NCBI GenBank assembly: GCA_003485765.1
Contig: DNHS01000051.1
Location: 71,747-135,746, forward strand
Direction: 5' to 3'
DNA length: 64,000 bases
Origin: Candidatus Omnitrophota bacterium
Lineage (GTDB): Bacteria; Omnitrophota; Gorgyraeia; Gorgyraeales; Gorgyraeaceae
Program-made: the position numbers and the translations under genes
The notes under the pieces: model-generated
What the model was told of the DNA's origin: nothing
Databases searched by the model: none
What the model saw: the letters and a program-made list of their open reading frames with translations, nothing else
Shown here: positions 1 to 64,000 of the stretch, one piece after another
How the letters are laid out: each line of letters opens with the position of its first letter
Numbering within the stretch: position 1 is the first letter of the stretch

Positions 1-411
1 CCAGAGCTCATCTGGCGATGGAAAGTTATCTATTGATAATTCCTTCTCAACCACCGAAGAGTATCCTGAACGGTCATGCTGAATAAATCCATCTCCATTG
101 GAACTGAAGGCAATGGGGACATCTAAAATCTCAGCATATCTTAGTGCTTGCTGCATGCCGGCACCGACCGAGTGAGTATTATCTTTTGCTTCAATTACAG
201 CAACGGGAATATTGGGTTTGTAATAGAGAATAAAATCAGTCCGCTTACGTTCTCCACGGACGGTCTTTTCACCTTTAACGAAGATGCGTCCATTAGTGAA
301 AGATACTTCTTCACGTATCTGCCGTTCGATATTCCATCCAGCCCTGACAATGGCGGGTAAGATGAATTGGGAACAGATATCTCTCTCGGAAAGTTCTTTC
401 TTTGTGCTCAT
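1..411 (-). CDS. hsdR: Type I restriction enzyme R subunit (HsdR), N-terminal 137 aa; gene continues beyond the window start
   Basis: Minus-strand translation from ATG (complement 409-411) reads MSTKKELSERDICSQFILPAIVRAGWNIERQIREEVSFTNGRIFVKGEKTVRGERKRTDFILYYKPNIPVAVIEAKDN..., the canonical HsdR N-terminus. It is absent from the ORF track because it runs off the window edge. Confidence 0.75.
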   Translation of the reverse strand, partial: MSTKKELSERDICSQFILPAIVRAGWNIERQIREEVSFTNGRIFVKGEKTVRGERKRTDFILYYKPNIPVAVIEAKDNTHSVGAGMQQALRYAEILDVPIAFSSNGDGFIQHDRSGYSSVVEKELSIDNFPSPDELW

Positions 412-499
412 AAAGTTGTCTGCATTTTAAAAATATGCTTCTGGAGTATATCCTTTGGTTTTGATTATAACACTTAGGAGCTTGCTTATAAAGAAAATT

Positions 500-587
500 A
501 AACTAACCCTCTAACAACCTTTAGGTGAGGTTTTTCTCTGGCAAAAAGGTAAAATCCTTTATAAGCATTAAAAGTCCTCACTAATAC
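500..587. promoter_or_regulatory. Copy 1 of a ~60-90 bp conserved upstream element (core CCTCTAAcAA...GGcAAAAAGGTAAAATCCT), upstream of hsdR. A TGTTATAAT extended -10-like box lies between it and the hsdR start.
   Basis: Sequence similarity to 3411-3510 and 4290-4390, same orientation. It lies in the 5' region of a minus-strand gene. Confidence 0.45.
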
Positions 588-788
588 AACGGTATGCGAT
601 TTATTCCTTATTGAGGCTGAGTCTTACATTGCTTTTTGCTCATTTGACAATAACTGACAATCTTGGTATACTTGGGATTGGCTCTTTAAAACTTAGTAGT
701 TTTTGTTTCACCATAGAATAGAGTTCGGCTCTATTAACGTTCAAGTGTGGTGAGGTTGCACTATGTCCCGAAAGGGACAAGGGGGGAA

Positions 789-1556
789 ATGCAGCCTTAT
801 CGGATTAACTTGAACGTTGCCGGTATGGATATGCGCTCCCTTTTTATTTGGTGCAACTACATGGAAACTGTTAAGCTAAACGAAACTTTATCGTCAGATA
901 TCAATAGATGTATTAGAATACTGAGTGAGAAATTTAGGAAATGGCCCTATAACTTCTTCACTGAATCTGATGCGCATAGTTACCTCTATCTCTCCTTCTT
1001 CAGATATGGAACCCCTGCCTTAAAAAGTCTGTATCAGTCTAAGGACCACAGGAGAAGCGTCCTAATACACAGGGAATATCCAACATTCTTCCGATATTCG
1101 CAAAAAGAGTTAAAACTATGTAGATTAGACGAATCAAAGGGAACATGTGGCCACTATGATATGGTAGTATTAAATCCCGACTTCATAAACAATCACGAAA
1201 TCCAGCAGGTAATCTCTAAAGACAACACGATACGCCAGACAGTAAATTTTAACGACAACCATCTCTTGGCGGCGATAGAATTCAAGCTATTGCATAAGCC
1301 GTTAACAGGAGACCTCAGAGATGAGATTAAGAAAGATTTTATTAAATTGGGATGGGCATTAGAAACCAAGCAAGCCAGAGAAGCCTATATGTTAATCTTT
1401 AACAGATACGGCGAGGAGAGGAATTACTGGCAGACACTTGAGGAGTTGCAAAGAGAACATCAGGGTATTAAACTAGTCTATCAGGAGTCTTACTACAACG
1501 GGGATAAACATAAAACATTCATTAAATCGTATCTTAAGCAAAAGCCTACCTCTTAA
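789..1556 (+). CDS. Hypothetical protein, possible PD-(D/E)xK-type nuclease (D in GHYDMVVL, E-x-K in AAIEFKLL)
   Basis: ORF track 747-1556 begins at GTG. ATG at 789 is preceded by AAGGGGGG. The motif assignment is by eye only. Confidence 0.4.
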   Translation: MQPYRINLNVAGMDMRSLFIWCNYMETVKLNETLSSDINRCIRILSEKFRKWPYNFFTESDAHSYLYLSFFRYGTPALKSLYQSKDHRRSVLIHREYPTFFRYSQKELKLCRLDESKGTCGHYDMVVLNPDFINNHEIQQVISKDNTIRQTVNFNDNHLLAAIEFKLLHKPLTGDLRDEIKKDFIKLGWALETKQAREAYMLIFNRYGEERNYWQTLEELQREHQGIKLVYQESYYNGDKHKTFIKSYLKQKPTS

Positions 1557-1890
1557 ACTTCCTGGCGTCACCACTGACTTTCTTTATAAGCTCAGGTAAC
1601 TTCTTATGATACCTACCATAACATCTGAATAGAATAACATCGGGACAGGATTTAGATTCTTTAATCAATTCAAAGCATAGAATAAGCAAATCGCCTGTTT
1701 CAATAAGATAATGCTTATCCCCTTTGCTATGTCTCTGTCTAATCTCATCAACATGCTCTGCCATTAACTCTAACAAAGCGAGAGAGTGATTCTTATTCAG
1801 CAACTTGTTATAGCATGTCGAATAACCGTGAATAGTATTTATTTCCATTTTTGCAAAATTAGTCAGAGTCTTTTTTGTCTTTATCATCAC
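1546..1890 (-). CDS. MazG-like nucleotide pyrophosphohydrolase (putative)
   Basis: 114 aa. The motif LAEHVDEI...HYLIETGDLLILCFEL resembles the EExGDLLF helix pair of MazG/dCTPase NTP-PPases. It is the last gene of the HD-membrane-MazG operon. Confidence 0.4.
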   Translation of the reverse strand: MMIKTKKTLTNFAKMEINTIHGYSTCYNKLLNKNHSLALLELMAEHVDEIRQRHSKGDKHYLIETGDLLILCFELIKESKSCPDVILFRCYGRYHKKLPELIKKVSGDARKFKR

Positions 1891-1907
1891 TCTTTAATTA
1901 TTGTCGG

Positions 1908-2738
1908 TTATTTATTTTTATCCTTAGGAATCACTCCTTTTTCAATTTTTCCTTCTTCGGGCTTTACTGGGACTACTACTTCTTTGATTTCAACTTCGGG
2001 CTTTATTATAATTATCGCTTCTCTGATTTCAACTTTGCCGGATTTCTTAGGGTCAAAACCCTCAGTAATCCACTCATTCTTAGGCGCTTGAACATTCGGA
2101 TTAGGTGTCTGTTGTTTTAGAGGCTCTACCTTTTGAGTCTCTTTGGGTGTAGTATCTTTTTCTTTTGCCATAATACTTACCTCCTTTTTAACTTGCTGAT
2201 TCCTATCTGGGCTAAAAAATATATAATCTCCGTAAAGAAAAGTCAGAAATAGAAACGACATCATGGCAGCTTTTATTAAATCATAAGCAGAATCTAGTTT
2301 TCTAATCTTGCGGTCTATTACTAAACGATTCTTCTGAATAGAATCCTTATTTTCCTTTGCCACGGCGTAGTAAATATCAATCAGATTATTGTCATCATAG
2401 AACTTTATTACATTGTCGTTAAACGATACCTTTAGAACCGAGTGCTGCTGTAATACATAGAAGACAGAAAACCAGGCAAAAACAATTAGAACAAATGAAA
2501 TGATTCCGTTTGTAAGGAGTAGCCACTCAATTAAATTCGTGGGTTGACATATGCCAGTGAATATTTTATTGAATAAAAATCCATATATACCAGCTAAAAA
2601 GGTGAGAATGGCAATGTATTTTGAAGCCTTCTCATCAATTCTATTAAACCTATTTAGGTCTTCGAGCAGAACTTCCTTTGACCTTAAATATAAGTCTTTG
2701 TATTTCTCTATCCCCTCATTCTTAATATTTTTTTCCAT
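1908..2738 (-). CDS. Membrane protein with several TM helices and a lysine/proline-rich C-terminal tail
   Basis: 276 aa with hydrophobic segments (FLAGIYGFLF, IISFVLIVFAWFSVFYVL, MMSFLFLTFLYG). The start overlaps the HD gene stop by 17 nt. Confidence 0.5.
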   Translation of the reverse strand: MEKNIKNEGIEKYKDLYLRSKEVLLEDLNRFNRIDEKASKYIAILTFLAGIYGFLFNKIFTGICQPTNLIEWLLLTNGIISFVLIVFAWFSVFYVLQQHSVLKVSFNDNVIKFYDDNNLIDIYYAVAKENKDSIQKNRLVIDRKIRKLDSAYDLIKAAMMSFLFLTFLYGDYIFFSPDRNQQVKKEVSIMAKEKDTTPKETQKVEPLKQQTPNPNVQAPKNEWITEGFDPKKSGKVEIREAIIIIKPEVEIKEVVVPVKPEEGKIEKGVIPKDKNK

Positions 2739-3348
2739 AATAATCTGCGTTTTCTTCTATCTTTCGGCCTTCTTCATAAACATGCGCAGTCCACGTATCC
2801 GCAAACTGTATCAATAATGTTAGTGGCATCTCGTGATGGGCATATTCTTTATTAGCCTCTATATATTGCCCATCGTGTGCGAGGATAGCTTGAGCCTCTG
2901 AATCAGATAAGGAAATATATTTAGTAACAAGATATAAACTGCGTGCTGCAAGATTCATATCTACTTCTGCAGGATTGATTTTATAAGTCATATTCCTATT
3001 TTTTACTTCCCACTCATTGGTATTCTTGAGATATCGTGGCTTGCCGGGCATACCTATCTTTCCGATGTCATGCAGAAGCCCTACAATAACACAGGATTCC
3101 TCTGATATTTGAGGAGCAATAAGCTCTCTGAACTTCAGGAGAGTCTCAGCAACCCCTACAGAATGCTCCAGTAAACCACCCTCTTTATTCAGATGAAACC
3201 TTGTGCTCGCCGGACTTGTAAGCCAGCTTGACTCAGTTTCAAGCATTTTAATAAAGGCTTCGAATTCCTTCTCTCTTTTAACCACTTTGCATTTTAATGC
3301 TTCGTAACGTTCTCGTATTGTCATAGGAAGTTCCTTTCTTTTTACCAT
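2722..3348 (-). CDS. HD-domain phosphohydrolase
   Basis: 208 aa with an H...HD signature (LLEHSVGVAE ... GLLHDIGKIG ... ILAHDGQY). Confidence 0.7.
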   Translation of the reverse strand: MVKRKELPMTIRERYEALKCKVVKREKEFEAFIKMLETESSWLTSPASTRFHLNKEGGLLEHSVGVAETLLKFRELIAPQISEESCVIVGLLHDIGKIGMPGKPRYLKNTNEWEVKNRNMTYKINPAEVDMNLAARSLYLVTKYISLSDSEAQAILAHDGQYIEANKEYAHHEMPLTLLIQFADTWTAHVYEEGRKIEENADYYGKKY

Positions 3349-3410
3349 TATAACACGCTTACAATTTTAATAAAGAACAGAAATTTCTTACAATCTACCT
3401 CTAATACTTT

Positions 3411-3510
3411 AAACTAAGCCTCTAATAAACGCAAGGCTAAGATACAGGCTGGAAAAAAGGTAAAATCCTCTACTAACAAAAATAATGCCTACATTAAAGT
3501 GCAGTGAGCA
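3411..3510. promoter_or_regulatory. Copy 2 of the conserved upstream element, ~75 nt upstream of the HD-gene start
   Basis: CCTCTAATAAACGCAAGGCTAAGATACAGGCTGGAAAAAAGGTAAAATCCTC plus ACATTAAAGTGCAGTGAGCA; about 85 percent identical to copy 3. Confidence 0.5.
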
Positions 3511-3515
3511 TTGGC

Positions 3516-4010
3516 TCAAATCTTTGCATCGTAAAATATATCGTTTAAGCATTTGTCTCGCTGACTAACAGCCTTTCGAGCTTCTTGTTGAGTCAGTCCA
3601 CCCTTTATAAAATACTCGACTAATTCATTATCAGTTGAGAATTCGTCGTTGTGAAGCGTTGCATTTACCCATTTTAACAATTCTGCTCTACTCATCTTTG
3701 AACCTTTGGGATTTAGTTCTGCCTGTATCTTCCGTAAGGGCGTTGGCTTAAAATATAAATCCCGCTCAATGCCTATGCCAAGTGGGCCGCGGCAATCTTG
3801 CAGTTCCTTGAGGCTAAAATAACCGATCTCTATCTCGTGTCCTCTAACTAATCCAAAGAGAGTATCTACACCGTCAAATTCAAGCACAAACCAAGTCCAG
3901 TAACTGCAAGGGTCGAAGAATTTAAGATAGACAACTGCATCATCACCTTTGTTGTCTTGCTCATACAGTTTCGGAAGTGTCTGGGCTAATTCTTTGGGTA
4001 ACAATTCCAC
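3516..4010 (-). CDS. DUF2958-like protein
   Basis: N-terminal LPKLYEQDN...DAVVYLKFFDP.SYWTWFVLEFDGVDTLFGLV...GYFSLKEL matches the DUF2958 signature as I recall it. Confidence 0.45.
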   Translation of the reverse strand: MELLPKELAQTLPKLYEQDNKGDDAVVYLKFFDPCSYWTWFVLEFDGVDTLFGLVRGHEIEIGYFSLKELQDCRGPLGIGIERDLYFKPTPLRKIQAELNPKGSKMSRAELLKWVNATLHNDEFSTDNELVEYFIKGGLTQQEARKAVSQRDKCLNDIFYDAKI

Positions 4011-4123
4011 TATTCTGGCTCCTTCCTGTGATTCACAATTCGAACATGCCTAATAGACATCTTTATGTGTCTGCTGGGCATGTCTAATAAAAGACTTCTC
4101 CTGATAACTGGTTTCTTTATTAA

Positions 4124-4285
4124 CTACTTTGCCAGCGGTTCTTGGTTTACCTCTCTGCCATAGGCTATGTGGACAGCTTTCCTTAGCAATTCACAGATGC
4201 TTTTACTGGTCTTGCATCTCATCTGGAACAGAATTGCCATTTCTTTTTCAGATAATTTAGAAGCTGGCCACTGATATTTGTTCAT
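4124..4285 (-). CDS. Possible small ORF (53 aa, MNKYQWPASKLSEKEMAILFQMRCKTSKSICELLRKAVHIAYGREVNQEPLAK), directly downstream of repeat copy 3
   Basis: ATG at complement 4283-4285 lies ~15 nt after the conserved TTGCGTTTATTAGAGGG box. Below the ORF-track length cut-off; hand translated. Confidence 0.2.
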   Translation of the reverse strand: MNKYQWPASKLSEKEMAILFQMRCKTSKSICELLRKAVHIAYGREVNQEPLAK

Positions 4286-4289
4286 TTTT

Positions 4290-4390
4290 AAACTTGCCCT
4301 CTAATAAACGCAAGGTTGATATACAATCTCGGAAAAAGGTAAAATCCTTTAAACATATACGAAGTCTCATTAAGGGGCATGCTGTGCAGC
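4290..4390. promoter_or_regulatory. Copy 3 of the conserved upstream element
   Basis: CCCTCTAATAAACGCAAGGTTGATATACAATCTCGGAAAAAGGTAAAATCCTTT plus CATTAAGGGGCATGCTGTGCAGC. Confidence 0.5.
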
Positions 4391-4396
4391 TTAATG

Positions 4397-5659
4397 TCAT
4401 TTAGGCGAACTTTCACGCCCCGGTTTCGCATAACAGTCTGACCACCATTTCCCGGTCTTACAAGAGACAATTAACTTCAACCCTTCCAGCTCTGTTTCCA
4501 TAATTACTTTGATTCGCTCAATGCTATCTTCGACTTCACCCTCTGGAACTGTAACAAGTATTCCGTCATGCAACATTGTGTCTATTTTAAACCCTGCTTT
4601 ATGCAGAGCGACAAGGCTGAATTTCACGATGTCAGCAGCTGTTCCCTGAATCCGAGTATTCACGGCTTGGCGCTCTGATTTCTTTCTTGCTACAATATTA
4701 GGAGAAATTATATCAGGAAGAAATCTTCGCCTGCCGAAATATGTCTCCGCAAATCCTGTTGAGCGAGCCTTCTCAATCGTCTCTTGCTTAAACGCCTCTA
4801 TCTCAGGAATATTTGATTTATAGGCTTTTATAAGCTTCTCTGCTTGATGAATAGATGTCCTGAGATTACGGGCAAGCCCTGCTGCTTCCTGTCCATAGCT
4901 CAAACCAAACCCGAGCATTTTTCCGAGCTTTCGCTCCTTGTCTGTTACGAGTTCGTATGGGATACCTTTCATATCGCTAACAGCTTTCTTATGCATATCC
5001 AAACCTTTAGCCCAGCAATCCTTGAAATATTTATCGTGGGAAAGAGCAGAGATAATGCGGAGTTCAAAACTATCATAGTCCGCTAAGATAAAAGTGCAGC
5101 CTTCGTCTGCGTAGATAACAGTTCTGCCAAGTTCTGGAATTCCTTGTAGGTTGTAGTCTCGGGTGTAAAGCCGGCCACTGGGACAGTCATCGGTGTAAAT
5201 GCAGGAGACTTTTCCCTGCTTCTTATCAGTTGCAGTATATAAGCCTTTAAGAGTAGAAAGAAGTCTCTCCAGATTCCTATATTGGGATATTTCTTGAGTG
5301 ACTGGATTATTGAAATCGGTGAGGGCTCTACGGTTAGCGATGTATCTACCGGTGCGGGACTTTCGTAATTTAACCCCTAACTGTGAAGAAAGAATCAAGG
5401 CTATGTCACGAGCACTATTAAGGTTGACCTTGCCTTTAAGATGCAGATTCTCATATAAGCTATCGCGAATTTTATCTTTATCAAGCCTGACTCCATCAAT
5501 TAGTGCTGAGAGTTTATTAACATCCACATTCAAGCCTCGATTCTGCATTGAGATTTTAACTCCCTGCATATCTTTTTCGAGGGCTTGAATGGTCTCTGAA
5601 TGAACTACTCTGTCGCAGGTATATATAGGCTCCCGCTCGTCTCGATATTTTAAAGACAT
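4397..5659 (-). CDS. Family A DNA polymerase, polymerase domain only (no 3'-5' or 5'-3' exonuclease domains)
   Basis: Motif A LADYDSFELRI (DYSQIELR), motif B KLGKMLGFGLSYG (K..NFG..YG), motif C MLHDGILV (HDE), RRFLPDI, QGTAADI. Collinear with the Taq/Klenow palm-fingers region. 420 aa. Confidence 0.8.
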   Translation of the reverse strand: MSLKYRDEREPIYTCDRVVHSETIQALEKDMQGVKISMQNRGLNVDVNKLSALIDGVRLDKDKIRDSLYENLHLKGKVNLNSARDIALILSSQLGVKLRKSRTGRYIANRRALTDFNNPVTQEISQYRNLERLLSTLKGLYTATDKKQGKVSCIYTDDCPSGRLYTRDYNLQGIPELGRTVIYADEGCTFILADYDSFELRIISALSHDKYFKDCWAKGLDMHKKAVSDMKGIPYELVTDKERKLGKMLGFGLSYGQEAAGLARNLRTSIHQAEKLIKAYKSNIPEIEAFKQETIEKARSTGFAETYFGRRRFLPDIISPNIVARKKSERQAVNTRIQGTAADIVKFSLVALHKAGFKIDTMLHDGILVTVPEGEVEDSIERIKVIMETELEGLKLIVSCKTGKWWSDCYAKPGRESSPK

Positions 5660-5835
5660 CCTCTTATACCTCAGGTTGGAAAAAATTTTAAAAGATACTT
5701 TTCGTGTTCCTCATTTCTACATAACTCATTGCTAATAAATAAGTTATGCCACCCAATAAATACATATAAACAACGGCGTTCTGGATTTGTCAAGCAAAAA
5801 AGTAAAGATTTTTTAACTCTCCGACGAGATTTTTA

Positions 5836-6519
5836 TTATTGTGTAAGAAATTCTTTTGCAATCTGCAAATCAATGACACCTTCGTAGTTCGAAAGAATTT
5901 CCAGATTGCCAAGGCAGTCTCGTGGACAAAAATTAGAGCGTTCTATTAAAAATTCAAATACGTTTTTTTCAATCTTAATTCTTTCAAGCTCAGAAATTCT
6001 GCTTAGTTTACTAATTAATACATCATTTGGTGGCGGCTTAAGAAAATATTTATCACTTCTTGAAAGCAGTCCTCCATCAATTCTGTTCAGGTCAGATGTT
6101 GCAAAAATGAAAGTCAAAAAATTGATGTCTTCTATAGGCTTTAAGAAGCCATCCTGCGCTTTATCAGGCATTCTATGAGCCTCGTCAAAAAATAGAACTC
6201 GCGGCATAAGTACAGAACAACTGAATCCTCTAAATTTACCCAACATTTTATTGATAGTTGCGTAATCGCACTCTGGGGAATTAAATTCCATATATTCAAT
6301 GCACTGCGAAAGCTCACCTTCGCATTCAATGATATCTTTGGCAAATATTCTCGCCAGCGTTGTCTTACCCAAGCCGAAATTTGAAGACAGGATTATCGAA
6401 TGAGGGAAAAATCCTTTCTTGCGATAACCATTCCAAATAATTTTGATATGCTCATTACCCCAAACCTCATCCAGTGTCTTAGGCCTGTATTTCTCTCTGA
6501 AATCTCTTAAGTCTTCCAT
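5836..6519 (-). CDS. Clamp-loader-like AAA+ ATPase (DnaX/RFC small-subunit-like)
   Basis: KYRPKTLDEVWGNEHIKII...SSNFGLGKTTLARIFAKDI matches the KYRP...GxxGxGKTT clamp-loader N-terminus. Walker B is FFDEAHRM. Confidence 0.6.
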   Translation of the reverse strand: MEDLRDFREKYRPKTLDEVWGNEHIKIIWNGYRKKGFFPHSIILSSNFGLGKTTLARIFAKDIIECEGELSQCIEYMEFNSPECDYATINKMLGKFRGFSCSVLMPRVLFFDEAHRMPDKAQDGFLKPIEDINFLTFIFATSDLNRIDGGLLSRSDKYFLKPPPNDVLISKLSRISELERIKIEKNVFEFLIERSNFCPRDCLGNLEILSNYEGVIDLQIAKEFLTQ

Positions 6520-6616
6520 TGAAAAGCTCCTTTCTGGTTAAACTGAAAAACTAAACAATTTATGCACTAACTTCTTGATAAATTTAAGGTTGCTGTTTAT
6601 CATGCTGCCATAAAAA

Positions 6617-7741
6617 CTAAGATAAACTAAGGGTCGAATAGCAGTTAGCTAAGAGATTATCGGCCGAACCAATAGGAAAATCATCAGTGAAAGAGTAGTC
6701 AATTCTATTCTTTAGTCCTCTTACAGGCAGCTCGTTGAGAAAACCTAAGGCAGATAACTTTTTGAAGTATTTAGCCGTAACATTATAATTCTTAAAACGA
6801 CTTCCTTCTGTGGCGACTGCCGTTACTTGGTTACGGGTAAATGTTCTGTTCTGAAATAGCTCCCTCTTATGCTCCCGGAGAAAAACAATGAATTCAACAA
6901 GATCCCTTGTTAACGAAGCATCATCTTCGTCAATATGAACGCTTGTTAGAATCTGCTTTGCCTCGTAAAAATCATCGTGGACTGCCCCTATATACCTTGT
7001 CTCGCCATCTGTTTCTACAGTCCGCTGATTCTGATTAAGGAAAGTAATTGAAGAGATAAGGTTTAGGGTTCTTTCCATTATTCGCGGAGCGTGGTATGGA
7101 CTTGCACCAAGCTTTATTTGCTCTGCAAAGGGAATACCCACCGCTAAATTATGATTTAAATTCTTCTGAAATGTGCGGTGCTTATCTTGCAGACATTTAG
7201 TTGCCCGTTCAGAAATAAATCCTTTAACTGTCCTGAGTAACTTCTGCCTGCAAAGAATACCCTCCCTTGCTTCTTGAGATGTATTAATTCCTGCGACAAA
7301 ACAGCGAGACCTATTCTCAATACCAAATATTTCTGAATTAACCGTGGTTTCAATAAGAGTAGTCGGCCCCTTAAGAACATGTTCCTCATTAGCAGTAGAA
7401 TAGGTAACTTCGCCCTCGCTAATCAACTCTCTTATATACTGAGCGAATTGAGGGTCTTCATATTTCTCGTAGATAAACAAAATCTTATCGCTTAAATCGC
7501 CTTGCCTAACAAGACTGGCAGGCGTGATACGTGAACGGAAAAGAATATCTTCTGAAGGGAACAAATCTAAAACTGTTTTGGCAAGATGTGACTTACCCAG
7601 CCCTGCCGGCCCGGAAACAAGAACAGAGATTTTGTATCGAGTCTTTCTGACCGTAGCAGCCAGATACAGCAGCAAAGCTAAGTTTAAATTATCTCCTACT
7701 CCTAAAATTTTCAAATCTTCCTTTAATTCCTGAATTTTCAC
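6617..7741 (-). CDS. P-loop NTPase with DnaC/IstB-like Walker A (SGPAGLGKSHLAK); putative replication initiation or helicase-loader protein
   Basis: Walker A near residue 43, Walker B ILFIYEK. Neighbours are the polymerase and clamp-loader genes. Confidence 0.4.
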   Translation of the reverse strand: MKIQELKEDLKILGVGDNLNLALLLYLAATVRKTRYKISVLVSGPAGLGKSHLAKTVLDLFPSEDILFRSRITPASLVRQGDLSDKILFIYEKYEDPQFAQYIRELISEGEVTYSTANEEHVLKGPTTLIETTVNSEIFGIENRSRCFVAGINTSQEAREGILCRQKLLRTVKGFISERATKCLQDKHRTFQKNLNHNLAVGIPFAEQIKLGASPYHAPRIMERTLNLISSITFLNQNQRTVETDGETRYIGAVHDDFYEAKQILTSVHIDEDDASLTRDLVEFIVFLREHKRELFQNRTFTRNQVTAVATEGSRFKNYNVTAKYFKKLSALGFLNELPVRGLKNRIDYSFTDDFPIGSADNLLANCYSTLSLS

Positions 7742-7752
7742 AACTACCTCCT

Positions 7753-7775
7753 TGTGACGTTAAGGTGACGTTAAG
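7753..7775. repeat. Paired TGACGTTA motif (TGTGACGTTAAGGTGACGTTAAG), copy 1 of 3; putative integrase arm-type site
   Basis: Near-identical pairs at 7996-8018 and 18331-18354, all within att-flanking DNA. Confidence 0.5.
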
Positions 7776-7915
7776 AACTATAATTCTACAAAAGCATCCA
7801 AACATACGCAAAGACATCTAACACAATAAAAAAGGCGTAACTACCTTAAAAATCAGGTGATTACGCCTAATTACTAATAAAAATAGAGGGTTATACAAAC
7901 CCTCTATAAACAAAT

Positions 7916-7935
7916 GGTGCCGAGGAGAAGAATCA
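7916..7935. repeat. 20-bp direct repeat of the tRNA-Phe 3' end (TGGTGCCGAGGAGAAGAATC): att core copy between elements B and A
   Basis: Identical to 18492-18511 inside the intact tRNA-Phe. The ~160 bp to its left (7753-7915) is ~80 percent identical to 18331-18491. Confidence 0.7.
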
Positions 7936-7995
7936 TTTCTTTCCCTCGTATAAGTCCTTATTATATAATATGTTCTCAATATTACAAGTATTTTT

Positions 7996-8018
7996 TGTGA
8001 CGTTAGCGAGACGTTAAT
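7996..8018. repeat. Paired TGACGTTA motif (TGTGACGTTAGCGAGACGTTAAT), copy 2 of 3
   Basis: See 7753-7775. Confidence 0.5.
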
Positions 8019-8068
8019 ATAAAAAATATAGTTTTATGGATATTAGTACATATGATATAATTTAAGCT

Positions 8069-8404
8069 ATGGATAAAGATAATCAAAAAAACAACCGCCT
8101 ATCCTATACCATATTTACTGCTATATTAGGGGGGATTATTTTTCTTGTTTTTAATAACTACTGGTACCAAGATCACTCTTCTTATATTATTAAAGGAAAT
8201 AGAATAACAGGTAGTACTTATGTCTTTTCATTTAGTAATCCTGAGATAGGCTGGGTGCCTTTGAAAAAAGGATTAGACCAAAATCAAATGGGGATTTTTT
8301 ACGGTTTATCTAATAGATCTAAAGAAGAACGCAAACTTTTTGAAGACCTATTACAGAAATTAAATGATCTAGATAAAAAACTCGAAGAAAAACAAGAAAA
8401 ATAA
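8069..8404 (+). CDS. Small hypothetical membrane protein
   Basis: 111 aa with one TM segment (IFTAILGGIIFLVFNNYW). Confidence 0.35.
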   Translation: MDKDNQKNNRLSYTIFTAILGGIIFLVFNNYWYQDHSSYIIKGNRITGSTYVFSFSNPEIGWVPLKKGLDQNQMGIFYGLSNRSKEERKLFEDLLQKLNDLDKKLEEKQEK

Positions 8405-8420
8405 ACTGCTCAAATTTTCT

Positions 8421-9488
8421 TTAGCTTTTTAGTTTAGGTATAAAACTTGCCTTAAAATATTCGTCTCTGATAACATCTTCCGGTGGGTTATTGTAGGTCT
8501 TCTCCATAACTTGTTTACTGCTCCATCCGCCTATTTCTTGTTTTGTCTTGCTTGAAAGCCCAGGACGGCTTGCAAAAGTATGTCTTAGATCGTGGATTGT
8601 AGCCTTGGCAATGCCTACTTTCTCGCATATCTCTATCATCTTATTCCTCATTTTATTCTTATTGAGAATATTACCCTTAGGATCAGAAAAAACATACCTG
8701 CCTCTGGCCTGCGCTATTGCCTGCTGTAATACTGATTTTAGCTCTGGGTGTATTGGTATAATTTTTGGCCTGTCAGTTTTGGTATTTTCTATGGTTATTA
8801 TGCCTTTAGATAGATCCACAAAACTTTTTTCCATCTTCCTGACTTCATCGCGCCTAAAACCACATATATATAAAGTCAAATATATAGCATACCAATTAAT
8901 ATCTCTGCTTTCTGCTTTGGCGCCTTCAAGAAATTTCGCAAGCTCTTCATCAGAAAGACAACGCCTCTTTTGAACCTTTATTATTTTAAGAGATCTAATT
9001 TTTGATACTGGATTAATACCTGAGATCTTATTGTGTTCTATCAAGATGGAAAACAGATTATATAAAGCCATCCTTTCAGAGTTTACGGTCTTAGTTGCCC
9101 TTTTCTTTTCGTTAATACGATAATCCATAAATTCTTTAATGTGTTCTGACTGTATTTCATCAAAGTATTTCAAGTTGGAGCGCTTTACACTAAGAAACTC
9201 CTTAAAATTCTTCATATATCCGTTGTACCTAATATATGAGGTATCATCAATGCTTCCCTTCTTGGTCCTTAACCAAAAATCTATGCCTTGTTCAAAAGTA
9301 ACTCTATAAGTAGGTTTATCTGTCATTGAACTAAATATCTGTTCCGGCATTTTTAAAAGCTTTAATCTGGCTTCTTTTTCAGTAAGAGACTTAATCTCTA
9401 TTCTCTTGCCAGAAAAATTAGTTATTTTAAAACAATACCAGGATCCACGCCGGTATATTTTTTTAGGAACTCTAAAGCGTTTTCTCAT
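8421..9488 (-). CDS. int: Tyrosine-type site-specific integrase
   Basis: C-terminal catalytic motifs: RRDEV...(R box), HDLRHTFAS (H-x-x-R), GGWSSKQVMEKTY (catalytic Y). N-terminal SAM-like domain. 355 aa. Confidence 0.85.
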   Translation of the reverse strand: MRKRFRVPKKIYRRGSWYCFKITNFSGKRIEIKSLTEKEARLKLLKMPEQIFSSMTDKPTYRVTFEQGIDFWLRTKKGSIDDTSYIRYNGYMKNFKEFLSVKRSNLKYFDEIQSEHIKEFMDYRINEKKRATKTVNSERMALYNLFSILIEHNKISGINPVSKIRSLKIIKVQKRRCLSDEELAKFLEGAKAESRDINWYAIYLTLYICGFRRDEVRKMEKSFVDLSKGIITIENTKTDRPKIIPIHPELKSVLQQAIAQARGRYVFSDPKGNILNKNKMRNKMIEICEKVGIAKATIHDLRHTFASRPGLSSKTKQEIGGWSSKQVMEKTYNNPPEDVIRDEYFKASFIPKLKS

Positions 9489-9664
9489 ACTAATGCAACT
9501 TTTACTGTATTAATCTCCCATCTTTCCAGGTCTTCTTCTCTAAAACGATTTAAACCGCCTATTTTAATATAAGGAATAAAATCCTTAGATGTCCATTGAT
9601 AAAGAGTACTCCTTTTGATGTTATATCTTTCACAAACTTCCTCAGGCGTTAATAACTTTCCCAT
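9485..9664 (-). CDS. xis: Excisionase / AlpA-like HTH DNA-binding protein
   Basis: MGKLLTPEEVCERYNIKRSTLYQWTSKDFIPYIKIGGLNRFREEDLERW is a typical Xis/MerR-type winged-helix fold. The ORF track starts at GTG 9673; ATG at 9664 is preferred. It sits immediately upstream of int. Confidence 0.6.
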   Translation of the reverse strand: MGKLLTPEEVCERYNIKRSTLYQWTSKDFIPYIKIGGLNRFREEDLERWEINTVKVALV

Positions 9665-9717
9665 GGCTATCACCCCCTCTCTGTTACAAAAACAAGTCCT
9701 TATTTAACAGTTAAATA

Positions 9718-10365
9718 TTACCGCTTTTCCCCTTGCAAATTACAAGAGTGTTTTTGTAACACTCTTTTTACCTGGATATAGCTGATCCTGTCTTTCTTAG
9801 AGATATCCTTATTGTATTCGCGCGCTATCTTCCTCAGACCAAGGTCTTTATGCTTAGCAATGGACTTTAACCTTTTTATATCAATCTCTTTTTTAGGCCG
9901 ACCACCTTTGTATTCGCCTTTTTCTTTTTTTTGTTTAATACCTTCCCGAACCCTAATCCCAAGCATCTTGCTAAAGTTATTAGCCATATAAGCGAAGATC
10001 ATCATAATGATCTGCCACATGTCATTATTGCTATCTATACCTTCCTTTATACTAACGAATCTACATTTATGCTCTTCTACGACTTTATGAAGATCTGAAA
10101 CTATCTTGGTAGGCGTTTCTCTTGAAAATCTATCAAGCATGTAAACTACAAGTATATTAAATTCTCTCAGTCTGATTCTTTCCAATGCTTCTTCAAAGAC
10201 CTTTCTCCTCGTACCTTTATAAGCGCTCTCGTATTCCTGGAATATTTCATAAGGCCAGCTTTGGGATTCGCAATACTTCTTACAGGTATTAATTTGATTC
10301 TCTACATCCTGTTTTGATTCATCAGTACTGCACCGCGCATAAATTATAGCCCTTATTTTTTCCAT
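9718..10365 (-). CDS. Serine recombinase (resolvase/invertase family) with C-terminal HTH
   Basis: From internal Met: MEKIRAIIYARCSTDESKQDVENQ (YARVST..Q catalytic-serine motif), ...VVYMLDRFSR. The ORF track extends to an upstream alternative start at 10443. Confidence 0.8.
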   Translation of the reverse strand: MEKIRAIIYARCSTDESKQDVENQINTCKKYCESQSWPYEIFQEYESAYKGTRRKVFEEALERIRLREFNILVVYMLDRFSRETPTKIVSDLHKVVEEHKCRFVSIKEGIDSNNDMWQIIMMIFAYMANNFSKMLGIRVREGIKQKKEKGEYKGGRPKKEIDIKRLKSIAKHKDLGLRKIAREYNKDISKKDRISYIQVKRVLQKHSCNLQGEKR

Positions 10366-10439
10366 AAATACCTCTTTATTTTTCCACACATGCTTATAAA
10401 ATTTACCACAACTATAAATAATGTTTTCCATACACATCC

Positions 10440-10860
10440 ACATGGAAATTTGTGGTAATTTCCAGGTAACCTCAGGTAAATATCGTTTCCTAGGAAAATA
10501 CCCCAGGACCAGCGTCGGGAAGAATTAGGCTTTTTCCTATAGGACTTTGTGGAGACTTTCCAGGTAAAAGACAGGAGTTTAGCCGGCCACCAGGAAATTA
10601 CCTCAGGACCAGCGTCGGATATAAAAGGTCTGATTTTACCTGGAAAACAAGGTCCTAGTCTTATAGGACCGAGGGAGCGGAAAAAGTCCGCTAAAGTCCG
10701 CAAAAGTCCGAGCGTACAAGTCCGTAAAAATAACCGTGTTTTTAACGTATTGAATTCCATGGCAACCTATCAGTTTGACCTGGATCACCTGGATTATTTC
10801 CAGGACCGCTTCCATGGCCTTTTAAGGACTTTCTCAGGAAAATAAAGGTCACTATTGTTA
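10440..10860. repeat. Repeat-dense non-coding block: inverted repeat GGAAATTtgtggtAATTTCC; 2x CAGGACCAGCGTCGG; 2x TATAGGAC; 4x AAGTCCG; several TTCCAGGTAA / TTACCTGGAA. Candidate res site or origin.
   Basis: Repeats are visible directly in the sequence. Overlapping ORFs 10353-10760(-) and 10549-10845(+) are judged spurious. Confidence 0.55.
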
Positions 10861-11104
10861 AAATCCCAAGGTATATAGTACCTAATACTTTCCGGCCAGA
10901 GGATCCTTCTTTCTTTTCCTCAGGTACTTTCTGGATTCCCAATAGCTTCCTAGTTCTTATTGTGCCATCTCTTAGATTTACTGCCTTGCAATATGGACAA
11001 TGGAAAAGAGACTGCTTGCCTTCCCTGGCATTTTGTGGTGCCGGCTTAGGTAAACGTGTTGTTTCCTCGCCACATGCTTTACAAATTAATTTTATTTCTT
11101 CCAT
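10742..11104 (-). CDS. Small zinc-ribbon protein with a C-terminal TM segment (C-terminal portion uncertain)
   Basis: CKACGEE...CPYCKAV (two CxxC pairs) then VLGTIYLGILTIVTFIFL. The 3' part runs into the repeat block. Confidence 0.3.
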   Translation of the reverse strand: MEEIKLICKACGEETTRLPKPAPQNAREGKQSLFHCPYCKAVNLRDGTIRTRKLLGIQKVPEEKKEGSSGRKVLGTIYLGILTIVTFIFLRKSLKGHGSGPGNNPGDPGQTDRLPWNSIR

Positions 11105-12003
11105 CGGACTGTCTCCTCTTTATTATTACCAGAATTTATCCAGGACTTTCTAAGCCAATCCGGCGGATTAGCCTTTAATTCATTAAGATGATTCTTTGAA
11201 ACGTAGTATTCCTTATGAGGATCCTTCTTATACTTGATAAATCCTAACTTAATGTATTTTTTGATAGTCGTATCCGATAAATTTAAAACAGTTTCCACCC
11301 TTTTTATATGGATGTATTCCTCGTTATCATAAACAAGGTTTCTCTGAGAGTTTTCTCTATTTTTAATACTGCATGGATTGTTCCATATCTTAGTTAAAAA
11401 CTCCGGCTTTTCTTCCAGGACTTTCTCTATGTCAGATCTTATAAACGACCACCCTAATAAAGTACTAAACTCAGCTTTAATCTTTTTTTGCCTGATAAAC
11501 TTATATAAAACAGCTCGCGAAATATTAAGCATTTCTAAAACCTGAGGCGCGCTTAAACATTCCTTTGGTTTTTCCTGGATCTCTTCCAGAGAGATAGGGA
11601 TATCTTCCTGTTCTGCTTTCTCAATATTTATTATATCTCCTGGATTTATCTGAGAATGGCCTGGAATTTGAAGAGGTACGTCAAAGGCTCCCAATTCCTC
11701 CATTGCTACCTGAAATAATTTCTTCTTCATCCTGTTTATATAATCAACGAGATAACCTTTATCCACCATGCCGTTCTTGAAAACTTCACCTGGATCCGCT
11801 TTGTACTTATCAAAATCCAGGTCTTTGCCTATCATGGCCACCATGCACTTACGCTTATACCATGGTAAGTCTTCATTATTATCCATAAAGAAAGCTACTC
11901 TTATAGGAGAGCCGTTATTTAAATAAGAAAGGCTTTGATCGTCAAGTCTGATTAGAAGTAAATCATGGCTACTATTAGGGCTTTTTAATAACTTGGCTTC
12001 CAT
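11092..12003 (-). CDS. DNA-binding protein with two excisionase/MerR-like HTH segments
   Basis: LSAPQVLEMLNISRAVLYKFIRQKKIKA and IKRVETVLNLSDTTIKKYIKLGFIKY are both HTH_17-like. Confidence 0.45.
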   Translation of the reverse strand: MEAKLLKSPNSSHDLLLIRLDDQSLSYLNNGSPIRVAFFMDNNEDLPWYKRKCMVAMIGKDLDFDKYKADPGEVFKNGMVDKGYLVDYINRMKKKLFQVAMEELGAFDVPLQIPGHSQINPGDIINIEKAEQEDIPISLEEIQEKPKECLSAPQVLEMLNISRAVLYKFIRQKKIKAEFSTLLGWSFIRSDIEKVLEEKPEFLTKIWNNPCSIKNRENSQRNLVYDNEEYIHIKRVETVLNLSDTTIKKYIKLGFIKYKKDPHKEYYVSKNHLNELKANPPDWLRKSWINSGNNKEETVRWKK

Positions 12004-12214
12004 TTTGCCTTTTTTTCTGTAATTTCATTAAGAATCTGCCGACTTCAAAAAGCATACACTCTGCAAGCACACCGAAATGATAGAAACGGTTCGCCTCTTG
12101 ATTTCTTTTGATTGTCCATATCTTCCACTGTCTTGCCTTCCATCCTTTAAAAACTCCTAAGCCTACTAACCAGTTTTGAGATTTCCATATTGAAATTAAG
12201 CGCATATCCCACCT

Positions 12215-12430
12215 TTATTTAGTATTTCCCTCTTTCGGCCTACATCCGAGGCGGTAAACATACAAAGGACATTCTAAGCTATCGCAATTTCTAACCAAGG
12301 AATAATGATTACCTGCACACTCCAGGCACTTATGCCTGATTGCTCTAATAGGCGGTAATCTTTTAGTGCCTTTTTGACTATCCTTTTCCTTTAACATTAT
12401 ATTTTTCATAGAGTTATATTTTTTGAGCAT
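12215..12430 (-). CDS. Small zinc-finger protein (CLECAG...CDSLECP)
   Basis: 71 aa with two CxxC-like pairs. Confidence 0.3.
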   Translation of the reverse strand: MLKKYNSMKNIMLKEKDSQKGTKRLPPIRAIRHKCLECAGNHYSLVRNCDSLECPLYVYRLGCRPKEGNTK

Positions 12431-12439
12431 GCTTCATTC

Positions 12440-12790
12440 CTTATCATTACATATCATTGCTTGTCATTCGTTGTCATTCGTTACTATTCCTTGACATTCC
12501 TTAACGAATACAAACTTGGCTCTAAGTAAATTTTTATCAACGCGTCTGCCATACCCCCTAAAAAGTGGGTTACTCGGTTACCTATCTATGCAATGCCTTG
12601 AAAAACATAAGCTTACATGGTAACCCAAGCTTAATTTCTCGGTTACTTCTCGGTTACCTATTTGCTTTTTCGGTTACCAGTAACCGAAAGGTAACCCAGT
12701 TTTTATAACTCGGTTACCTATTTATCCTATTGTAAATAATATGGTTATAGTTTTTGGTAACCCAGTAACCGAGGTAACCGAGACAGAGGG
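12440..12790. repeat. Iteron array (putative replication origin): at least 10 copies of CGGTTACC / GGTAACC(G) in both orientations (e.g. CTCGGTTACCTAT x3). An AT-rich TCATT(n5) tract lies at 12440-12500.
   Basis: Seen directly. Copies near 12573, 12620, 12639, 12649, 12671-12697, 12709, 12756-12784. It lies between the small Zn-finger gene and the 3' end of the replication-protein gene. Confidence 0.6.
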
Positions 12791-12795
12791 AGAAA

Positions 12796-14469
12796 TCAAT
12801 CACAGTTTTCCAGCCTTTTTTCGATTTCTTCCAAATGTATCCGGAACCCTTTTATATTCTTACCATCAATCTTTCTTTGCTCTGCACGGCCTTTGACAAG
12901 ACCGGCATATCTTAAAGCTTTTCCAAGCCATCTGCCTTTATTTTGCTTCTTCTCATCATTTAACCAAGCAAAGTCTTCTTCGCCGGATCCCTTAAAAATC
13001 TCTAATAATTCATTAATGGTCCAAAAATCATCCATCTTAGGATATTCCCTTTCTGAGAAAACTTCCTTAAGCACCATAAGAACCTTTGGAGTAATTGTGT
13101 CTTCTCTGCGCGCTTCTTTTTTAAGCTTTTGGATCTCAAGAGCGTGATTTCTTATTTCGTCATATAGGTTAAATTTTGAATCGCTATCATTATCTATAAC
13201 CTTGGCAATCGTAAGAATAGGTTTGCTTAATTCCCATTCCCTGCCTAATATTTCTTCATCTTTTATTGTTTGATAAAATACCTTTACCTGGAGAGAATAA
13301 GTAAGCATTATATGGTAGAGCTTATCGCGGATATCTTGAAAACTTTTATCATTATTGTTTAACTCACGGTTTTTAATCTCCTTGTTGCCGGTTTTTAACA
13401 TTATAATAGGGATACACCTTGAACTTAATGAAGACTCAAATCCCTTTATTGAAGCAAACATCTTAGGAGAATATGCCTCAAATTGTTTAGGTAGCCATTG
13501 ACTATATTCATTAACTTGTTCGCATTTACCGCAAAATGATCCTTTTTTATATCCAGCGTTATACATGGCTATTAAAGCTTGACTATCTTGATCATCAGAA
13601 CGCCTTAATCTTTCTATTTCATCAACACAGCAAGTGGAATGATTATTATGAACCGCTCTGATTATATAAGCAGGAGATGAATTGAATGTCAACTCACCAT
13701 TGAAAGATAACCAGGCTGTAAACATTAAGGTTTTAGTCTTGCCGGATTCCATATCTCCATTAAGGTGAACATAGGGGAAGGTATCAAAAATTCTCTGGAA
13801 GTACGTAGCAATAATCCAAAGGGTTTTATATTTAGTCCAAGTGTCATTACCTAAATCAATATAACTTTTACTAAGCTTATAAATATCGGTAAAAACATCT
13901 GATATTTTTATGTTTTCCTTACCATTAGTAAATAACTCAATACTCTTATCTGACCATCTTTTATTTAAACAAGGGCTCCTTTCTGAATAAAGATTCATCT
14001 TTAATAATTCCTCATCTGAAAGACGAATTTTTTGTTTTTCAGAAGTTATTATATAATTAATAGATTTTACTTTATTATCTACACAGATATTAACTGGAAT
14101 AGTGACGTAAGCTGTGTCATCGATAAAATCTTGCGCCGGAGTAATAATTGATAGGTGTGGAGCGTAATTAATAACTGGGGTTTCGTCTTTATCGATACCC
14201 ATTTCCATGGCATATCTTTTTACTGTCTTTAAGGCATCTTTTTGATTAACTATGCCGACTTCGCTTAAACGTTTTATACACAATACTCTGTCTTGCTCTG
14301 CTAATAAAGGAATAGAGCGTATAATTAAATCTCTTTTTTCTGCCTGGACCGGCAATTCCAGAGTCTCCCATTCCTTTATTAGATTATGTACTTCTTCTAT
14401 TATTTTTTTCTTCTTTTCATCTTCCTTAAGTCTTGTAGTTAAATCTTTTTCTTCATCTACTCTATTCAT
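12796..14469 (-). CDS. Putative replication initiator / primase-helicase-like P-loop NTPase
   Basis: 557 aa. Walker A HLNGDMESGKTKTLMF (~res 238), Walker B CCVDEIERL. Adjacent to the iteron array. Family not resolved. Confidence 0.45.
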   Translation of the reverse strand: MNRVDEEKDLTTRLKEDEKKKKIIEEVHNLIKEWETLELPVQAEKRDLIIRSIPLLAEQDRVLCIKRLSEVGIVNQKDALKTVKRYAMEMGIDKDETPVINYAPHLSIITPAQDFIDDTAYVTIPVNICVDNKVKSINYIITSEKQKIRLSDEELLKMNLYSERSPCLNKRWSDKSIELFTNGKENIKISDVFTDIYKLSKSYIDLGNDTWTKYKTLWIIATYFQRIFDTFPYVHLNGDMESGKTKTLMFTAWLSFNGELTFNSSPAYIIRAVHNNHSTCCVDEIERLRRSDDQDSQALIAMYNAGYKKGSFCGKCEQVNEYSQWLPKQFEAYSPKMFASIKGFESSLSSRCIPIIMLKTGNKEIKNRELNNNDKSFQDIRDKLYHIMLTYSLQVKVFYQTIKDEEILGREWELSKPILTIAKVIDNDSDSKFNLYDEIRNHALEIQKLKKEARREDTITPKVLMVLKEVFSEREYPKMDDFWTINELLEIFKGSGEEDFAWLNDEKKQNKGRWLGKALRYAGLVKGRAEQRKIDGKNIKGFRIHLEEIEKRLENCD

Positions 14470-14483
14470 CTTTTCATCTCCTT

Positions 14484-14714
14484 TTAAACCATATTAAATA
14501 TGGCAGATTTTACATCAGTCATTGCGTTTTTCAAGATGGTTATACCAACCAGGCCGTTATTATAAAATTCTTTCACTAGTTCTTCTCTTTCTCTGATGTC
14601 CTCAAAAACAAAAATGGCTCTTCTGCTTTCTCCTTGTATGCGCGTAATTTTCATTCCTTTCGCTTTTAAGAAAGCTGAGAGCCAGAGATCCTGAGTAATA
14701 AATTCTTTATTCAT
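14484..14714 (-). CDS. Small hypothetical protein (possibly DUF5659-like)
   Basis: MNKEFITQDLWLSAFLKAKGMKITRIQGESRRAIFVFEDIREREELVKEFYN. The start region AAAGGAGATGAAAAGATGAAT is duplicated at the start of the 12796-14469 gene. Confidence 0.4.
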   Translation of the reverse strand: MNKEFITQDLWLSAFLKAKGMKITRIQGESRRAIFVFEDIREREELVKEFYNNGLVGITILKNAMTDVKSAIFNMV

Positions 14715-14747
14715 CTTTTCATCTCCTTTTTTATTCAATCCTATCTT

Positions 14748-14951
14748 CTACTTTATTCCAATTGCTAAATCCGACTTCTTAATTTTTAATGCCTTGCAAA
14801 TTTTATCTACTAGTTTTTCGCTTGGCTCCAAACGACCGATCATAATTTTACTAAGATTTGTTTCGTGTATCCCAACCATTTTAGCCAGTTGCCATTGTTT
14901 AATGCTTTTTCTGAACAAAATAGTTTTTAATGCCAAATTATTTATTTGCAT
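14748..14951 (-). CDS. XRE-family (Cro/CI-type) HTH transcriptional regulator
   Basis: SIKQWQLAKMVGIHETNLSKIMIGRLEPS is a classic XRE helix-turn-helix. Confidence 0.6.
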   Translation of the reverse strand: MQINNLALKTILFRKSIKQWQLAKMVGIHETNLSKIMIGRLEPSEKLVDKICKALKIKKSDLAIGIK

Positions 14952-15026
14952 ATGTTCTCCTTAACTTTATTATTGATGTTAATATATTATCATTATTATT
15001 AATCATAATCTTTAGAGTAAAAAAAA

Positions 15027-15599
15027 TTACTGTTTTTGTCTCAATTCTAACGCTATCTTTTTAAGATCTAACGAATTAGCTCTTTCTGTAACGTTCTTTG
15101 ACAAGGCCGTATTGCGTTCTTCTAATTCTCTAATATTTAAAAATAACTTCTCTGTAACTTCTTTATAAGCGTTGTCCTTCTTCTCTACTTGTTGTTTTAT
15201 TTGTTTAACATTCTCTGGTTCAGGTTTATAAATATATTTATCCGGATTTTCTGCCCAGGGAATAAACATTTCTTTCTCTCTCTGTGTAAGCGCCACATTT
15301 TTGCCTAGTTTCTCTAACGTTTGTATTATTAAATTGTATGCCAGCATGTAGTTTATCTGTTCATTTTGCCAAATAAGTAAAATAGAAATTTCTTTGATTG
15401 AAAATCCTAAATATAACAAGTGACAAATTAATAATATTCTATGAACATCTCTTTCTGAATAAAGCCTATAACCTCCCACAGTGTAGTGTGGTTCTATTAA
15501 TTTCTTTTGTTCGTAATTTATTAATTTATTACGCGTTAGACTGTATCCGAAAGACTTTAAATGTTTAATTAGGTCTTTTACGCTATATTCTTCTGCCAT
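15027..15599 (-). CDS. MerR-family transcriptional regulator
   Basis: YSVKDLIKHLKSFGYSLTRNKLINYEQKKLIEPHYTVGGYRLYSERDVHRILLICHLLYLGFSIKEI, a MerR N-terminal HTH plus coiled-coil tail. Confidence 0.65.
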   Translation of the reverse strand: MAEEYSVKDLIKHLKSFGYSLTRNKLINYEQKKLIEPHYTVGGYRLYSERDVHRILLICHLLYLGFSIKEISILLIWQNEQINYMLAYNLIIQTLEKLGKNVALTQREKEMFIPWAENPDKYIYKPEPENVKQIKQQVEKKDNAYKEVTEKLFLNIRELEERNTALSKNVTERANSLDLKKIALELRQKQ

Positions 15600-15755
15600 A
15601 TGCCTCTGTAAGGTTATTATTGATAATCATATATTATTACCTATAATAATGTACACCACAATTATTTGTTTGTCAAGTATTTTGAAAAATTTCTTTTACC
15701 TTATTATAAATAGAGGCAGGAAATTGCTTATTGCTTCTGGTCTGCTGTTTTAATT

Positions 15756-16898
15756 TCATCTTTCTTCAATATCTTCATCACATACAAAACCATAAACAAA
15801 ATTGTTTTTTTGTGATTTATCTGTAAGACGTATTATACGACAATAAAAATTTTTGTCTTTTAAGCCTCGTATTCTTGCGCCAAGATAAACTTCTTCATCT
15901 TTATCTAATTCATTAACTATTTTACTGTCTATAGAAGCTTTTTCATAAACCTTTGTAGCCGTATTTTTAATTTTTACTGTTTTTATATTTCCCTTAGCAA
16001 GCCTTTGCTGAGATATATTCTCTTGTTTAAGTAACAAGATTTCTATAGTTTTTCTAAGAGAATATTCAGCATTTTCTTCATTATATATATCATCTTCGAA
16101 TTCGTCTTTTATAACCCATTCTTTGTCTTCTTTATAATAATATACTTCTGGAGTAATGCGTCTTATATTCCAATAATCTATAAGAGAAATGCCTATGGCT
16201 AACAAATCTTTATCTAATCCATTATAATCTAGTACAATATAGTCTGTTGGTTCTTTAACATGTTCTTCTATGTATTCTTTAGTTGTTGCATAAGAAGGTG
16301 CCATTGACGCAAAGGATCCTAAGACATTAGCTGTTCCTTTTTCAAAATCCCTAATATCATATTGTTTTTCAAAAGCTAAATATATAACTTTTCTACAATT
16401 TATTTGACACTCTTTATAATTTTGGGATTTCAAGAAGTCTTCGGCTTCTTTCAATAAACATTTATTTTCACTATCTTTTAACAAATCAATTAGTGTTATA
16501 TTATTAAAGTTAATTTTAAGATATCTCGCACTTGACTCTTCAAAAAAATTATTTACAACAACAGGAAAATCTCTGCAGTCTTCGATGCGAGGCAATATCC
16601 CATGATGTTTTAAATTAACGCGTTGCCGATTAAGTTCTAACATTTTTGTACTCAAAGGGACATCTTCCCCTTTTTCTTTCTTGATTATCGAGAAATATCC
16701 TGGAAAACTTACATTATCATTTATAGTCACTTTTAATTGTTCACATAGGGCTATTAAAAATAATTCAACAGCATCTTGTAACAAAATAATGCCGGCACCT
16801 ATTCTTTCTGCATTCTCAGCAATTTTAAAACAGTCTTTGCCCAAAAAATATAAAAACTTGGCCATCTGAATTTTTCTTATAACAGATTGTTCTAACAT
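15756..16898 (-). CDS. Hypothetical protein (cargo gene 3). An N-terminal helical region carries an R-x6-H motif (NRQRVNLKHHG) that could be a HEPN-like RNase motif.
   Basis: 380 aa with no confidently recognised domain. The HEPN suggestion is pattern-level only. Confidence 0.45.
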   Translation of the reverse strand: MLEQSVIRKIQMAKFLYFLGKDCFKIAENAERIGAGIILLQDAVELFLIALCEQLKVTINDNVSFPGYFSIIKKEKGEDVPLSTKMLELNRQRVNLKHHGILPRIEDCRDFPVVVNNFFEESSARYLKINFNNITLIDLLKDSENKCLLKEAEDFLKSQNYKECQINCRKVIYLAFEKQYDIRDFEKGTANVLGSFASMAPSYATTKEYIEEHVKEPTDYIVLDYNGLDKDLLAIGISLIDYWNIRRITPEVYYYKEDKEWVIKDEFEDDIYNEENAEYSLRKTIEILLLKQENISQQRLAKGNIKTVKIKNTATKVYEKASIDSKIVNELDKDEEVYLGARIRGLKDKNFYCRIIRLTDKSQKNNFVYGFVCDEDIEER

Positions 16899-17024
16899 TT
16901 GATCCTCTGTGGGTTATTAAGCATATGATAGTCTTGTAGGGTAATATAGACAAGGAAAAAATAAGGTAGAAAATGACAACTGGTAAGCAAAAACTGATTC
17001 TCAGGCTAGCTATAAAAATACATC

Positions 17025-17843
17025 TTAAAAATAAAGCCTAACAAAAATACTATGGGTATCTTCCTTTGTTTCTTTTGTCGCAAATTTACTCTGTTTTTCA
17101 AGTTCATCTACTACTTCTATTATTTTTTTTATATTGGACGTACCTATCCCATGCATATTGATATACTTAAGACCATATTTTTTCTTTAATTCTATCTCAC
17201 CTTTTATATCATTTTTATTCATTATATGATTAACAAATACACAAAGAGGCAATTCATCAACAACCATTTTATACATACTTTTAAATTTATCTAAAACTAT
17301 TTTGTCTTCGTATTTCCCTTCTAAAGAACCATGATAAGGAATTAAAACTTCTTCTAAATAACGCGCCGAACACAAATTAGCTATATTCTTCCCTTTATCT
17401 CCATATCTTTGCATAATATCGCACTTCAATTGTCTTGTCTTGGGTTTATCATGCGCCTCAAAAAAACTCCTCATATACAAAGATGCTCTCCATATATTAA
17501 AGTCTTCAGGAGGGATTTTAGGTTTTAAAAAATCTAAAACTTCCTTATTGCCTGCTGAACTGTCTTTCGCCTTAAAATCTTCTATTGATTTTTTAGTTTC
17601 ATCTTCCAATATAGAATAGCCATCTTCTATAGCTTTGGGTAATATATCTTTAAGGGCTTTTCTTTCGGAGGAGTCTAGTTTAGCAAGATTTATCGTGAGA
17701 TTCTTAGAATCATCATGGTATTCTGTTTTTTGACTATGATCATCCTTTTTAATATTTATATTATTAGATAGGTCTATATTGAAATTAATATCGGGAAGTT
17801 TAAGATTGGAAAGTAACTTACCTAAAGCTTCTAGGAAGCTCAT
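17025..17843 (-). CDS. Hypothetical protein (cargo gene 2)
   Basis: 272 aa. Start overlaps the stop of the 81-aa upstream gene by 4 nt (ATGA), suggesting translational coupling. Confidence 0.5.
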   Translation of the reverse strand: MSFLEALGKLLSNLKLPDINFNIDLSNNINIKKDDHSQKTEYHDDSKNLTINLAKLDSSERKALKDILPKAIEDGYSILEDETKKSIEDFKAKDSSAGNKEVLDFLKPKIPPEDFNIWRASLYMRSFFEAHDKPKTRQLKCDIMQRYGDKGKNIANLCSARYLEEVLIPYHGSLEGKYEDKIVLDKFKSMYKMVVDELPLCVFVNHIMNKNDIKGEIELKKKYGLKYINMHGIGTSNIKKIIEVVDELEKQSKFATKETKEDTHSIFVRLYF

Positions 17844-18085
17844 TGATTATTATCTTGAATAGTATCTGCCAATTCTATGACAGAATTTATACCTGTCCTA
17901 ATAAATACTAAAGATCCTTTCTTTAGGCCCACGAAGTCTTTTAATTCCAAAGGTTCCCCATCAGAAGACGGAACTTTCTGCCCTGACTGCTTTTCTATGA
18001 TATATCCGTCTGCATCTACGGCGCAATCAAACAAATCTAGAATATCCTCTTTGGTATTTTTTTCAAAAGTTATTATTTTACTCAT
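17840..18085 (-). CDS. Hypothetical small protein (cargo gene 1)
   Basis: 81 aa. First gene of the cargo transcription unit next to the att site. Confidence 0.45.
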   Translation of the reverse strand: MSKIITFEKNTKEDILDLFDCAVDADGYIIEKQSGQKVPSSDGEPLELKDFVGLKKGSLVFIRTGINSVIELADTIQDNNQ

Positions 18086-18104
18086 CGCTTTGTCTCCCCT
18101 ACAG

Positions 18105-18136
18105 AGATAAAAAAGGAAACACTTGATAGTTGTTTC
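18105..18136. terminator. Symmetric hairpin AAAAGGAAACA-cttgatagt-TGTTTCCTTTT; a bidirectional rho-independent terminator candidate between the att region and the cargo genes
   Basis: 11-bp perfect arms flanked by A-run and T-run, so a hairpin followed by U-run is formed on either strand. Confidence 0.45.
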
Positions 18137-18330
18137 CTTTTAAGGTTATCTCCGAAATACATTTTTTGTCCCCACCGTATAACTATAGTATAATTATACT
18201 CTAAATTATACTCCTGTCAAGCCTTACGCGTCAATATATTTTTTTGCATCATCTTCTCTGCTTGATTCTATCTTTCAGTATAAACAATACATAAAAAACT
18301 CTAAACGCATTTGTATTAATATAATAATTC

Positions 18331-18354
18331 TGTGACGTTAGTGTGACGTTAAGG
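18331..18354. repeat. Paired TGACGTTA motif (TGTGACGTTAGTGTGACGTTAAGG), copy 3 of 3, in the att-proximal arm
   Basis: See 7753-7775. Confidence 0.5.
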
Positions 18355-18491
18355 ATAAGGAATATACAAAACTATACAAACATATACAAAAGGATACAAC
18401 TAAATAAAAAACGTGTAACTTCTCTAAAAATCAGGTAATTACGCCTAATTGCTATAAAAACTATGGGTTACGAAGAACCCTTGAAAACAAG

Positions 18492-18566
18492 TGGTGCCGA
18501 GGAGAAGAATCGAACTTCCCACGCCGGCCTTTTCAGGGCCGCGCTCTACCACTGAGCTACCTCGGC
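18492..18566 (-). tRNA. tRNA-Phe (anticodon GAA); integration target
   Basis: Reverse complement GCCGAGGTAGCTCAGTGGTAGAGCGCGGCCCTGAAAAGGCCGGCGTGGGAAGTTCGATTCTTCTCCTCGGCACCA folds as a cloverleaf. Anticodon loop CTGAAAA, CCA encoded. Confidence 0.85.
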
Positions 18567-18624
18567 GATACAAGATTTACACTATTTTAACAAACCATCT
18601 TATTATGTCAATACAAAATTACCT

Positions 18625-18664
18625 TAACTTTACAATCCGTGCCTGGCACGATTTGTAAAGTTAG
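18625..18664. repeat. Palindromic element, subfamily b: TAACTTTACAAtccGTGCCtGGCACgatTTGTAAAGTTA
   Basis: Perfect 11-bp outer arms plus an inner GTGCCnGGCAC palindrome. Same architecture at 48194-48232. Confidence 0.6.
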
Positions 18665-18694
18665 CGTGGATACACTATTAATCTGCCATCTTCT

Positions 18695-19660
18695 TTAAGT
18701 ATCAGAATCTTTATGTCTTTGATAGATTTTGCCAAAGTAAGGCCTTTTTTTCTCTCCCATTACAAATATAGCTGTAGAAAGCGCATCTGCTCCTTCTGCT
18801 GAATCCAGCGCTACTGTAACGCTTATAATACCCTGACAAGGTTCTCCTGTAAGAGGGTTTATTATATGAGAATATCTTTTGCCTCCTATTTCAAAAAACC
18901 TTTCATAATTTCCAGAAGTGCTTATAGCCCTGTCAGTTAATTCAAAACTATAGAGCAATTTGCCTTTCTTTCTAGGATCCTGAACCCCTATTTTCCAGTT
19001 TTTCTTCCCAGGCGCATTGCCTAATGCAAAGATATTCCCTCCAAGATTTACAAGGCCGTTTTTAATCCCATTCGACACCAGGACATCTTTTGCCCTGTCA
19101 ACTGCATAGCCCTTAGCAATCCCGCCAAAATCTATTTTTGTGTCTTTATTCAAAAATCTTATGGATAACTTTTTAGAATCCAGCTCTATATTTTTATATC
19201 CAACGGATTTCAGCGCATTCTCTATATCATCTTTATCTGGCATTGATTTATGTTTACGAACAAAACCCCATATCTCCATAAGAGGAGCCACTGTTACATC
19301 AAAAGCTCCATCTGAAATCCTGCTATAATATATAGATCTTTCTGTCAACCTAAATGCTTCCCCGCTCACTTTTATATTTTCAAGCCCTGCTATTTTATTT
19401 ATCTTTGATACCTCGCTATTTTCATCAAATTTACTAAAAACTTTTTCTATACGCTGCATCTCCTTAAACGCCTCGCCTACAGCCCGAACAGCCTTATCTC
19501 TGTCCGGGCTGTAACAGGAAATCTCGCAGAAAGTATCCATCAGGATCCTTGTTTCTTTCACTGACAAACCTTGGCTGCATCCTGCTAAAAAGAATATCAG
19601 AAAATAAAAAATTCCGCATCCTTTCAATATAAAAAGATGCGGTTGTTTTTTAAAAATCAT
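18695..19660 (-). CDS. apbE: FAD:protein FMN transferase (ApbE family) lipoprotein
   Basis: Lipobox LAGCSQ and the signature GGIAKGYAVD (FGGIAKGYAVDRA). 321 aa. Confidence 0.8.
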   Translation of the reverse strand: MIFKKQPHLFILKGCGIFYFLIFFLAGCSQGLSVKETRILMDTFCEISCYSPDRDKAVRAVGEAFKEMQRIEKVFSKFDENSEVSKINKIAGLENIKVSGEAFRLTERSIYYSRISDGAFDVTVAPLMEIWGFVRKHKSMPDKDDIENALKSVGYKNIELDSKKLSIRFLNKDTKIDFGGIAKGYAVDRAKDVLVSNGIKNGLVNLGGNIFALGNAPGKKNWKIGVQDPRKKGKLLYSFELTDRAISTSGNYERFFEIGGKRYSHIINPLTGEPCQGIISVTVALDSAEGADALSTAIFVMGEKKRPYFGKIYQRHKDSDT

Positions 19661-19665
19661 ATGCT

Positions 19666-20244
19666 TTAAAATAAAAATACAGCTGCTGATACTACTGTGG
19701 ACCAGTTGCCGTTAGAATCAATTATAGTAGACTGGGTCATGTTCATAGTTTTGACAATCTTATCCTTAACCTGATATACCTTTTTTATTTCATCCCAGTC
19801 TTTGGAATCATCGAAATCAGGAAAACCCATTGTAGAGGCAAGCATCTTTGCCGCCAGGTCTTCTGCATAATCGCCTGCAAACTCATCTGTCTGCCCATAC
19901 GCATGGTGCTCGCTCATATAGCCGTACATGTTTTCGTCCGCAGGTATCGCGGTGCCTACAGAAGACGCTATGAGCCGCCTTGGCTCATTGGAGCTGCACC
20001 TGGCAATGACACAATAAGTTATCATGCCAGGTATGAGTTCTCTTATACCTTCATTTTTCGGAAGAATTTTACAACCTGGCGGGAAAATACTGGAGACATG
20101 CACTAGATTGCATTTTTCAATGCCTGCGTCTCTTAGGGCAAGCTCATACGAACGCAGTTCTTCTTTGTGCGTGCCAACACCTTTAGTAAAAAATACTTTT
20201 GTAGGAACTAACTTGCCTAACTGCGATGCCTGTTGCCCGTTCAT
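19666..20244 (-). CDS. pdaD: Pyruvoyl-dependent arginine decarboxylase (PdaD/AaxB family)
   Basis: [45 protein letters not shown] carries the conserved FFT.G.G and VSSI (Ser to pyruvoyl) motifs. Family-typical length. Confidence 0.75.
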
Positions 20245-20251
20245 GCTTTAT

Positions 20252-20725
20252 TTATTCTTCCTCAGGCACTGCAGGCTCTGCTGGCTGCGACGATACTGGA
20301 GCAGTCTGGCCGCCTGTAGCAGCTGGCTGTTCTGGGACAATAACGTCCACCCAGCTTGCGACAAGCTTTCCTGCATCATCAGTATAATAACCAACTTCTG
20401 CCTTATCGCCTTTTTTAATATCTGCTAGTTTTATATCCTCTATACCTTTCCAGAGTATAGTTTCTCCATCTACCACGCTAAAAGCCTTTTCCGCGCCATC
20501 AACCCCTTTTACAGTTATGGAGCCTGTGGTCGTGTCCAAAGCCGTAACATCCCCTGTAATTACTCCCTCTCCTACGCCTTCTTCTGCAGGAAGCATCTCT
20601 TCATCTTGGGGTACAGTCATAGCTTCATCAGCTGGACTTGCAGCATTATCCTCTGAATACACAGGGACTGACATACATATTACAGCCCCAAGAAAAAAAA
20701 CTACCACTGCTAATTTCTTAATCAT
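20252..20725 (-). CDS. Secreted hypothetical protein (signal peptide, acidic Pro/Ala/Glu-rich C-terminus)
   Basis: MIKKLAVVVFFLGAVICMSVPVYS signal-peptide-like N-terminus. Start moved to an internal Met. Confidence 0.5.
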   Translation of the reverse strand: MIKKLAVVVFFLGAVICMSVPVYSEDNAASPADEAMTVPQDEEMLPAEEGVGEGVITGDVTALDTTTGSITVKGVDGAEKAFSVVDGETILWKGIEDIKLADIKKGDKAEVGYYTDDAGKLVASWVDVIVPEQPAATGGQTAPVSSQPAEPAVPEEE

Positions 20726-20800
20726 ACTCTCTCCCCCTCCTTTCAATTTTCAAACAAAATTAATTATATCACAAAAAGGTTTTTTTGCAATATAATAATT

Positions 20801-21169
20801 TTACTTAGCGATATACTTTTTAATATGCTTTACGAGATCCTCTGCGCTTACCGGCTTAGCTATAAAAGGATGGCCTCCTATAGAGCCGTCTATCTCGCCT
20901 TCCTTTACAATTGCGGTTAAAAATACGACTGGAATATCTTTAAGGGCATTATCAGATTTCAATTCAGAGGCCACGTCACCCCCATCCATACCCGGCATCA
21001 TAATATCCAATAGAATTAAATCCGGCTTAAATTCTTTTGCAGCCATAAAGGCATTATTGCTATTATTCTCTATCTTTACCGTATATTCTCCTGTTTCCTC
21101 AAGATTTAATTTTACCATTTTTGTAAAACCCTCTTCATCGTCAATGATCAGTATCTTTTTCTTGTCCAT
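20801..21169 (-). CDS. Response regulator, receiver domain only (CheY-like)
   Basis: KILIIDDEEG...PDLILLDIMMPGMDG...KPV. ATG at 21169 has an AAAGAAAGGA RBS; the ORF track starts at TTG 21193. Confidence 0.8.
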   Translation of the reverse strand: MDKKKILIIDDEEGFTKMVKLNLEETGEYTVKIENNSNNAFMAAKEFKPDLILLDIMMPGMDGGDVASELKSDNALKDIPVVFLTAIVKEGEIDGSIGGHPFIAKPVSAEDLVKHIKKYIAK

Positions 21170-21189
21170 TTTAGCGTCCTTTCTTTTAT

Positions 21190-22401
21190 TCAACCTTCCC
21201 TTTTTAGAACATCCTCTGCCGCATGTAAAATAACGGTCAATTTGGTCCCTTTGCCTATCTGGCTTTCTACGCTTATAAACCCTTTGTGTTCATTAATTAT
21301 ATTTTGAGTCACGCTCAATCCTAAACCAGCGCCTCCTGCAGGGCCTTTTGTGGTAAAAAACGGGTCAAAGATTTTTTTCAGATTTTCCTCAGAAATTCCA
21401 GAGCCTGTGTCTTCGATTTCAATTATTATAGCTTTTTCTCCAACCCGAAAGCAATCATCCTCCCGCCTGCCTATGCCTTTTTTTATCTCTTCTAATATCT
21501 TATCATAGGTGCGGATAATAATCTTCCCCCCCGCAGGCATAGCCTGAATCGCATTTAATAAAAGGTTAATAAACACCTGCTCCAATTTGTTTTTATCTGC
21601 CAGGGCGCTTGGCATGTCTTGTTTTGTTTCCATTATAACATCTATGTTTTCGAATTTAAACCTTGTTCTCACTAAACTTATAGAAACCTCTAGAATAGAA
21701 TTCACATCCTCCGGTTTCAAATCTAGGCTTGCCGCTCTGGAAAAATCAAGAAGGGCATTTACAATCTTATCTGCTCTTTTTACATTATCTTTGAGCATAA
21801 TCAAGATTTCATAGATATCTGTCTCTTTGGCGGATATTTTCTTTTCCAGATAATTAACCCCTTGCAGTATTATCCCTAAGGGGTTTCTTACCTCATGCGC
21901 TACGCCGCTGGCAAGCTGGCCTACGGCGCTTAATTTCTCTGCCTGGATAAGCTGGCCTTGTGTCTCCTTCAGTTCCCTGTATGCCTTTATTACCTCTTTC
22001 TCCAGCCGCTCCTTTTCTTTATTAACCCTATACCTATCAATGGCTTTTTTAATAACCATATCTAACGCATCGCTATACAAAACATCTTTGACTATATAAT
22101 CATATGCCCCTTCCTTCATCATATCTACCGCAACCTTTTCGTTTCCTAAAGCGGTAACTACAATAAAAGGCACTTTCTTATTTTTATTATTTATCTCTTT
22201 TAAGACATCGAGCGCGGTTGAATCCGGAAGGCGGTAGTCGCAAAGCACCGCATCGTAAGACCCTTCGAATATCATTTTCAGGCCTTCGCGCGAATCCATG
22301 GCAGAATCCAATTGATAATCTTCGCTTGTTTTCCGCAAGATTCTCTTCGTAATCTCAATATGGTCCGGGTTATCTTCGATCAGTAATATTTTTAATGCCA
22401 T
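21190..22401 (-). CDS. Hybrid response regulator-histidine kinase (REC + HisKA + HATPase_c)
   Basis: N-terminal KILLIEDNPDH...DAVLCDYRLPD receiver. H-box GVAHEVRNPLGII. G-boxes DTGSGISEENL...GGAGLGLSV. Confidence 0.8.
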   Translation of the reverse strand: MALKILLIEDNPDHIEITKRILRKTSEDYQLDSAMDSREGLKMIFEGSYDAVLCDYRLPDSTALDVLKEINNKNKKVPFIVVTALGNEKVAVDMMKEGAYDYIVKDVLYSDALDMVIKKAIDRYRVNKEKERLEKEVIKAYRELKETQGQLIQAEKLSAVGQLASGVAHEVRNPLGIILQGVNYLEKKISAKETDIYEILIMLKDNVKRADKIVNALLDFSRAASLDLKPEDVNSILEVSISLVRTRFKFENIDVIMETKQDMPSALADKNKLEQVFINLLLNAIQAMPAGGKIIIRTYDKILEEIKKGIGRREDDCFRVGEKAIIIEIEDTGSGISEENLKKIFDPFFTTKGPAGGAGLGLSVTQNIINEHKGFISVESQIGKGTKLTVILHAAEDVLKREG

Positions 22402-22437
22402 AGATAAGTTACACGCTGCCGTTAATTTACGAACCCG

Positions 22438-22899
22438 TTATTCTTCCTGGCCATTAGGCGAAAAGATATTCAACAGCCCCCAGTACAGGCTTACCTCCTT
22501 GACTACTTCTACAAAATTTTCGAAGTTGACGGGTTTCTGTATAAAACTATTACAGCCGTTATCATAGCTTTTGATTATGTCCTCATCTCTCTTGGAGACG
22601 GTCAGCATAACAACAGGTATCCTTTTTAAATTAGAATCCTTTTTTATAGCTCCCAGGACATCTATGCCATTCAGCTTGGGAAGATTTATATCCAAGAGTA
22701 TCAGGCCTGGTTTCGGGCTGGAGGACAGATCCTTATAGTCTCCTTCATGTTTCAAAAAGTCCAGGGCCTCCTGGCCGTCTCTCACAATCCAAAGCTTATT
22801 GATTACTTTTGCCTCCTTAAGCGCCCTTTTGGTTATATCGATATCATCAGGATTGTCTTCAACCAAAAGTATTTTGATAATATTATGTTCCTCTGCCAT
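22438..22899 (-). CDS. Response regulator, receiver domain only
   Basis: KILLVEDNPDD...ILLDINLPKLNGIDVL...KPVNFENF. Confidence 0.8.
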   Translation of the reverse strand: MAEEHNIIKILLVEDNPDDIDITKRALKEAKVINKLWIVRDGQEALDFLKHEGDYKDLSSSPKPGLILLDINLPKLNGIDVLGAIKKDSNLKRIPVVMLTVSKRDEDIIKSYDNGCNSFIQKPVNFENFVEVVKEVSLYWGLLNIFSPNGQEE

Positions 22900-23944
22900 C
22901 TTGTTCTCCTTTGTTTATCCTGCCCATCCTTTGCTGTTCCTCTAATGCCTTTTTAATATCATCTTCTGTCACAAGCTTCCTTTCCAGCAGGATCTCGCCT
23001 ATTAACTTCTTTCCTAAAATCATGCTCCTATCCTTTGGAATAGTAAAATAGAACACAGAGCCCTCTCCGGGCTTAGACTCAACCCAGATATTCCCCTTAT
23101 GTATCTGAATTATTTTTTTTACTATCGTAAGGCCCGCGCCGGTGCCTTCGACATCCTCCCTCTTGCCAAGCCTTTGGAAGATCTCGAATATCTTTTCGAA
23201 ATATTCTTCTTTTATCCCGATACCATTATCCTTTATATAAAATTTATGAAGATCTCCTTGATCGTCATAACCTATTTCTATCACGGGCTTTTGCTTATCA
23301 TTAAACTTAATGGCGTTGGAAATCAGGTTCAAAAAAACTTCCGTTAACCTGACGCGGTCACAAAATATTTTTGGAAGCTTGTCTTTTATTATAATCTCTA
23401 CGCCCTTTTGCTTTATGGCGTATTCAAGCCTCATCTTCACTTCAGTTATCAGCTCTTCTGTTTCAACTTCTTCAATAGTGCTTCCTCTTTTTTTGAGCCT
23501 GGATATCTCAAGCAGGTCTTCGATAAGCTTTTTCATCCTTTCTGTATTGGCTCTTACGCGTTCAAGATAATGCCTCCCTTCCTCGCTTAATTTGTCCTTG
23601 TAATCATCTATTATGAATTTCGAATAGGCGTCTATGCTCCTCAAAGGCTCTTTTAAATCATGCGAGACAATATAGGTAAAGTCGTCTAATTCTTTATTAA
23701 CATCTTCAAGAATTTTCTTTTGATACTCCAAGATCTCCTTTGACTCCGTAAGATCTTCAGCTATATTCTTCATTGCCCTGCGAGAGCCCTCTAAGTCCTG
23801 CATTCTGTTCTTTAATTCATTCATCTTCTCTTCAAGCAAGGCTGCCTGCTCAAAAACAGCCTGTTCTTGCGCTTCCAGAAGCTGCTTGAGGCTTTCAATT
23901 TCAACCTTGTATGTATCAAGCAGATTTGGATCGCCGCGCTCCAT
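22883..23944 (-). CDS. Histidine kinase (coiled-coil N-terminus + HisKA + HATPase_c)
   Basis: H-box VSHDLKEPLRSI. N/G boxes NLISNAIKF, DNGIGIKEEY, GTGAGLTIVKK. Confidence 0.8.
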   Translation of the reverse strand: MERGDPNLLDTYKVEIESLKQLLEAQEQAVFEQAALLEEKMNELKNRMQDLEGSRRAMKNIAEDLTESKEILEYQKKILEDVNKELDDFTYIVSHDLKEPLRSIDAYSKFIIDDYKDKLSEEGRHYLERVRANTERMKKLIEDLLEISRLKKRGSTIEEVETEELITEVKMRLEYAIKQKGVEIIIKDKLPKIFCDRVRLTEVFLNLISNAIKFNDKQKPVIEIGYDDQGDLHKFYIKDNGIGIKEEYFEKIFEIFQRLGKREDVEGTGAGLTIVKKIIQIHKGNIWVESKPGEGSVFYFTIPKDRSMILGKKLIGEILLERKLVTEDDIKKALEEQQRMGRINKGEQDGRGT

Positions 23945-23963
23945 ATTTATCTCCTAACTAGTT

Positions 23964-24716
23964 TTAGTTAAATACCCTGTCTGCATAAGGCAATAACGCC
24001 AGCTTAACATTCAAAGCCAGTGGTTTAAAAAGGTTTGCGGCCTCCGGCGATATTGAAATCTTCGAAAATATGATAATTACATATATATCGCCGCCAGGCA
24101 AAACCCCGCCGAACCCAAGCACTGATTTAATACCGCAGGGGATGACAAAATCCTGCTGCGCAGGAACATATGGGCTGCCCAATGCTTCCGGGACATAAAA
24201 GACATTGAAGGTTTTTTGAGCGAGGTCAATTATTATTTTAGGATCGGGATTAATAACGGTATTTATCTCTAAGCCGAGCTGTTTGATTATATTACGCACC
24301 ATCGGTATCTTGTTTGCTACTTCTTCGCTTGGCAATGGTATGGCTTTATGCCCTGATGAAAGCTTCCTGGAATTCCATTCTTCCTTATCCCCCCTTGTCC
24401 CCAAAAGCACAAGGCTCTTCATTTGCGGCGTAATGGCACCAGCCCCAAACTTTTCTGCGACAAGGCGCTGGAATTCAGAGGGTAATGTTTCATAAGAGTG
24501 AGTCTTAAACAGGCGTACAAGCGCGCAGGCTCTTTCTTTAGTTTTATTGTCAATAAGATTTAGATACAGGTAATCCGTGAGCCGGCCGGCAACCTCTTCC
24601 ATGCTCTGCGCCTCTTCGCCTAATTGCCGTAATACCCTTCCGCAAATCGTCATATCAGTCAGCGTAAAATTGGACAGATCTAATTTCTCACCCAATATCT
24701 CATGCCAATTCCCCAT
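23964..24716 (-). CDS. Hypothetical protein inside the two-component cluster
   Basis: 250 aa; no recognised motif. Confidence 0.5.
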   Translation of the reverse strand: MGNWHEILGEKLDLSNFTLTDMTICGRVLRQLGEEAQSMEEVAGRLTDYLYLNLIDNKTKERACALVRLFKTHSYETLPSEFQRLVAEKFGAGAITPQMKSLVLLGTRGDKEEWNSRKLSSGHKAIPLPSEEVANKIPMVRNIIKQLGLEINTVINPDPKIIIDLAQKTFNVFYVPEALGSPYVPAQQDFVIPCGIKSVLGFGGVLPGGDIYVIIIFSKISISPEAANLFKPLALNVKLALLPYADRVFN

Positions 24717-24728
24717 TTCCCCTCCTTA

Positions 24729-26144
24729 TTAATCGTTCCCTTTATAAGGTTTTTCTCTCCCAAGCTCTTGGTTTAATCTGTTAACTTCTTTTTTTAACTC
24801 GACCATCCTGAGTTCGCGGCCTACCATAATTTTATTCGTATCCTCTAAATCCTTTAGCGTGAGTTTTTGATGTTCCTCTATTTTCTTGCGTTCGATTATA
24901 CCTGCTAATATATTTGCTACTGCATATAAAAACTCCTTCTCTTTATCATTAGCCTGATGGCCTTCATCTAAGTATAAATTAATCATCCCCAGTATTTCTT
25001 TGTCCATGGATATAATAGGGACACAGTAGTGGCCATGCGGCATTATACCTTTATATTGATTTTCATGACGTTCGTCAATATGGCCTGAAAAAATAATTTC
25101 TCCGGATAAGGCTGCCTTGCCGCAAAGACATCTGCCAAAAGGCACAGATGCGCATATTGTTTGTATTTCTGCTGACAACCCTTGTTGAGCTTTTAAAACA
25201 AGCGCGCCCGGCTTGTCTTCTACTAGAAAGATACCGCCTTTAGGCATTACTTTAGACCAAGGAGTTAAGTAAGAGAGGGCTTTTTTTAACACTTCTTCAA
25301 GAGGGATGTTTTCTAATGAAATTTTAAGCAATTTGTTCAAAATTCCCTGTATCTGGGAATCTTGCCGGATATTTTCCTCAGATGCCCTCAAGGCATCAAC
25401 CATATAATTAAAAACAGTGCCCAGTTCTCCAATTTCATCTTTTAACTTTATATCTACCCTTTTCTTCATATCTCCATGCGCGATTTCTAATGCTGTATCT
25501 CTTAGATGGATTATCGGAGATGAAATGGTGCTCTTAAAGAAAAACCAGAGCCCTAAAATAAAAATTATATTCACCATAATACCTATCAGCATAACCAAAC
25601 TAAACAAAGTTTTGGTCATATCTGACTTTGCTTCTATCTGTAAGTTTTCGCTGTGAATAAACTTGGAAAAATTTTCAGCATCTCTTATAACATCATCGGC
25701 AATAGCATCCATCTTTTCCATGAGCTTGCCTGCCTCTATATTCCCGATTGCATCAGATATAGAAAATATCTGTAACGCTATATTTTTAAGCTCCATGTAT
25801 TCTTTTTCTATATGCTTCATTAACCGGCCTTCTTCAACATTGTCAAATTTTCTATCATTTATTTTTTTGATCAAGCCCTCAACCTTGCCGCTTAAAATTT
25901 TAAAGTTTTCTGGCTCATCAGGGCTTCCGCCCGGTATCAAAAAATCATTCGCAGGCATAACTACCTGAGCTATGCCGGTCTGGAGGCTTCTGACTAACTG
26001 CATTTTTTCTGCGCTTTTATGCAGCTTAAGATGATCTTGATTATGCCTCTTATCAATCACATACACAGAGTACGTAAATAGAATTAATTCTATAAAAAAT
26101 ACAAAAAGCGTCAATCCTATCTTCATTTCTATCTTGATCCGCAT
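24729..26144 (-). CDS. Membrane sensor protein with HAMP and GAF domains and a C-terminal coiled coil (no kinase domain)
   Basis: Two TM segments flank a periplasmic region. HAMP is IIHLRDTALEIAHGDMKKRVDIKLKDEIGELGTVFNYMVDAL. GAF-like: GGIFLVEDKPGALVLKA...VPFGRCLCGKAALSGE...INLYLDEG. Confidence 0.6.
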   Translation of the reverse strand: MRIKIEMKIGLTLFVFFIELILFTYSVYVIDKRHNQDHLKLHKSAEKMQLVRSLQTGIAQVVMPANDFLIPGGSPDEPENFKILSGKVEGLIKKINDRKFDNVEEGRLMKHIEKEYMELKNIALQIFSISDAIGNIEAGKLMEKMDAIADDVIRDAENFSKFIHSENLQIEAKSDMTKTLFSLVMLIGIMVNIIFILGLWFFFKSTISSPIIHLRDTALEIAHGDMKKRVDIKLKDEIGELGTVFNYMVDALRASEENIRQDSQIQGILNKLLKISLENIPLEEVLKKALSYLTPWSKVMPKGGIFLVEDKPGALVLKAQQGLSAEIQTICASVPFGRCLCGKAALSGEIIFSGHIDERHENQYKGIMPHGHYCVPIISMDKEILGMINLYLDEGHQANDKEKEFLYAVANILAGIIERKKIEEHQKLTLKDLEDTNKIMVGRELRMVELKKEVNRLNQELGREKPYKGND

Positions 26145-26161
26145 AATTATCTTTCTTTATC

Positions 26162-27034
26162 CTAAAAAATATAGTTCAAGAATTTATATATTAATTTTGC
26201 TGTTAAAAAATCCGGGCTGATATTTCCAGGTATAGGGCACAATTCCACTATATCGAATCCTATAATCTCTTTTTCCTGACTAAGCTTTTTTAACAACGTG
26301 AGTGTCTCATACCAGCCCATGCCTCCGGGTTCAGGCGTGCCTACGCTCGGCATAATGGATGGATCAAGCGCATCCATATCTATAGTAACATAAACTCTAT
26401 TGCTATCCAAAGAATATATGACATCCTCTATCCAGTCTTCATTTTTGATCATGTCCTTCATAAAAAATGTCTTGAGATTATTGTTGGATTTGCCGGATTC
26501 TTCTTTGGACATACTTCTTACTCCTGCCTGGGAAAGGCCTGTAAGTTCTACAATACGCTTCGCAATACATGCGTGGCTATATTTTGAGCCCTGAAAACTA
26601 TCGCGCATGTCTCTGTGCGCGTCCAACTGCAGCACTGAAAAATTCTTAAAAATCTTCTTACATGCTCTTACAGGGCCAAGCGTAATGGAGTGCTCTCCGC
26701 CCAAAACCACGGGAAACTTGCCTGCTTTTAAAATAGATATGACTTCTTTTTCAATTTTATTAATTATATCTTCCGGCTTGGCGCCTATTTGCTTAATTTC
26801 TTTGGCTGTATATATGCCAAATTTATAAATCTCTTTCCCTGTCTCATCATCATATGTCTCCATGTGCTTTGAAGCATCTATTATTGCCTTTGGCCCGGCA
26901 GAAGCTCCGGATTTATAAGAAGTTGTCAAATCATAAGCAACTGGCAATATCGCTATCCTGGACTTATCCCAGGAAAAATATTCATCTTCCAGATCGCAAA
27001 ATTTAAACCGCGCTTTATAATTTTTATTTGGCAT
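26162..27034 (-). CDS. speB: Agmatinase (arginase/ureohydrolase family)
   Basis: Metal-binding motifs GGEHSIT, LDAHRDMR, TIDMDALDPS, GTPEPGG. Confidence 0.8.
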   Translation of the reverse strand: MPNKNYKARFKFCDLEDEYFSWDKSRIAILPVAYDLTTSYKSGASAGPKAIIDASKHMETYDDETGKEIYKFGIYTAKEIKQIGAKPEDIINKIEKEVISILKAGKFPVVLGGEHSITLGPVRACKKIFKNFSVLQLDAHRDMRDSFQGSKYSHACIAKRIVELTGLSQAGVRSMSKEESGKSNNNLKTFFMKDMIKNEDWIEDVIYSLDSNRVYVTIDMDALDPSIMPSVGTPEPGGMGWYETLTLLKKLSQEKEIIGFDIVELCPIPGNISPDFLTAKLIYKFLNYIF

Positions 27035-27353
27035 TTGAGGTTATGAATATATATTCCAATATTCCATTGCCTGTATTTTTTACATTGTGAACTGTACCTG
27101 GCGGTATATATAACACGGAATTATCTTCAAAATCAAATTCTTCTTCACTGTTTATTAGAAGCAGCCCCTTGCCTTTTAATATCACCAGCGCCTCTTCCAG
27201 ATCATTGGTTGAGTGTTCGCCTATCTCTTCTCCTTTTTTCAATATAACATGGCCTGACTTAAGGCCCCGAGTCCCGGAATCTTTATTAAAAAGCCTCTGA
27301 TATTTTGAATTGGATTCTAACTTTACAATTTTTGGTTTTGGAAAATCAGCCAT
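27024..27353 (-). CDS. Cupin-domain protein
   Basis: Small beta-barrel pattern GHVILKKGEEIGEHSTND...VLYIPPGTVHNVKNTG. Confidence 0.55.
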   Translation of the reverse strand: MADFPKPKIVKLESNSKYQRLFNKDSGTRGLKSGHVILKKGEEIGEHSTNDLEEALVILKGKGLLLINSEEEFDFEDNSVLYIPPGTVHNVKNTGNGILEYIFITSNAK

Positions 27354-28440
27354 TTTTAAGGCTTGTCAGAATATCTTTATTCCAGACAAATTTTTTTCTT
27401 TTGCGGGCCCTGTGTAACTTTTCCTGAAAGGCATATGAGTAAACAAGAGGCAGGCTCACGCTCGGCTCAACAAATGCCATTGCGCAGCTTGCGTCATTAT
27501 TGATCTTTCCCCATGAGGTAGCCTCTTTTAATGTGCTGCCGCTTAACCCTCCCCAGTGAGGTACATCTGTTGTAAGCTGAAATGCGTATGAATGCCCGCC
27601 TGTATCTTTATTGAAAATATACCCCATTACAACAGCGTCGTTGATATAATTTTTAGGAACACCCCCTGCGACATAGATAGCGGCTGTCTTTTTGGATTTC
27701 ACTATGGTCTGTGTTATCTCGTAATTATCTTGTATAGAATCAATGTGCACGCCGGACAATTTATTTTCTTTGCATCTATGATAATGGCCGGTAAGGCCTA
27801 TGCCTATTGAGCTGTCATTTAAAGCAGGCGCAAAAATAGGAACCTTGTATTTATAAGCAGTCTTTACAATAGAATCTTCATCGCTCAAGCGAGAGCCAAG
27901 TGTTTCTATAAACTCCCTGGAAGAATAATTTCCCGGCTTCATTGTATCCGCAACGCGGCCTATCCAATTATCAGTATCCCAGAATTTTTCATCATCCACA
28001 TATGTATCATAAATTCTATCAATGTATAATTTATCCAGCACCCTGTCATCTGCGTCAGGGTTTCCTATATAATGCCTGAAACCTCTTGCCTGATATATAT
28101 CCTGATATATTATAGCGCCAGTGGAAACCACTACATCCACCATCTTAAACTTTATCATATTCCTTATAATATCCCTTAGCCCTGCTGCTATTAATGGCCC
28201 TGCAAGGCCTAAATATATAGTAGGCTGCGCCTTATCCTGAAGCATCTTTTTAAAAACATTGGCGCATTTATAGATATTCCGCGCCTGTATGGAACTATTC
28301 TTAAAACTACCTACCAAATCAGATATCTTGGAACCACTCTCTATCTTAACGTGCTCTATAGGCAAAGATAGGATTTTTTTCTTCAATAATGCATCATTTT
28401 TATTAAGTTTTTTTCTGGAAAATTCCTCAACCCGCGCCAT
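27346..28440 (-). CDS. Deoxyhypusine synthase-like protein (DHS/homospermidine-synthase family)
   Basis: GLAGPLIAAGLRDIIRNMIKFKMVDVVVSTGAII resembles the DHS NAD-binding TSNLISSGLRE...VDVLVTTAG. YVAGGVPKNY resembles GGGxPKH. Confidence 0.65.
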   Translation of the reverse strand: MARVEEFSRKKLNKNDALLKKKILSLPIEHVKIESGSKISDLVGSFKNSSIQARNIYKCANVFKKMLQDKAQPTIYLGLAGPLIAAGLRDIIRNMIKFKMVDVVVSTGAIIYQDIYQARGFRHYIGNPDADDRVLDKLYIDRIYDTYVDDEKFWDTDNWIGRVADTMKPGNYSSREFIETLGSRLSDEDSIVKTAYKYKVPIFAPALNDSSIGIGLTGHYHRCKENKLSGVHIDSIQDNYEITQTIVKSKKTAAIYVAGGVPKNYINDAVVMGYIFNKDTGGHSYAFQLTTDVPHWGGLSGSTLKEATSWGKINNDASCAMAFVEPSVSLPLVYSYAFQEKLHRARKRKKFVWNKDILTSLKNG

Positions 28441-28567
28441 ACAAATTCCCTTTTATTTTTTATATTATAACATGCCCATGGGCGCTTTCCAAGCTCTTTA
28501 AACCACCTAAGGTTACATTTTTGACAATGACAGTTTTGTCGCCTCTATATTTCATTTAATCCCCTTT

Positions 28568-29062
28568 TTATCTATAATTACAGAATTGTAAAAATACAGG
28601 GAAATCTATATTTTTTAAATGCGCTATAACTGTTTGAAGGTCATCTTTTTTAGAAGCTACGACTCTTATTTTATCTTCCTCTATTCTGGCCTGAACCTTC
28701 AGCCGCAAATCCTTGATTATCTGGACCAGCTCCCTGGCCCTTTCTTTCGGAATGCCGTCTGTTATCTCTGCGACCTGCCGCAGATTCCCCTCAAACGCCT
28801 TTTCAGGCTCATTATACTTAATTGATTTTAAAGAAATTCCTCTTTTTGTCAATCTCAGGCCCAGGCTGTCATGGATACCCCGCAATTTAAAATCATCTCC
28901 GGCAACCAGGGTTATCTTTTTCTCTTCCCTGTTATAATCAATCGAAAACTTGGCGCCTTTAAAATCGTACCTGTTAGCCAATTCCTTTTTCGCCTGATTA
29001 ATTGCATTGTCAATCTCCTGTAAATCCACCTTGGAAGTAATATCAAAAGAAAAATCAGTCAT
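28568..29062 (-). CDS. yajQ: YajQ-family nucleotide-binding protein (UPF0234)
   Basis: MTDFSFDITSKVDLQEIDNAINQAKKELANRYDFKG matches the YajQ N-terminus (MPSFDIVSEVD.QEV.NAV.QA..E...R.DFKG). 164 aa. Confidence 0.75.
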   Translation of the reverse strand: MTDFSFDITSKVDLQEIDNAINQAKKELANRYDFKGAKFSIDYNREEKKITLVAGDDFKLRGIHDSLGLRLTKRGISLKSIKYNEPEKAFEGNLRQVAEITDGIPKERARELVQIIKDLRLKVQARIEEDKIRVVASKKDDLQTVIAHLKNIDFPVFLQFCNYR

Positions 29063-29115
29063 ATCTCACCTCTTTCTTATAAAATATATTATACCATTTT
29101 TTAATATAGTTTCTA

Positions 29116-29153
29116 CAACTTTACAAACTGACATTGTTAAAATGTAAAGTTGT
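29116..29153. repeat. Palindromic element, subfamily a: ACAACTTTACAaactgacattgttaaaaTGTAAAGTTGTT, in the yajQ / tRNA-Val divergent region
   Basis: 10-11 bp inverted arms CAACTTTACA / TGTAAAGTTG. Related copies at 48993-49033 and 49966-50007. Confidence 0.6.
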
Positions 29154-29219
29154 TTGGAATTTTTTTCAAAATTTAGTGCTTGAAATAGGCGGGTGGGTGA
29201 TGTATATTAGTAAAGCACT

Positions 29220-29301
<82 letters not shown>

Positions 29302-29357
29302 AATTTTTCACAGTTGACAGTTGGCTCTGAAGACTATATACTTATTAATCATCAATG

Positions 29358-29434
29358 GGGGACGTAGTTCAGTTGGATAGAATAATTGATTGTCGATCAA
29401 TAGGTCGCGGGTTCGAATCCCGTCGTCCCCGCCA
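29358..29434 (+). tRNA. tRNA-Asp (anticodon GTC), CCA encoded
   Basis: GGGGACG/CGTCCCC acceptor, anticodon loop TTGTCGA, T loop TTCGAAT. Confidence 0.85.
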
Positions 29435-29471
29435 GTTGAAACACCTTTACATGCGTAGGACTTTGGCTAGA

Positions 29472-29633
29472 TCAGCATATCTGCGCTGGTCCAGTAGCAC
29501 AGCGATTACATGAACCATAAGCTGCAGCTTTTGTAAATTGCTCTTTATCGAATAATGATTCGCTTTGGATAGCAGGGCTTATATAATGTTTTTTAGGCGG
29601 CTTATTATTTTTAACACGCGAACGTTTTTCCAT
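29472..29633 (-). CDS. Candidate RiPP precursor peptide, 53 aa: MEKRSRVKNNKPPKKHYISPAIQSESLFDKEQFTKAAAYGSCNRCATGPAQIC
   Basis: Hand-translated minus-strand ORF. GGAGG lies 4-5 nt upstream of ATG (complement 29631-29633). Overlaps the last 23 nt of the radical SAM gene in another frame. Lys-rich leader-like N-terminus; Cys-rich C-terminus (3 Cys in the last 12 residues). Not in the ORF track (below cut-off). Confidence 0.25.
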   Translation of the reverse strand: MEKRSRVKNNKPPKKHYISPAIQSESLFDKEQFTKAAAYGSCNRCATGPAQIC

Positions 29634-30702
29634 CACATACCTCCCTTTTTATTAAATGTTTCTTTCGCTTACTTTCCTCATGCAGAAAATATGTCAGATC
29701 ACACGCCTCTTTTTCTGGTTCTAAACTTTTGTTTTCAAGAAAACGATTAACAGGACATACCGCGCACTTCGAAATTAACTTACACCTATTGCATATTGGT
29801 ATATCTTTAAATTTTATATTCCGCCATTGTTTTAATACGCTGGAATCTCTCCATATTTTTTCAAAAGACTCTTCGCATATATTGCCTGCGCTATATGGAG
29901 CTAAGAGACAGGGGTATAACCGGCCATATGGGTCTATTGAAAATGTACTATGTCCTCCCTTGCATACATTGCGTTCAAGCAAATCTTCAAGCGGTTCAGT
30001 ATCGTTCTGAGCGAAATAAGATAAGTCCTCTTCATAAATTTTTGCAAGATGCCTAGAGAGAGCTTTTGTGGATATATCATTATATCTATTTTGCTCGCTC
30101 CCATTGCGCATCGGGGCTGTTATATGATTAAATTGGCAGCGCACCCCAAGATCGCCAGCAAGTTTTTTTATATCAGCATATAAATTAAAATTATCCTTTG
30201 AAAGAGATGTTTTTAACCTAACTCTAACTTTATACTTAGTAAGAAAACGCACTGCATTTATTGTGCGCTCAAAAGAACCTTTTCTCCTGGTAATTTTCTC
30301 ATGCGTTGGACTATTGGGCCCATATATGCTAATACAAACTTCTGCTATATTGTAGCTGCTTATTTGCTTGGCTTTTTTATCATCTATAAGAGTACCGTTT
30401 GTAAATATTGTTATAGCAAATTTCTTATGATTAGCGTGCTCGAGTATATCAAATATATCTTCTCGCATAAAGACCTCGCCACCGGTAAAAATTATAAAAA
30501 ACGTTCCGTGAAAGGCAAGGACATCTAAAATATCTTTTATCTGCTTCGTAGACAGAGGCTGTGTAGTAAAATCATTATTATAGCAATGATAACACCTAAG
30601 ATTGCATTTAAATGTCAGCTCAAAAATGCACCTAAAAGGGATATCCTCTTTATTGCATCTTTTCAGAAAACGTTCATATAAAGAATTGGTATCCATTATC
30701 AT
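29611..30702 (-). CDS. Radical SAM protein with C-terminal SPASM-type auxiliary cluster domain (peptide-modifying maturase type)
   Basis: CxxxCxxC at FKCNLRCYHCYN. C-terminal Cys-rich region CKGG...CLLAPY...CNRCKLISKCAVCPV is typical of SPASM/twitch domains. 363 aa. Confidence 0.8.
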   Translation of the reverse strand: MIMDTNSLYERFLKRCNKEDIPFRCIFELTFKCNLRCYHCYNNDFTTQPLSTKQIKDILDVLAFHGTFFIIFTGGEVFMREDIFDILEHANHKKFAITIFTNGTLIDDKKAKQISSYNIAEVCISIYGPNSPTHEKITRRKGSFERTINAVRFLTKYKVRVRLKTSLSKDNFNLYADIKKLAGDLGVRCQFNHITAPMRNGSEQNRYNDISTKALSRHLAKIYEEDLSYFAQNDTEPLEDLLERNVCKGGHSTFSIDPYGRLYPCLLAPYSAGNICEESFEKIWRDSSVLKQWRNIKFKDIPICNRCKLISKCAVCPVNRFLENKSLEPEKEACDLTYFLHEESKRKKHLIKREVCDGKTFAC

Positions 30703-30703
30703 T

Positions 30704-31045
30704 CTATTTCGTAAGCAAAAGTTTCGCCCTTTTCATTTTCTTTATCAAGTTTAAAATATCGGCTTTGGCTTTTCCCCGCTTTATATCATATTCTTTGCAT
30801 ATATATGTTAAAATTTTCTCCAGTGAAACCCAACCTACAGATAACTCCCAGACTTTAGTACCTATTTCATTCAGGCAATGGATTTTATTTTCAAGAGAAG
30901 AGTAAATAATAGTCTCTTTTCCAAAAATACGGAAGGCAATATGTGGATTACGCTTTATAAAAGACATATCTTGCTTCTTTCTAATAAAGGCGCCTTTTTT
31001 GAGAACTCCAGGATATGCGTTGGTACTATGTTGATCATCTTGCAA
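30704..31045 (-). CDS. PqqD-family peptide chaperone (RiPP recognition element); true start may be Met at ~30967
   Basis: FRIFGKETIIYSSLENKIHCLNEIGTKVWELSV matches the PqqD pattern (..vlld..sg.yy.LN.tg..iW.ll). It overlaps the upstream gene by 91 nt if the longest ORF is used. Confidence 0.55.
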   Translation of the reverse strand: MQDDQHSTNAYPGVLKKGAFIRKKQDMSFIKRNPHIAFRIFGKETIIYSSLENKIHCLNEIGTKVWELSVGWVSLEKILTYICKEYDIKRGKAKADILNLIKKMKRAKLLLTK

Positions 31046-31788
31046 CAGATATCAAATATTTTGTTGGTATCCGGATATACGCCAACCCCATATACGTTCC
31101 GCATTAATATCTTAAGCGCATTACATATAGATAGCGGAACTACTTTATTATAAAGGCCTTTTCTGAGGAAGAAAATTCTTCTGAGAGGGGTTCTTTTTCT
31201 CTTATTTAAACCATCCCAGTGAACCGAACTAACAGGAGGATTATGGATGTAGAAACGCTCACCTTCATATTTTATAAATGTTAATTCATCATGTAAAACA
31301 GTGTAATCATTTGGAATGAGTTTCACAATCGTTGATTTCCCGGATCCTGACGGACCTGCAAATATAACTCCTCTATTTTTATAACAAACGCTCGAACAAT
31401 GTATTGCAATGCTATTATATGATGGGGAAATAAATCTGTAAATCTCCATTAAGGAAAATAGAATAAAATTCGTCATTCTTCTCCCGTTACAAGTTGCAAG
31501 AATATATCCTTTCTTAGTCCTTGCGTCAAAAACACACTTGCCATTTAAATTTGATATCTTAACCAAAAACTTGGAATAAGAAGACGTTTTTATATTGCGC
31601 TGGATATAAACGTTCTTTTTTTTGGAAGGCTTGCTCTGCTTAATAAAAATAGATATATGTTTTTCCTTATTAAAATTATCAAATTTAAACCCTGCTAAAC
31701 GTTCTTCTAAACATTGGAATAACTTATGGCTTTTACATGTCAGTGTGCAAGGAATCTGAGCTATTTTTAAACTTAGATTAAATTCCAC
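30955..31788 (-). CDS. HPr-kinase-related protein (C-terminal HprK-like P-loop kinase domain)
   Basis: GVIFAGPSGSGKST Walker A followed by an HprK C-domain-like region. Starts at GTG 31788. The pairing with a PqqD-like gene recalls the NCBI/TIGRFAMs 'HPr-rel-A system' gene pair. Confidence 0.55.
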   Translation of the reverse strand: MEFNLSLKIAQIPCTLTCKSHKLFQCLEERLAGFKFDNFNKEKHISIFIKQSKPSKKKNVYIQRNIKTSSYSKFLVKISNLNGKCVFDARTKKGYILATCNGRRMTNFILFSLMEIYRFISPSYNSIAIHCSSVCYKNRGVIFAGPSGSGKSTIVKLIPNDYTVLHDELTFIKYEGERFYIHNPPVSSVHWDGLNKRKRTPLRRIFFLRKGLYNKVVPLSICNALKILMRNVYGVGVYPDTNKIFDICCKMINIVPTHILEFSKKAPLLERSKICLL

Positions 31789-31818
31789 AAAATCATTAAG
31801 CCTTATATTTTAATTTAT

Positions 31819-32280
31819 CTACATGCCGGATAATTTGCCTATCGCCATCAAGGTGAATACCATTGTAAATATTGCGACTGTCTCTATGATACCTAGGACC
31901 ATCAGATAGTTTCCAAAGCCTTTTCCTGTCTCACCCATTGCATCGCTGGCTGAAGCAGCTGCTAATCCCTGATACCACGCTGAAAAACCTATTGCAGCTC
32001 CTGATAAGGCTCCCAGTATCCCAAGCGCCGCTGTATTTTGTACAGTTTTACTGGCTTCCAATAAAGCGTTCATAACTATCATCCCATAAATTGTCTGGGT
32101 AAGAGGCGCTCCTACAAACGCCAGGAATATAAACGGCGCGGTTTTATTCTGGGCGAAACATTTCTTCCATGCTCCTATCGCAGCCATACCTGCTACTCCT
32201 GCGCCAGCGCCTGAGCCGATAGCTGAAAAGGCAAGCGCCGCGCCTGCTATCCCGATATCTTTAAAATTTGACATATCCAT
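31819..32280 (-). CDS. ntpK: V-type ATP synthase subunit K (c-ring proteolipid, 4-TM duplicated form)
   Basis: 153 aa, four hydrophobic helices, conserved Glu in helix 4 (GIIETVAIF). Helix 2 has PLTQTIY; helix 3 has AWYQG. Confidence 0.8.
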   Translation of the reverse strand: MDMSNFKDIGIAGAALAFSAIGSGAGAGVAGMAAIGAWKKCFAQNKTAPFIFLAFVGAPLTQTIYGMIVMNALLEASKTVQNTAALGILGALSGAAIGFSAWYQGLAAASASDAMGETGKGFGNYLMVLGIIETVAIFTMVFTLMAIGKLSGM

Positions 32281-32293
32281 AAATTCTCCTCCC

Positions 32294-34030
32294 CTATTTT
32301 AACCTAAAAGGATTATACTCTGTACCTGACCATTCCATATCCAAATGCCCTGAAAATTCAAGCACATTCAGTCTCACCCCATGAACCAGTATAGACAATA
32401 TACCCATCGCGAGATTCAGGGTATGTCCCGCAAAAAGCACAAAAGCGCTAAACAAAATGCTTAAAAAACTGGCTGTTCCTATGCTACCTGCTATCTGGTT
32501 AAATGCGTTTGCTATTGCCACCCCTGCGAGCCCTACCGCGAATAATCTTATATAGGAGACTATATCCGCAAAACTATTCACGAGTTTCAATAAAAAATCT
32601 CCAAGTCCAGCTCCGATACCGGCAAATATGTTTTTCCCGGGACTTGTAAATAAAATAATAAGGGTTGAGCCTCCTATAAAAATCCATTTCCCAATACTTG
32701 GAAATTCAAAATTCAATATGAGGGCTTTTGCCAGAAAATACGCGCACCATAAAACCGCTATCCACCCTATATCGCTCAACGCCTTTAAAGACGGCCATTT
32801 TCTTAAAATTTTCCAGATATGAGCGAGGCTCAGCTGTACTGCGCCTATTAAAAAACATAAGGCCTGGACATTTGTGTTGTTGGAGAGATATGGGACAAGA
32901 GGTTTTATCCATATGTGCGGCCCGAAAAATACGCCTGTCATCAGGCCCCATGCAATAGCGCAGCTACTCAGGACATATGTTAAGAAAAAAATTGATTTAT
33001 CTTTTATAGCCTTAAACTTTTTCTGCGCTATTAAAGCTATTAGGAAATACGTAAGCCCATAGCCCGCATCGCCTATAAGCATGCCGAAAAATATAGAAAA
33101 GAATATTAAAAAATACGGGCTTATATCCAGCTCTCTGTATCCCGGAATAGTGTTTATAATGCTGAATATGGGTTTTATTACTTCCACCCATTTAGGATTT
33201 TTTATAAGGGTCGGGGGAAAGTCATTTTCGTCCGGTTCACTTATTAATACGCCCCATTTTTCTTTTGAGGCTGAGCTTTCTATAATGCCTAATTTATTCT
33301 CCGGACAATACCCTTTTAAATAAGAAAGTTTTTCAAAATTCCCTGCGCCCTCCCGTATTTCATTAAATTCTATTATAACGCCGAGTTTTTTCTCATATTT
33401 TATCAATTCGTTTTTATGCGCGCTGATTTCTAGAAATCTTTTGTTTATCCTGACCAGGTTTTCTTCGCAGTCTTTCTTTTTTAAAAACATCTCTTCCAGG
33501 CTTACTTCAGGCAGAGCCAAGGTCTCAAAAGGCAGTTTAATATCCTCTCTGAATATTGCTGCGCAGTAAATAATTTTGCCTTTTTCAAAAATCTTTTCTA
33601 TTATCACGCCTTTAGGAGCATCTTTGATTTCCCTGGTACTAAGTTTGCAGAGCCTTACCCGTATATTTTTAGTTTCCAGGCCCTCAATTGCCTCAGGGTC
33701 AAAATCCCCCCATTCATTCCATATTTCTATATCGCGTTTCAGGATTTGCAATTCTTCTACCAGTGTTTCTTTTTCATCCAGAAGCCCGGCTATCTCATCT
33801 ATAAGGACATCTTCTTTGTTATCCGAAATAGCCTGATTTTTTATATCATGTAAAACCGCGATAGCTTTTAAAATGTGGTTTAATTTTTCCTTAAGCGCCA
33901 CGATGTTTTCCCCTAAAGGCGCGTTCTCATGCTCCACATGCAAAAGCCCCAGCCTTCTCACAGATTCAAGCGTGGAATCAATATCCTTTGACTGGGTTAT
34001 TAAAATTATCTTTTTCATTTTGACTATCAT
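32294..34030 (-). CDS. ntpI: V-type ATP synthase subunit I (membrane a-subunit)
   Basis: 578 aa. Soluble coiled-coil N-terminal half, then a C-terminal polytopic membrane half with a conserved Arg-containing helix (LNVLEFSGHLDM). Operon position. Confidence 0.8.
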   Translation of the reverse strand: MIVKMKKIILITQSKDIDSTLESVRRLGLLHVEHENAPLGENIVALKEKLNHILKAIAVLHDIKNQAISDNKEDVLIDEIAGLLDEKETLVEELQILKRDIEIWNEWGDFDPEAIEGLETKNIRVRLCKLSTREIKDAPKGVIIEKIFEKGKIIYCAAIFREDIKLPFETLALPEVSLEEMFLKKKDCEENLVRINKRFLEISAHKNELIKYEKKLGVIIEFNEIREGAGNFEKLSYLKGYCPENKLGIIESSASKEKWGVLISEPDENDFPPTLIKNPKWVEVIKPIFSIINTIPGYRELDISPYFLIFFSIFFGMLIGDAGYGLTYFLIALIAQKKFKAIKDKSIFFLTYVLSSCAIAWGLMTGVFFGPHIWIKPLVPYLSNNTNVQALCFLIGAVQLSLAHIWKILRKWPSLKALSDIGWIAVLWCAYFLAKALILNFEFPSIGKWIFIGGSTLIILFTSPGKNIFAGIGAGLGDFLLKLVNSFADIVSYIRLFAVGLAGVAIANAFNQIAGSIGTASFLSILFSAFVLFAGHTLNLAMGILSILVHGVRLNVLEFSGHLDMEWSGTEYNPFRLK

Positions 34031-34644
34031 ATTAAAACAGCCTCTAAGCTCATTCTTTTTATCTTATTCTTCGCCATCTTGGAACGTCCTACCGCGCCGG
34101 CCTGCTGGTCGCCTAGATAAATTCTTATCCGTCTTATATTATCAGCGCACTCCGGGATCTTTACTTTTTCAAAAAGATTTACCCGCTGGTTTGTAACCCT
34201 GAGCTCCTCGCTCAGTATACTCAATTGTCCATTCAGTATCTTTTTCTCTTCCAGAAAAGTTACAAACTTCCTTAACTCGATAATCGCGGTATCAACCCAT
34301 AGCGGCGTTAAAAATAAATCGTATTCAGCCTCTTCGAATTCCATTTTTTCAAATACCTGTATATCCACGCCCGCTATATTAAAACTCGAGGTAGCAATAT
34401 TTTTAGGCTTTATCCAACCGGCTACATAATCTCCGGGTTCCTCCAGAAGATTTGCCCACTCGCTTATCTCGTTCTCCAGATTATCCAGTTCCTGATTTTT
34501 CAGGTTTAATTTTTCGCGAACCCGCTGTATCTCAAGCTGCATCTGCTGTTTCTTTAGCTGCAATATAGGTAGATAGCGCTCGAATCTTTTCAGGCCGTCG
34601 CGTTGTCTTTTCAGCTCGCCCTTTGTAAATTTGATTTTCCCCAT
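34027..34644 (-). CDS. ntpD: V-type ATP synthase subunit D
   Basis: MGKIKFTKGELKRQRDGLKRFERYLPILQLKKQQ is a typical subunit D N-terminus. 205 aa. Confidence 0.8.
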   Translation of the reverse strand: MGKIKFTKGELKRQRDGLKRFERYLPILQLKKQQMQLEIQRVREKLNLKNQELDNLENEISEWANLLEEPGDYVAGWIKPKNIATSSFNIAGVDIQVFEKMEFEEAEYDLFLTPLWVDTAIIELRKFVTFLEEKKILNGQLSILSEELRVTNQRVNLFEKVKIPECADNIRRIRIYLGDQQAGAVGRSKMAKNKIKRMSLEAVLI

Positions 34645-34647
34645 GTA

Positions 34648-35943
34648 TTATTTCTTCGGCCAGAATTCGCTTGTGAGTTCAGTCTTTATGCTTATTTCTG
34701 TCAGTTCGAAATTCTCCGCCAGGATCTGCCATCCAAGGTCCAGGGCTTTTTCCAATGGTATATCCACGGAAATATTCATCATTCTTTCTTCAAACGCCCT
34801 GCCATATTTAAGGAGCTTCTTGTCCCATTCGCTCATATGAAAACCCATCGACTGCTTTTCAAGGGCTTCTCTGTAATCGCTAAATAGCTGAATCATCCTG
34901 TCCATTATGGCGCGATGGTCTTTCCTGGTTTTGCCGTTAACCAGCTGCTTCAAGCGGCTTAATGAACCGAACGGCTCGATTGATTTATTTCTCAGATAAA
35001 ACTGGCCTTCTGTAATATATCCAGTATTATCGGGAACAGGGTGGGTCACGTCATCTCCAGGCATCGTGGTGACAGCCAGTATTGTTATGGATCCTGCTGT
35101 ATCAAAATCAACTGCCTTTTCATAGCGCTTTGCCAGCTGGCTGTATAAATCTCCGGGATATCCTCTATTGGAAGGGATCTGCTCCATGGTAATCGATATT
35201 TCTTTCAGGGCGTCACAGAAATTCGTCATGTCGCTCAAAAGTACCAGGACGCGCTTACCTTGCAGCGCAAACTGCTCAGCTACAGCCAAGCTCAGATCAG
35301 GCACGAGCAGGCACTCTACGGTAGGGTCCTGGGCTGTGTGCACGAAAAATATCGCCCTGGATAGAGACCCGTTTTTCTCAAGAGTATCTCTAAAGAAAAG
35401 ATAATCGTCGTACTTAAGCCCCATGCCTCCCAATATTATAATATCCACTTCCGCCTGCATCGCTATGCGTGCTAATAGCTCATTGTATGGCTCTCCTGGC
35501 ACTGAGAATATCGGAAGTTTCTGAGACTCAACAAGAGAATTAAATATATCTATCATAGGAATGCCGGTGCGTATCATTTTCCTGGGAATAATCCTTTTCG
35601 CCGGGTTCACTGAAGGCCCGCCTATCTCAACCATATTTTCCTCTAAGATTGGCCCATTATCTCTGGGAAGGCCTGCGCCGTTAAACAAACGGCCTAGAAG
35701 ATTTTCCGTAAAAGAAACTCTCATAGGATGCCCCAGGAACCTTATCTTGTCTTCTGTTGAGATGCCGCGGCTTCCTGCGTATATCTGCAGATATACCCTT
35801 TCTCCGTCTATCCTTATTACCTGCGCCAGGGATTTTCCTGCTTTTGAAGATATCTCAGCTAGGTCACTGTAACCCACGTCTCTCGCCTCAACAGTAATTA
35901 CGTTGCCTGCTATCTGAATTATACGATTATAGATTTTTTGCAT
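34648..35943 (-). CDS. ntpB: V-type ATP synthase subunit B (regulatory)
   Basis: 431 aa. Beta-barrel N-terminus, nucleotide-binding core without a canonical P-loop Lys/Thr, [15 protein letters not shown]. Confidence 0.85.
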
Positions 35944-37652
35944 TTTTCTTTTACCTGGTTTTCTTTTTTATTGAAATCTTCCGTCCGCCATTCGGACGAA
36001 TTCCATTCAATAAATACCTGCCTAAGGCTTTGAAAGAACTTCCTGGCAGTATTTTTATCTTCAAAACTAAACTCGGATTTTATAATCTCATATAAGACAT
36101 GAAATACATATTTCTGCCTTTCTTCAATCGTAGCTGCGTCCACTTCGTCAAACGCATTCTGCTGGAGATACACGTCGTCTATAAACTCGCCTTTAAGATA
36201 AACTATGAAATCCTGTAAAGACGTGCCTTCTTCTCCTACTACTTTCATCATCTGTTTTACTTCATAGCTTCTCTTCAAAACAGCCTGGGCCGCCTTTATC
36301 TCTTTATCTTCTATAAAACTGCTATATTTACTCCAGCTTTCAAGAGGATCTATGGCAGGGTATCTTCTTGCGTCAGACCTTTCTCGCGAAAGCCCGTGGA
36401 ACGCACCTACTACTTTTAATGTGGCCTGCGTAACAGGCTCCTCAAAATTTCCACCTGCGGGGCTTACTGTGCCGCCTATTGTAACAGAACCTAAACTCCC
36501 GCCATGCAATCTCACCAGGCCTGCTCGTTCATAAAATGAGGCTATTCTGTTTTCAAGATATGCGGGAAACGCCTCTTCTCCGGGAATTTCTTCCAATCTT
36601 CCGGACATCTCTCTCATTGCCTGCGCCCATCTGGAAGTAGAATCAGCCAAAAGTAATACATTTAACCCCATCTGGCGGTAATACTCCGCGATAGTGACAG
36701 CAGTGTAAACGCTTGATTCCCTTGCGCTCACCGGCATCGAGCTGGTATTACATATAATAACAGTCCTCTCTATAAGGCTTTTCTTTGTCCGGGGATCTAC
36801 AAGATGCGGGAATTCCCTTAATGTCTCCACGACTTCTCCAGCTCTTTCTCCGCACGCCGCTATAATAACTATGTCAATCTCCGCGTGCTTACTGATAAGC
36901 TGCTGCAAAACTGTTTTTCCTGAGCCAAAAGGGCCTGGTATGCAATAAGTGCCGCCAAGCGCAACAGGCATAAGTGTATCTATAATCCTTATTTTTGTTG
37001 TCAATGGCCTGGATGGTTTTAACTTTTCAGCAAAACACGTAATAGGCACTTTTACAGGCCAGACTTGAGACATGCTGCAGGGGTGAATATTCCCATGTTC
37101 ATCCTTTAACTCTGCTATTACATGTTGAATATTATACTTACCTTTAATCGCTATCTTTTCTACTTCTACCGCGCCTTTTAAAACAAACGGCGCCATGATC
37201 CAGTGTTCAAAAATACCTTCATGCGTAAAGCCTAATTTTTCGCCTGGTTTTAATTTTTGACCAATTTTGGCAACCGGCGTAAATTCCCATTCCTTTTTAT
37301 TATCCAGGGCTTCTAAGTACAAACCTCTTTTTAAGAAAAATCCTGACTTTTCCGCCAATTGCGGCAAAGGATTTTGAAGACCATCGAATATCTGGCCTAA
37401 TAGCCCAGGCCCAAGCTCTACCGAGAGGAGCTCTCCTGTAAATTCTACCTTTTCCCCCAGCTTCAAGCCCTTTGTGTCTTCATAAACCTGTAGTTCAGCC
37501 TTGTTACCTGTAACGCGTATTACCTCTGATTTAAGCCTCTCATCGTTATGCAATATGAAAGCAACTTCATTCTGCATAACATGGTCATGAAACTCAACCG
37601 TTGCCATGTTCCCGTTTAGTCCCGTAAGAACACCTATTCTGGATGCGCTCAT
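35919..37652 (-). CDS. ntpA: V-type ATP synthase subunit A (catalytic)
   Basis: P-loop [12 protein letters not shown]; 577 aa with the non-homologous insert typical of A subunits. Confidence 0.9.
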
Positions 37653-38179
37653 ATTTTCCCCGCCATTTTTTCTAAAGCCTTCATGCCATCGCCTGAATTA
37701 ATTATATCCCAACGCTCTAATATCTGAAGCTGGAGGCAATATACCACAAGATATTCTATATCAAAATAATGGCCTGTTTTAATTTCTTCCATCTTCTCCC
37801 ATCTTATCTTATCCAGATGCAATTCGCCATCCATAGGAGAATCCTGGTTCATTGCCCAATGAGCCAATGGCGCAATAAAAGGGTCGAACCCTGTGCTGCC
37901 ACGCAGGTATTTGGCCTGGTCTTTTCCCTTTTTATCTGCCCTTATTCTCGCAAGTTCGTTCCTCAGATTTCTATCAAAGGTCTTCCATTCTTTCAATAGA
38001 GGCAGTTTATCTTCTACATCTTCCGAAGGCCCTGTAGACGCCCTTTCTAAAATATTTCTGTCTTCTTTGCCCAGCTCAAACCTGCATTTTTCAAGAAAAT
38101 CCGAATAAGTAAAAGGCGGCTTCATCCCAAACTGAAGCATTGGTAAACTCGCAATTAAATAATAGTAGCTATTTTTCAT
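37649..38179 (-). CDS. DUF2764-like protein, associated with Chlamydia/spirochaete-type V-ATPase operons
   Basis: 176 aa of unknown function in the E / x / A / B / D / I / K slot, the same position as the hypothetical gene in Chlamydia and Borrelia V-ATPase operons (from memory). Confidence 0.5.
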   Translation of the reverse strand: MKNSYYYLIASLPMLQFGMKPPFTYSDFLEKCRFELGKEDRNILERASTGPSEDVEDKLPLLKEWKTFDRNLRNELARIRADKKGKDQAKYLRGSTGFDPFIAPLAHWAMNQDSPMDGELHLDKIRWEKMEEIKTGHYFDIEYLVVYCLQLQILERWDIINSGDGMKALEKMAGKI

Positions 38180-38778
38180 TTTATTAATTTTGCCAGTTCA
38201 GGATTAAGATAAACACATAGTGTTTCCAATAATCCTTCGTCGCTAAAATCAAAATAAGACTTACCCTTGTCAAAACTTATTGAAAACCCTGTGTTTATAT
38301 TAGCCGAAGGCTTAAATTCCACGCCTGATTTCACTTTGTCTTTTAATTGAGACATAAAGGCGTTTTTTATTTTTTCCAGGTCAACTTTATTTACCAGCGC
38401 CCTTACATCGCCTGCTTGGCCGTTTTTCTCAACATATTTATCTATTAAACCTGCCAGTATGCCTGCTATCTCTTCATTGGACAGGGCCTTATTTATTTCG
38501 CCTGCTATAATCTTATTCAGCATCTTTCTTATATCTTCTTTTAGACTAAGTATGAGATCTCTAGCTGCCTGCTTTATGCTAAGATTGGCGCTTGTTTTGG
38601 TTTTATCAGCCTCTCTATTAGCCTTCTGAATAATTTCATCAGCAAGTTTTCTTGCATCATCCAGAATCTTTCTAGCATCTTGCCTGGCTTTATCCTCTAT
38701 TACCTTTGCCTTTTCCTCTGCTGACTTTATCCCTTCCTGATTTATTTTTTCAAGAAGCTCTTTTAAATTTTCTGACAT
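38176..38778 (-). CDS. ntpE: V-type ATP synthase subunit E
   Basis: 200 aa; long charged N-terminal helix, conserved C-terminal globular region; operon position. Confidence 0.7.
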   Translation of the reverse strand: MSENLKELLEKINQEGIKSAEEKAKVIEDKARQDARKILDDARKLADEIIQKANREADKTKTSANLSIKQAARDLILSLKEDIRKMLNKIIAGEINKALSNEEIAGILAGLIDKYVEKNGQAGDVRALVNKVDLEKIKNAFMSQLKDKVKSGVEFKPSANINTGFSISFDKGKSYFDFSDEGLLETLCVYLNPELAKLIK

Positions 38779-38838
38779 CTCTCACCTCTATATATTGTTT
38801 TTATTTTGATTTCCGCGTAGTTCCGCCTGACTAAAAAC

Positions 38839-39315
38839 CTATTGCAACTCTTTATACAGCCTCTCTACTTCCTGCGGATTTTTGACCACCACCACAGGGC
38901 ATGGAGATTCTCTGAATATTCTCTCGCCTTCGCTATAGGATGCCTCTTTCCAGGATAAGACCTCTTTCAGATCTCCTATCACAAGTAAATCAGCCTTTAA
39001 TTCCTTTGCCTTGTTAGTTACTTCGGTATGAACCTCTCCTCTTAAAATCAAAGATTCAAATTCTACTTTTTTATTTTCCGCAAGGGTTTTAACTCTCTGC
39101 ATAAAAAACTTGGATTGCTGTTCCATATCTATCTCGTATTCCCTTGCCTCAATCTCTACGAATATCCTGCTTTTTAATAACTCCTGTATGGCTTTTTCGT
39201 CTATAACATAAATGGCAGTCAATTTTGCCTGAAGAAGCTTTGCGAGGTAGATTGCATACTTCATAGTAATTATAGAAGCTGGTCCGCCTGCAAGCGGCGT
39301 AACGATATTCTTCAA
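38839..39315 (-). CDS. Universal stress protein (UspA family)
   Basis: [13 protein letters not shown]...KADLLVIGDLKE...PCPVVVVK. Starts at TTG, abutting the stop of ntpD of operon 2. Confidence 0.7.
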   Translation of the reverse strand: MKNIVTPLAGGPASIITMKYAIYLAKLLQAKLTAIYVIDEKAIQELLKSRIFVEIEAREYEIDMEQQSKFFMQRVKTLAENKKVEFESLILRGEVHTEVTNKAKELKADLLVIGDLKEVLSWKEASYSEGERIFRESPCPVVVVKNPQEVERLYKELQ

Positions 39316-39929
39316 TTTCTAATCCTTTCCTTTATGAGCTTCAGCATAGAAAACGCTTCTCTGTCGTATTCGTCAAGCCTGTCGTTTATATACTTTACGC
39401 TATCCTCATAAAAAGGCAGGTATATCTTTTCAAGGGCATTTACCTTTCTTATTGTCTTCTGAACCTCTTTAGCAATCCTTATAAGAGCAATCTTTTTTTC
39501 CGCAAGCTGAGTTATTAACTTCAGGGCTTCTTTGAATTTGACCATAACTTCATCCACATAAAAACTCACTTCATGAGAGCTATAGTATGGAGGATTTTCT
39601 TTTACATTCATAGTTATTATAGGTAAACTCACCCCCATGACCCTTCTTTCAGAAATAGAAAGGCTTGTTTTTATATCTATTGAAAAACTAAGTTCTTCCA
39701 GCCTTTTTCTGCCCATTATAACCACTGCCCTATCCACAAGGCCATACGCCTCCTGTAAGGCGGTGTCTACCTTGCGCTGAATCCTATCCACAATATGCAC
39801 GATAGAGGTCAATTCATTTACGAGAATCCTTCTTTTCTCGTCTAACAGACTATGGCCTTCTCTTGTAAGAGACAATAATTTCTTGGACTTTAAAAGATTT
39901 GTCTTTGTGGCGGCTATGTTAATTTTCAT
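39312..39929 (-). CDS. ntpD: V-type ATP synthase subunit D (operon 2)
   Basis: [36 protein letters not shown]. Confidence 0.8.
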
Positions 39930-41308
39930 GATTTTTTCTTGTAATGTTTTTTAAGATCTTCTTCGCGTATCCTGACAAGTTCTTCTGCCGGGAGAATTGA
40001 TACTACATCCCACCCCAGATCCAGCCCGTCTTCCAGGGTCCTGCGCTCCATGGGCCCCTGACTCAAGAATTTTTTCTCAAAATCTTCTCCGAATTTTAGG
40101 TATAACTTGTCGAGGTTTGAAAGCTCTTCTTCTCCTATGATTGACGCGAGCGCCCTGACATCTTTCACGTGAGCGTAACACGCGAATAACTGTGAAGCCA
40201 AAGACGGGTGATCGTCTCTAGTCAGGCCTTTTCCTATATTATCTTTCATGAGCCTTGATAGAGACGGAAGCCCTGCTATAGGAGGATATATCCCTCTATT
40301 GTACATCTCTCTCTCGAGAACGATCTGGCCTTCAGTAATGTAACCCGTAAGGTCAGGTATAGGATGCGTGATATCATCGTTAGGCATTGTCAAAATAGGG
40401 ATCTGCGTTATAGAGCCTTTGATTCCTTTTATCATGCCTGCTCTCTCGTATATGCTCGCTAAATCGCTATAAAGATATCCTGGGTAGCCTTTTCTCGCTG
40501 GTATCTCGCCTCTTATCGTGGAAACCTCTCTCAATGCCTCGCAATAATTCGACATGTCTGTCATGATCACAAGGACGTGCATGTTTTTCTTAAACGCCAG
40601 GTATTCAGCGCAGGTCAATGCCAATCTGGGGGTTAAAAGCCTTTCTGTTGACGGACTGTCAGCCAGGCTCAGAAATATCGCGACCCTTTCAAGGACTCCT
40701 GATTCTTCGAAACTCTTTTGGAAAAATCTTGCCGTATCGTATTTAACGCCCATGGCCACGAAGATGACGCAAAAACTTTCTCCCTTGACCTGCGACTGGC
40801 GCGCAATCTGCGTGCCAAGAAGATCGTGCGGCAGGCCGCTTCCTGAGAATATCGGAAGTTTCTGTCCTCTCACGAGCGTATTCATGACGTCTATTGAAGA
40901 AATGCCTGTCTCTATAATATTTTCCGGATAATTTCTTGAAACAGGGTTTATCGCCAGACCGTTCACGTTTACCATTTCATCATACACAGGCTTTGGCATG
41001 CCGTCCAGAGGATTGCCAAGCCCGTCAAAAACCCTGCCCAGAACTTCTTCAGATACTCCTATTAAAAGAGGTTTTTCTTTAAAATTCACCCTGCAATTTT
41101 TTATAGCCAGGCCGCTTGTGCCTCCCAGGACTTCCACGACCGCGAAACCTTTGCCGACCTCAAGCGTAATCCCGAGTCTGGACTTTCCTTCGTCATCGAC
41201 TATCTCCACAATCTCGTTATATCCTACGTTATGGATATTGCGTATGATAAAAATAGGCCCTGTTATTTCTTCTAATCCGACATATTCTCTTAAATTGTAC
41301 TCTTTCAT
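39926..41308 (-). CDS. ntpB: V-type ATP synthase subunit B (operon 2)
   Basis: 460 aa; B-subunit pattern [12 protein letters not shown]...[18 protein letters not shown]. Confidence 0.85.
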
Positions 41309-43072
41309 TTAGAACTCCAATTCTCCGAGCAAGCGCTCTACTTCAGAAGGAAGCTCTGTCATTTTAGCGAGATCCTCTTCTGATTCTGAATATTTAAACC
41401 TCATCCTTATAAGCTCCTGATAAATCTGGTGTTCCTTTATCTCGGCTATGTTTATGCCTTTTTTAATAAGCTCATCGCTTTTTTCGTAAAACTTAACTAT
41501 GGATTTCAACATCAGAAATTGTTTGCGGCTCGAGGAATACGCGTCGATATTATCAAAAGCGCTCTGCTGCAAAAATGTATTCTTGAACATGGCGCACGTC
41601 TCAAGTATCAGCCTCTGCCTGTGGGGCAATATGTCAGGTCCTACAAGTTTGACAACTTGAAGAAGCCTTTGCTCTTTCTGTAAAAGCTCCATTATGGCGT
41701 ATCTCATAGAAAGCCAGTCTTTATCTATATTCTTATGCCACCAGTTTTTCACGTCGTCCAGATACTCTGAATAGCTGTCTATCCAGCTTATAGAAGGGTA
41801 ATGCCTTGCATTCGCGAGGTCCCTGTCGAGCGCCCAGAAACAGCGTATAAATCTCTTTGTGTGAGATGTAACAGGCTCTGAAAAATCTCCGCCTGGAGGA
41901 GAAACAGAAGCGATAATCGTGATAGAGCTGTTTTCATTATTAAGGGTCTTGAATTTGCCTGCCCTTTCATAGAATTCAGCGAGCCTTGAAGGAAGATACG
42001 CTGGAAATCCTTCCTCTAAAGGCATCTCTTCCAGCCTGCCTGAAAGTTCTCTCAAGGCCTCTGCCCATCTTGAAGTAGAGTCTGCCATCAATGCAACATT
42101 ATAACCCATATCGCGGTAATATTCTGCGAGCGTAATACCCGTATAGATGCTGGCTTCTCTTGCCGCAACAGGCATGTTGGACGTATTTGCTATGAATATG
42201 GTCCTTTCCATGATAGGCCTTTTGGTTAGAGGGTCTATAAGTTTAGGGAAATTAAGAAGGATGTCTGTCATTTCATTCCCTCTTTCCCCGCAGCCTACGT
42301 ATATGACTATATCCGCATTGCTCCATTTGGCAATCTGATGCTGGACAACTGTTTTGCCTGTGCCGAATCCTCCCGGCACGACAACGCATCCGCCCTTCGC
42401 AACAGGAAACAGCGTATCAATAACTCTCTGGCCGGTAATAAGAGGCTCATCTACAGGAACCCTTTCTTTGTAAGGCCTGGGGCGTCTAACAGGCCACTTT
42501 TGATACATGAAAATCTCTTTTTCAGAATCCTTTTCTATTAATACCGCGATTTTTTCTTCTAAAGAATATTCGCCTCCACTGGCAATCCATTTAATCTTTC
42601 CATGGGCATCCGGCGGAACTAAAATCTTGTGTTTTATCAAATGGGTTTCCTGAACTGCTCCTATAACTTCTCCTCGCTTTATATAATCGCCTTCTTTTTT
42701 CAAAGGCGCGAAATGCCATTTCTTTTTCCTATCCAGGGCGGTGACGTGAACGCCTCTATTGATATAAAAGCCTTCTTTTTCTTTTAATATTTCAAGCGGG
42801 CGTTGTATTCCGTCGTAGATATTTCCCAATAGCCCGGGCCCTAATTCAACGTACAAAGGAAATCCCTGCGTATAAATAAGGTCCCCTGCTTTAAGTGATG
42901 TAGTGTCTTCGTAAACCTGGATATACGCCTTGTCGTTTTTTAATCTTACAACCTCTCCGACAAGATGTTCCTGGCCTACCTCCACCATGTCCAGCATCCT
43001 TAAGAAAATAACCTCTTCCGCTTCAACAACAGGCCCCGTCACTCTATATACTTTGCCCGCAGTCTTTAACAT
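41309..43072 (-). CDS. ntpA: V-type ATP synthase subunit A (operon 2, catalytic)
   Basis: P-loop [13 protein letters not shown]; 587 aa. Confidence 0.9.
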
Positions 43073-43075
43073 CTT

Positions 43076-43693
43076 CTAGAACGCTCCCTTCAATAAATCC
43101 ATGTATATATCATCATACAGCCTTTTAAACCTGGCAGAAAACGTATTATCGTAAATAAGCCTGGAATCCTTTGATTGCATGATTACGCCTATATCCTTAA
43201 AATCGCATCTTTTAAATTGAAGCGCAATGCCTTTTATATTTTTTATAAAATCATCTTTTATGATCTCTTCATCCAGGCCTGAATATAAAACTTCAACTTC
43301 TCCCTCGCCTATAACCTTAATGCCTTCCGATATGGCTTTTTCCAGAAACGCTTTATAGCCCTGGTCTTTTCTGAATTCCGCGGCTATCTCTCTTACCTTT
43401 TCAAGCGCTGTTTCTATGAATCTGCTTTTTTCTTCCAGAAAAAGTTTTTTCTTTTCAAGATTCAAGGTAGAAAATATTTTCTGTTTCATCTTCTCTATTT
43501 CAATATCATTTTTTTTAAGAACTTCTTTCTTTTTATTTTCCGCCTCATGGTTCGCTTCTTCCAGGATTTTGGATTTTTCTTTTCTGGCGCTTGTAAGTAT
43601 ATAATCAGCTTGAGCAGTAGCGTCTTCTATTATCTTTCTGCAGATTTCTCCCGCATCTTCTATCTTTGCCTTTGAATAAAGAGATTTGTCCAT
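43076..43693 (-). CDS. ntpE: V-type ATP synthase subunit E (operon 2)
   Basis: 205 aa; charged helical N-terminus; operon position. Confidence 0.65.
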   Translation of the reverse strand: MDKSLYSKAKIEDAGEICRKIIEDATAQADYILTSARKEKSKILEEANHEAENKKKEVLKKNDIEIEKMKQKIFSTLNLEKKKLFLEEKSRFIETALEKVREIAAEFRKDQGYKAFLEKAISEGIKVIGEGEVEVLYSGLDEEIIKDDFIKNIKGIALQFKRCDFKDIGVIMQSKDSRLIYDNTFSARFKRLYDDIYMDLLKGAF

Positions 43694-43995
43694 CAGACGC
43701 TCACTCCTATTATATCCTTCAGATAATCGCCAACGCTTCTCCTATTAGCAGATCCTCCCCTTGAGGGAAGTTCGAGTATGAGAGGCAACTGATTCTTATA
43801 CATAAGATTATCCAGTTCCTGCCTTAAAAATGACACTGCCTTTTCAGTCACCAGAATCACCCCTGCTTCTTCTGTTGCCAGCGCTACTTTTAAGGCCTCT
43901 AGAGCGTCGGAGCGGCTGGAAACTTCTCTAGTCTCTACCCCCGCCAGTCTGAAACCAAGGCCTGATTCCTTATCAGCTATGCAGAAAAACGTCAT
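43693..43995 (-). CDS. ntpF: V-type ATP synthase subunit F
   Basis: 100 aa; MTFFCIADKESGLGFRLAGVETREV...GVILVTEKA is a typical F-subunit pattern. Confidence 0.75.
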   Translation of the reverse strand: MTFFCIADKESGLGFRLAGVETREVSSRSDALEALKVALATEEAGVILVTEKAVSFLRQELDNLMYKNQLPLILELPSRGGSANRRSVGDYLKDIIGVSV

Positions 43996-44324
43996 TAAAT
44001 TTTCCCCAATATCATTATAGCAATAATCAAGCCGTATATCGCAATACCTTCCGCAAGCCCTACGTATATCAGCGCTTTTCCTGCCATCTCCGGTTTCTCG
44101 CTTATCGCGCCTACTGCCGCTGCTCCTACGTGCGCCACCGCAATACCTGCCGCAATCGCGCTAAGGCCGGTTGCGAGCGATGCTGATAAAAATGCCCATC
44201 CGACTATTGCCGGATCAGTTGCAGCCTGCTGCGCCTGCGCCCAAGCAGAGCCGCAAAAAGAGATAAATAGAAAAAATATACAAAGCTTTACAACGCGCCA
44301 CGACCATTTTACAATACGCTCCAT
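43995..44324 (-). CDS. ntpK: V/A-type ATP synthase proteolipid subunit K (single-hairpin c subunit with an N-terminal hydrophobic extension)
   Basis: AIAAGIAVAHVGAAAVGAISEKPE...GLAEGIAIYGLIIAIMIL is a 2-TM hairpin with the conserved carboxylate (E). GTG start at 44330 or ATG at 44324. Confidence 0.7.
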   Translation of the reverse strand: MERIVKWSWRVVKLCIFFLFISFCGSAWAQAQQAATDPAIVGWAFLSASLATGLSAIAAGIAVAHVGAAAVGAISEKPEMAGKALIYVGLAEGIAIYGLIIAIMILGKI

Positions 44325-44339
44325 ACCCACCTCTCTTTC

Positions 44340-46241
44340 TTATATCTTTACTGGTTTATAGGTTTCCTTGCCCGCCATGAAAAACTTTGAGAAAAACTCG
44401 TAATAATTCAGCCTCAAAGACTGTATGGTCACCACAAGGCCTTCTAGAAAAATTATAAGTATATTTCCTAAAATAACAACTAAAAAAGATAGAAACGCGC
44501 CGCCCGAGTGGTTCACTATCTTGGAAAGTTCGAATATAGAGATAAACAGGCCTGCGTGAGCCAGCGCGAAAGCCGCTATGCGTATAAAAGATACTGTGTT
44601 GGCCAGATAGCTCATTCCCACTTCAAGAATATCTACGGAGCTCTCCATAAGCGATACGAAAATTCCATGTTTTTCTTTCTTTAAAAAAGCCTCTATGAAG
44701 GGCTTTAAAAAAAGCAGGGTAAAACCTGCTGATATTACAATAAAATACGCGTTCAAGCCCTGGGTTTTAGCCATAGATATTTTAGTAAAAAGCCCTATGG
44801 CTGCCCAGTAAATTACGCCGCCTATAAGCCCTGCCTTATCAAATATGGCCTTCATATAATCCTTGTCCCGCATGGCGTTTATTATATTTATCAATATGCC
44901 TATTGTCATAAATACGATCCCGAATACCACGCTTATTTTAAATACCTGCATAATATTCTCTATGGGCTTAATCCATAAAGAATGAACCTCTATGCCAAAA
45001 AAACTCCCGTATAAAAATCCGAATATAGCGGAGCTTGCGCCGCAATAAAGCATAAGGCTTGAGGCCTGTTTCGCCTTTTCGTTTTTGCTAATATTTAAAA
45101 ATATGCCTGCCAGCGCCAGCGCTATTCCATGCCCTATGTCTCCGAACATGGCGCCAAACATCACAAGAAAGCTTATTGCAACGAATATTGTAGGGTCAAT
45201 TGTTCCATACCGCGGTATGCCGTAAGAATATGTCAATAATGCAAACGGCTTGAAAAATGCGTTATGCTTAAGTTTCACTGGTATCTCTTCCTTTGGTATG
45301 TTTACTTCTTCCGCATCTTTTGATTCAATGTAGCATCTTTTGTCTATCTTTTTTATCTCTCTTATGACGCTTTCTTTTTCCTCCTTTGGAACCCAGCCTG
45401 AAAAAAGCACTGTTTTATCTGTCATGCACGAATATTTTTTTGCCTCTAATAAAGATTTTTTAAGCCTGACGAGCGAATGTATATTCGATAAATCACTCTG
45501 ATAAGCCTCTCCTATTTTTTTTACCCCGAGTTTTGCATCCAGCGCCTTCTTTTTTATAGCCTCTATCTCCTGGGACAATTTCTCTTCCACATCCTTTGAA
45601 ATATTTTCTGTGTGTTTTGGCAACTCCATCTTTTCCCAGGATATATCTTTTAAAACCCTGTCTATAAAAACCCTGTCGCGCCTGATGCCTATAAATAAAG
45701 CGGTAACCTTATCGCCTTCTTTCTTAAAAGGATAAAATATATAAGGGATATCCTTTAAGCTTCTTTCCATGACTGAAATATTTTTCTCAACCACCTTCCC
45801 TATCGTTACCTCTAAAAAGCTGTACACTGATTCTCTTTTTAAAGAAAAGAGCGGATAGGATTTCAACTGCGAGAATATAGAATTTTTGGTCTCGAGCTCT
45901 GAATCCAATTCCTCTTTCTGGGTAAGGAAAGGGCTTATGTTTTCCTCTACATTTGTAAGGATGTTTTTGATATCGTCGTAAGAAAATGCCTTTATGTCCT
46001 TGGAAACTATAGGAGAAATGCCAAGTTTCCTTAAATTATCCCTCAATCTTGTGTCCAGCTCATCCCATTGGGCGCATTCTTTGTCTATCTCATAAGGGGA
46101 CAGTTCTTTTAATTCATCCTCTATGTGGCGTATGTCAACAGGATGAAATATCCCCAGTTTTAAAAGATGATAGGTTATATCCTCTATCTTTTCTTTTAAA
46201 ACAACTATGCTCAATAATTCCATACTCGATGTTGTCAGCAT
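44340..46241 (-). CDS. ntpI: V-type ATP synthase subunit I (operon 2); alternative start at 46223 (MELLSIV)
   Basis: 633 aa; soluble N-terminal half plus a C-terminal membrane domain with a conserved Arg (LRLNYYEF). Confidence 0.8.
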   Translation of the reverse strand: MLTTSSMELLSIVVLKEKIEDITYHLLKLGIFHPVDIRHIEDELKELSPYEIDKECAQWDELDTRLRDNLRKLGISPIVSKDIKAFSYDDIKNILTNVEENISPFLTQKEELDSELETKNSIFSQLKSYPLFSLKRESVYSFLEVTIGKVVEKNISVMERSLKDIPYIFYPFKKEGDKVTALFIGIRRDRVFIDRVLKDISWEKMELPKHTENISKDVEEKLSQEIEAIKKKALDAKLGVKKIGEAYQSDLSNIHSLVRLKKSLLEAKKYSCMTDKTVLFSGWVPKEEKESVIREIKKIDKRCYIESKDAEEVNIPKEEIPVKLKHNAFFKPFALLTYSYGIPRYGTIDPTIFVAISFLVMFGAMFGDIGHGIALALAGIFLNISKNEKAKQASSLMLYCGASSAIFGFLYGSFFGIEVHSLWIKPIENIMQVFKISVVFGIVFMTIGILINIINAMRDKDYMKAIFDKAGLIGGVIYWAAIGLFTKISMAKTQGLNAYFIVISAGFTLLFLKPFIEAFLKKEKHGIFVSLMESSVDILEVGMSYLANTVSFIRIAAFALAHAGLFISIFELSKIVNHSGGAFLSFLVVILGNILIIFLEGLVVTIQSLRLNYYEFFSKFFMAGKETYKPVKI

Positions 46242-47281
46242 ATATTCAATAGCGAACTTAACTCTTCTTTTTTAAAACCCAGATTCTTGGCGTATAATAC
46301 AGATACTATATTCTTTGACTCATTTCTTTTTAGCACAACATATCCAAGTATGACCCCTATTGTAAAAGGGTATCCTGAAAGCGTTCTTTTAACTTCTTTT
46401 AACAAAACCTCATGAAGGAAATTTTCTATAAGGGGCATGTTTTCTTCTATAAGTTCTCTAATTTTGGCGTACGGGCCAAGCGCTACGCTATCCACAATCT
46501 TTGTAAGCCCGTCGGTCGTATAAAGACTCGCGACGTTCTCTCTATTAATCCTCGCTCCGCCAGGAATCACCCATTCCAGAATATCGCCGGCTGCCAGGCT
46601 GTAATATTTCCTCATCCTTATGAGCCAGTTTATGTTTTCGGCATCTATCTCTATGCCTATGACCCTTTTGGCTATCTCCTGATCGCGGGGAGAAAGCGAT
46701 TCCACGCAGGAAAGAATCCTCTGGTAATAATCCATGTCCAGGCTCGCTTCCAGGTAAAATGTAGAACCTCTTTCTTTGAATTTATCCCTGGCATTTAAAA
46801 TAGGCTTTCTATAAGGAGTATCTTCTAAAAGAATGATTATCTCTTCTATGTTAGGGGCATATATAACCTTTTTATAGTCTATGTTAAAACTTATCTTCCC
46901 GTCTAAAAGAAAATCATTGGTGTTAACCGGTGTTTTTTTATTCCATATCCTCAACGCCGTCTTTAACTGTTCAAGTTCGTACTTTTCTATAAAAAGACTC
47001 ATGAGTTCTTTTTCTGTTTTTCCCGAAGCGGCTCTATATATTTTTCTGTATATATCCAAGTCATTTTTTATGAACCTCTTTTCGATAATCCTGAGATCCG
47101 TGATTTCCTTAGGGATGCTTTCTATTGCGTCTTTATGATATGGCGATTCCTTTAATAGCTCCAAGGCATTATAAACATCTTCCGCCTCCAGCATCCTGGA
47201 AAATAAATCCGGGCTTATCAGAAATGACATCATGGCTCTTATCTTGGCGTTAATAAAAGAATATGTGGAAAGCTCTCGCAT
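46235..47281 (-). CDS. ntpC: V-type ATP synthase subunit C (d subunit)
   Basis: 348 aa all-helical; MRELSTYSFINAKIRAMMSFLIS is a typical C/d-subunit N-terminus. Confidence 0.75.
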   Translation of the reverse strand: MRELSTYSFINAKIRAMMSFLISPDLFSRMLEAEDVYNALELLKESPYHKDAIESIPKEITDLRIIEKRFIKNDLDIYRKIYRAASGKTEKELMSLFIEKYELEQLKTALRIWNKKTPVNTNDFLLDGKISFNIDYKKVIYAPNIEEIIILLEDTPYRKPILNARDKFKERGSTFYLEASLDMDYYQRILSCVESLSPRDQEIAKRVIGIEIDAENINWLIRMRKYYSLAAGDILEWVIPGGARINRENVASLYTTDGLTKIVDSVALGPYAKIRELIEENMPLIENFLHEVLLKEVKRTLSGYPFTIGVILGYVVLKRNESKNIVSVLYAKNLGFKKEELSSLLNIC

Positions 47282-47283
47282 AT

Positions 47284-47601
47284 CTAATCTTTAATTGTTA
47301 TTATCTGAGAGAAAACCTTTTTGGAAACCTCAGAGATGTCCTTGTCTTTTCTCTCTTTAATGGCAAGGGTTTCTTTTCTGACTTCTTTAAGGACATTTTC
47401 TTTTTCAGACATAAATCTTTTTTCTGATTCTTGCTTTTCTTTATAGCTGAAAGCTTCTGCTTCTACGGCTGTCCTGTTTATTATATTCTCTTTCTCTTTT
47501 TTAGCGTCTCTTACGATGCGTTCCGCTTCTTCTTTTGCGTCCTGAAGTATCTTACTGGCTCTTTTCTCTTCCTTTAAAATCTTTTCAACCACATCTTTCA
47601 T
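47284..47601 (-). CDS. V-type ATP synthase subunit G/H (small charged coiled-coil stalk subunit)
   Basis: 105 aa, Lys/Glu-rich coiled coil, first gene of operon 2. Confidence 0.6.
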   Translation of the reverse strand: MKDVVEKILKEEKRASKILQDAKEEAERIVRDAKKEKENIINRTAVEAEAFSYKEKQESEKRFMSEKENVLKEVRKETLAIKERKDKDISEVSKKVFSQIITIKD

Positions 47602-47604
47602 GAT

Positions 47605-48171
47605 TTAGCGGCTCCCTGGTTTTTTTATCTTTATGCCCTTCTTGCATAAAGGGCAATCCTCTTGTCTATAGGTGGGAAAGTCCAGCCTAACTAGACTTTT
47701 TAATCTTACACCAAAATCCAGGGTTTTTCCACTTCTATCTACTACGCAACCCACTCCTATTATTTTGGCGCCTTTTGACTTCACAACCTCTAAAACTTCA
47801 TTTGTAGAAAGCCCTGTTGTTATAACGTCTTCAACCACAAGGACTCTGTCTTCTTTTTTCAGATCAAATCCCCGTCTTAAAACCATCTTGCCTTCCACTC
47901 GCTCTGTGAATAAAGATTTCACCTTTAGGTTCCTGGCGATTTCATAAGAAACTATTACGCCTCCAAGAGCAGGCGCTATTACACATGTAGGTTTATCATC
48001 CTTAAAATAACTCGCTAATTCTCCGCATAATTTCTCAGCTATATCTGGATACTGCAATAATAACGCGCACTGAAAATAATTCCCGCTATGAAGGCCGCTC
48101 GAAAGCCTGAAGTGCCCGCTCAAAAGCGCCCCAGTATCTGTAAATAGTTTCAAAATGTCTTTCTCCTGCAT
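47605..48171 (-). CDS. pyrE: Orotate phosphoribosyltransferase
   Basis: PRPP-binding motif VLVVEDVITTGLST; 188 aa. Confidence 0.85.
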   Translation of the reverse strand: MQEKDILKLFTDTGALLSGHFRLSSGLHSGNYFQCALLLQYPDIAEKLCGELASYFKDDKPTCVIAPALGGVIVSYEIARNLKVKSLFTERVEGKMVLRRGFDLKKEDRVLVVEDVITTGLSTNEVLEVVKSKGAKIIGVGCVVDRSGKTLDFGVRLKSLVRLDFPTYRQEDCPLCKKGIKIKKPGSR

Positions 48172-48193
48172 TATCTTATCACCTCTTTATATC

Positions 48194-48232
48194 TAACTTT
48201 ACAAATTGTGCCAGGCACGAATTGTAAAGTTA
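48194..48232. repeat. Palindromic element, subfamily b: TAACTTTACAAattGTGCCaGGCACgaaTTGTAAAGTTA, in the pyrF-pyrE intergenic region
   Basis: Near-identical to 18625-18664. Confidence 0.6.
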
Positions 48233-48277
48233 GGGAGCGGCTAGACAAAGCTACGCGCAAAAAAATCACTACTGTTA

Positions 48278-48976
48278 TCATGCTAACTCTAATTGCTTAA
48301 GTGCCTTAGCTGGATCCTTTGCCTTTGTAACAGGCCTTCCTATTACAATATAATCAGCGCCTCTTTGAAAGGCTTCTTTAGGCGTAGTTACTCTTTTCTG
48401 GTCCCCTGTTTCAGATCCTTCAGGCCTAACCCCGGGAGTAACTATTAAAAAATCTTTTCCTGTATTTTTCCTTATCGCAGTTATTTCTTCAGGCGATGCC
48501 ACCACGCCATCTAAACCAGCCTCTTTAGCCAGCCCTGCCAGATTTAATACCTCTTCTTCTGGAGTTTTAAGTATTCCTATTTTGTTCAAAGCCGTCTTAT
48601 TAAGACTGGTGAGAACTGTTACTCCTAAAATTTTAGGCCTTGCCATGCCTAGCTTTTCGCTTTCTTCTTCTGCGCCCTCTACTGCCTTCTTCATCATGTC
48701 AATCCCGCCTGATGCGTGCACATTGAACATAAATACGCCAAACCTAACAGCTACTTTACTGGCTGCATAAACTGTGTTTGGAATATCATGGAATTTCAGG
48801 TCCAGGAAAATATCTTTGTCGTATTTTTTGACAAGTTCGATTGCCTTTACGCCGCAAGAGTAAAATAACTCCATGCCTATCTTAAAAACCTGCGCTTCAC
48901 TGCTCAGAGCATCCAGAAGCCTCTCTTCTTCCTTCAGCGTATTCACATCCAGCGCTATTATTATCCTATCTTTCAT
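48278..48976 (-). CDS. pyrF: Orotidine 5'-phosphate decarboxylase
   Basis: IIALDV...KIGMELF...DLKFHDIPNTV. Start at MKDRIIIALD. The longer ORF to 49012 (MLKCKVV...) translates the palindromic repeat and is rejected. Confidence 0.85.
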   Translation of the reverse strand: MKDRIIIALDVNTLKEEERLLDALSSEAQVFKIGMELFYSCGVKAIELVKKYDKDIFLDLKFHDIPNTVYAASKVAVRFGVFMFNVHASGGIDMMKKAVEGAEEESEKLGMARPKILGVTVLTSLNKTALNKIGILKTPEEEVLNLAGLAKEAGLDGVVASPEEITAIRKNTGKDFLIVTPGVRPEGSETGDQKRVTTPKEAFQRGADYIVIGRPVTKAKDPAKALKQLELA

Positions 48977-48992
48977 CTTTTTCCCGCTCTCA

Positions 48993-49033
48993 ACAACTTT
49001 ACACTTTAACAATGTTAGAATGTAAAGTTGTTT
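48993..49033. repeat. Palindromic element, subfamily a: ACAACTTTACActttaacaatgttagaaTGTAAAGTTGT, overlapping the pyrD stop and upstream of pyrF
   Basis: See 29116-29153. Confidence 0.6.
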
Positions 49034-49946
49034 AATTTTTTATATTTAGATTGCCTATTATATCTTCTATTTTCTCTATCTTATGCTTCTTTAAATAGCC
49101 TTCTATGCCTTTTACTATTTTAATGCAGACGCCTGGCTCTATAAAATTAGCAGTGCCTACCTGGATAGCTACAGCTCCTGCTATCATAAATTCAATAGCG
49201 TCATTAGCGTTCATTATACCACCTATACCTATCACAGGGATATTGATATTCTTCGAGACTTCATAAACCATTCTTAAGGCTATTGGTTTTATGCAAGGCC
49301 CGCTCAAACCGCCTGTAATATTGCCGAGTTTTGGCTTTCTCGTATCTATGTCTATAGCCATCCCAAAAAACGTATTCACAAGGCTCACTGCATCAGAGCC
49401 GGCATTCTCAGCTGCCTTAGCAATCCCAACTATATCCGTCACATTTGGAGAAAGTTTTGTAATAATAGTTTTATCTGTTATCTTTCTCACAGCTTTTACA
49501 ACTTCATACGTTTCTTTTGTATCCTGCGCTACCAAACCTTCGCACTTAATATTCGGGCACGATATATTTAACTCTATCCCGCTTATGCTTTTTATTTTAT
49601 CCAGCCTTCTCGCAAGAATAAAAAACTCATCTATATTGTTTCCTGATATGCTAACGATAATGGGCGCGCCTATCTTAGAAAGATACGGCATTTTTTCTTT
49701 TAAAAAATTATCTATACCTTCGTTCTGAAGCCCTATTGCATTTAGCATTCCCGCTGAAGTCTCGCATATCCTGGGCATTGGATTGCCCTGTCTCGGGTTT
49801 AAAGTAATTGTCTTTGTAATAATCGCGCCTATATGTTTTAAGTTAACTAATTTTTCAAATTCCTTGGCATACCCAAATGTGCCTGAAGCAGCCATGACAG
49901 GATTCTTAAGTTTTATCTTGCCTATCTTCACTCCCAACTCCGCCAT
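49032..49946 (-). CDS. pyrD: Dihydroorotate dehydrogenase catalytic subunit (class 1B)
   Basis: NPVMAASGTFGYAKEF...ETSAGMLNAIGLQNEG...; 304 aa; adjacent to pyrK. Confidence 0.85.
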   Translation of the reverse strand: MAELGVKIGKIKLKNPVMAASGTFGYAKEFEKLVNLKHIGAIITKTITLNPRQGNPMPRICETSAGMLNAIGLQNEGIDNFLKEKMPYLSKIGAPIIVSISGNNIDEFFILARRLDKIKSISGIELNISCPNIKCEGLVAQDTKETYEVVKAVRKITDKTIITKLSPNVTDIVGIAKAAENAGSDAVSLVNTFFGMAIDIDTRKPKLGNITGGLSGPCIKPIALRMVYEVSKNINIPVIGIGGIMNANDAIEFMIAGAVAIQVGTANFIEPGVCIKIVKGIEGYLKKHKIEKIEDIIGNLNIKN

Positions 49947-49965
49947 CTTTCAGTCCTTTCCTATC

Positions 49966-50007
49966 AAACAACTTTACAAATTAACAATGTCAAAATGTAA
50001 AGTTGTT
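49966..50007. repeat. Palindromic element, subfamily a: ACAACTTTACAaattaacaatgtcaaaaTGTAAAGTTGTT, between pyrK and pyrD
   Basis: See 29116-29153. Confidence 0.6.
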
Positions 50008-50785
50008 ACCATAAAAGTTCATTGGCGTTAAAGATTGGGCCGTCTTTACAGGCAAGTTTATTGCCTGATTTTGTTTTGACAGCACAGCCTAAGCACGCGC
50101 CAATGCCGCAGGCCATCTTTTCTTCTAATGACACCTGGCATTCAAATTTTCGCTCCTGGCATATATCCGCAATACATTTAAGCATTTCATGCGGCCCGCA
50201 AACATATACAATGGTTTCAAATTTACTTTCTGTAGTTTTTAAAATCTTATGGAATAACTTTGACACAAAACCCTGCGAGCCATAAGTGCCGTCATCAGTA
50301 GAAACATAAACCTCAGGCGTGGCCTTTTTGAAATCTTTCTCGCATAAAATCAGATTTTTTGTTTTCGCTCCTATTAATACAATTGTCTTTATCTTCTTTT
50401 TCGTTAATTCTTCTGCAAGATATACGAGTGGCGCAGCGCCTATGCCGCCGGCGATTATAATCGCTCTAGGCTCGCCATTCATCGCTCGTGGCAATGTAAA
50501 ACCATTACCTAAGGGGCCCAAAACATCTATCTTGTCTCCTTCTTTTTTATTTGAAAGAATCTCTGTTCCTCTGCCTACCGTTTCATATAAAATTTCTATA
50601 TTTCTATTCACCCTGTGTATACTGAACGGCCTTCTTAAAAGCGGCTCAAAAGAATCGCTGCACTTGATTTGCGCAAACTGCCCAGGTTTTGCTGTCCTTG
50701 CAATATAAGGCGCATCAAGGGACATCTTATAATATCCAAGCCCTATTCTTCTATTCAATAAAATTCTAGCTTTTATATCTTTCAC
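50006..50785 (-). CDS. pyrK: Dihydroorotate dehydrogenase electron-transfer subunit (FAD/NAD-binding plus 2Fe-2S)
   Basis: PGQFAQIK, RRPFSI, GGIGAAP, C-terminal CGIGACLGCAV cluster. GTG start. Confidence 0.8.
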   Translation of the reverse strand: MKDIKARILLNRRIGLGYYKMSLDAPYIARTAKPGQFAQIKCSDSFEPLLRRPFSIHRVNRNIEILYETVGRGTEILSNKKEGDKIDVLGPLGNGFTLPRAMNGEPRAIIIAGGIGAAPLVYLAEELTKKKIKTIVLIGAKTKNLILCEKDFKKATPEVYVSTDDGTYGSQGFVSKLFHKILKTTESKFETIVYVCGPHEMLKCIADICQERKFECQVSLEEKMACGIGACLGCAVKTKSGNKLACKDGPIFNANELLW

Positions 50786-50812
50786 TTTTAACCTTAACCC
50801 TTTAACTTTAAA

Positions 50813-52045
50813 CTAAAATAGGTCTAACTGTTTCTCGCCAACATTATCTTTTTCTTTTAATATCTCTATTGTGCCATACTCTCCATCAAAACCTGGCAAT
50901 ATATTCACATTTCCGTTTCTCACATTTATAATTGCCTTTGCAATTTTTATTGGCAGCTCCCTTAAAAGTTTATCCTCATTAACCTCTGTAAGAACTTCGA
51001 GTTCTGTCCCAAGCCGCGGGATTATTGCGCGATATTCTGCATTAACCGCTTTAGAAGCAACTCCAACTCCTACTGTGTCTGCAATTATTTCTGCAAGCGG
51101 TATCATTCTTTTAAAAGGAATGCTATTCTCAGGGACAAAACCAGCAGATCTGTCTGCAAGCTCACTAACCCTATTCATAACGCCTATTGTAAGAGATTTT
51201 CCGCACGCAGGGCATATATTTTTATTTTTCCTGGTTTCTTCCGGGCTAAATCTTACATTGCAGGCCCTGTGGCCATCGTAATGATATTTCCCTTCTTCAG
51301 GGAAAAATTCAATTGTATAAAGAAATTTATTTTTGTCTTTTTTCTTCAATGTATCTATAACCGCTTTATAGCTCATTTCAATATCAAATACATTCGCCTC
51401 TCTACCTATCTTCTGCGGGCTGTGAGAATCGGAATTTGATATAAGATTAAACCTGTCCAGCTTGCTCCATTGCCAATTCATGCCCGGGTCTGAAGAAAGC
51501 CCTGTTTCCAGGGCATATATATCTTTAGTGTATTCTCCGAAACATTCCTCTATTGAATCAAAACCTGACTTGGAGCCGAAAAGCGAAAACCACGGTGTCC
51601 AGATATGGCCTGGCACTAGAAATATATCTTTACTGATGCCGAATAAAAGTTCTGCCAAATCCTTGGCGTCTATACCTATAATAGGCCTTCCGTCGTACGC
51701 AATATTCCCATAACCTGAAAGAACAGAGTTTACTTTATCAGCAATATCGAAACTCGGCGCAAAAATAACATTATGGATCTTTCTGACCCTGCCATTTTTA
51801 GAATATATGCTGGATATCTCTCCTGTGAGCATAAAATTCACGCTGTTATATTCAAACAAACCATTGCCTGAATCCTTTAATGTGGTTTTTAATTCTTCCA
51901 GCCATAGATAGTGCGTAAAATCTCCTGTGCCCAATAAAGATACACCCTTAAGCTTTGCGTATTCCGAAAGCGTTTTTATATTCATGTCAGGGCTTGTGGC
52001 GCGGCTATATTTAGAATGTATATGGAAATCAGCTGCAAACTTCAT
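50813..52045 (-). CDS. PHP-domain protein resembling endonuclease Q (EndoQ; TIGR00375-type)
   Basis: MKFAADFHIHSKYSRATSPDM N-terminal PHP His cluster; HIWTPWFS; zinc finger CNVRFSPEETRKNKNICPACGKSL. 410 aa. Assignment from memory of the EndoQ family pattern. Confidence 0.5.
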   Translation of the reverse strand: MKFAADFHIHSKYSRATSPDMNIKTLSEYAKLKGVSLLGTGDFTHYLWLEELKTTLKDSGNGLFEYNSVNFMLTGEISSIYSKNGRVRKIHNVIFAPSFDIADKVNSVLSGYGNIAYDGRPIIGIDAKDLAELLFGISKDIFLVPGHIWTPWFSLFGSKSGFDSIEECFGEYTKDIYALETGLSSDPGMNWQWSKLDRFNLISNSDSHSPQKIGREANVFDIEMSYKAVIDTLKKKDKNKFLYTIEFFPEEGKYHYDGHRACNVRFSPEETRKNKNICPACGKSLTIGVMNRVSELADRSAGFVPENSIPFKRMIPLAEIIADTVGVGVASKAVNAEYRAIIPRLGTELEVLTEVNEDKLLRELPIKIAKAIINVRNGNVNILPGFDGEYGTIEILKEKDNVGEKQLDLF

Positions 52046-53316
52046 GCCTTATATATAACCTTTCCTTTATAAATAGTATATTCAACTACGCCTTTTAACT
52101 TTCTTCCTATAAAAGCTGAATTTTTTGATTTGGACACAAAACCAACTTTATTAACAACCCACTCCTTGTCAGGCGACACGATAGTTATGTCGGCGTCTTT
52201 ACCAGAACCAAGTGTCCCTTTATTTATATCCAGAATTCTCGCAGGATTAAGAGAAATCTTTTTTACGAGCTCGCTCCATGTTAATAACCCCTTACCTGTC
52301 AGTTCAGTAACACTTACTGCAAGCTCTGTTTCTAAGCCTATGCTTCCAAATTCTGCATGTTCAAATTCTATCTCTTTTTCATTTTCAGTATGAGGGGCGT
52401 GATCAGAGGCAATAACATCTATGGTCCCGTCTCTTAACCCTTCCTTTATTGCCAGAACATCATCTTTTGTCCTTAAGGGCGGATTAACTTTCATACTTGT
52501 ATTATAGTCCAAAAGATCCTCTTCATTTAAAGTAAAATAATGCGGGGCAGTTTCGCTAGTTACCTTCACGCCCCTTAATTTTCCTTTTCTTATTATTTCT
52601 ACCGACTCGCCGGCGCTCACATGAGCAATGTGTACGCTTGCGCCAATTTCTTCTGCAAGCTTTATATCCCTCGCCACCCTTTTATATTCAGATTCTTTTG
52701 AAATCCCTCTTAAGCCCATCCTTGTTGATGTAAAACCCCTGTTAACTAAGCCCTTGCCTGAAAGCGATTTATCTTCTGAATGGCATATTACAAGAACCTT
52801 TTCTTTTCTTGCCTCTTTAAACGCTTTTAACATTAAATCGTCGCTGTCAACTGATCCGCCATCATCTGAAATTGCGATTATCCCTTCTTTTTTTAATGCG
52901 CTAATATCCGCCAATTCTTTACCAGCCCTTCCGATTGTAATTGCCCCGCATATAAATACTCCTACATTTGCCGTCTTTTTAATAATATCGCTCAGCGTCT
53001 TGATAACCCCTGCAGAATCAAGGCTTGGTAATGTATTTGGCATGGCGAGAACGCTTGTAACCCCGCCTTTAGCCGCAGCCTTTGTGCCGCTAAAAACAGT
53101 TTCTTTATCCTCTCTGCCAGGTTCTCTCAAATGAACATGCATGTCGACAATTCCAGGCATCACAATTTTTCCTACAGCGTCAATAACTGTTTCAGCTTTG
53201 GCATCCAAACCAAAGCCTACTTTGGATATTTTCTCGCCTTCTACCAGAATATCCATTACTTCGTCTATTTTATTGCCAGGATCTACTACATGGCCATTTT
53301 TAATAAGTAACTTCAT
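52042..53316 (-). CDS. pyrC: Dihydroorotase
   Basis: PGIVDMHVHLREPG; 424 aa. Confidence 0.85.
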   Translation of the reverse strand: MKLLIKNGHVVDPGNKIDEVMDILVEGEKISKVGFGLDAKAETVIDAVGKIVMPGIVDMHVHLREPGREDKETVFSGTKAAAKGGVTSVLAMPNTLPSLDSAGVIKTLSDIIKKTANVGVFICGAITIGRAGKELADISALKKEGIIAISDDGGSVDSDDLMLKAFKEARKEKVLVICHSEDKSLSGKGLVNRGFTSTRMGLRGISKESEYKRVARDIKLAEEIGASVHIAHVSAGESVEIIRKGKLRGVKVTSETAPHYFTLNEEDLLDYNTSMKVNPPLRTKDDVLAIKEGLRDGTIDVIASDHAPHTENEKEIEFEHAEFGSIGLETELAVSVTELTGKGLLTWSELVKKISLNPARILDINKGTLGSGKDADITIVSPDKEWVVNKVGFVSKSKNSAFIGRKLKGVVEYTIYKGKVIYKA

Positions 53317-54268
53317 TCTTTATATCCTTATCTTTTGCTTGAGAAACCCAGAATAAAACCGCCATCCTGACTGCAATTCCATTCGTAACCTGCTCCAATA
53401 TTACAGAATTCCCGCCGTCAGCAACCTCGCTCGATATTTCAACCCCTCTATTTATAGGGCCTGGATGCATGACAATAATATCTTTTTTGGCTTTTTTCAA
53501 TCTCTCTTCTGTGATTCCGAAACTTTTAAAATATCCCAGCTGGCTCGGGAATGCCTTCATATCATCCCGCTCAAACTGCATCCTTAATACATTTACAGCG
53601 TCAGCTTCGCTCAGCGCTTCATCTATATTATCCGTAACTTTAACCCCCATCCTCTCTATCCCAGGAGGAATCAGAATCTTTGGCGCGCAAACAGTTACCT
53701 TTGCCCCAAATTTGGTCAAACCCCATATATTCGATCGAGCTACCCTGGAATGCGCGATGTCTCCCACTATACTTACATTCAAACCCTCTAACTTACCAGT
53801 TTTTTTCCTCAATGTGAACATATCTAAAAGCGCCTGCGTAGGATGTTCATGCCAGCCGTCTCCCGCGTTTATTACGCTTATATTCACATTGCGGGCCAGC
53901 ATAGTGGCTGCGCCTGAACAATTATGCCTCACCACAATAATATCCGCTTTTAAAGCCTCTATATTTTTGCCGGTATCGTTCAAAGTCTCGCCTTTTCTCA
54001 CGCTTGAAGACTCTACTGCAATATTTATAACATCAGCTGAGAGCCTTTTGGCAGCCACTTCAAAAGACACTCTGGTCCTTGTAGACGGCTCGTAAAATAG
54101 ATTTACCACTGTTTTGCCGCGCAGCGCAGGAACCTTCTTGATTTTTCTACCAAGGATTTCCCTGAAAGATTCAGCTGTGTCCAAAAGAAGCTCTATATCT
54201 TCTTTTGAAAGATATTCTAACCCCAAAAGATCTTTATGAGCCCACAATGTTCTTTTCTTCTTTGTCAT
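53300..54268 (-). CDS. pyrB: Aspartate carbamoyltransferase catalytic subunit
   Basis: STRTRVSFE (carbamoyl-phosphate-binding STRTR), HCP-like region, 322 aa. Confidence 0.9.
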   Translation of the reverse strand: MTKKKRTLWAHKDLLGLEYLSKEDIELLLDTAESFREILGRKIKKVPALRGKTVVNLFYEPSTRTRVSFEVAAKRLSADVINIAVESSSVRKGETLNDTGKNIEALKADIIVVRHNCSGAATMLARNVNISVINAGDGWHEHPTQALLDMFTLRKKTGKLEGLNVSIVGDIAHSRVARSNIWGLTKFGAKVTVCAPKILIPPGIERMGVKVTDNIDEALSEADAVNVLRMQFERDDMKAFPSQLGYFKSFGITEERLKKAKKDIIVMHPGPINRGVEISSEVADGGNSVILEQVTNGIAVRMAVLFWVSQAKDKDIKNEVTY

Positions 54269-54803
54269 CCTGTATTTCCTCTATAGCAACGTTATCCTCG
54301 TTATCTATTTCCTGCAATTTTACCTGCACAAGCTCTTTCTGCGATGTGGGAATATTCTTTCCCACGTAATCAGCTCTTATAGGAAGTTCCCGATGGCCCC
54401 TATCAATCAAGACTGCCAATTGTATTGTCCTAGGCCTGCCAAAATCTATAAGAGCGTCCAGGCCACATCTGATAGTTCTGCCTGTGTATAAAACATCGTC
54501 CACGAGCACTATATTTTTATTCTCTATATCAAAATCTATCTCTGTATTATGAATCACGGGCTGTTCTGATATAGCGCTTAAATCATCCCTGTAAAAGGTT
54601 ATATCCAATGCCCCTACGTCTAATTTGGCGCCATAGAGGTTATTTATCACTTTTGCGATGCGCTCTGCAAGGATATATCCTCTTGTCCTTATCCCGATTA
54701 TAACAAGGCCTTTAACGCCTTTATTATTTTCTATAATCTCGTGGCTTATTCTTGTAATCGAGCGTTCTATCTCTTCCTTTGTAAAAACCTGTTTCAATGG
54801 CAT
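54234..54803 (-). CDS. pyrR: Bifunctional pyrimidine operon regulator / uracil phosphoribosyltransferase
   Basis: VLVDDVLYTGRTIR PRPP motif; 189 aa; first gene of the operon with an attenuator-like leader. Confidence 0.85.
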   Translation of the reverse strand: MPLKQVFTKEEIERSITRISHEIIENNKGVKGLVIIGIRTRGYILAERIAKVINNLYGAKLDVGALDITFYRDDLSAISEQPVIHNTEIDFDIENKNIVLVDDVLYTGRTIRCGLDALIDFGRPRTIQLAVLIDRGHRELPIRADYVGKNIPTSQKELVQVKLQEIDNEDNVAIEEIQDDKEEKNIVGS

Positions 54804-54863
54804 ATGAACCTCGTTTTAATAATCGCATCGTAGGGGACAGGCATGCCTATCCCCTACAGATTC

Positions 54864-54898
54864 AAAAAAAATGGACGTATCTTTTTCTGATTACGCCC
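54864..54898 (-). terminator. Leader attenuator terminator upstream of pyrR: RNA hairpin GGGCGUA-(12 nt loop)-UACGUCC followed by AUUUUUUUU
   Basis: Plus strand shows A8 (54864-54871), then GGACGTATCTTTTTCTGATTACGCCC. On the minus-strand transcript this is a stem followed by a U-run, ~60 nt before the pyrR RBS. Confidence 0.55.
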
Positions 54899-54934
54899 TT
54901 GTATTAAAATAATACTATATATTATATTCACTTT

Positions 54935-54972
54935 TTTACTCCCTTTTCAGCCTCTCTGTGCTGATTTAAAGG
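54935..54972 (-). promoter_or_regulatory. PyrR-binding loop in the pyrR leader RNA: UUUAAAUCAGCACAGAGAGGCUGAAAAGGGAG
   Basis: Matches the conserved PyrR box (..UCCAGAGAGGCU.G.AAGG..) known from Bacillus pyr leaders. It sits between the promoter and the terminator hairpin. Confidence 0.55.
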
Positions 54973-54987
54973 TATCTACTAAAATTG

Positions 54988-55015
54988 ATTATATCATTTA
55001 TTTACCCCGTGTCAA
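54988..55015 (-). promoter_or_regulatory. Sigma-70-type promoter of the pyr operon: TTGACA-N16-TATAAT
   Basis: Minus strand reads TCTTGACACGGGGTAAATAAATGATATAATCAA. -35 at complement 55010-55015, -10 at complement 54988-54993. Confidence 0.55.
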
Positions 55016-55099
55016 GATTTTTTCGTACTTGAAAAAATCACATACTCTTCCGATAGGCCAAGATAATCATTTATATGGTTTGAATCAAATCTGAAGTTT

Positions 55100-55378
55100 T
55101 TATGCCTTCGATACTAATTTACCGTTCACATACTTATGCACTATACTTGTAATCAGTGTCTGATATAGAATACCCTCATCTACGGCTTTAGTTTGAATAC
55201 CAATAAAATCCTGCTTGGACATACGGATACTAATCCTCTGATCTTTTTTCAAGGCATTTCTGGCATATTCAGCATATTTTTTGATCTCAGCCGCCATATT
55301 TTTAACTGGTTTCCACTCTCCTCTTTCAATAGATGATGATAACTCTTGTTCTTCTTTATCAAGTTGATAATTGCGCAT
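55100..55378 (-). CDS. brnA: BrnA-type antitoxin (ribbon-helix-helix)
   Basis: LDKEEQELSSSIERGEWKPV...KDQRISIRMSKQDFIGIQTKAVDEGILYQTLITSIVHKYVNG matches the BrnA family pattern. Confidence 0.7.
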   Translation of the reverse strand: MRNYQLDKEEQELSSSIERGEWKPVKNMAAEIKKYAEYARNALKKDQRISIRMSKQDFIGIQTKAVDEGILYQTLITSIVHKYVNGKLVSKA

Positions 55379-55379
55379 C

Positions 55380-55658
55380 TTAATCGCCTCCCTGTCTTAA
55401 ATATTCCTTGGCCAGCTTACGGCTAGGAATAATAGTTTTAAGAAATAAATCATTTCCCGCCTTAACAAATGGAACATAATAAACGTAATTGTTTAACCCC
55501 ACAACAAAGGCCCTCTGGCCCTTGTATTTTTTACTGGGATTTTGGATAATAGCCAATACCTGTTGATTTTCAATACAAACCAATATCTCTTCAAATGAAA
55601 TATCCCGTTCAGTTTTTAACTTTTGATTTTTAGCTGGATCCCAGTAAATGTTTCCCAT
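55380..55658 (-). CDS. brnT: BrnT-type toxin (DUF497, RelE-like fold)
   Basis: MGNIYWDPAKNQKLKTERDISFEE...QRAFVVGLNNYVYYVPFVKAGNDLFLKTIIPSRKLAKEY matches the BrnT pattern (FEWD..K...N..KHG..F). ATG at 55658 preferred over the GTG at 55673. Confidence 0.7.
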   Translation of the reverse strand: MGNIYWDPAKNQKLKTERDISFEEILVCIENQQVLAIIQNPSKKYKGQRAFVVGLNNYVYYVPFVKAGNDLFLKTIIPSRKLAKEYLRQGGD

Positions 55659-55693
55659 AAAATAAGTATACACTATTATGTGCTAAATGTCAA

Positions 55694-55719
55694 TACATTT
55701 AGCACGAAAATAGACCACA
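55694..55719. promoter_or_regulatory. Perfect inverted repeat GTGCTAAATG-tcaata-CATTTAGCAC upstream of brnT: candidate TA operator
   Basis: 10-bp arms, 36 nt upstream of the brnT start. Confidence 0.5.
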
Positions 55720-55877
55720 ACTTTCTGACGAGATTAATCTCATAAAGTTTAACTATATGCAAGACTAAATTTATATGGTGGTAATTGGTGAGTCAGCGGA
55801 GGTACCGCCAATATTCTTCAAGATGGCCGCTCGAACAATATTGGCCCCTGTTTTTGTTCCTTCCTTATATATCGTCC

Positions 55878-58800
55878 CTACAAACTGCTTCTAATTGCAG
55901 TACCTATCCCACTATGGCCTGATAATTCTCCAGAAATTAAACCTTTCTCTCTTAATATATAGTCTCTAATAATACCTGATGCCTGGTCATAGACCCTATT
56001 AAAATCTCCTTCTTCTTTTGCAATAGCTCGCGCAACTGCAATTGCATTGACCGCAATAAGAAGGCCTGTTCCATTGTATATTGCGGCGCCATGTTCACTT
56101 GACTTTGTTAAGAAAGCATTTACAGGTTCAGGCCTATAATTTAGATCGACTGCTATAGTGCCTTTTTTCATAGCTGCGTGAAGACTATCTGAGAGAGGCG
56201 ATTCAGATGGATCCTTCTTGCCAACGCCAGTAGTATTAACCACAATATCAGATCTCTCAAGAGTCCTATATAGTAAAGCCTGATCATCAGGTGTAACAGC
56301 ATAGAAATTAATATCAGCATCAGGAAATTTCTGTTTCAAGCGAGCTGCAACTGCTCTTCCTCTTTCTACATCAAGATCTGTAATAGAAATAGAACTAGCT
56401 CCCTGTTCCAACATACTAAAAGCTATTGCGCTTCCAGTTGCGCCAGCCCCTCCTAAAATAGTTACCCTCTTATTTTGTAGTAAACCAACCTCGCTTTCAT
56501 ACCATCTTACCCATGCATTTCCACCTTCATTGCCTCCTAAGATACCACCTTCGCCATCTTTATACACAAAGTCAAAACCAGTTCCTTCTGCTCCACCTGT
56601 TCTTTGAATTTTAGAAAGATGCTCTGCAACTAAATATTTGAATGATTCGCCAGTATCAAAACCTACAAACTTATTACTGGATAAAAACATTGCCATAACC
56701 TCTTTCCAGCCTGCCAAATCATCTCCAGCAACCTCATATGGAAGATACACAATGTTCAATCCAAGCTCCTTAAACACACTGTTGAAAAGCTCATGAGTCG
56801 TAGATCCTCCTGGTTTGCCTATATCTAAGCCTTTTCCAATATGTAACATAAATTTCGTATCTGAGTTAAGGCGATCAGCATAACCAAGCCTACGAGCTGT
56901 GACTACCAAATCCTCTTCAAATGCTCGCACAGTAGTTATTAATGCCTGTTCGCTTTCTTTTTTATTACCAATCGGCACAGTCGCTCCAAGCAAAAGTTCT
57001 CTCTCAGTTACTTTTTCTTTTCCAATCATTGCTTCTTTAGTCATTGCGAGAAGAGCTTCCAAATCGACAATCGAAGCAACCTCTTTTTCAAAATTTACAT
57101 CCTCTAAAACCTTATTAATTGCCTCTGCAACAACGCCTGCCCCCTGAGCAAGGTCTCTAGCTGCAGCCATATTTATATTTATTCCTTGTTCTCCAGCATT
57201 TACCATAAAGGTCATGAGCCCTTTAAGCATATCTCTCAGGAATTCGTTTCCCTCGCTAGCGATCATTTCGTTTAAAACTTCAATAGCGCTAGAAGCATCG
57301 CCATTTCCAAGATTTTTAACTAAATAATCGTATAAAATCTGATACTTCGGAGCTTCGTAAGCGAGCTGTAATTCTGCTAATTTCCTTGCAAACTCTGCAT
57401 CATCTGGATTGGCTTTATATTGCTGCATCAGAAAGGCCAATGGAAGTAGTTTGTTATACTCCCATTCTGTAAAATGCCCATATTCTTTACGCAACAACGC
57501 CTGTAATATTATTTTATATCTTTCATCAGCCGCCATCTTAGGAAGGTTTTCTACTAACAATGGGTGAAGCTCTAATCTTCTCTCCTCAATCTCTCCCTTG
57601 TCATGGTCCAAGCCAAATCTCACTCCTATTACTGGGTCACCAGGTTTGCCTTCTAAGGTCTCACCAGTGTCTATCATTTCCCCCATGCCAGCTAAATCTT
57701 TCTGATCCTTAAGTATCCCCTTAAGATCCTCTTTAAAATCTTGCGCGTTCCTATGTTGTATACCAGGGGATCTCCAGTCCTGATTCGAAGCCTCTTCTCT
57801 TAAAACCCTCTCGTATTCTTTCGCAGTTCGAGAAAGATCTGCTTTGAGATAGTCATTGGCATCTGACTCGCTTATTGTCACATAGCCTGAAAGCTCCGAT
57901 GCGCCGAAACCAATGCCTGTCTCAGTTCCCGGGTAAAAACTAAAAATCTTCCATTTTTCTGTTCTCGGGCAAAGCAATACTCTATGATTGCCATCTGCAT
58001 CAACAACAAAAACACGGTTATAAGGCATGTTTTTACCTACCATGTCTTCTAAATCTATCCTTTCTCGTTCTGAAATCCCGACAATATCCTTGGATGCAAA
58101 TGACCTAGTATTGACAGGCCACCCAGAGAGATAACCTGTTGTCACTGACACAGATGTATCAGATACAGCATCTTCAACAACATTTACACTGCCTCTTTCT
58201 ATATTGCTCCATATAGGAGATCTACCTTTCTTAAATTGCGAGTGGAAATGGTACCTGCTGGCTCCAGACTCTGCGCTATTGTCAAAACCTTCCCATTCTG
58301 GGCCAAGTCTCTCCATGAAAAAATGTGTTGCTTCTAACAAATTAGCATTATTTCCAACCAGGCATTGAGAATAATTCTTTTTACTAACCAGCAAGATATG
58401 ATCTTCTGCATAAGGATTGATATTGGCAATTACATAATATTCCTCTCCGTCCAACTCCACAATAAAAAGTATTTGATGGGAAAGCTTGGTGCATAAAATA
58501 CAATCTTCTGTGCTTTCAGTGCCATGGAGACCTCTTACGTCTTTAGGCGCCTCAGGTAATACTGGTAAATCGCTGCTTACTGCTAAAACTTTTTCTTCTG
58601 CCCTAGCTTTTCTTACATATTCCAATCTAGGAAGTACAGCTATCAATTCTGCGCTGGCGCCATTTGAAAGCTCGAAAGGCGTCCTCTCTATCTTAAGCTC
58701 ATAGTTAATAACTGGCGTGCCATCTATCCATCTGGCATTCTTAACCCTTTCTAAACCTTCTTCGATCTTCTCAGCAAGCGACATGTCATCTCTTAAATTA

Positions 58801-61800
58801 TATCTGTCGATCGGCAGGATAGACTCTATGAGACTGTAAAGAGTGTAATATTCTTCCTCGGGTAGCTTATTATTTACTGCTTGAATATTAGCTGCTTCTC
58901 TTACTGAAAAATAAGACAACTCCTCTGGCAGATTATCTGCCAGGCTAATCAGCGTATCGTGTAAATATGACGATACAGGACCAGAGCCTGCGAAATCAAT
59001 AAATGCCTGCTTAACTACTGTCGGTTTCCCTTTAAAACTTGCTTCCATCTTAATCATTATTTCTTGACGCATTTTTGCTTCTAACTCTATATCCATAAAT
59101 GTATTCCAGTCAATTTCTCTAAGCTCCTGCAAGGTATAGCGCTCTCCAACTGTTTTTGCTACTTTATCTCCTTTGGCCTTACTCTTTGGATCATAACCAA
59201 TAGGCACTTCTATCCGTACATGACCTGAAGGAAAATCCTCATCCTGTAACCCCTCATGGAATACATCTGCTATTATTGCCTCAGTAGCTTTTATTTCTTT
59301 ATCCCAAATAACCTTGTGCACTATGCTTTTTTCTGCCTGTAACTTCATGGCCGTTGTGTCAACAATATAACTGTACTCAGCTTTTATTAATCCTACTGTA
59401 TTATGTACAACACTATTCACAATACTGCTTCCTGGCCAGAGTATTGTGTGGCCACTCACTATAGCATTCTTAATATACACTCCCTCCACTGTAGTGCCTT
59501 CACGGACTTCGTCAGCTGTAAGCACCACCTCGCGCCCTGTTGGCGTCTGGAAACGAACCAATGCGCCTTTTTCTAATCCAAGGCCATGCATCATCCTTAA
59601 TTCTTCTGCTCGCAATTTTTCTGTTAGAACTGCTTTTCTATGGTTAAGCTCTCCTGAACTTTCAACAGTTGCAATCTCTCCACTTAGGTCTGCTAACAGG
59701 TCTAATCGTTCATTCAAAATGTCACGCGCCCCACGGAATGTCACCCATTGCGCGCCCTCTCCTAAGTCAATTGACCCTACCACTGGAGCTCCTTCTTTAG
59801 GAAAGATTCTAGGATTATCCCTATTGAGTAAATAGTACTCTATTACCTCATAGCCAAATTCTCCGAGCTCTCCATCTACAGCCTTTGCCCCAAGTTTCTC
59901 TCTTATATGAAGAGGAAGTTTTGAGCCAAGCTTTATTGCATGCTGTCGTAATATATCTTGTCTATTCTCTTGTGGCAAGTTGCGAAACTCATTCTCTATA
60001 TCTAATCCCTTTAATCCTTCAATTAAAGCTACAAGTGGCTGGACAAAATGTGGGTCAAAGTCGCGTGCTTTGCCTTCCTTTTCAAGATCGCTTCCTTTTT
60101 CTACCTCTTTAAAAACACCTCTCATCTTCCAGTACTCTAATAAACTAAACCACATCTCATTATCTATTGAAAACGACCCAAAGTCATATGCTACTGTGCC
60201 TTCGTGTGATAATAGAGTCTCAAGTTGTGCCAATTTTGCCTTGGCCTCTTCAAGGTTCTTTTCTAATCCTAACTTTACCAAAAGCATTGCAGGGTCTTCT
60301 CCGTCTCTATTCAATACCTTTGGCAATTGGTCAATACGCACATAACGTACATTGTCTCCTATCTTTATAGGTTTGGCAAATCTCTTGTTACCATAAAAGT
60401 CTACAATCGCTCCGTCATTAGTCACTGCTGCTGTTCCAAAGTCGTGTATTTCTTTAGGATTTATATCGCTTCGGTTCATCGCCACAAGGAATTTTGTAAA
60501 TGGCGCATCTGTCCGCTTTAATGCATTGTGTGGAACTGTCCCAGCTATCATTTGGCTTGTCCAGAAAACATCCACCCTTGTGCCTGGATTTGTAGTGGCA
60601 AAATGACTGCTATTAAGCACAACATCATTTATTAATTCTGTATCCATGAGGTCTCCGCTTCGCGTCTTAATGCTCCCAGCCATCTTTTGTCTGCCACGAG
60701 CATTCCCAAGCCCTTGAGTCAGTGGACTGAACCGCGATGCCATCCCAGCATCCGCAAACATACCTATTTTAACTTTACCATCACGCACTTCTGCGCGTAG
60801 TTCTCCAAGACCTCTTCTATCATATAATTGTTCTGCCTGTCGCCACATCTCGCCAACACCAATTACTTGCCCAGCTGTTGTAGCTGTCCCAATCGCAACT
60901 GATAAAACTATGACATCTCTGTCATTTACCGTCTTTACTCCTTTAAAGAGCTGATTAAAGGACCTTTGCTTATATTCTGCTTCATCTTCTGTAGATGAGC
61001 CGATAATATAGACATCATAACCAGCAAATGGTTTGTCAGGATCTAAGAGAGAATGCATTAACTCAATGTTCCTGCGGCGAGTAGCAACTTTCTGGGTAAA
61101 TACGGAGAGTTTTTGTTTGATGGAAAACGCTGTATGGCGGGCAGCTATTTCACGAACAATGAATCCAATGGTATGATACCATAACCAACTAAAGATAGTC
61201 TGTAGTGTCAGTGGAGGCGCATGCGATGGATCTGCTCTCCAATGCGATAGTTCTTCTGCCACAACTGAGATATCTACTGCATACGCTGGGTGAATTATAA
61301 TTTCATTACCACGCCGTACGCCCGCCTGGAATAGGCCTAACTCATCTTTTGATGTTGCTAGCCGAACTTTGTTATTAGAATCATTGCTCCATTCTGTCTT
61401 TAATGCGCTATCTGAATTAAGTACAGCTTGAACTGTCTCTTCTAAAACTTCATCTGCCCCTTCTATCTCTACTACCTTCTTGCGCTTCCATATCTTTGCC
61501 GCCTCTACAATGCCCCACACTATAACTCCAACTCCAAAGCCTAATGTACCAATCCAACCTATATTAAACACTATATCTATTAACATAGGCAACTCTCCTG
61601 CTACTCCCTCTAAATACACCTTCATCCCGACTGCCATGCCTGACAATACTAGCAGTAATGCCCCTAATCGCGCCTGAAATGCTGGTGAATGTGGCTGGAC
61701 AGATGGAGGAGGCGCGGAGGAGGTTGTCCGCATGAACTGGTTGTTTCGTCGCACGCGTAATAGTGTCCATGCGCCAAGCGCCAAGAGTCCTAAACTCACC

Positions 61801-63992
61801 AATAAAATAGCACCCCAGTGAGGCTGAGAGATAAGTTGCGTGGCAGGATAACCAAGTTGTCGATAGCCCTCCATAGCGCTACTCGCGCCGTTATAGAGAT
61901 CATTTGAATACCTTGTTTGTCGATAGGCCTCATATACCAACGTAGAAATGACCAATACTGGAATTAATAAAATCGAATACATAAGAGTAACCTGCTGCCA
62001 AATAAAAAACCACATCTTCTTCAATGCAGGCATACCCGGTTGAACTCCGCGCGAAGTTGTCCTTGCCCAGAATGAATCAAGGCCTCCTAGATGTTGTCGT
62101 AGTGTCAAAATAGCCGAAGGGATCATCGATAGATAGTATAATGGCATAAGAAACGAAAGAAGCAAAAGATGAATACGCATATAGCGCAATGGCCCCACTT
62201 TCGCAATACCAAATAATAACCTGCCTTCACGAACTGTTCTAATTTTATTTTCGATGAATGCCACAAGTGCTTTGTTATCTTTGGCGCGCGCTTTTTTAAG
62301 TTCGTTTTCCAGATTCTTGATTGCCTTCTCAACAAGCGTTTCATCATCAGGATTTGAGCCAATGCGACTGCTGTATATCGCCAGTAATATCACAAAGATA
62401 GACGGAACAAGCAATAGTACAAAACCTGTCATCGTATCTGGGATAAACCAGAATAACTCAGGGATAAGTGTATTTATCAAATCCGTGCCAGGTATTGATA
62501 GCTTTGTGAGAATTGGAGAATAATAAGAAACCCCATACAAAATGGTCGATAAGAAAAAAAAGGTTGTCATGAACGCTGATGGAGTCCCTGAGATGATAGT
62601 GAAAATATGATAGAAATTAAAAACTCCTCCATACTGACTAAGGAGATTTTCTCGATCTTCGAGTTTGAGCTTACCTGTCCTAAAGGCATATTGATAGTAC
62701 ACCCATCCAATGAATCGTCCTACTAATGCTCCGACCACAAATCCAACTACCGCCCCTGCGATACCTAAAGGGATGTATTCACGAGAAGCAAATAAGGCCC
62801 CAAATATTCCCATCCCAATAAATGAACCTATATACATGCCAAAATCAGCAGGATATTTTAGAAGTTTAGCAAACGGTGCCATAGAAATCCATCGCGAACG
62901 CTGATAGACCCACGGGGAGTTCCACGGCGGAGAAATTTCTGGTAATCCGCCCTCATAAGTTTCGCTGGCAAATTCGTCAAACATTTGCACTCTAAGGCCC
63001 CAACGTCGCAGTTTAGAACCTAAATCAGCATCTTCAATTACATCATATTGGTCATGAGAAAACATCGGACGGAGATTATTGAACTGGGACAATACAAGCT
63101 TAGTATTGCGCACGCTATGCTCACTTATGGGTAATTCAGATACTTTTTCTCTAATAGACAAAAGCGCTGTTTGCAATTCTCCTCGTTTAGTGCCTTTTTC
63201 TCGAAAATGTTTTGCAAGAAAGTTGTTAGTGGTTCCATCAATAGGGAATGGAGAATTCTTGTTAATTAAGTGGTTTTCTACAAAATTTGACCTCGGCCTG
63301 AGCATCTGAATTAACCATTGCGCAGTCGCAAATCCAATAGGAGAAGCAATAAAAAATCCAATTATTATCCATACAACGCCCAATGGAGCCATCAACCAAC
63401 CAATAAGCACGCCAAACATTAACCCAAATGGAAAACTTATTTCAGCTCGATGCGAGACTAATCCCCGCTTGATAAGAGACCATGATCTGTAGTCCATAGG
63501 ATAAACAGATGACATTGCATCTGTTCCCTCATAAGGCATCAGAGACAATATACCTTGGAGAATCGCTGGAATACTTTGTGCCTCAAACTCGCTCTGTACG
63601 AAGGTAGCTTCGTCAGGATAGATATCATTAAAACTCTGCCTTATCTGATCTATGCTTGAATTACCACTATAACCTGACAAAAGTTTAGTATAATCGCGAT
63701 ATTGTTCAGCAAGATGGCGCGGAAGATCAAATTGGATCCCTGCGCGAATTGCTTCTTTATACAATTCAGGGTTTTCTTTTCTGATATGGTCTGGCCGTAG
63801 CCGATCATAATCAACAACTCCTGACTCAGTCTGCATATACTGCCATAACATACCTATAAGCTTCATGCGACGCTGAAAAGTAATTGAAACAATCCACGGC
63901 TGTGTAACATTTGGATCGTCCTCTATATCAAAAATTTCATAGATATCAACAACATCATCACCCTTCAAATTATGGTCTGCAAATGCATCCAT
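55878..63992 (-). CDS. Giant multidomain membrane protein (at least 2704 aa; N-terminus may lie beyond the window). ~900-aa polytopic membrane region; nucleotidyltransferase-like plus beta-helix-like region; GalT/HIT-like domain (CILC ... HFHSQ); C-terminal shikimate-dehydrogenase-like domain.
   Basis: C-terminus: STTHELFNSVFKELGLNIVYLPYEV...KRVTILGGAGATGSAIAFSML...IVVNTTGVG...AVDLNYRPEPVNAFL...GAAIYNGTGLLIAVNAIA, collinear with AroE. Mid-protein: IGMFADAGMASRFSPLTQ (NTase-like G-rich loop), hexapeptide-like GALVRFQ...VEGVYIKNAIVSGHTILWPGSSIVNSVV, and EDCILC...RYHFHSQF (CxxC + HxHxQ as in GalT-type HIT enzymes). Many hydrophobic helices in residues ~190-900. No stop upstream in-frame before the window end. 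Confidence 0.7.
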   Translation of the reverse strand: MDAFADHNLKGDDVVDIYEIFDIEDDPNVTQPWIVSITFQRRMKLIGMLWQYMQTESGVVDYDRLRPDHIRKENPELYKEAIRAGIQFDLPRHLAEQYRDYTKLLSGYSGNSSIDQIRQSFNDIYPDEATFVQSEFEAQSIPAILQGILSLMPYEGTDAMSSVYPMDYRSWSLIKRGLVSHRAEISFPFGLMFGVLIGWLMAPLGVVWIIIGFFIASPIGFATAQWLIQMLRPRSNFVENHLINKNSPFPIDGTTNNFLAKHFREKGTKRGELQTALLSIREKVSELPISEHSVRNTKLVLSQFNNLRPMFSHDQYDVIEDADLGSKLRRWGLRVQMFDEFASETYEGGLPEISPPWNSPWVYQRSRWISMAPFAKLLKYPADFGMYIGSFIGMGIFGALFASREYIPLGIAGAVVGFVVGALVGRFIGWVYYQYAFRTGKLKLEDRENLLSQYGGVFNFYHIFTIISGTPSAFMTTFFFLSTILYGVSYYSPILTKLSIPGTDLINTLIPELFWFIPDTMTGFVLLLVPSIFVILLAIYSSRIGSNPDDETLVEKAIKNLENELKKARAKDNKALVAFIENKIRTVREGRLLFGIAKVGPLRYMRIHLLLLSFLMPLYYLSMIPSAILTLRQHLGGLDSFWARTTSRGVQPGMPALKKMWFFIWQQVTLMYSILLIPVLVISTLVYEAYRQTRYSNDLYNGASSAMEGYRQLGYPATQLISQPHWGAILLVSLGLLALGAWTLLRVRRNNQFMRTTSSAPPPSVQPHSPAFQARLGALLLVLSGMAVGMKVYLEGVAGELPMLIDIVFNIGWIGTLGFGVGVIVWGIVEAAKIWKRKKVVEIEGADEVLEETVQAVLNSDSALKTEWSNDSNNKVRLATSKDELGLFQAGVRRGNEIIIHPAYAVDISVVAEELSHWRADPSHAPPLTLQTIFSWLWYHTIGFIVREIAARHTAFSIKQKLSVFTQKVATRRRNIELMHSLLDPDKPFAGYDVYIIGSSTEDEAEYKQRSFNQLFKGVKTVNDRDVIVLSVAIGTATTAGQVIGVGEMWRQAEQLYDRRGLGELRAEVRDGKVKIGMFADAGMASRFSPLTQGLGNARGRQKMAGSIKTRSGDLMDTELINDVVLNSSHFATTNPGTRVDVFWTSQMIAGTVPHNALKRTDAPFTKFLVAMNRSDINPKEIHDFGTAAVTNDGAIVDFYGNKRFAKPIKIGDNVRYVRIDQLPKVLNRDGEDPAMLLVKLGLEKNLEEAKAKLAQLETLLSHEGTVAYDFGSFSIDNEMWFSLLEYWKMRGVFKEVEKGSDLEKEGKARDFDPHFVQPLVALIEGLKGLDIENEFRNLPQENRQDILRQHAIKLGSKLPLHIREKLGAKAVDGELGEFGYEVIEYYLLNRDNPRIFPKEGAPVVGSIDLGEGAQWVTFRGARDILNERLDLLADLSGEIATVESSGELNHRKAVLTEKLRAEELRMMHGLGLEKGALVRFQTPTGREVVLTADEVREGTTVEGVYIKNAIVSGHTILWPGSSIVNSVVHNTVGLIKAEYSYIVDTTAMKLQAEKSIVHKVIWDKEIKATEAIIADVFHEGLQDEDFPSGHVRIEVPIGYDPKSKAKGDKVAKTVGERYTLQELREIDWNTFMDIELEAKMRQEIMIKMEASFKGKPTVVKQAFIDFAGSGPVSSYLHDTLISLADNLPEELSYFSVREAANIQAVNNKLPEEEYYTLYSLIESILPIDRYNLRDDMSLAEKIEEGLERVKNARWIDGTPVINYELKIERTPFELSNGASAELIAVLPRLEYVRKARAEEKVLAVSSDLPVLPEAPKDVRGLHGTESTEDCILCTKLSHQILFIVELDGEEYYVIANINPYAEDHILLVSKKNYSQCLVGNNANLLEATHFFMERLGPEWEGFDNSAESGASRYHFHSQFKKGRSPIWSNIERGSVNVVEDAVSDTSVSVTTGYLSGWPVNTRSFASKDIVGISERERIDLEDMVGKNMPYNRVFVVDADGNHRVLLCPRTEKWKIFSFYPGTETGIGFGASELSGYVTISESDANDYLKADLSRTAKEYERVLREEASNQDWRSPGIQHRNAQDFKEDLKGILKDQKDLAGMGEMIDTGETLEGKPGDPVIGVRFGLDHDKGEIEERRLELHPLLVENLPKMAADERYKIILQALLRKEYGHFTEWEYNKLLPLAFLMQQYKANPDDAEFARKLAELQLAYEAPKYQILYDYLVKNLGNGDASSAIEVLNEMIASEGNEFLRDMLKGLMTFMVNAGEQGININMAAARDLAQGAGVVAEAINKVLEDVNFEKEVASIVDLEALLAMTKEAMIGKEKVTERELLLGATVPIGNKKESEQALITTVRAFEEDLVVTARRLGYADRLNSDTKFMLHIGKGLDIGKPGGSTTHELFNSVFKELGLNIVYLPYEVAGDDLAGWKEVMAMFLSSNKFVGFDTGESFKYLVAEHLSKIQRTGGAEGTGFDFVYKDGEGGILGGNEGGNAWVRWYESEVGLLQNKRVTILGGAGATGSAIAFSMLEQGASSISITDLDVERGRAVAARLKQKFPDADINFYAVTPDDQALLYRTLERSDIVVNTTGVGKKDPSESPLSDSLHAAMKKGTIAVDLNYRPEPVNAFLTKSSEHGAAIYNGTGLLIAVNAIAVARAIAKEEGDFNRVYDQASGIIRDYILREKGLISGELSGHSGIGTAIRSSL

Positions 63993-64000
63993 AGCATTAG

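Follow-up and report, generated by a model that had tools for sequence, protein, structure and literature searches.

We found that the 3′ end of a tRNA-Phe gene in a Candidatus Omnitrophota bacterium, an uncultured organism sequenced from a metagenome, carries, with a probability that we put at roughly 90%, a head-to-tail pair of independent integrative elements, each with an integrase of its own and with paired motifs that are most probably arm-type sites. tRNA-Phe with core copy 1 is followed, in this order, by element A (10.6 kb), core copy 2, element B (21.3 kb), core copy 3, a gene for a 238-aa protein, purB, purC and purL. Two thirds of B lie beyond the left edge of the window, which is the whole 64,000-nt stretch of DNA that was analysed. 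The arrangement is of an ordinary and well-known kind, site-specific tandem accretion; the element family itself is undescribed in the literature searched.

Core copies, units and the empty tRNA-Phe site

The integration target is an intact tRNA-Phe(GAA) gene (18492-18566, minus strand; ARAGORN, and Rfam RF00005 at 65.5 bits), which is identical at the empty sites of two relatives, L036 and L039. Its 3′ 20 nt, TGGTGCCGAGGAGAAGAATC on the plus strand, were present exactly twice in the window, as exact repeats located by junction comparison at the tRNA/A junction (core copy 1, 18492-18511) and the A/B junction (core copy 2, 7915-7934). No further copy was detected in the window at up to three mismatches, and shuffles gave 0. 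The recurrence reported in the sequence-only reading was indeed exact, but its second copy had been placed one base off, at 7916-7935. Core copy 3, with one mismatch, marks the left end of B (L016 18534-18553, corresponding to window coordinates -13409 to -13390). The three copies share one orientation (18492, 7915 and -13409) and delimit two units with their own arms, namely A (7935-18491, minus strand; 10,557 bp between cores, a 10,577-bp unit, GC 0.28-0.39) and B (minus strand), which occupies 1-7914 and extends about 13.39 kb beyond the left edge of the window. The 3′ end of the tRNA is present as a direct repeat at both element ends, one of which has the intact tRNA. With its third core and another intact xis-int module 13.4 kb beyond the left window edge, the locus supports the earlier proposal of a tandem array of two elements sharing one att specificity.

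The chromosome next to the tRNA carries an ApbE gene (18695-19660, minus strand; Pfam E=7.6e-89), which served as the anchor for locating empty sites. L036 and L039-L046 have ApbE, tRNA-Phe, the 238-aa gene and purB side by side. The identity of L036 to the present genome is 94% for ApbE and 96% for the 238-aa protein, and in L039 the tRNA end leads straight into the flank that follows core 3 here. Because the site is empty in close relatives, the 31.9 kb represent an insertion. Since the source consists of metagenome assemblies, we considered whether the repeat of about 180 bp might be conserved host sequence following tRNA-Phe, or the tandem an assembly chimera of two single-element strains; both are extremely improbable. 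The comparison with the empty locus that the sequence-only reading had called for revealed no arm-like sequence in the relatives' sites, and a repeat missing at the unoccupied locus is not host sequence. A chimera is opposed by the exact repeat being 20 nt long with flanks 79% identical, which is too short for a misjoin by assemblers run at k=31 to 141, and by the presence of the A/B junction in at least three assemblies, made with different assemblers from three samples (ENA scaffold_304, ENA k141_1142806 and Logan SRR6482978_68). Furthermore, another genome, L020, has an analogous junction between an element and a remnant arm. Among the related elements, L035 is a complete single element of 10.4 kb between tRNA-Phe repeats, and L034 is an A-like element (integrase 93% identical) in the same ApbE-tRNA-Phe site with different cargo.

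Integrase modules of the two elements

In both A and B a resolvase-xis-int module occupies the tRNA-distal end. The tyrosine integrase of A (355 aa; 8421-9488, minus strand) was recognized by Pfam PF00589 (E=2.9e-19), and residues R212, K237, R302, H303, W322 and Y332 were invariant in A, B and eight relatives. Overlapping its start codon is a Xis-like gene of 62 aa (9485-9673, minus strand; HTH_17 by the precomputed Pfam assignment of the called gene). A, B and all relatives have such an HTH_17 ORF, 59-63 aa long, that precedes int and overlaps it, suggesting that the protein is a putative recombination directionality factor. The small serine recombinase, or resolvase (9718-10443, minus strand; PF00239, E=9e-30), adjoins xis-int in every family member seen.

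An AF2 model of the A integrase, built from a 26-sequence alignment, reached a pLDDT of 84.6. In the model the N-terminus forms strands at residues 12-14, 17-23 and 29-34 and a helix at 37-55, with a low-confidence flexible linker at 52-60. The best PDB matches of the model in Foldseek were full-length lambda Int (about 350-370 aligned columns, E about 4e-13). The predicted N-terminal domain, three strands plus a helix joined by a linker, is thus modelled as lambda-Int-like, as in heterobivalent integrases; Pfam gave no match to a named arm-binding family in this region.

The sequence-only reading had stated correctly that the window part of B encodes no integrase, and had offered two explanations, an integrase further left or the use of A's integrase in trans. 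The first proved right. Left of the window, B carries a resolvase, an HTH_3 gene, an HTH_17 xis gene and an intact 370-aa integrase that ends 84 bp before core 3, with chromosomal purine-synthesis genes beyond. Having its own resolvase, xis and int, B has no need of A's integrase. The integrases of A and B are 38% identical and their Xis proteins 57%. The shared core and arm motif make cross-recognition conceivable, and the window part alone would fit a satellite or decayed element mobilized in trans by A; with an integrase retaining all catalytic residues, a Xis-like gene and a resolvase beside B's own P′ arm and core 3, that explanation is very unlikely.

Attachment-site arms and the paired 11-bp motif

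The stretches of about 160 bp beside the two in-window cores had been described as about 80% identical; we measured 79%, about 46 SD above shuffled sequence. In a local alignment of 7753-7934 with 18331-18511, 142 of the 180 ungapped columns were identical (78.9%) and the score was 95, against 12.2 ± 1.8 in 300 dinucleotide shuffles. When the 20-nt core was left out, the score was 76 against 12.6 ± 2.0. The P arms are homologous between A and B, and so are the P′ arms. In the tRNA-proximal P arm of A (18331-18491, minus strand), a terminator hairpin lies at 18465-18480 and an inverted repeat GGCGTAAT..GTTACACG at 18412-18445; phased TTTGTA repeats and a doubled TAACGTCAC motif (18332-18351) are also present. 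This layout recurs in B and in L024, L034, L035, L021 and L025. In B, the tRNA-proximal P arm (7753-7914, minus strand) has its terminator hairpin at 7883-7907, an inverted repeat GGCGTAAT..ATTACGCC at 7834-7867 and a doubled CTTAACGTCAC motif at 7754-7773, directly before the ribosome-binding site of a 374-aa gene. Cores 1 and 2 are each followed immediately by the terminator hairpin. In the integrase-proximal P′ arm of A (7935-8068, minus strand), a doubled motif, TAACGTCTC / TAACGTCAC on the minus strand, stands at 7997-8016, at a distance of 62 nt from core 2; a sigma-70-like promoter (7987-7960) is aimed at the core.

On the plus strand the motif reads TGACGTTA, which is the same motif as TAACGTCAC. 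Five exact copies were found in the 64 kb (0.93 expected), and all of them fall in the three pairs that the sequence-only reading had pointed out (7754/7765, 18332/18343 and 7997), the copy at 7997 being paired with the one-mismatch GAGACGTTA at 8008. Every TGACGTTA pair is on the plus strand with 11-bp spacing.

Ten related elements from Omnitrophota MAGs revealed one attP layout, with the doubled 11-bp motif on both arms and unlike the core in sequence. In A, B, L024, L034 and L035, 139-141 nt separate the P-arm tandem from the core. The corresponding P′-arm distance is 61-63 nt in A, B, L020, L022, L024, L026, L027 and L035, the pair of B being degenerate (TTATCGTACCC TTAAAGTCCCA, matching 6-7 of 9 consensus positions), and 83 nt in L023. 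In L020, L023 and L026 the P′ tandem falls within the int coding sequence, indicating that the motif is positioned relative to the core, irrespective of adjacent genes. In one sublineage (L021, L025/L028), which has switched to tRNA-Thr(CGT), a gene with a 3′ end identical at 16 of 20 positions, CTTAWTGGC x2 replaces the motif on both arms together. This shared layout, the joint change on both arms and the predicted lambda-Int-like N-terminal domain make arm-type sites the best reading. We consider doubled TAACGTCAC most probably a set of candidate arm-type sites for the integrase N-terminal domain, two adjacent per arm, and the original suggestion to this effect gained support from the comparison.

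The reader of the motif could instead be the Xis-like HTH_17 protein or an element regulator of the HTH_3 or MerR type, an explanation that we regard as unlikely, though it carries some weight. Genes of the HTH_17, HTH_3 and MerR types are present in A, and of the HTH_17 and HTH_3 types in B. Lambda-like Xis proteins bind adjacent direct repeats, the B pair directly precedes the ribosome-binding site of the 374-aa gene, and a possible -10 element for a 111-aa ORF follows the P′ pair of A at a distance of about 35-55 bp. If the pairs were operators, their targets would be the 374-aa gene in B and, in A, the 111-aa ORF and the leftward operon. Nor did the integrase N-domain sequences sort clearly by motif type, residue 21 (K/R) giving no more than a weak hint, to which B is an exception; the Xis sequences, however, did not sort by motif type either. 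Against the explanation, the distance from pair to core is fixed on both arms whatever gene comes next, even within int; directionality-factor sites usually lie on one arm only; and the integrase has, in its predicted structure, the domain required for reading arm sites. These observations point to the integrase, rather than Xis or a regulator, as the probable reader of the motif.

Gene content, mechanism and known systems

The cargo of A and B is unrelated. A has genes with putative roles in replication and regulation (557 aa, DUF5659, HTH_3 and MerR) and a variable cargo region at about 14734-18330; in a relative of A, a Toprim protein takes the place of the 557-aa gene. The 111-aa ORF (8069-8404, plus strand; no family match) fills the gap between int and the P′ arm in A and L034 only. 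The window part of B encodes the 374-aa AAA ATPase (6617-7741), a clamp-loader-like AAA protein (5836-6519), a family A DNA polymerase (4397-5659), a DUF2958 protein (3516-4010) and an HD protein (2722-3348), together with further unknown ORFs. Left of the window are a type I R-M system, GmrSD, ThsB-TIR with DUF4231, and HTH_3 with Peptidase_M78; the cargo of B is anti-phage defence.

No relaxase, coupling protein or type IV secretion gene was detected when Pfam and PHROG were applied to A and the window part of B and precomputed Pfam assignments to the rest of B, and these searches gave no capsid, portal, terminase or tail hits either. Given the polymerase and clamp-loader-like ATPase of B, the Toprim protein in the relative of A and this lack of relaxase, type IV secretion and virion genes, A and B look like integrative, probably self-replicating islands, not conjugative elements or prophages. 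Several ORFs of A and B had no family match, and a novel relaxase among them is conceivable. A weak Terminase_5 (HTH-like) match came from a 160-aa ORF called in one assembly only.

Each element would have entered when a heterobivalent lambda-type tyrosine integrase recombined the element's attP, about 250 bp long, site-specifically with the 3′ end of the tRNA gene or a copy of this end. The crossover would fall inside the 17 nt common to all three core copies (TCTTCTCCTCGGCACCA), so that each element would rebuild the tRNA 3′ end and bring a new terminator hairpin immediately after it. Entry of A first or of B first gives the same final structure. Both elements are putatively still capable of excision; excised circles and contigs with A only or B only were not found for this population.

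tRNA-Phe islands occur in Enterobacteria and Mesorhizobium. Williams, in Nucleic Acids Research in 2002, reportedly classified tRNA-gene islands by sublocation, including one from the T-loop to the 3′ end. As in such islands, the repeat here is the tRNA 3′ 17-20 nt including CCA, the tRNA is restored, int lies at one end, and the site is a hot spot with different elements in different genomes. Unlike in the usual ones, the integrase is at the tRNA-distal end, its clade was confined to Omnitrophota-type MAGs in the searches made, and one sublineage is at tRNA-Thr(CGT).

Accretion arrays of this type (ICE/IME/CIME) include ICESt1/ICESt3-CIME of Streptococcus thermophilus, IME_Sag2603_tRNAlys and the SGI1 arrays (PMC5704250). 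They likewise have three direct att copies, the middle one combining the P′ arm of one element with the P arm of the other. In tandems of functional elements the integrases can be distantly related and still share one specificity (PMC5704250), which is the situation of the integrases of A and B, and the decayed partner in L020 resembles the decayed cis-mobilizable CIME partners described there. Since no relaxase, coupling protein, oriT-type or type IV secretion genes were detected in A and B, they are not ICEs and cannot be shown to be IMEs. Their host phylum, Omnitrophota, is a further difference from those arrays. With lambda Int (PDB 1Z1G, 1Z1B and 5J0N) the integrase shares, by prediction, an N-terminal beta-sheet-plus-helix domain, a core-binding domain and a catalytic domain, at only 18-20% sequence identity. 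Also as in lambda, the attP spans about 250 bp and has short direct repeats well away from the core on each arm, and int is preceded and overlapped by a small xis. In contrast to lambda's P1, P2 and P′1-3, each arm has a single adjacent pair with 11-bp spacing, 140 nt from the core on one side and 62 nt on the other; integration is into the 3′ end of a tRNA gene rather than attB between gal and bio, and phage structural genes are absent.

Conceptually, the array adds nothing to what is established for lambda Int and for ICE/IME accretion. Its value is as a clean, fully delimited case of tandem accretion in Omnitrophota, a phylum known nearly only from metagenomes and whose mobile elements are barely described, and it defines an element family by a conserved resolvase-xis-int module. 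The two integrases, distant as they are, share the 17-20-nt core and the TAACGTCAC motif and may therefore be interchangeable. We tentatively raise the possibility, itself rather doubtful, that either could excise A, B or the 32-kb A+B. The tRNA-Phe site would then be an accretion platform that assembles and co-mobilizes composite defence islands in Omnitrophota. Separately, the nested tRNA-Thr sublineage, with 4 of 20 core nucleotides and the motif on both arms changed, would be a natural record of the retargeting of a heterobivalent integrase. The attP, marked by a terminator hairpin, phased TTTGTA tracts and an inverted repeat, and by 11-mer pairs at constant distances in both arms, is unusually legible. 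It can be used for annotating island boundaries in Omnitrophota MAGs and for finding defence cargo (type I R-M, GmrSD and TIR) on mobile DNA, and the integrase/attP pair may serve in genetic tools.

The tandem array at tRNA-Phe

tRNA-Phe(GAA) was placed at 18492-18566 on the minus strand by ARAGORN, in agreement with Rfam, which detected no other RNA family in the att arms. The last 20 nt of this gene, hereafter the core (TGGTGCCGAGGAGAAGAATC on the plus strand), match the window exactly at two places, 18492-18511 and 7915-7934. This recurrence had been recognized by the sequence-only reading, with the left coordinate displaced by one base. At up to three mismatches no extra copy was found in the window, nor in shuffled sequences. 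Local alignment of 7753-7934 with 18331-18511 gave 142 identical positions in 180 ungapped columns (78.9%), matching the roughly 80% identity proposed for the ~160 bp beside the cores; the alignment scored 95, with dinucleotide shuffles at 12.2 ± 1.8; when the core was left out it scored 76, with shuffles at 12.6 ± 2.0. The sequence TGACGTTA occurs five times in the 64 kb (0.93 expected), and all five copies fall on the plus strand with 11-bp spacing in the three motif pairs already noticed there, with GAGACGTTA at 8008 as the sixth member. Element A, the DNA between the two cores (7935-18491), has a GC content of 0.28-0.39, below that of its surroundings; the unit size of A is 10,577 bp.

The part of element B inside the window, left of 7753, encodes no integrase, as had been reported, and it had been suggested that B might be a satellite of A's integrase or that its own gene might lie further left. 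We placed the window on public Candidatus Omnitrophica MAG contigs by exact-protein look-ups, and, starting from the GmrSD protein, a further look-up took the sequence 17 kb past the window. There B was found to carry its own module of resolvase, HTH_3 protein, HTH_17 Xis and a 370-aa integrase (IntB), followed by an 84-bp arm and a third core copy, GACTCTTCTCCTCGGCACCA, with one mismatch (contig L016 18534-18553, equivalent to window -13409 to -13390). The 238-aa gene, purB, purC and purL lie past this copy. The B unit is thus 21,324 bp, and the insertion of A plus B is 31.9 kb. IntA, the integrase of A, and IntB are 38% identical and both keep the full set of catalytic residues; the two Xis proteins are 57% identical. 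As B encodes its own integrase module, the satellite relationship was rejected in favour of the suggested integrase gene further left.

Unoccupied loci were reached through homologues of ApbE, the chromosomal flank on the tRNA side. In L036 and L039-L046 the gene order is PvlArgDC, ApbE, tRNA-Phe, the 238-aa gene, purB, purC and purL; the tRNA is identical to that of the window, and in L036 ApbE and the 238-aa protein are 94% and 96% identical to their counterparts. In L039 the tRNA end ...CGGCACCA passes directly into CTCAAAAAAAAGGAGGCACTAAATG, the same flank as CTTGAAAAAGGAGGCAGTAAATG beyond core copy 3. No arm-like sequence was present at any of these empty sites, demonstrating that the 180-bp repeat is element DNA and not ordinary host sequence. 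Three core copies, two integrase modules and the empty sites together support a tandem of two elements with the same att specificity. The A|B junction was recovered in at least three assemblies, from different assemblers and three samples, and exact identity extends over only 20 nt, making a chimeric join very unlikely. Exact-protein look-ups with the 374-aa protein of B and ApbE found the tandem form alone, with no A-only, B-only or empty form of the same population, and a JGI metagenome scan of the distal junction found it only occupied by B (L019). Whether A or B came first is not deducible, since both sequences of events end in the same structure.

The predicted junction of attP(A) reads ...GGGAAAGAAAT GATTCTTCTCCTCGGCACCA CTTGTTTTCAAGGG... 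and that of attP(B) ...GAGAAGAGATT GA[C/T]TCTTCTCCTCGGCACCA TTTGTTTATAGAGGG..., while attP(A+B) would join the integrase-proximal (P') arm of B to the tRNA-proximal (P) arm of A; the predicted deletion products would link the tRNA with the P arm of B, the P' arm of A with the chromosomal flank CTTGAAAAAGGAGG, and the tRNA with that flank. The arrangement is a site-specific tandem accretion, an array of the known kind formed by ICEs, IMEs and CIMEs. Where functional elements stand in tandem, their integrases are typically distant relatives of each other with the same specificity (PMC5704250). Small insertions were also seen at the empty sites. One of ~120 nt with an 8-nt duplication (GCCGAGGT) separates the tRNA-Phe gene, at its 5' edge, from its promoter in empty-site genomes (L039 7380-7510). 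In L036, the closest empty-site genome, a MITE-like insert of ~140-160 nt with inverted repeats TGAACCA... and unrelated to the element arms separates tRNA-Phe from the 239-aa gene (7962-8100).

Attachment-site layout and the reader of the motif pairs

All P arms share one order of features from the tRNA, namely a terminator hairpin, an inverted repeat (GGCGTAAT...ATTACGCC), phased TTTGTA tracts and the 11-bp tandem, with pairwise identities of 49% to 80%. In A, B, L024, L034 and L035 the P-arm tandem is TAACGTCAC twice, with its start at a distance of 139-141 nt from the core. In the elements at tRNA-Thr, whose P arm is ~10-13 nt shorter, the tandem is CTTATTGGC twice and starts 127 nt from the core. 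On the P' side the distance between the core and the end of the tandem is 61-63 nt in A, B (where the tandem is degenerate), L020, L022, L024, L026, L027 and L035, and 83 nt in L023. This tandem lies just past the int stop codon, except in L020, L023 and L026, which have it within the coding sequence of int. These distances indicated that motif position follows the core and not the adjoining genes. The P' tandem of the tRNA-Thr elements is likewise of the CTTAWTGGC type found on their P arm; the comparison of arms indicated that each element has one motif on both, and that a lineage change alters both together.

In the AlphaFold model of IntA (pLDDT 84.6), residues 12-55 make up an N-terminal domain of three strands and a helix, and a flexible linker comes next. 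The PDB structures that match the model best are those of full-length lambda integrase, with ~350-370 aligned columns. Taken together with the attP layout, the model favours reading the motif pairs as integrase arm-type sites, to which we assign a probability of about 0.65, with the degenerate P' pair of B as a caveat. Recognition by Xis or a regulator is a good deal less probable. As a further caveat, the Int N-domains show no clean division by motif type, and the Xis sequences show none either. The recombination module of A and B probably works as lambda Int, Xis and attP do. Int residue 21 (window ~9426-9428) is Lys in a CFK(I/M/V)T strand in A, L020, L022, L024, L027, L034 and L035, which have GTCAC-type motifs, and Arg in L023, L026, L021 and L025, which have GCCAC, GGCAC and TGGC variants; IntB is the exception, with IRVTN and GTCAC. 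This gives a weak hint that residue 21 could determine specificity.

A sigma-70-like promoter is conserved in the P' arm (window 7960-7987, minus strand; L016 18478-18506; L021 ~11091-11120), ~30 nt from the core and directed outward over it, with boxes TTGTAA-16-TATAAT in A and TTGACA-17-TAACAT in B. Possible roles are transcription of the chromosomal gene downstream or, in the circular form, transcription into the P arm. Excision-dependent expression of B's replication genes from this promoter was rated unlikely because the terminator hairpin, past the core and downstream of the promoter, stands between the promoter and those genes. A scan of IMG/VR found no integrase relatives. The doubled motif, as GTGACGTTAC(A/G)GTGACGTTAC, matched two unrelated phage contigs just upstream of a gene start (L009 6240-6259 and L010 6829-6848), which is about the chance number for 18 specified bases and probably coincidence.

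Gene content of elements A and B

The tRNA-distal end of A carries IntA (8421-9488; Pfam E=2.9e-19), an Xis-like HTH_17 ORF overlapping its gene (9485-9673) and a small serine resolvase (9718-10443). Other genes of A encode HTH_17, DUF5659, HTH_3 and MerR proteins and a 557-aa protein without a family match. The tRNA-proximal third (14734-18330) holds ORFs of 380, 272 and 81 aa, none with a family match; the 380-aa protein matched only PHROG 37995, of unknown function. L034 has a NYN nuclease and two 181-aa ORFs at this position (446-4200), and by this comparison the region is A's variable cargo slot.

Inside the window B has genes for two AAA proteins, one a 374-aa ATPase and the other clamp-loader-like, and for a family A DNA polymerase consisting of the polymerase domain only (4397-5659), a DUF2958 protein and an HD protein. 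Beyond it lie a type I restriction-modification system (hsdR, M and S), a type IV enzyme of the GmrSD type, an HTH_3/Peptidase_M78 pair resembling ImmR/ImmA, and a ThsB-like TIR protein with DUF4231 (defence genes at L016 4733-15228), which in effect makes B a mobile defence island. Neither relaxase nor type IV secretion genes were found in A or B, which argues against ICEs, and no virion genes, which argues against prophages. Judged by gene content, both look like islands that integrate and probably replicate: PolA and the clamp-loader-like ATPase are encoded in B, and in L035 the place of A's 557-aa gene is taken by one for a Toprim protein.

The element family in Omnitrophota

Integrase homologues 43-93% identical to IntA came almost entirely from Omnitrophota MAGs and metagenomes, and the order resolvase, HTH_17, Int was kept at every inspected locus. 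L035 is a complete single element of 10.4 kb with tRNA-Phe 3'-end repeats at both ends. L034 contains an A-like element (Int 93% identical) at the same ApbE-tRNA-Phe site, its backbone 90-97% identical to that of A and its cargo region different. The 6.3-kb element of L024 occupies a tRNA-Phe with a different T-arm sequence, and its core is co-adapted to match. L021 (=L013; 3542-11165), L025 (2914-3140) and L028 (560-665) are at tRNA-Thr(CGT); 16 of the 20 positions at the 3' end of this tRNA agree with the Phe core. Module swapping was considered, with IntA close to tRNA-Thr integrases (64-72% identical to those of L021 and L022) and A's arms close to tRNA-Phe elements. The distal cores of L020, L022, L023, L026 and L027 all proved to be tRNA-Phe-type, which removed the conflict between integrase and target; in L022 just 7 nt separate the tRNA-Phe remnant from a tRNA-Thr gene downstream. 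On the loci compared, tRNA-Thr targeting is the property of a derived sublineage.

Next to the distal core of L020 (1421-1560) lies a ~75-nt piece left over from the P arm of a different element, with the hairpin and GCGTAAT inverted repeat; chromosomal CSD, purB and purL genes come after it. This suggests a decayed tandem partner, and that accretion and decay may recur at the site. We found no description of the family in the literature searched. The main value of these results is a well-delimited element family and an attP layout for Omnitrophota, and they raise the question of whether two divergent integrases, whose elements have core and arm motif in common, cross-act.

The resolvase gene is always beside xis-int (window 9718-10443, L016 15446-16261 and all family loci), and the resolvases of A and B are barely alignable (E=0.003). 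The enzyme might be an invertase or might resolve multimers of a replicating circle; its conservation would fit multimer resolution of the circular form. In L034 (10780-10830) the P' arm departs from the window sequence just past the doubled motif, 51 nt before the contig end, in a stretch with three TGTCC repeats that may be another insertion or an assembly-breaking repeat.

Follow-up and report, generated by a model that had tools for sequence, protein, structure and literature searches.

The analysed window, a 64,000-nucleotide stretch of DNA from a Candidatus Omnitrophota MAG, contains an integrative element (element A) with the three hallmarks of tRNA-targeting elements: a tyrosine integrase (8421-9488), a terminal tRNA gene and, at the opposite terminus, a direct repeat of the 3' part of this tRNA. 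Its integration target is a tRNA-Phe(GAA) gene on the minus strand (18492-18566), which was identified by ARAGORN and matches the Rfam tRNA family with 65.5 bits. The 3' end of this gene constitutes the att core of 19-20 nucleotides (18493-18511) that is repeated at 7916-7934, and exactly two copies of the core are found in the window compared to an expected number of 0.01. The arm of the element adjoining the att core (18331-18491) starts with GTGACGTTAAG repeats and shares 74-83% identity with the region 7753-7915. Within this arm, just past the tRNA, resides a terminator-like hairpin that belongs to tRNA-Phe itself (18480-18465). The tRNA-proximal end of the element carries three genes on the minus strand, coding for proteins of 81 (17840-18085), 272 (17025-17843) and 380 residues (15756-16898), which are flanked on the side away from tRNA-Phe by a MerR gene (15027-15599) and further out by an XRE gene (14748-14951). 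The GC content of the three cargo genes is about 29-30%, compared to 33-40% in the core of the element and 39% in the host. This low value bears out the placement as cargo of an integrative element that was proposed in the first-pass annotation. For a comparison of the cargo slot, IMG/VR was searched with the 557-residue core protein of element A, which retrieved no relatives.

All three open reading frames were found where the first-pass annotation had located them, and they are real genes, with public protein entries (HAZ10813-15, annotated as hypothetical and assigned to a Candidatus Omnitrophota MAG) and many homologs each. The proposed coupling of the first two genes was equally confirmed, with the stop codon of the 81-residue frame and the start codon of the 272-residue frame overlapping by four nucleotides in the sequence ATGA (17840-17843). 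We refer to these two genes as the pair. Scans of Pfam, NCBIfam and PADLOC with the single sequences of all three proteins returned no match, as anticipated from the described lack of a recognizable domain, and the sole hit in the scans that also included PHROG is phrog_37995, a family of unassigned function, which matches the 380-residue protein with an E-value of 2.5e-12. The proposed comparison to catalogued defence systems found no known model for any of the three proteins, with zero matching families at E≤1 in PADLOC-DB v2, which includes Abi families and PDC candidates. Matches of the profiles of the three families to histone H3, SbtB, RRF and TRIM71 among PDB sequences are at chance level and were dismissed. 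Similarly, alignments with hhalign between the profile of the small protein and the families of the 272- and 380-residue proteins did not detect any relation.

Upstream of the 81-residue gene, we identified two overlapping predicted sigma-70 promoters of near-consensus sequence on the minus strand (18193-18234), the set at 18234-18205/18220-18193 comprising a TTGACA-16-TATAAT element with 12/12 matches and a TTGACG-18-TATAAT element with 11/12 matches. The -10 region is covered by the perfect 12-bp palindrome GTATAATTATAC (18188-18199), a possible operator, and at nearly all homologous loci the pair is likewise preceded by a promoter of the TTGACA type. The stretch from the promoters to the ribosome binding site of the 81-residue gene contains, on the minus strand, a hairpin (inner stem 18112-18140, full extent 18102-18154) that is followed by a run of T and resembles a terminator or an attenuator. 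Whereas this hairpin, which had been ascribed in the first-pass annotation to an insulation of the genes from read-through on the tRNA side, turned out to be real, its assigned role did not hold in this simple form since the element is located downstream of both promoters and thus inside the leader of the operon rather than between a promoter and the tRNA. The succession of promoter, hairpin with U-tract and ribosome binding site recurs at the loci L009 and L018 and is absent from most others, and no conservation of the leader was detected across homologous pair loci. The leader is not a known riboswitch or sRNA because an Rfam search of the region 15000-19000 matched the tRNA only. In the 125-nucleotide spacer between the pair and the 380-residue gene (16899-17024, minus strand), the only signals are a promoter-like site (16953-16925) and a 4-bp hairpin followed by a T-run, both of them weak.

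The AF2 model of the 380-residue protein shows a pLDDT of 91 overall and above 90 for residues 1-130. In this model, an N-terminal four-helix domain of the HEPN type (16509-16898, minus strand) precedes a helical middle domain and a C-terminal SH3b-like β-barrel (15759-16001, minus strand), for which Foldseek assigns SH3b similarity with a probability of 1.0. The predicted helices of the N-terminal domain (residues 4-22, 30-54, 83-99 and 111-127, with an inserted helix at 65-76) are arranged in a topology that agrees with HEPN as defined in the literature (Anantharaman et al., 2013, PMC3710099). Helix 3 (residues 83-99) has at its C-terminal end the catalytic-type motif R93-x4-H98 (16605-16622, minus strand), whose arginine and histidine are invariant in 74 homologs of about 32-55% overall identity. 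The first-pass annotation had suggested a HEPN signature of the form R-x6-H, and while the assignment to HEPN is supported and R91-x6-H98 is indeed present, the invariant residues are R93 and H98 and thus conform to the canonical R-x4-H spacing. Two acidic residues of helix 2 (D42 and E45) are retained in at least 90% of the 74 sequences, and R93 is directly followed by a valine at a position where a polar residue is usual. The proposed structural comparison did reveal HEPN and, as described below, Alba-like folds, the former at E-values between 0.4 and 1 and with zero matches at E≤1e-3. These HEPN matches include HepT (7bxo_H, TMt 0.64, rmsd of 3.5 Å over 124 columns; 6m6u_D), YutE (1ylm) and the HEPN domain of sacsin (3o10). 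In Pfam, 43 of 74 family members match the HEPN family PF05168 at E≤1 within residues of about 21-122, with a best E-value of 4e-5 and mostly below the 22-bit cut-off, and a scan of the protein encoded in the window itself found no HEPN match. An hhalign comparison of the family profile to one HepT-like and one AbiU2 sequence, representing other HEPN families from related loci, gave no signal, a result that carries no information since only single sequences from outside the family served as templates. The predicted fold, the R-x4-H motif, the acidic residues of helix 2 and the weak Pfam matches in combination support the assignment of a HEPN-type RNase signature. With its HEPN domain, helical domain and SH3b-like barrel, the protein is part of an unannotated family of its own that is represented only by phrog_37995.

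The genomic surroundings of this family were inspected at 86 other loci. At each of these (86/86), the pair is absent and the gene of the 380-residue homolog stands alone, without a universal neighbour, and a gene of the NTP_transf_2 type is neither found next to it in the window nor conserved in the 86 loci. Upstream genes specific to certain clades include a gene for 249 residues (four loci), a gene for 145-153 residues (four loci) and a gene for a big methylase (three loci). At L001-L003, the homolog overlaps by four nucleotides with the 3' end of the gene of a 1214-residue enzyme of the MmeI/Eco57I-type (type IIG), and elsewhere it is placed after an N6-methylase (L016; on a Parabacteroides plasmid, before a TIR protein). 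A link to restriction-modification is in this way found in about 3 of about 90 loci and is not seen in the window. Other neighbours encompass serine recombinases together with AbiEii, and PIN/Phd, and on an IMG/VR contig the homolog adjoins portal and capsid genes. Members of the family thus occur on plasmids, on a phage contig and beside recombinases, contexts from which a role in defence or as toxin appears plausible.

The pair shows a different distribution, being conserved in about 20 other contexts of bacterial and archaeal origin, including Omnitrophota, Margulisiibacteriota, Planctomycetota, Victivallales, Woesebacteria, Nanoarchaeota and Thermoplasmata, none of which contains a homolog of the 380-residue protein. 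The homolog of the small protein is located directly upstream of that of the large protein at every locus where upstream DNA is present, the gap measuring -4 to +12 nucleotides in 18 of 20 loci. These sites do not share a third conserved gene. With a small and a large gene, tight coupling and its own predicted promoter, the pair qualifies as a two-gene operon. The family of the small protein contains at least 297 cluster representatives, all of about 76-85 residues, and that of the large protein at least 774 (E≤1e-3, clusters at 50% identity). Of 20 loci, 18 code for an acidic small protein, and the one in the window has a pI of 4.4. Searches of Pfam, NCBIfam, PHROG, PADLOC and PDB sequences did not reveal an established match for either family, no DNA-binding domain was detected in the small protein and no toxin or antitoxin fold in either of them, and the pair is absent from the searched phage, plasmid and IMG/VR collections. 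Its neighbours include TacAT, VapBC, MNT-HepT, AbiU2, IS200 transposases, an integrase and a LAGLIDADG gene, and at L033, L038 and L025 it is placed beside HEPN or MNT genes of families other than that of the 380-residue protein. Both proteins of the pair thus belong to large 'dark' families spread over distant and mostly uncultivated phyla, which no annotation resource names, and we consider the pair to be of higher importance than the HEPN protein.

For the 272-residue protein, the AF2 model is of moderate confidence (pLDDT 73), with a disordered N-terminal third, a helical domain and a C-terminal β-α-β-α-β-β domain resembling Alba and the C-terminal domain of IF3 (17028-17246, minus strand). 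The helical domain contains the conserved motif YG-x-(K/R)-G-x-N-I-x-N-L-C-S-A-x-Y (17358-17408, minus strand), and the C-terminal domain the sequence H231-G-x-G-xx-N. Among 148 sequences, strict conservation applies to the polar residues D114, K140, N156, Y162 (100%) and H231 (99%). In a Foldseek search of the PDB, the C-terminus matches Alba, Sso10b2, Rpp20, Pop7 and SpoVS with a probability of 1.0, TMt values of 0.65-0.70 and E-values of about 1e-2, and the matched entries 8xap, 1udv, 7dl8, 6cwx and 3iab as a set span TMt values of 0.5-0.7 and E-values of 1e-2 to 6e-2, likewise at a probability of 1.0. As judged from the model, it adopts an Alba-like fold of the kind that binds nucleic acids, with a corresponding order of predicted elements (strand 201-204, helix 210-222, strand 227-233, helix 235-250, strands 256-261 and 265-271). 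The resemblance to Alba, Rpp20-Rpp25, Pop6-Pop7 and SpoVS is confined to the C-terminal 70 residues and includes a glycine-rich loop before the second helix, whereas the protein differs from Alba and Smr in the attachment of this domain to a region of 200 residues that is devoid of a known fold, and by a sequence similarity at noise level. A Pfam Alba signal was found in 1 of 11 family members, which is in the range of noise, and weak, unconfirmed signals were obtained for prok_STING (9/148), Smr (4/148) and RRF (3/148), with no STING structure among the fold matches detected by Foldseek. The sequence H-G-x-G-xx-N resembles the motifs 'A-R-G-R-A-I' of Alba and 'I-H-G-x-G' of Smr. An assignment as Smr domain was rejected, as the similarity is limited to the H-G-x-G loop (H231-G234), the first strand reads F-V-N in place of D-x-H and LDLHG is absent.

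A further property of the pair concerns its proximity to tRNA genes, with either complete genes or tRNA halves adjoining it in 10 of 21 contexts. A co-oriented tRNA gene within 500 nucleotides was found in 7 of 20 independent contexts of the pair compared to 1 of 86 control loci (Fisher p = 2e-5), and we regard this link and that to tRNA-half scars as statistically strong. At L009, L018, L021 and L033, the pair is flanked by halves of tRNAs that are broken at the anticodon loop. In two of these cases (L018 and L021), an insert of 1.6-1.9 kb containing the pair as only genes is located between a tRNA 5' half and a full tRNA, and the DNA that L021 has in common with L022 comprises the promoter and the pair only (1.24 kb), with no terminal repeats or conserved ends in this common unit. 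At L004 and L019, housekeeping genes surround the pair, which lies within a tRNA cluster of conserved synteny (Thr-Tyr-[pair]-Gly), a setting that would also fit a cellular role related to RNA.

We then considered how the cargo might be organized. The first-pass annotation had treated the three genes as one defence or toxin system, in which the 81- and 272-residue proteins would regulate or neutralize the HEPN protein. Although the genes are adjacent on one strand with no strong terminator between those of the 272- and 380-residue proteins, and the pair is found beside genes of the HEPN/MNT type at L033, L038 and L025, the co-occurrence data largely refute such a system, which we consider to be very improbable. 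The homolog of the 380-residue protein is found in none of the about 20 other contexts of the pair and the pair in none of the 86 other loci of the HEPN family, and the HEPN neighbours found elsewhere belong to different families, with one of them, MNT-HepT, already being complete. Because of this mutual absence, the cargo consists of two modules and not of a single unit, and its most probable explanation is that an Abi-like HEPN RNase and a candidate toxin-antitoxin-like pair are independent of each other and adjacent only in this genome. Concerning the first of these modules, the 380-residue protein might alternatively be a non-catalytic scaffold of HEPN fold that binds ligands or proteins, akin to the substrate-binding HEPN domains of nucleotidyltransferases, and display no RNase activity. 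This possibility, which would be in line with the weak Foldseek E-values and with the Pfam matches to HEPN-T (PF05168), a family of which many members are not nucleases (PMC3710099), is in our view quite unlikely, given that non-catalytic HEPN domains typically lose the R-x4-H-type motif (PMC3710099), whereas R93 and H98 are invariant in all 74 homologs.

For the pair, a function as cellular factor in tRNA or RNA handling, for instance as RNA-binding protein and chaperone-like partner, is the alternative that we take most seriously while still regarding it as rather unlikely. It would agree with an Alba-like fold that is common to the RNase P/MRP subunits Rpp20/25 and Pop6/7, with the nearby tRNA in 7 of 20 contexts and the location within a tRNA cluster at L004/L019, and with the absence from phages and plasmids. 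The patchy occurrence over very distant phyla, the placement as cargo of an integrative element in the window, the own promoter and the frequent neighbourhood of TA, IS and Abi genes all point in another direction, and the flanking tRNA halves resemble an att-type scar rather than the design of an operon. If this alternative were true, the pair would define a new Alba-fold family common to Bacteria and Archaea. Still less credible, and in our opinion highly improbable, is the notion that the pair moves by itself as a small unit directed at tRNA genes, the 272-residue protein being an unrecognized DNA-processing enzyme. This idea derives from the common unit of L021/L022, from the inserts at L018 and L021 that contain only the pair and are bracketed by tRNA, and from the strong conservation of Tyr162 and His231. 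It is weakened by half of the loci having neither a tRNA nor a fragment thereof nearby, by the lacking terminal repeats or conserved ends and by the protein not resembling recombinases or transposases in fold. In the window, an element with its own tyrosine integrase carries the pair as ordinary cargo, and the same pattern would result if larger islands decayed while an addictive module was retained.

Our preferred reading of two independent modules would thus assign to the first (15756-16898) a predicted metal-independent RNase with an intact R-x4-H active site in its HEPN domain. The protein would most likely be dimeric and silent until triggered, with the helical middle domain and the SH3b-like barrel as likely regulatory or sensory parts, and would act like an abortive-infection toxin of the AbiU2/AbiJ type or a second-line toxin resembling PrrC. 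Among known systems, it comes close to the catalogued stand-alone HEPN Abi proteins, which include AbiU2, AbiJ, AbiV and DUF4145-type proteins, with some of the DUF4145 members being fused to SH3 domains (Anantharaman et al., 2013, PMC3710099). The family has in common with them a single gene, the carriage on mobile elements and sometimes a restriction-modification neighbourhood, but the protein does not match their Pfam and PADLOC models and contains a valine after the arginine. As in the HEPN anticodon nucleases PrrC and RloC, a predicted RNase is linked to restriction-modification in some homologs (L001-L003, L016), but an ABC-ATPase domain is absent. With MNT-HepT (type II/VII), the protein shares the HEPN fold and HepT provides its best structural matches (6m6u, 7bxo), but it lacks a nucleotidyltransferase partner, is three times larger and contains extra domains. 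The known range of stand-alone RNase toxins would thereby grow by a family and a domain architecture that lack annotation and show a recurrent link to type IIG enzymes.

The second module (17025-18234) would in the same reading be a self-contained operon with two strong promoters, a leader hairpin and the coupled genes of the 81- and 272-residue proteins, and could function as an addiction or defence pair in which the large protein would act by binding or damaging RNA (or DNA) and would itself be neutralized or regulated by its small acidic partner. We tentatively extend this view to a widespread and so far undescribed two-component module of Bacteria and Archaea, including CPR and DPANN, with an Alba-like effector that is kept at the edges of tRNA islands, which in its extreme version would insert itself at anticodon-loop positions of tRNAs, a generalization that is possible but appears to us doubtful. 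A toxin-antitoxin or defence function would make the pair a new effector family and help to account for what remains where tRNA islands have decayed. Compared to operons of type II TA systems, the proteins are unlike known toxin and antitoxin families, and the one of about 270 residues exceeds most toxins in size. The pair nevertheless resembles such operons in the small upstream gene that overlaps with a larger one, the strong own promoter with a palindrome over its -10 region, the patchy spread over Bacteria and Archaea, the TA, IS and Abi neighbours and the location at the edges of tRNA islands.

The three cargo genes at the att-proximal end of element A, the integrative element at tRNA-Phe, are found exactly where the first-pass annotation had placed them, with open reading frames encoding 81 (17840–18085), 272 (17025–17843) and 380 amino acids (15756–16898), all on the minus strand, and with the ATGA overlap between the first two. 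The cargo is also located as described, with MerR (15027–15599) and XRE (14748–14951) genes flanking it on the side away from tRNA-Phe, which resides on the opposite flank (18492–18566). The surrounding integrative element is convincing in light of its tyrosine integrase (8421–9488), its resolvase (9718–10443) and a 19-nt segment of the tRNA 3' end repeated at 7916–7934 and 18493–18511, which is present in two copies in the window compared to 0.01 expected. Within this region, the GC content is lowest in the three cargo genes (29–34% vs 33–41% in the element core and 39% in the host). Public collections list all three proteins as hypothetical, originating from a Candidatus Omnitrophota MAG, and the many homologues identified for each of them define the three reading frames as real genes. 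In the same region, the MerR-family regulator shows a weak PADLOC match to mad1 of the MADS system (E 1.5e-5), which is confined to the HTH region and probably reflects generic HTH similarity.

The proposal that these genes form a single unit does not withstand a comparison of the genomic contexts of homologues of the 272-aa and 380-aa proteins. In every locus containing the upstream DNA, a homologue of the 81-aa protein directly precedes the 272-aa homologue; in 18 of 20 loci, the two genes are –4 to +12 nt apart. The loci represent six Omnitrophota MAGs, Margulisiibacteriota, Planctomycetota, Victivallales, Woesebacteria, Nanoarchaeota and several Thermoplasmata. Outside the window, no 380-aa relative is encoded up to a distance of 5 kb in any of these loci, and an all-against-all comparison of neighbours reveals no third conserved gene. 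Likewise, the pair is found in none of 86 loci of the 380-aa family, which derive from metagenomes, MAGs, two plasmids and one IMG/VR contig and share no universal neighbour. Since either family occurs elsewhere without the other, the adjacency in the window, where both are separated by a 125-nt spacer with weak signals only, is a coincidental accumulation of cargo and not a three-gene system. The pair adjoins HEPN/MNT genes of four families, namely AbiU2, MNT-HepT, an MNT-like gene and the HEPN-SH3b protein of the window (L033 3527–4204, L038 6345–7000, L025 3988–4620 and window 15756–16898), which may reflect either co-localization on islands or a looser functional link.

As a single sequence, the 380-aa protein matches only phrog_37995, a family of unknown function (E 2.5e-12, residues 3–177). 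An alignment of 74 homologues that are 32–55% identical to the query contains eight invariant residues, among them R93 and H98 as part of the sequence N-x-Q-R-V-N-x-K-H. The HEPN signature of the first-pass annotation is thus present, with its spacing corrected from R-x6-H, as counted from R91, to an invariant R-x4-H starting at R93, where the residue following the arginine is a valine instead of the usual polar residue. HEPN domains consist of a bundle of four helices, the second and third of which are often separated by a helical insert, where the R-x4-6-H motif ends helix 3 and an acidic residue is located in helix 2 (PMC3710099). In an AlphaFold model obtained from the 74-homologue alignment (pLDDT 91.0, pTM 0.75), the N-terminal 130 residues fold into helices 4–22, 30–54, 65–76, 83–99 and 111–127, which constitute such a four-helix bundle with residues 65–76 as insert. 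In this model, R93 and H98 terminate helix 83–99, and D42 and E45, each conserved in at least 90% of sequences, reside in helix 30–54. A Foldseek search of the PDB matches this region to the HepT toxins 7bxo_H (TMt 0.64, rmsd 3.5 Å over 124 columns) and 6m6u_D, to YutE (1ylm) and to the HEPN domain of sacsin, with probabilities of 0.5–0.94 and E-values of just 0.4–1. Pfam scans of individual family members detect HEPN (PF05168) in 43 of 74 cases (best E 4e-5), at about residues 21–122 in matches with listed coordinates. Searches with PADLOC models and hhalign comparisons of the family with single HepT-like and AbiU2 sequences produced no match. Based on structural and motif tests, we assign the modelled protein to the HEPN superfamily, and by the respective membership tests it belongs neither to MNT-HepT, nor to PrrC/RloC, nor to the Abi families represented by PADLOC and Pfam models.

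The remainder of the protein gives it an unusual HEPN-helical-SH3b architecture. Its C-terminal 80 residues form an SH3b-like barrel, with numerous matches to SH3b domains of bacteria and phages in the PDB and BFVD at a probability of 1.0, and the middle domain (about 135–300) contains the invariant residues C168, R169, E177, P250 and W261. A partial HEPN match at 144–172 in two family members makes a degenerate second HEPN domain in this region possible. Members of the family are found flanked by serine recombinases with AbiEii nearby, next to a PIN/Phd pair, amid transposases and integrases, near repABC on a Rhizobium plasmid and, on a viral contig, adjoining portal and capsid genes. In three loci (L001–L003), the gene overlaps the end of that of a 1214-aa MmeI/Eco57I/TaqI_C-type enzyme by 4 nt, and on a Parabacteroides plasmid it directly follows a homologous N6-methylase between SNF2 and TIR proteins. 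The arrangement with a large homologous N6-methylase/type IIG (MmeI/Eco57I-type) gene directly upstream recurs in two unrelated replicons (L001 2360–7185, L016 1571–5891), with the 4-nt overlap in one of them; the Parabacteroides homologue is shorter, comprising 304 residues without the C-terminal part. Together, these contexts are typical of a conflict protein that is mobile and encoded by a single gene. In combination with the published view of R-M-linked HEPN proteins as a second line of RNase toxins comparable to PrrC (PMC3710099), they lead us to predict a latent RNase that, upon a presumed trigger, would behave as an Abi toxin does, with the SH3b and helical domains as its putative regulator or sensor.

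The two proteins of the pair belong to large families, both of which are absent from phage genomes, plasmids and IMG/VR. The small-protein family comprises at least 297 cluster representatives of 76–96 aa, none with a Pfam domain or informative name. The small protein is acidic, with a pI of 4.4–5.4 in 18 of 20 loci, and neither Pfam families nor PDB sequences include a detectable relative of it. The profile of the large protein retrieves 774 representatives (50% identity) at E≤1e-3 and 401 at E≤1e-30, nearly all of 250–300 aa. In its model (pLDDT 73), the N-terminal third is disordered and is followed by a helical domain and, at the C-terminus, by a β-α-β-α-β-β domain, which matches Alba/Sso10b2, ALBA1, Rpp20/Rpp25, Pop6/Pop7 and SpoVS (probability 1.0, TMt 0.5–0.7, E 0.01–0.06). 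This domain, with its Alba-like fold, is the only part of the pair that can be placed. Weak, recurrent but unconfirmed Pfam matches concern prok_STING (9/148, best E 6e-4), Smr (4/148), RRF (3) and Alba (1/11), and no STING structure is found among the fold matches. Across 148 diverse members, conservation is concentrated in D114, K140, G148, K/R150, G151, N156, L157, C158, Y162 (100%), P169, F187 and F203 (100%) and in a loop Y223-G ... H231 (99%)-G-x-G234-xx-N237 at the β2/α2 junction. Since both glycine-rich motifs are located at helix N-termini, the usual geometry for binding a phosphate backbone, nucleic-acid binding is the best-supported property of the protein.

The location of the pair next to a tRNA is not unique to the window (18085–18566). 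In 7 of 20 independent contexts, the window being one of them, a co-oriented tRNA lies no more than 500 nt away, compared to 1 of 86 control loci of the HEPN family (Fisher p = 2e-5), and 10 of 21 contexts are linked to a tRNA if fragments are counted (the window and L004, L005, L009, L018, L019, L021, L027, L031 and L033). The fragments include the 5' 40 nt of a tRNA-Arg in L018 and the 5' part of a tRNA-Phe in L021, both upstream of the pair and with the intact tRNA downstream, two 5' fragments of a tRNA-Pro upstream in L009 and the 3' part of a tRNA-Met (nt 30–77) just downstream in L033. They are broken at the anticodon loop, a classical crossover site of integrases. In the simplest reading, the pair occupies the margins of tRNA-integrated islands, which is also its position in the window, and tends to outlast their decay, which would be the expected behaviour of an addictive module. 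In L018 and L021, a tRNA 5' half on one side and the complete tRNA on the other enclose a 1.6–1.9-kb insert that contains the pair alone.

The pair is a self-contained transcription unit, with a TTGACA-type promoter upstream in nearly every locus. In the window, two near-consensus promoters precede it (12/12 and 11/12 matches), and a perfect palindrome, GTATAATTATAC, lies over the –10. L021 and L022, the closest loci (82% identical), share only the promoter and the two genes, and these 1.24 kb are the unit that moves or is retained. TA, Abi or mobile genes are frequent in its neighbourhood, including TacA/GNAT with IS200 at one locus, an AAA_15 ATPase with VapBC and IS200 at another, and AbiU2, MNT-HepT, an MNT-like gene, an integrase and LAGLIDADG and Bro-N genes; other neighbours are housekeeping genes. 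This circumstantial evidence points to a toxin-antitoxin-like pair, whose anatomy is that of a type II TA operon outside any known family, with neither a toxin fold nor a DNA-binding antitoxin recognized in either protein. Tentatively, the pair could constitute a new module for addiction or defence that is spread very widely and relies on an effector of the Alba fold, or it could even be a unit that targets tRNAs. The main alternative, a cellular RNA-related role, would equally account for L004 and L019, where the pair lies in conserved synteny within a Thr-Tyr-[pair]-Gly tRNA cluster amid housekeeping genes; we consider this role rather improbable.

The hairpin near the start of the pair, previously described as an insulating terminator, exists, with an inner stem at 18112–18140 that extends to 18102–18154 and is followed by a T-run. 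It is located in a leader of about 100 nt between the promoters (18234–18193) and the RBS and, being downstream of these promoters, cannot shield the operon from them. tRNA-Phe already has a terminator-like hairpin of its own (18480–18465) inside the arm conserved with 7753–7934. The same order of promoter, hairpin with U-tract and RBS is found in L009 and L018 and is absent in most loci, and an Rfam search with the leader hairpin gave no match. We infer that it acts as leader attenuator or as terminator that keeps expression low and stops read-through.

To the left of element A, about 180 nt at the left att core (7753–7934) are 74–83% identical to the tRNA-Phe arm (18331–18511), and both arms start with GTGACGTTAAG repeats. 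No homologue of any element A protein occurs to the left of 7935. These features point to a second element, or a remnant with the same arm, integrated in tandem. The window contains only two copies of the att core. Left of the tandem arm, the region 4397–7741 encodes on its minus strand a 420-aa family A DNA polymerase consisting of the polymerase domain only and two AAA-type ATPases (227 and 374 aa), which are possibly cargo of the neighbouring element or remnant. An intergenic family of 65-nt direct repeats (72–83% identical) is found on the same side at 497–561, 3408–3472 and 4287–4351. Inside element A, three copies of ACTCGGTTACCTAT[CT]T at 12572–12730, spaced by 76 and 60 nt in the intergenic region upstream of a 557-aa gene, are iteron-like and may serve as origin or regulator-binding site. 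Finally, a 26-nt repeat (96% identical) at 14460–14485 and 14705–14730 spans the RBS and first codons of the 557-aa and DUF5659 genes, which share a common translation-initiation region.

What the first reader, a model, noticed from the sequence alone, without database searches (positions are those of the whole stretch)
29472..31788. RiPP-like cluster: radical SAM/SPASM maturase + PqqD-like chaperone + HPr-kinase-related protein, with an unannotated Cys-rich precursor candidate
Three co-directional, tightly packed genes encode an HprK-related P-loop kinase, a PqqD-family RiPP recognition element and an rSAM enzyme with a SPASM-type C-terminal Cys cluster. That is the enzyme set of a post-translationally crosslinked peptide pathway. 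A 53-aa ORF with a GGAGG RBS overlaps the 3' end of the rSAM gene in another frame. It has a Lys-rich leader-like N-terminus and ends ...AAAYGSCNRCATGPAQIC, which fits a thioether (sacti/ranthipeptide-type) precursor. Pairing of an HprK-related kinase with a PqqD protein is a recognised but functionally uncharacterised association. Its combination here with an rSAM/SPASM enzyme and a possible phosphorylated product looks unusual.
Basis: partly seen in the sequence, partly recalled or inferred. Interest (0 to 1): 0.6.

Follow-up and report, generated by a model that had tools for sequence, protein, structure and literature searches.

The report
Radical-SAM peptide cassette with its precursor
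A compact four-gene cluster in an uncultivated Omnitrophota bacterium encodes a small cysteine-rich peptide plus a peptide-binding chaperone, a radical-SAM enzyme and a kinase-like ATPase that most likely turn it into a cross-linked, possibly phosphorylated natural product of a type nobody has characterised.

Summary
On the minus strand lie four tightly packed genes. They encode a ScmC-type P-loop protein of the PEPCK/HPr-kinase fold (30955-31788), a discrete PqqD-type recognition element (30704-30967), a radical SAM/SPASM enzyme (29611-30702) and a 53-aa ORF (29472-29633) with a GGGAGG ribosome-binding site.

PqqD scores above Pfam's threshold. The small ORF is conserved at protein level in eight other loci whose rSAM is only 36-56% identical (where that gene is intact), each with its own Shine-Dalgarno site. 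The shared features are a Lys-rich N-terminus, a [Y/W]xxPx[LIV] leader motif and a Cys-containing core. In the close subfamily the core is Y-x(1-2)-C-x-x-C...C-COOH.

[quoted passage not shown] That is the gene set of the linear polyphosphorylated peptides described in 2026, which lack an rSAM.

I conclude that this is a RiPP cassette and that its precursor family is in neither Pfam nor NCBIfam. The chemistry (Cys thioethers plus phosphorylation) is inferred, not shown. I rate it a new variant of a known kind, of moderate interest.

The parts
30955..31788 (-). ScmC-type P-loop phosphotransferase-like protein (277 aa, GTG start; PEPCK/HPr-kinase fold)
   Evidence: ORF. NCBIfam hits ScmC 5.4e-8, HprK_rel_A 1e-4 and HprK_rel_B 1.5e-4, all below cut-off. 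Precomputed Pfam PF27840 ScmC on the identical P0003 and on the neighbours in L002, L004, L005, L006, L012 and L013. AF2 pLDDT 89.7. Foldseek top hits are ATP-PEPCK, E 2e-10. The profile aligns the H130...GxSGxGKST block to the PEPCK '[17 protein letters not shown]' block, E 3e-7. H130 and T153 are invariant, and F143, S147, G150, K151, D167 and P185 at least 90% conserved, in 149 relatives.
30704..30967 (-). Discrete PqqD-family RiPP recognition element (87 aa from ATG 30967; the open frame extends to a TTG at 31045)
   Evidence: PF05402 scores 37.8 bits against a gathering score of 23.4. The best NCBIfam hit is the lasso-type PqqD chaperone, 1.8e-8, then WgkC, 4.9e-6. Weak PDB sequence hits to the lasso RREs TbiB1 and 9x90_B. 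Start and overlaps read. Homologues are 89-110 aa.
29611..30702 (-). Radical SAM/SPASM peptide maturase (363 aa), with no fused RRE
   Evidence: PF04055 82.3 bits and PF13186 43.8 bits. No NCBIfam family reaches its cut-off; the best hits are AhbD 144, MftC 132 and WgkB 130 bits. C33/C37/C40 plus C247, C265, C304, C307, C313, C316 and C334 are invariant in the 8 closest homologues and invariant or at least 90% conserved in 60. AF2 pLDDT 94.2. The nearest solved structures are SkfB and CteB, then SuiB, anSME and PqqE.
29472..29633 (-). Precursor peptide, 53 aa: MEKRSRVKNNKPPKKHYISPAIQSESLFDKEQFTKAAAYGSCNRCATGPAQIC. It has a Lys-rich N-terminus, the leader motif Y17-x-x-P20-x-I22 and a core with C42-x-x-C45 and a C-terminal C53.
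   Evidence: Sequence. Identical and 87%-identical database peptides. Homologous small ORFs in L002/L009, L004, L005, L008, L006, L011 and L013. Alignment. Leave-one-out HMM E 2.8e-7. dN/dS 0.44 for L002 against L004, with a synonymous TGT to TGC change in a Cys codon. No Pfam or NCBIfam family.
29640..29645 (-). Shine-Dalgarno sequence GGGAGG, 6 nt upstream of the peptide's ATG and inside the rSAM coding sequence
   Evidence: Read. A GGAGG-type site (GAGG in L013) lies about 5-8 nt upstream of the peptide start in all 9 loci examined.

Best explanation
This is a self-contained four-gene RiPP cassette, probably horizontally acquired, that makes a short modified peptide.

SHOWN. The gene set and its tight coupling are shown. 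So is a conserved precursor family with an N-terminal Lys-rich leader carrying [Y/W]xxPx[LIV] and a C-terminal Cys-containing core.

INFERRED mechanism, step by step.
(1) The discrete PqqD RRE binds the YxxPx[LIV] leader motif, as lasso, PQQ, StsC-type sactipeptide and LPP RREs do with the same class of motif, and presents the core to the enzymes (p about 0.8).
(2) The rSAM/SPASM enzyme abstracts a hydrogen atom from the core and forms intramolecular cross-links involving the cysteines. These are most likely sacti- or ranthi-type thioethers (p about 0.45 for thioether, about 0.7 for some Cys- or Tyr-centred cross-link). Cysteines are the only core residues kept across all nine peptides.
(3) The ScmC-type P-loop protein keeps the His...GxSGxGKST...Asp catalytic core of PEPCK and HPr kinase. 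It uses ATP to phosphorylate a hydroxyl of the precursor (p about 0.45). Candidates are the Ser/Thr found at +1 or +2 after the first core cysteine motif (CxxC, or the lone first Cys in L011 and L013) in all nine peptides, the conserved Tyr, or, in L006 and L011, a C-terminal Ser.
[quoted passage not shown] The window lacks both, so here they must be supplied in trans, or the product stays in the cell. An A-x-A-like site (KAAA|YGSC) would leave a 15-residue core, YGSCNRCATGPAQIC (low confidence).
For: Gene identities.

Operon coupling: overlaps of 13 and 23 nt and a gap of 1 nt.

The ScmC-PqqD-rSAM triad recurs wherever upstream sequence is available. It is found in L002, L004, L005, L006, L007, L008, L012 and L013, with the ScmC C-terminus visible at the cut end of L011.

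A precursor was found in 8 other loci, downstream of the rSAM, or between PqqD and rSAM in L013. Each has its own Shine-Dalgarno site.

Leader and core features are tabulated.

The leave-one-out HMM is specific.

The W/Y/LxxP/L/I recognition sequence is documented as a widely distributed RRE-binding motif (PMC12710340; PMC13381572).

HprK-like kinases that act with a discrete RRE polyphosphorylate a Ser of the precursor in LPP (PMC13381572).

Relatives carry archaeal-type SpI: TIGR02228 at 48-86 bits in L002, L007, L011 and L012. They also carry NTP_transf_5 (L002, L014) and an MsbA-like ABC pump (L002).

The nearest solved rSAM structures, by both sequence and fold, are the thioether-forming RiPP maturases SkfB and CteB.

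Exactly seven conserved SPASM cysteines. From memory, this resembles CteB, where one auxiliary-cluster site is left for a substrate Cys.
Against: No chemistry was or could be tested.

The rSAM scores below the cut-off of every curated family. It is about as similar to non-thioether enzymes (AhbD, MftC, WgkB) and structurally to SuiB, anSME and PqqE.

The P-loop protein is only remotely related to characterised kinases. It is below every NCBIfam cut-off, and no HprK structure appears among the top fold hits.

The Cys pattern is not uniform outside the close subfamily: two Cys in L011, and C...CC in L013.

Three related loci (L007, L012, L014) showed no member of this peptide family in the DNA fetched.

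The window has no peptidase, exporter or immunity gene nearby.

The family is small: only nine distinct peptides, all from metagenomes.
Confidence: 0.7

Rival explanations
1. Same cassette and precursor, but the rSAM/SPASM enzyme installs something other than a thioether. Candidates are a C-C or C-O cross-link at the conserved Tyr next to CxxC (PqqE-, SuiB- or WgkB-like), epimerisation (EpeE-like), or oxidation or decarboxylation of the C-terminal Cys (MftC-like action on a C-terminal residue).
For: MftC and WgkB are among the best NCBIfam hits, at 132 and 130 bits. SuiB, anSME, PqqE and EpeE are close structural neighbours. Tyr lies 1-2 residues before CxxC in all six close-subfamily peptides, and Cys is the very last residue in all six.
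Against: Tyr is absent from the cores of L006 and L011, and the terminal residue there is Ser. Cys is the only core residue present in all nine peptides. The two nearest solved enzymes, SkfB and CteB, make thioethers.
Confidence: 0.25
2. The product is an intracellular peptide-derived cofactor or metal ligand, analogous to PQQ (PqqA/D/E) or mycofactocin (MftA/B/C), rather than a secreted natural product.
For: The window's cassette is the minimal triad of precursor, PqqD and rSAM plus one extra enzyme. It has no peptidase, exporter or immunity gene, and housekeeping genes flank it. MftC is the second-best family hit. The CxxC...C pattern could bind metal.
Against: Relatives add a signal-peptidase-type leader peptidase and an MsbA-like exporter. 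That points to a processed, exported peptide. No cofactor-dependent dehydrogenase or other cofactor-pathway gene is linked in any locus. The patchy distribution and changing genomic context suggest an accessory trait.
Confidence: 0.12
3. The ScmC-type protein does not phosphorylate the peptide. It may be an ATP-driven scaffold or chaperone for the RRE-rSAM complex, or it may act on a small molecule or on another protein.
For: Similarity to proven kinases is remote, and no curated cut-off is reached. The best fold matches are PEP carboxykinases, which act on small molecules. The phospho-acceptor position is not strictly conserved: the Ser/Thr lies at +1 or +2, and the C-terminal Ser occurs only in L006 and L011.
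Against: The catalytic-core residues (His, the Walker A Lys and Thr, and Asp) are kept in 149 relatives. The protein always sits directly beside the RRE gene. The one experimentally studied arrangement of a kinase-like protein, a discrete RRE and SpI does phosphorylate the precursor (PMC13381572).
Confidence: 0.25
4. The 53-aa ORF is a chance open frame, and the real substrate is encoded elsewhere.
For: It overlaps the rSAM gene. It has no family assignment. NCBI is not among the sources listed for the identical peptide P0001.
Against: It is conserved in position, frame, motif and ribosome-binding site across loci whose rSAM is only 36-56% identical. The alternative frames carry stop codons. 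The leave-one-out HMM gives E 2.8e-7 against 1.5 for the next best segment. Homology between the window and L001 runs through the ORF and ends about 45 nt after its stop.
Confidence: 0.03

Closest known systems
Linear polyphosphorylated peptide (LPP) clusters of Bacillota: LppA/K/B/S/D/N (Popov et al., Nat Commun 2026, PMC13381572)
   Same: Both have a discrete RRE next to an HprK-superfamily P-loop protein and a precursor whose leader carries YxxPx[V/L/I]. In relatives of the window's cassette, the same accessory set is present: archaeal-type signal peptidase I, an NTP_transf_5 nucleotidyltransferase and an MsbA-like ABC exporter.
   Different: LPP clusters have no radical SAM enzyme. Their precursors are 35-200 aa with variable C-termini rather than short Cys-rich cores. 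They are reported as restricted to Bacillota. The window's own cassette lacks SpI, the NTP-transferase and the exporter. The longer LPP leader consensus (...VLxHQxIxFETxxS) is not kept, although L006 has a similar 'IFET'.
SynChlorMet (Scm) cassette: NCBIfam TIGR04248 ScmD, TIGR04249 ScmC, TIGR04250 ScmE, TIGR04251 ScmF; Pfam PF27840 ScmC
   Same: Both combine an ScmC-type protein, a PqqD homologue and a PqqE-like rSAM/SPASM enzyme. ScmC is the best-scoring family for the window's P-loop protein and for 119 of 149 relatives. PF27840 is precomputed on it.
   Different: Every score is far below the equivalog cut-offs: 32.5 against 125 bits, and 97 and 87 against 400 bits. There is one rSAM gene, not two. 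The PqqD does not hit ScmD at E<=0.01. No paper on the cassette was found. From memory, and unverified here, its curators reported no identified precursor.
Thioether-forming RiPP maturases SkfB (sporulation killing factor) and CteB (SCIFF/ranthipeptide); sactipeptide systems such as AlbA and StsB/StsC
   Same: These are the nearest solved structures by sequence (SkfB, E 6e-18) and by fold (SkfB 3.5e-16, CteB 1.5e-15). The substrate has a Cys-rich core. StsC is a discrete RRE that recognises a related motif (PMC12710340).
   Different: SkfB, CteB and AlbA carry an N-terminal fused RRE, whereas here the RRE is a separate protein. Identity is only 17-23%. Family scores are far below cut-offs: AlbA 107 against 850, StsB 106 against 625, PapB 72 against 340. 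None of those systems includes a kinase-like protein.
PQQ (PqqA/D/E) and mycofactocin (MftA/B/C) triads
   Same: Each is a minimal architecture of a short precursor, a discrete PqqD-family chaperone and an rSAM/SPASM enzyme without a fused RRE. MftC is the second-best family hit, at 132 bits.
   Different: Scores are below cut-off: MftC 132 against 265, PqqE 79 against 381. The precursor has neither the Glu...Tyr pair of PqqA nor the C-terminal Val-Tyr of MftA (both from established knowledge). No downstream cofactor-pathway genes are present, and a kinase-like gene is added.
Paeninodin-type phosphorylated lasso peptide clusters
   Same: Both pair a discrete PqqD RRE with an HprK-like kinase, plus NTP-transferase and ABC exporter in relatives, and a [Y/W]xxP leader. 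The window's PqqD scores best against the Bacillota lasso PqqD model (PMC13381572).
   Different: The cassette has no lasso cyclase (Asn-synthetase-like C protein) and no B2 cysteine protease, and its flanks are housekeeping genes. An rSAM enzyme is present instead.

Membership tests
RRE-dependent radical SAM/SPASM RiPP cluster (generic kind) | Radical SAM domain with CxxxCxxC | tested here: met
   PF04055 scores 82.3 bits against a gathering score of 29.5. C33, C37 and C40 are invariant.
RRE-dependent radical SAM/SPASM RiPP cluster (generic kind) | SPASM auxiliary-cluster domain (C-x9-15-G-x4-C ... CxxCx5Cx2-3C ... C) | tested here: met
   PF13186 scores 43.8 bits against 21.5. C247-x12-G260-x4-C265, C304-x2-C307-x5-C313-x2-C316 and C334 are invariant in the 8 closest homologues and invariant or at least 90% conserved in 60.
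RRE-dependent radical SAM/SPASM RiPP cluster (generic kind) | PqqD-type RiPP recognition element | tested here: met
   PF05402 scores 37.8 bits against 23.4.
RRE-dependent radical SAM/SPASM RiPP cluster (generic kind) | Adjacent short precursor with a conserved leader and a modifiable core | tested here: met
   Nine distinct homologous peptides share [Y/W]xxPx[LIV] and Cys cores. Leave-one-out HMM E 2.8e-7.
RRE-dependent radical SAM/SPASM RiPP cluster (generic kind) | Post-translational modification of the peptide actually occurs | not testable with these tools
   This needs expression and mass spectrometry.
SynChlorMet cassette (NCBIfam equivalogs TIGR04248-04251) | ScmC equivalog score of at least 125 bits | tested here: not met
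   32.5 bits. The best among 149 relatives is E 4.5e-15.
SynChlorMet cassette (NCBIfam equivalogs TIGR04248-04251) | Two PqqE-like rSAM/SPASM proteins, ScmE and ScmF (at least 400 bits each) | tested here: not met
   There is one rSAM gene only. It scores 97.2 bits against ScmE and 87.2 bits against ScmF.
SynChlorMet cassette (NCBIfam equivalogs TIGR04248-04251) | ScmD PqqD homologue (at least 100 bits) | tested here: not met
   The window's PqqD gives no ScmD hit at E<=0.01. The second PqqD of L002 scores 28.4 bits.
Pfam PF27840 ScmC (broad family) | Match to the Pfam model | tested here: met
   The hit is precomputed on P0003, which is 100% identical to the window protein, and on the neighbours in six related loci. 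The local Pfam copy lacks this model, so the score itself was not seen.
LPP (linear polyphosphorylated peptide) clusters, PMC13381572 | Archaeal-type signal peptidase I (LppS) as leader peptidase | tested here: not met
   It is absent from the 64-kb window by tblastn. It is present in relatives L002, L007, L011 and L012 (TIGR02228, 48-86 bits).
LPP (linear polyphosphorylated peptide) clusters, PMC13381572 | HprK-like kinase next to a discrete RRE | tested here: inconclusive
   A P-loop protein of the HprK/PEPCK superfamily sits next to PqqD. Orthology to LppK could not be tested because no LppK sequence was available.
LPP (linear polyphosphorylated peptide) clusters, PMC13381572 | NTP-transferase (LppN) and MsbA-like exporter (LppD) | tested here: not met
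   Neither was found in the window. They are present in L002 and L014.
LPP (linear polyphosphorylated peptide) clusters, PMC13381572 | Leader consensus YxxPxVLxHQxIxFETxxS | tested here: inconclusive
   The YxxPx[LIV] part is present and the remainder is not.
Sactipeptide / ranthipeptide | Cys sulfur to carbon thioether installed by the rSAM enzyme | not testable with these tools
   The only evidence is indirect: the Cys-rich core and SkfB and CteB as nearest solved enzymes.
Sactipeptide / ranthipeptide | Match to a curated maturase family (AlbA, StsB, SkfB, PapB) | tested here: not met
   Scores are 107 against 850, 106 against 625, 73 against 300 and 72 against 340 bits.
Lasso peptide | Macrolactam synthetase (C) and B2 leader protease | tested here: not met
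   The cassette holds only four genes, and its flanks are the V/A-ATPase operon and tRNA/DUF520 genes.

The most novel reading that the evidence does not exclude
This cassette is the minimal form of an uncharacterised RiPP class. In it a discrete RRE delivers one short precursor to both a radical SAM/SPASM enzyme and a PEPCK/HprK-fold ScmC-type kinase. The product would be a roughly 15-residue peptide (core Y-x-C-x-x-C...C-COOH) that is both thioether-bridged and phosphorylated, or in which phosphorylation primes a further reaction. If so, the conserved [Y/W]xxP-leader, Cys-core peptides found here would be a first candidate substrate family for ScmC-type cassettes. They would also link the 2026 LPP pathway with sacti/ranthipeptide chemistry in candidate phyla (Omnitrophota, Elusimicrobiota).
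Probability: 0.3. Interest if true: 0.75.

Novelty: new variant of a known kind. Interest (0 to 1): 0.55.

Why it matters
ScmC/HprK-related proteins paired with PqqD are a large family: 3616 representative clusters at E<=1e-3. No paper on the ScmC-type cassette was found in the library searched, and curated databases hold no peptide family for it.

This work supplies a concrete, conserved candidate substrate and a minimal four-gene unit of 2.3 kb that can be synthesised and expressed. That makes the roles of the ScmC-type ATPase and of this rSAM branch directly testable.

It also shows that the gene module just described for LPPs in Bacillota (kinase-like protein, RRE, archaeal-type signal peptidase, NTP-transferase, exporter) exists in candidate phyla. 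There it has been combined with radical chemistry. A similar module, without PqqD or rSAM in the stretch examined, occurs in Bacteroidota.

If the product is a doubly modified peptide, it would add a new scaffold to RiPP chemistry from organisms that cannot be cultured.

Tried and rejected
- tRNA artefact. I suspected the Cys-rich tail might be a tRNA gene read on the opposite strand, because neighbouring frames translate to tRNA-like strings. This is rejected: tRNA-Asp ends at 29434 and the ORF at 29472.
- Promoter and terminator scan of 29.0-32.4 kb. Counts were at the shuffle level and there were no terminators, so it is uninformative.
- Flanking direct or inverted repeats as insertion scars. 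None were convincing.
- GC dip over the cassette (0.32-0.35 against 0.37-0.45). It is mild, and other parts of the window are equally low, so it is only weak support for foreign origin.
- Accessory genes in the window. I looked for SpI, NTP_transf_5, ABC exporter, PMT/TPR and BNR homologues by tblastn. Only the PqqD matched.
- Locus scans. The close-subfamily alignment A2 found only 1 genome locus and 2 metagenome loci, so the subfamily is rare.
- Word-index protein searches for the ScmC protein and the peptide. These returned essentially only the query itself.
- L007, L012 and L014. No member of the peptide family was found in the fetched DNA.
- L015 and L016. They were too short or unrelated in context.
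- dN/dS for L005 against L008. The ungapped comparison was invalid because of indels.
- Literature. There were no papers for 'SynChlorMet', for 'ScmC' with 'radical SAM', or for 'HPr kinase' with 'SPASM'. Haft & Basu 2011 is not held.
- Sequence-only PDB search with ScmC profiles. It is dominated by generic P-loop hits, and only the PEPCK alignment extends beyond Walker A.
- The PDB hits of PqqD to designed beta-propellers (Scone, Cake). I judged them spurious because no stretch passed on its own.

Full report
WHAT IS THERE

On the minus strand of 29472-31788 there are four co-directional genes. First comes a 277-aa P-loop protein (30955-31788, GTG start). Its N-terminus MEFNL matches the MEF/MKF starts of its homologues. 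Next is a PqqD-family protein. Its open frame runs 30704-31045, but the likely ATG is at 30967, which gives 87 aa, close to the 89-110 aa of the homologues. Third is a 363-aa radical SAM/SPASM enzyme (29611-30702). Last is a small ORF whose ATG is at 29633 and whose stop is at 29472, giving 53 aa.

Gene junctions are an overlap of 13 nt, a gap of 1 nt and an overlap of 23 nt. This is the usual sign of a translationally coupled operon. GGGAGG lies 6 nt upstream of the peptide's ATG.

The cassette sits between a V/A-type ATPase operon (subunits K, I, D, B and A from 31819 upward) and a convergent tRNA-Asp/tRNA-Val pair. Beyond the tRNAs come DUF520, a deoxyhypusine-synthase homologue, a cupin and an agmatinase. 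Identical proteins in the public collection are labelled as from a 'Candidatus Omnitrophica bacterium' MAG.

CHECKING THE THREE ENZYME ASSIGNMENTS

PqqD and rSAM. PqqD passes Pfam's curated threshold, at 37.8 against 23.4 bits. Its best NCBIfam match is the Bacillota lasso-type PqqD chaperone. The rSAM enzyme passes both Radical_SAM and SPASM. It has CxxxCxxC plus seven SPASM cysteines, invariant among the eight closest homologues and invariant or at least 90% conserved among 60. It lacks a fused N-terminal RRE, because the rSAM motif starts at residue 33. It reaches no curated NCBIfam cut-off. The best scores are AhbD 144, MftC 132, WgkB 130, AlbA 107, StsB 106, ScmE 97 and PqqE 79 bits, so it belongs to an unnamed SPASM branch. 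By sequence, the nearest solved structure is the thioether-forming SkfB, at E 6e-18. A confident model (pLDDT 94.2) matches SkfB and CteB best, followed by SuiB, BlsE, anSME and PqqE.

The P-loop protein. It is only weakly similar to curated models: ScmC 5.4e-8, HprK_rel_A 1e-4 and HprK_rel_B 1.5e-4, all below cut-off. The identical database protein carries the newer Pfam family PF27840 'ScmC'. An exhaustive HMMER search found 3616 representative clusters at E<=1e-3 but only 3 at E<=1e-30. So the superfamily is large and this subfamily is rare. Of 149 relatives, 119 hit ScmC, 101 HprK_rel_A, 70 HprK_rel_B, 18 PEP carboxykinase and 11 HPr(Ser) kinase/phosphatase. The AlphaFold model (pLDDT 89.7) matches ATP-dependent PEP carboxykinases over both domains, at E 2e-10. 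A profile aligns its 'lllHASs...kgylFlGpSGaGKSTia' block to the PEPCK block '[27 protein letters not shown]', at E 3e-7. H130 and T153 are invariant, and F143, S147, G150, K151, D167 and P185 nearly so. From memory, this His...Walker-A...Asp arrangement and its spacing correspond to the catalytic cores of PEPCK (His232, Lys254, Asp269) and of HPr kinase. It is therefore a P-loop phosphotransferase-like protein of the PEPCK/HprK superfamily. 'HprK-related' is acceptable, but 'ScmC-type' is more exact.

IS THE SMALL ORF A REAL GENE?

I first tested the trivial explanation that its Cys-rich tail is a tRNA read backwards. It is not: the tRNAs end at 29434. I then fetched loci encoding homologues of the rSAM and ScmC proteins.

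A small ORF with the same design is present in eight other loci:
- L001: about 97% nucleotide identity to the window.
- L002/L003/L009: groundwater, rSAM 56% identical.
- L004: rSAM 54% identical.
- L005: rSAM 46% identical.
- L008: Omnitrophica CG1_02_40_15, ScmC 39% identical.
- L006: an Elusimicrobia MAG, rSAM 37% identical.
- L011: rSAM 39% identical.
- L013: rSAM 36% identical; here the ORF lies between PqqD and rSAM.

Every one has a GGAGG-type Shine-Dalgarno site (GAGG in L013) about 5-8 nt before its ATG.

All nine distinct peptides share a Lys/Arg-rich N-terminus and a [Y/W]xxPx[LIV] motif, mostly followed by a Glu at about +8. The first Cys lies 18-29 residues after the motif, and each peptide has at least two Cys. 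In the six closest peptides the core reads Y-x(1-2)-C-x-x-C-[AST]..., and Cys is the last residue. A Ser or Thr lies at +1 or +2 after the first core cysteine motif (CxxC, or the lone first Cys in L011 and L013) in all nine.

Several lines argue for a translated, selected gene:
- L002 against L004 gives dN/dS 0.44 in this frame, with a synonymous TGT to TGC change in a Cys codon. The other two frames carry stop codons.
- Window against L001 differs at 7 residues, all in the first 29. The alternative GTG start is lost in L001 while the ATG and the Shine-Dalgarno site remain.
- An HMM built from the seven non-window peptides picks out only the window's ORF among 2553 six-frame segments, at E 2.8e-7; the next best is 1.5.
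- Homology between the window and L001 continues through the ORF and stops about 45 nt after its stop codon. The ORF therefore travels with the cassette.

The peptide family matches nothing in Pfam or NCBIfam. NCBI is not among the sources listed for the identical database peptide.

WHAT THE RELATIVES ADD

The ScmC-PqqD-rSAM triad recurs in every related locus with enough upstream sequence. L011 shows the ScmC C-terminus at its cut end.

Several relatives carry extra genes. [quoted passage not shown] An NTP_transf_5 (PF14907) gene is present in L002 and L014. An MsbA-like ABC transporter and a second PqqD are present in L002.

[quoted passage not shown] It is exactly the core of the 'linear polyphosphorylated peptide' (LPP) clusters described in 2026 (PMC13381572). 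In those clusters the kinase LppK puts several phosphates on Ser3 of the core. The SpI-like LppS removes the leader in an RRE-dependent way. The leader carries YxxPxVL....

That paper mentions no radical SAM enzyme and regards LPPs and paeninodins as restricted to Bacillota. A second paper documents W/Y/LxxP/L/I as a recognition sequence shared by RREs of lasso, PQQ and StsC-type sactipeptide pathways (PMC12710340).

The window's cassette contains none of the accessory genes. It is the stripped-down version: precursor, RRE, rSAM and ScmC-type protein.

MECHANISM

What is shown is the gene set, its coupling and the conserved precursor family with an RRE-type leader motif. The rest is inferred.
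(1) PqqD binds Y17-x-x-P20-x-I22 and presents the core.
(2) The rSAM/SPASM enzyme cross-links the core through its cysteines, most likely as thioethers. Four points support this. Cys is the only residue common to all cores. The nearest solved enzymes, SkfB and CteB, form thioethers. The segment after CxxC is rich in small residues, as sactionine acceptors often are. Only seven SPASM cysteines are conserved, which from memory resembles CteB, where a substrate Cys completes an auxiliary cluster.
(3) The ScmC-type protein phosphorylates a hydroxyl, by analogy with LppK and the paeninodin kinases. Candidates are the Ser/Thr next to the first core cysteine motif, the conserved Tyr, or the C-terminal Ser in L006 and L011.
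(4) An SpI-type peptidase removes the leader in relatives. A-x-A-like sites precede the core in most peptides (window AAA|Y, L002 TAS|Y, L011 ALA|C). In the window this would leave YGSCNRCATGPAQIC. This last step is weak inference.

The evidence equally allows a Tyr-centred C-C cross-link or a modification of the C-terminal Cys. It also allows a non-kinase role for ScmC, or an intracellular cofactor-like product. These are listed as rivals with the tests that would separate them.

COMPARISON WITH KNOWN SYSTEMS

The cassette works like an RRE-guided rSAM RiPP pathway (PQQ, mycofactocin or sactipeptide type) joined to the kinase-RRE module of LPPs and phosphorylated lasso peptides. It is not a member of several nearby families:
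- The curated SynChlorMet cassette: scores are far below cut-offs, there is one rSAM gene rather than two, and there is no ScmD hit.
- Any curated maturase family.
- The LPP family as defined: the window has no SpI, NTP-transferase or exporter, an rSAM is present, and the phylum differs.
- Lasso clusters: there is no cyclase and no B2 protease.

It does belong to the broad Pfam ScmC family. No paper in the held library mentions the SynChlorMet cassette, or the combination of an HPr-kinase-like protein with a SPASM enzyme.

VERDICT

It is a new variant of a known kind. The building blocks are all familiar. The combination and the precursor family are uncatalogued and uncharacterised, and they are confined so far to metagenomes from candidate phyla. 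Interest is moderate, at 0.55. The main value is a minimal 2.3-kb unit that can be synthesised. It makes the function of ScmC-type proteins and of this rSAM branch testable.

The limits are clear. No chemistry was tested. Only nine distinct peptides support the family. Three related loci have no detected precursor.

Noticed in passing
window 29224-29434 (+) and 29430-29480: tRNA-Val(tac) and tRNA-Asp(gtc) converge on the cassette. Homology with the 97%-identical locus L001 ends about 45 nt after the peptide's stop, and L001 continues into unrelated DNA. GC over the cassette is 0.32-0.35 against 0.37-0.45 beside it. Together these suggest a small acquired islet next to tRNA genes, but no flanking repeats were found.
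   Followed up: partly
window 31819-37652 (-) and upstream: A V/A-type ATPase operon (subunits K, I, D, B, A) ends 30 nt before the ScmC start. The cassette may be co-transcribed with it, since no terminator-like site lies between them.
   Followed up: partly
L008 5827-7223 (Omnitrophica CG1_02_40_15, MNVP01000077.1): The rSAM gene is split into two frames (6101-6430 and 6303-7223) and PqqD is cut to 48 aa, while the 57-aa peptide with four Cys is intact. This is either decay of the cluster or an assembly error. A histidine kinase and a LuxR-type response regulator follow directly.
   Followed up: partly
L007 1-4931 and 7060-9453: Two tyrosine-recombinase genes lie just upstream of ScmC. The signal-peptidase-I domain is fused to a 797-aa Kelch/FlgD_ig protein, followed by a PorV-like gene. 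No peptide of the family was found, so the substrate there may be a larger protein.
   Followed up: partly
L002 1-3457 and 7468-9065: The fullest version of the cluster has an MsbA-like ABC transporter, a GDSL lipase, NTP_transf_5, a second PqqD and SpI. A DDE_3 transposase interrupts an ABC ATPase gene after SpI, and IS-like remnants lie in the 1.4-kb gap before ScmC.
   Followed up: partly
L006 3865-5751: In the Elusimicrobia locus a 628-aa PMT_2/TPR protein (glycosyltransferase-like) sits between PqqD and rSAM. The peptide there has 'KIFET', resembling the LPP leader end 'IxFET', and ends in Ser rather than Cys.
   Followed up: no
L013 2624-3388 and 3586-7498: After the rSAM gene comes a 254-aa ORF with weak similarity to the N-terminal part of alanine-tRNA ligase (E 6e-5). 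It is followed by a gene for a 2818-aa protein with AAA_28, Radical_SAM, NAGPA and APH domains. L013 and L004 come from the same assembly (GCA_041643015.1), so two paralogous cassettes co-occur in that sample.
   Followed up: no
L017 (Phocaeicola massiliensis OY725995.1, 67.3-71.4 kb of the record): An unannotated record of a cultured Bacteroidales strain carries NTP_transf_5 (142.7 bits), an ABC transporter, a ScmC-like protein (23% identity, tblastn 1e-4) and an ORF with a signal-peptidase-like 'GSSMFPLL' motif. These are followed by 6-bladed beta-propeller proteins. No rSAM or PqqD was seen in the stretch examined. It is an LPP-like module outside Bacillota.
   Followed up: partly
window 29611-29650 / L001 780-830: Between the window and L001, substitutions are concentrated in the roughly 90 nt that encode the rSAM C-terminal tail and the peptide's N-terminal leader: about 10 differences, against 0 in the core-encoding 75 nt and about 2-3% elsewhere in the rSAM gene.
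   Followed up: no
window 26162-28440 (-): A deoxyhypusine-synthase homologue (297.9 bits), a cupin and an arginase-family (agmatinase-like) gene sit together. This is a polyamine-related trio unrelated to the finding.
   Followed up: no
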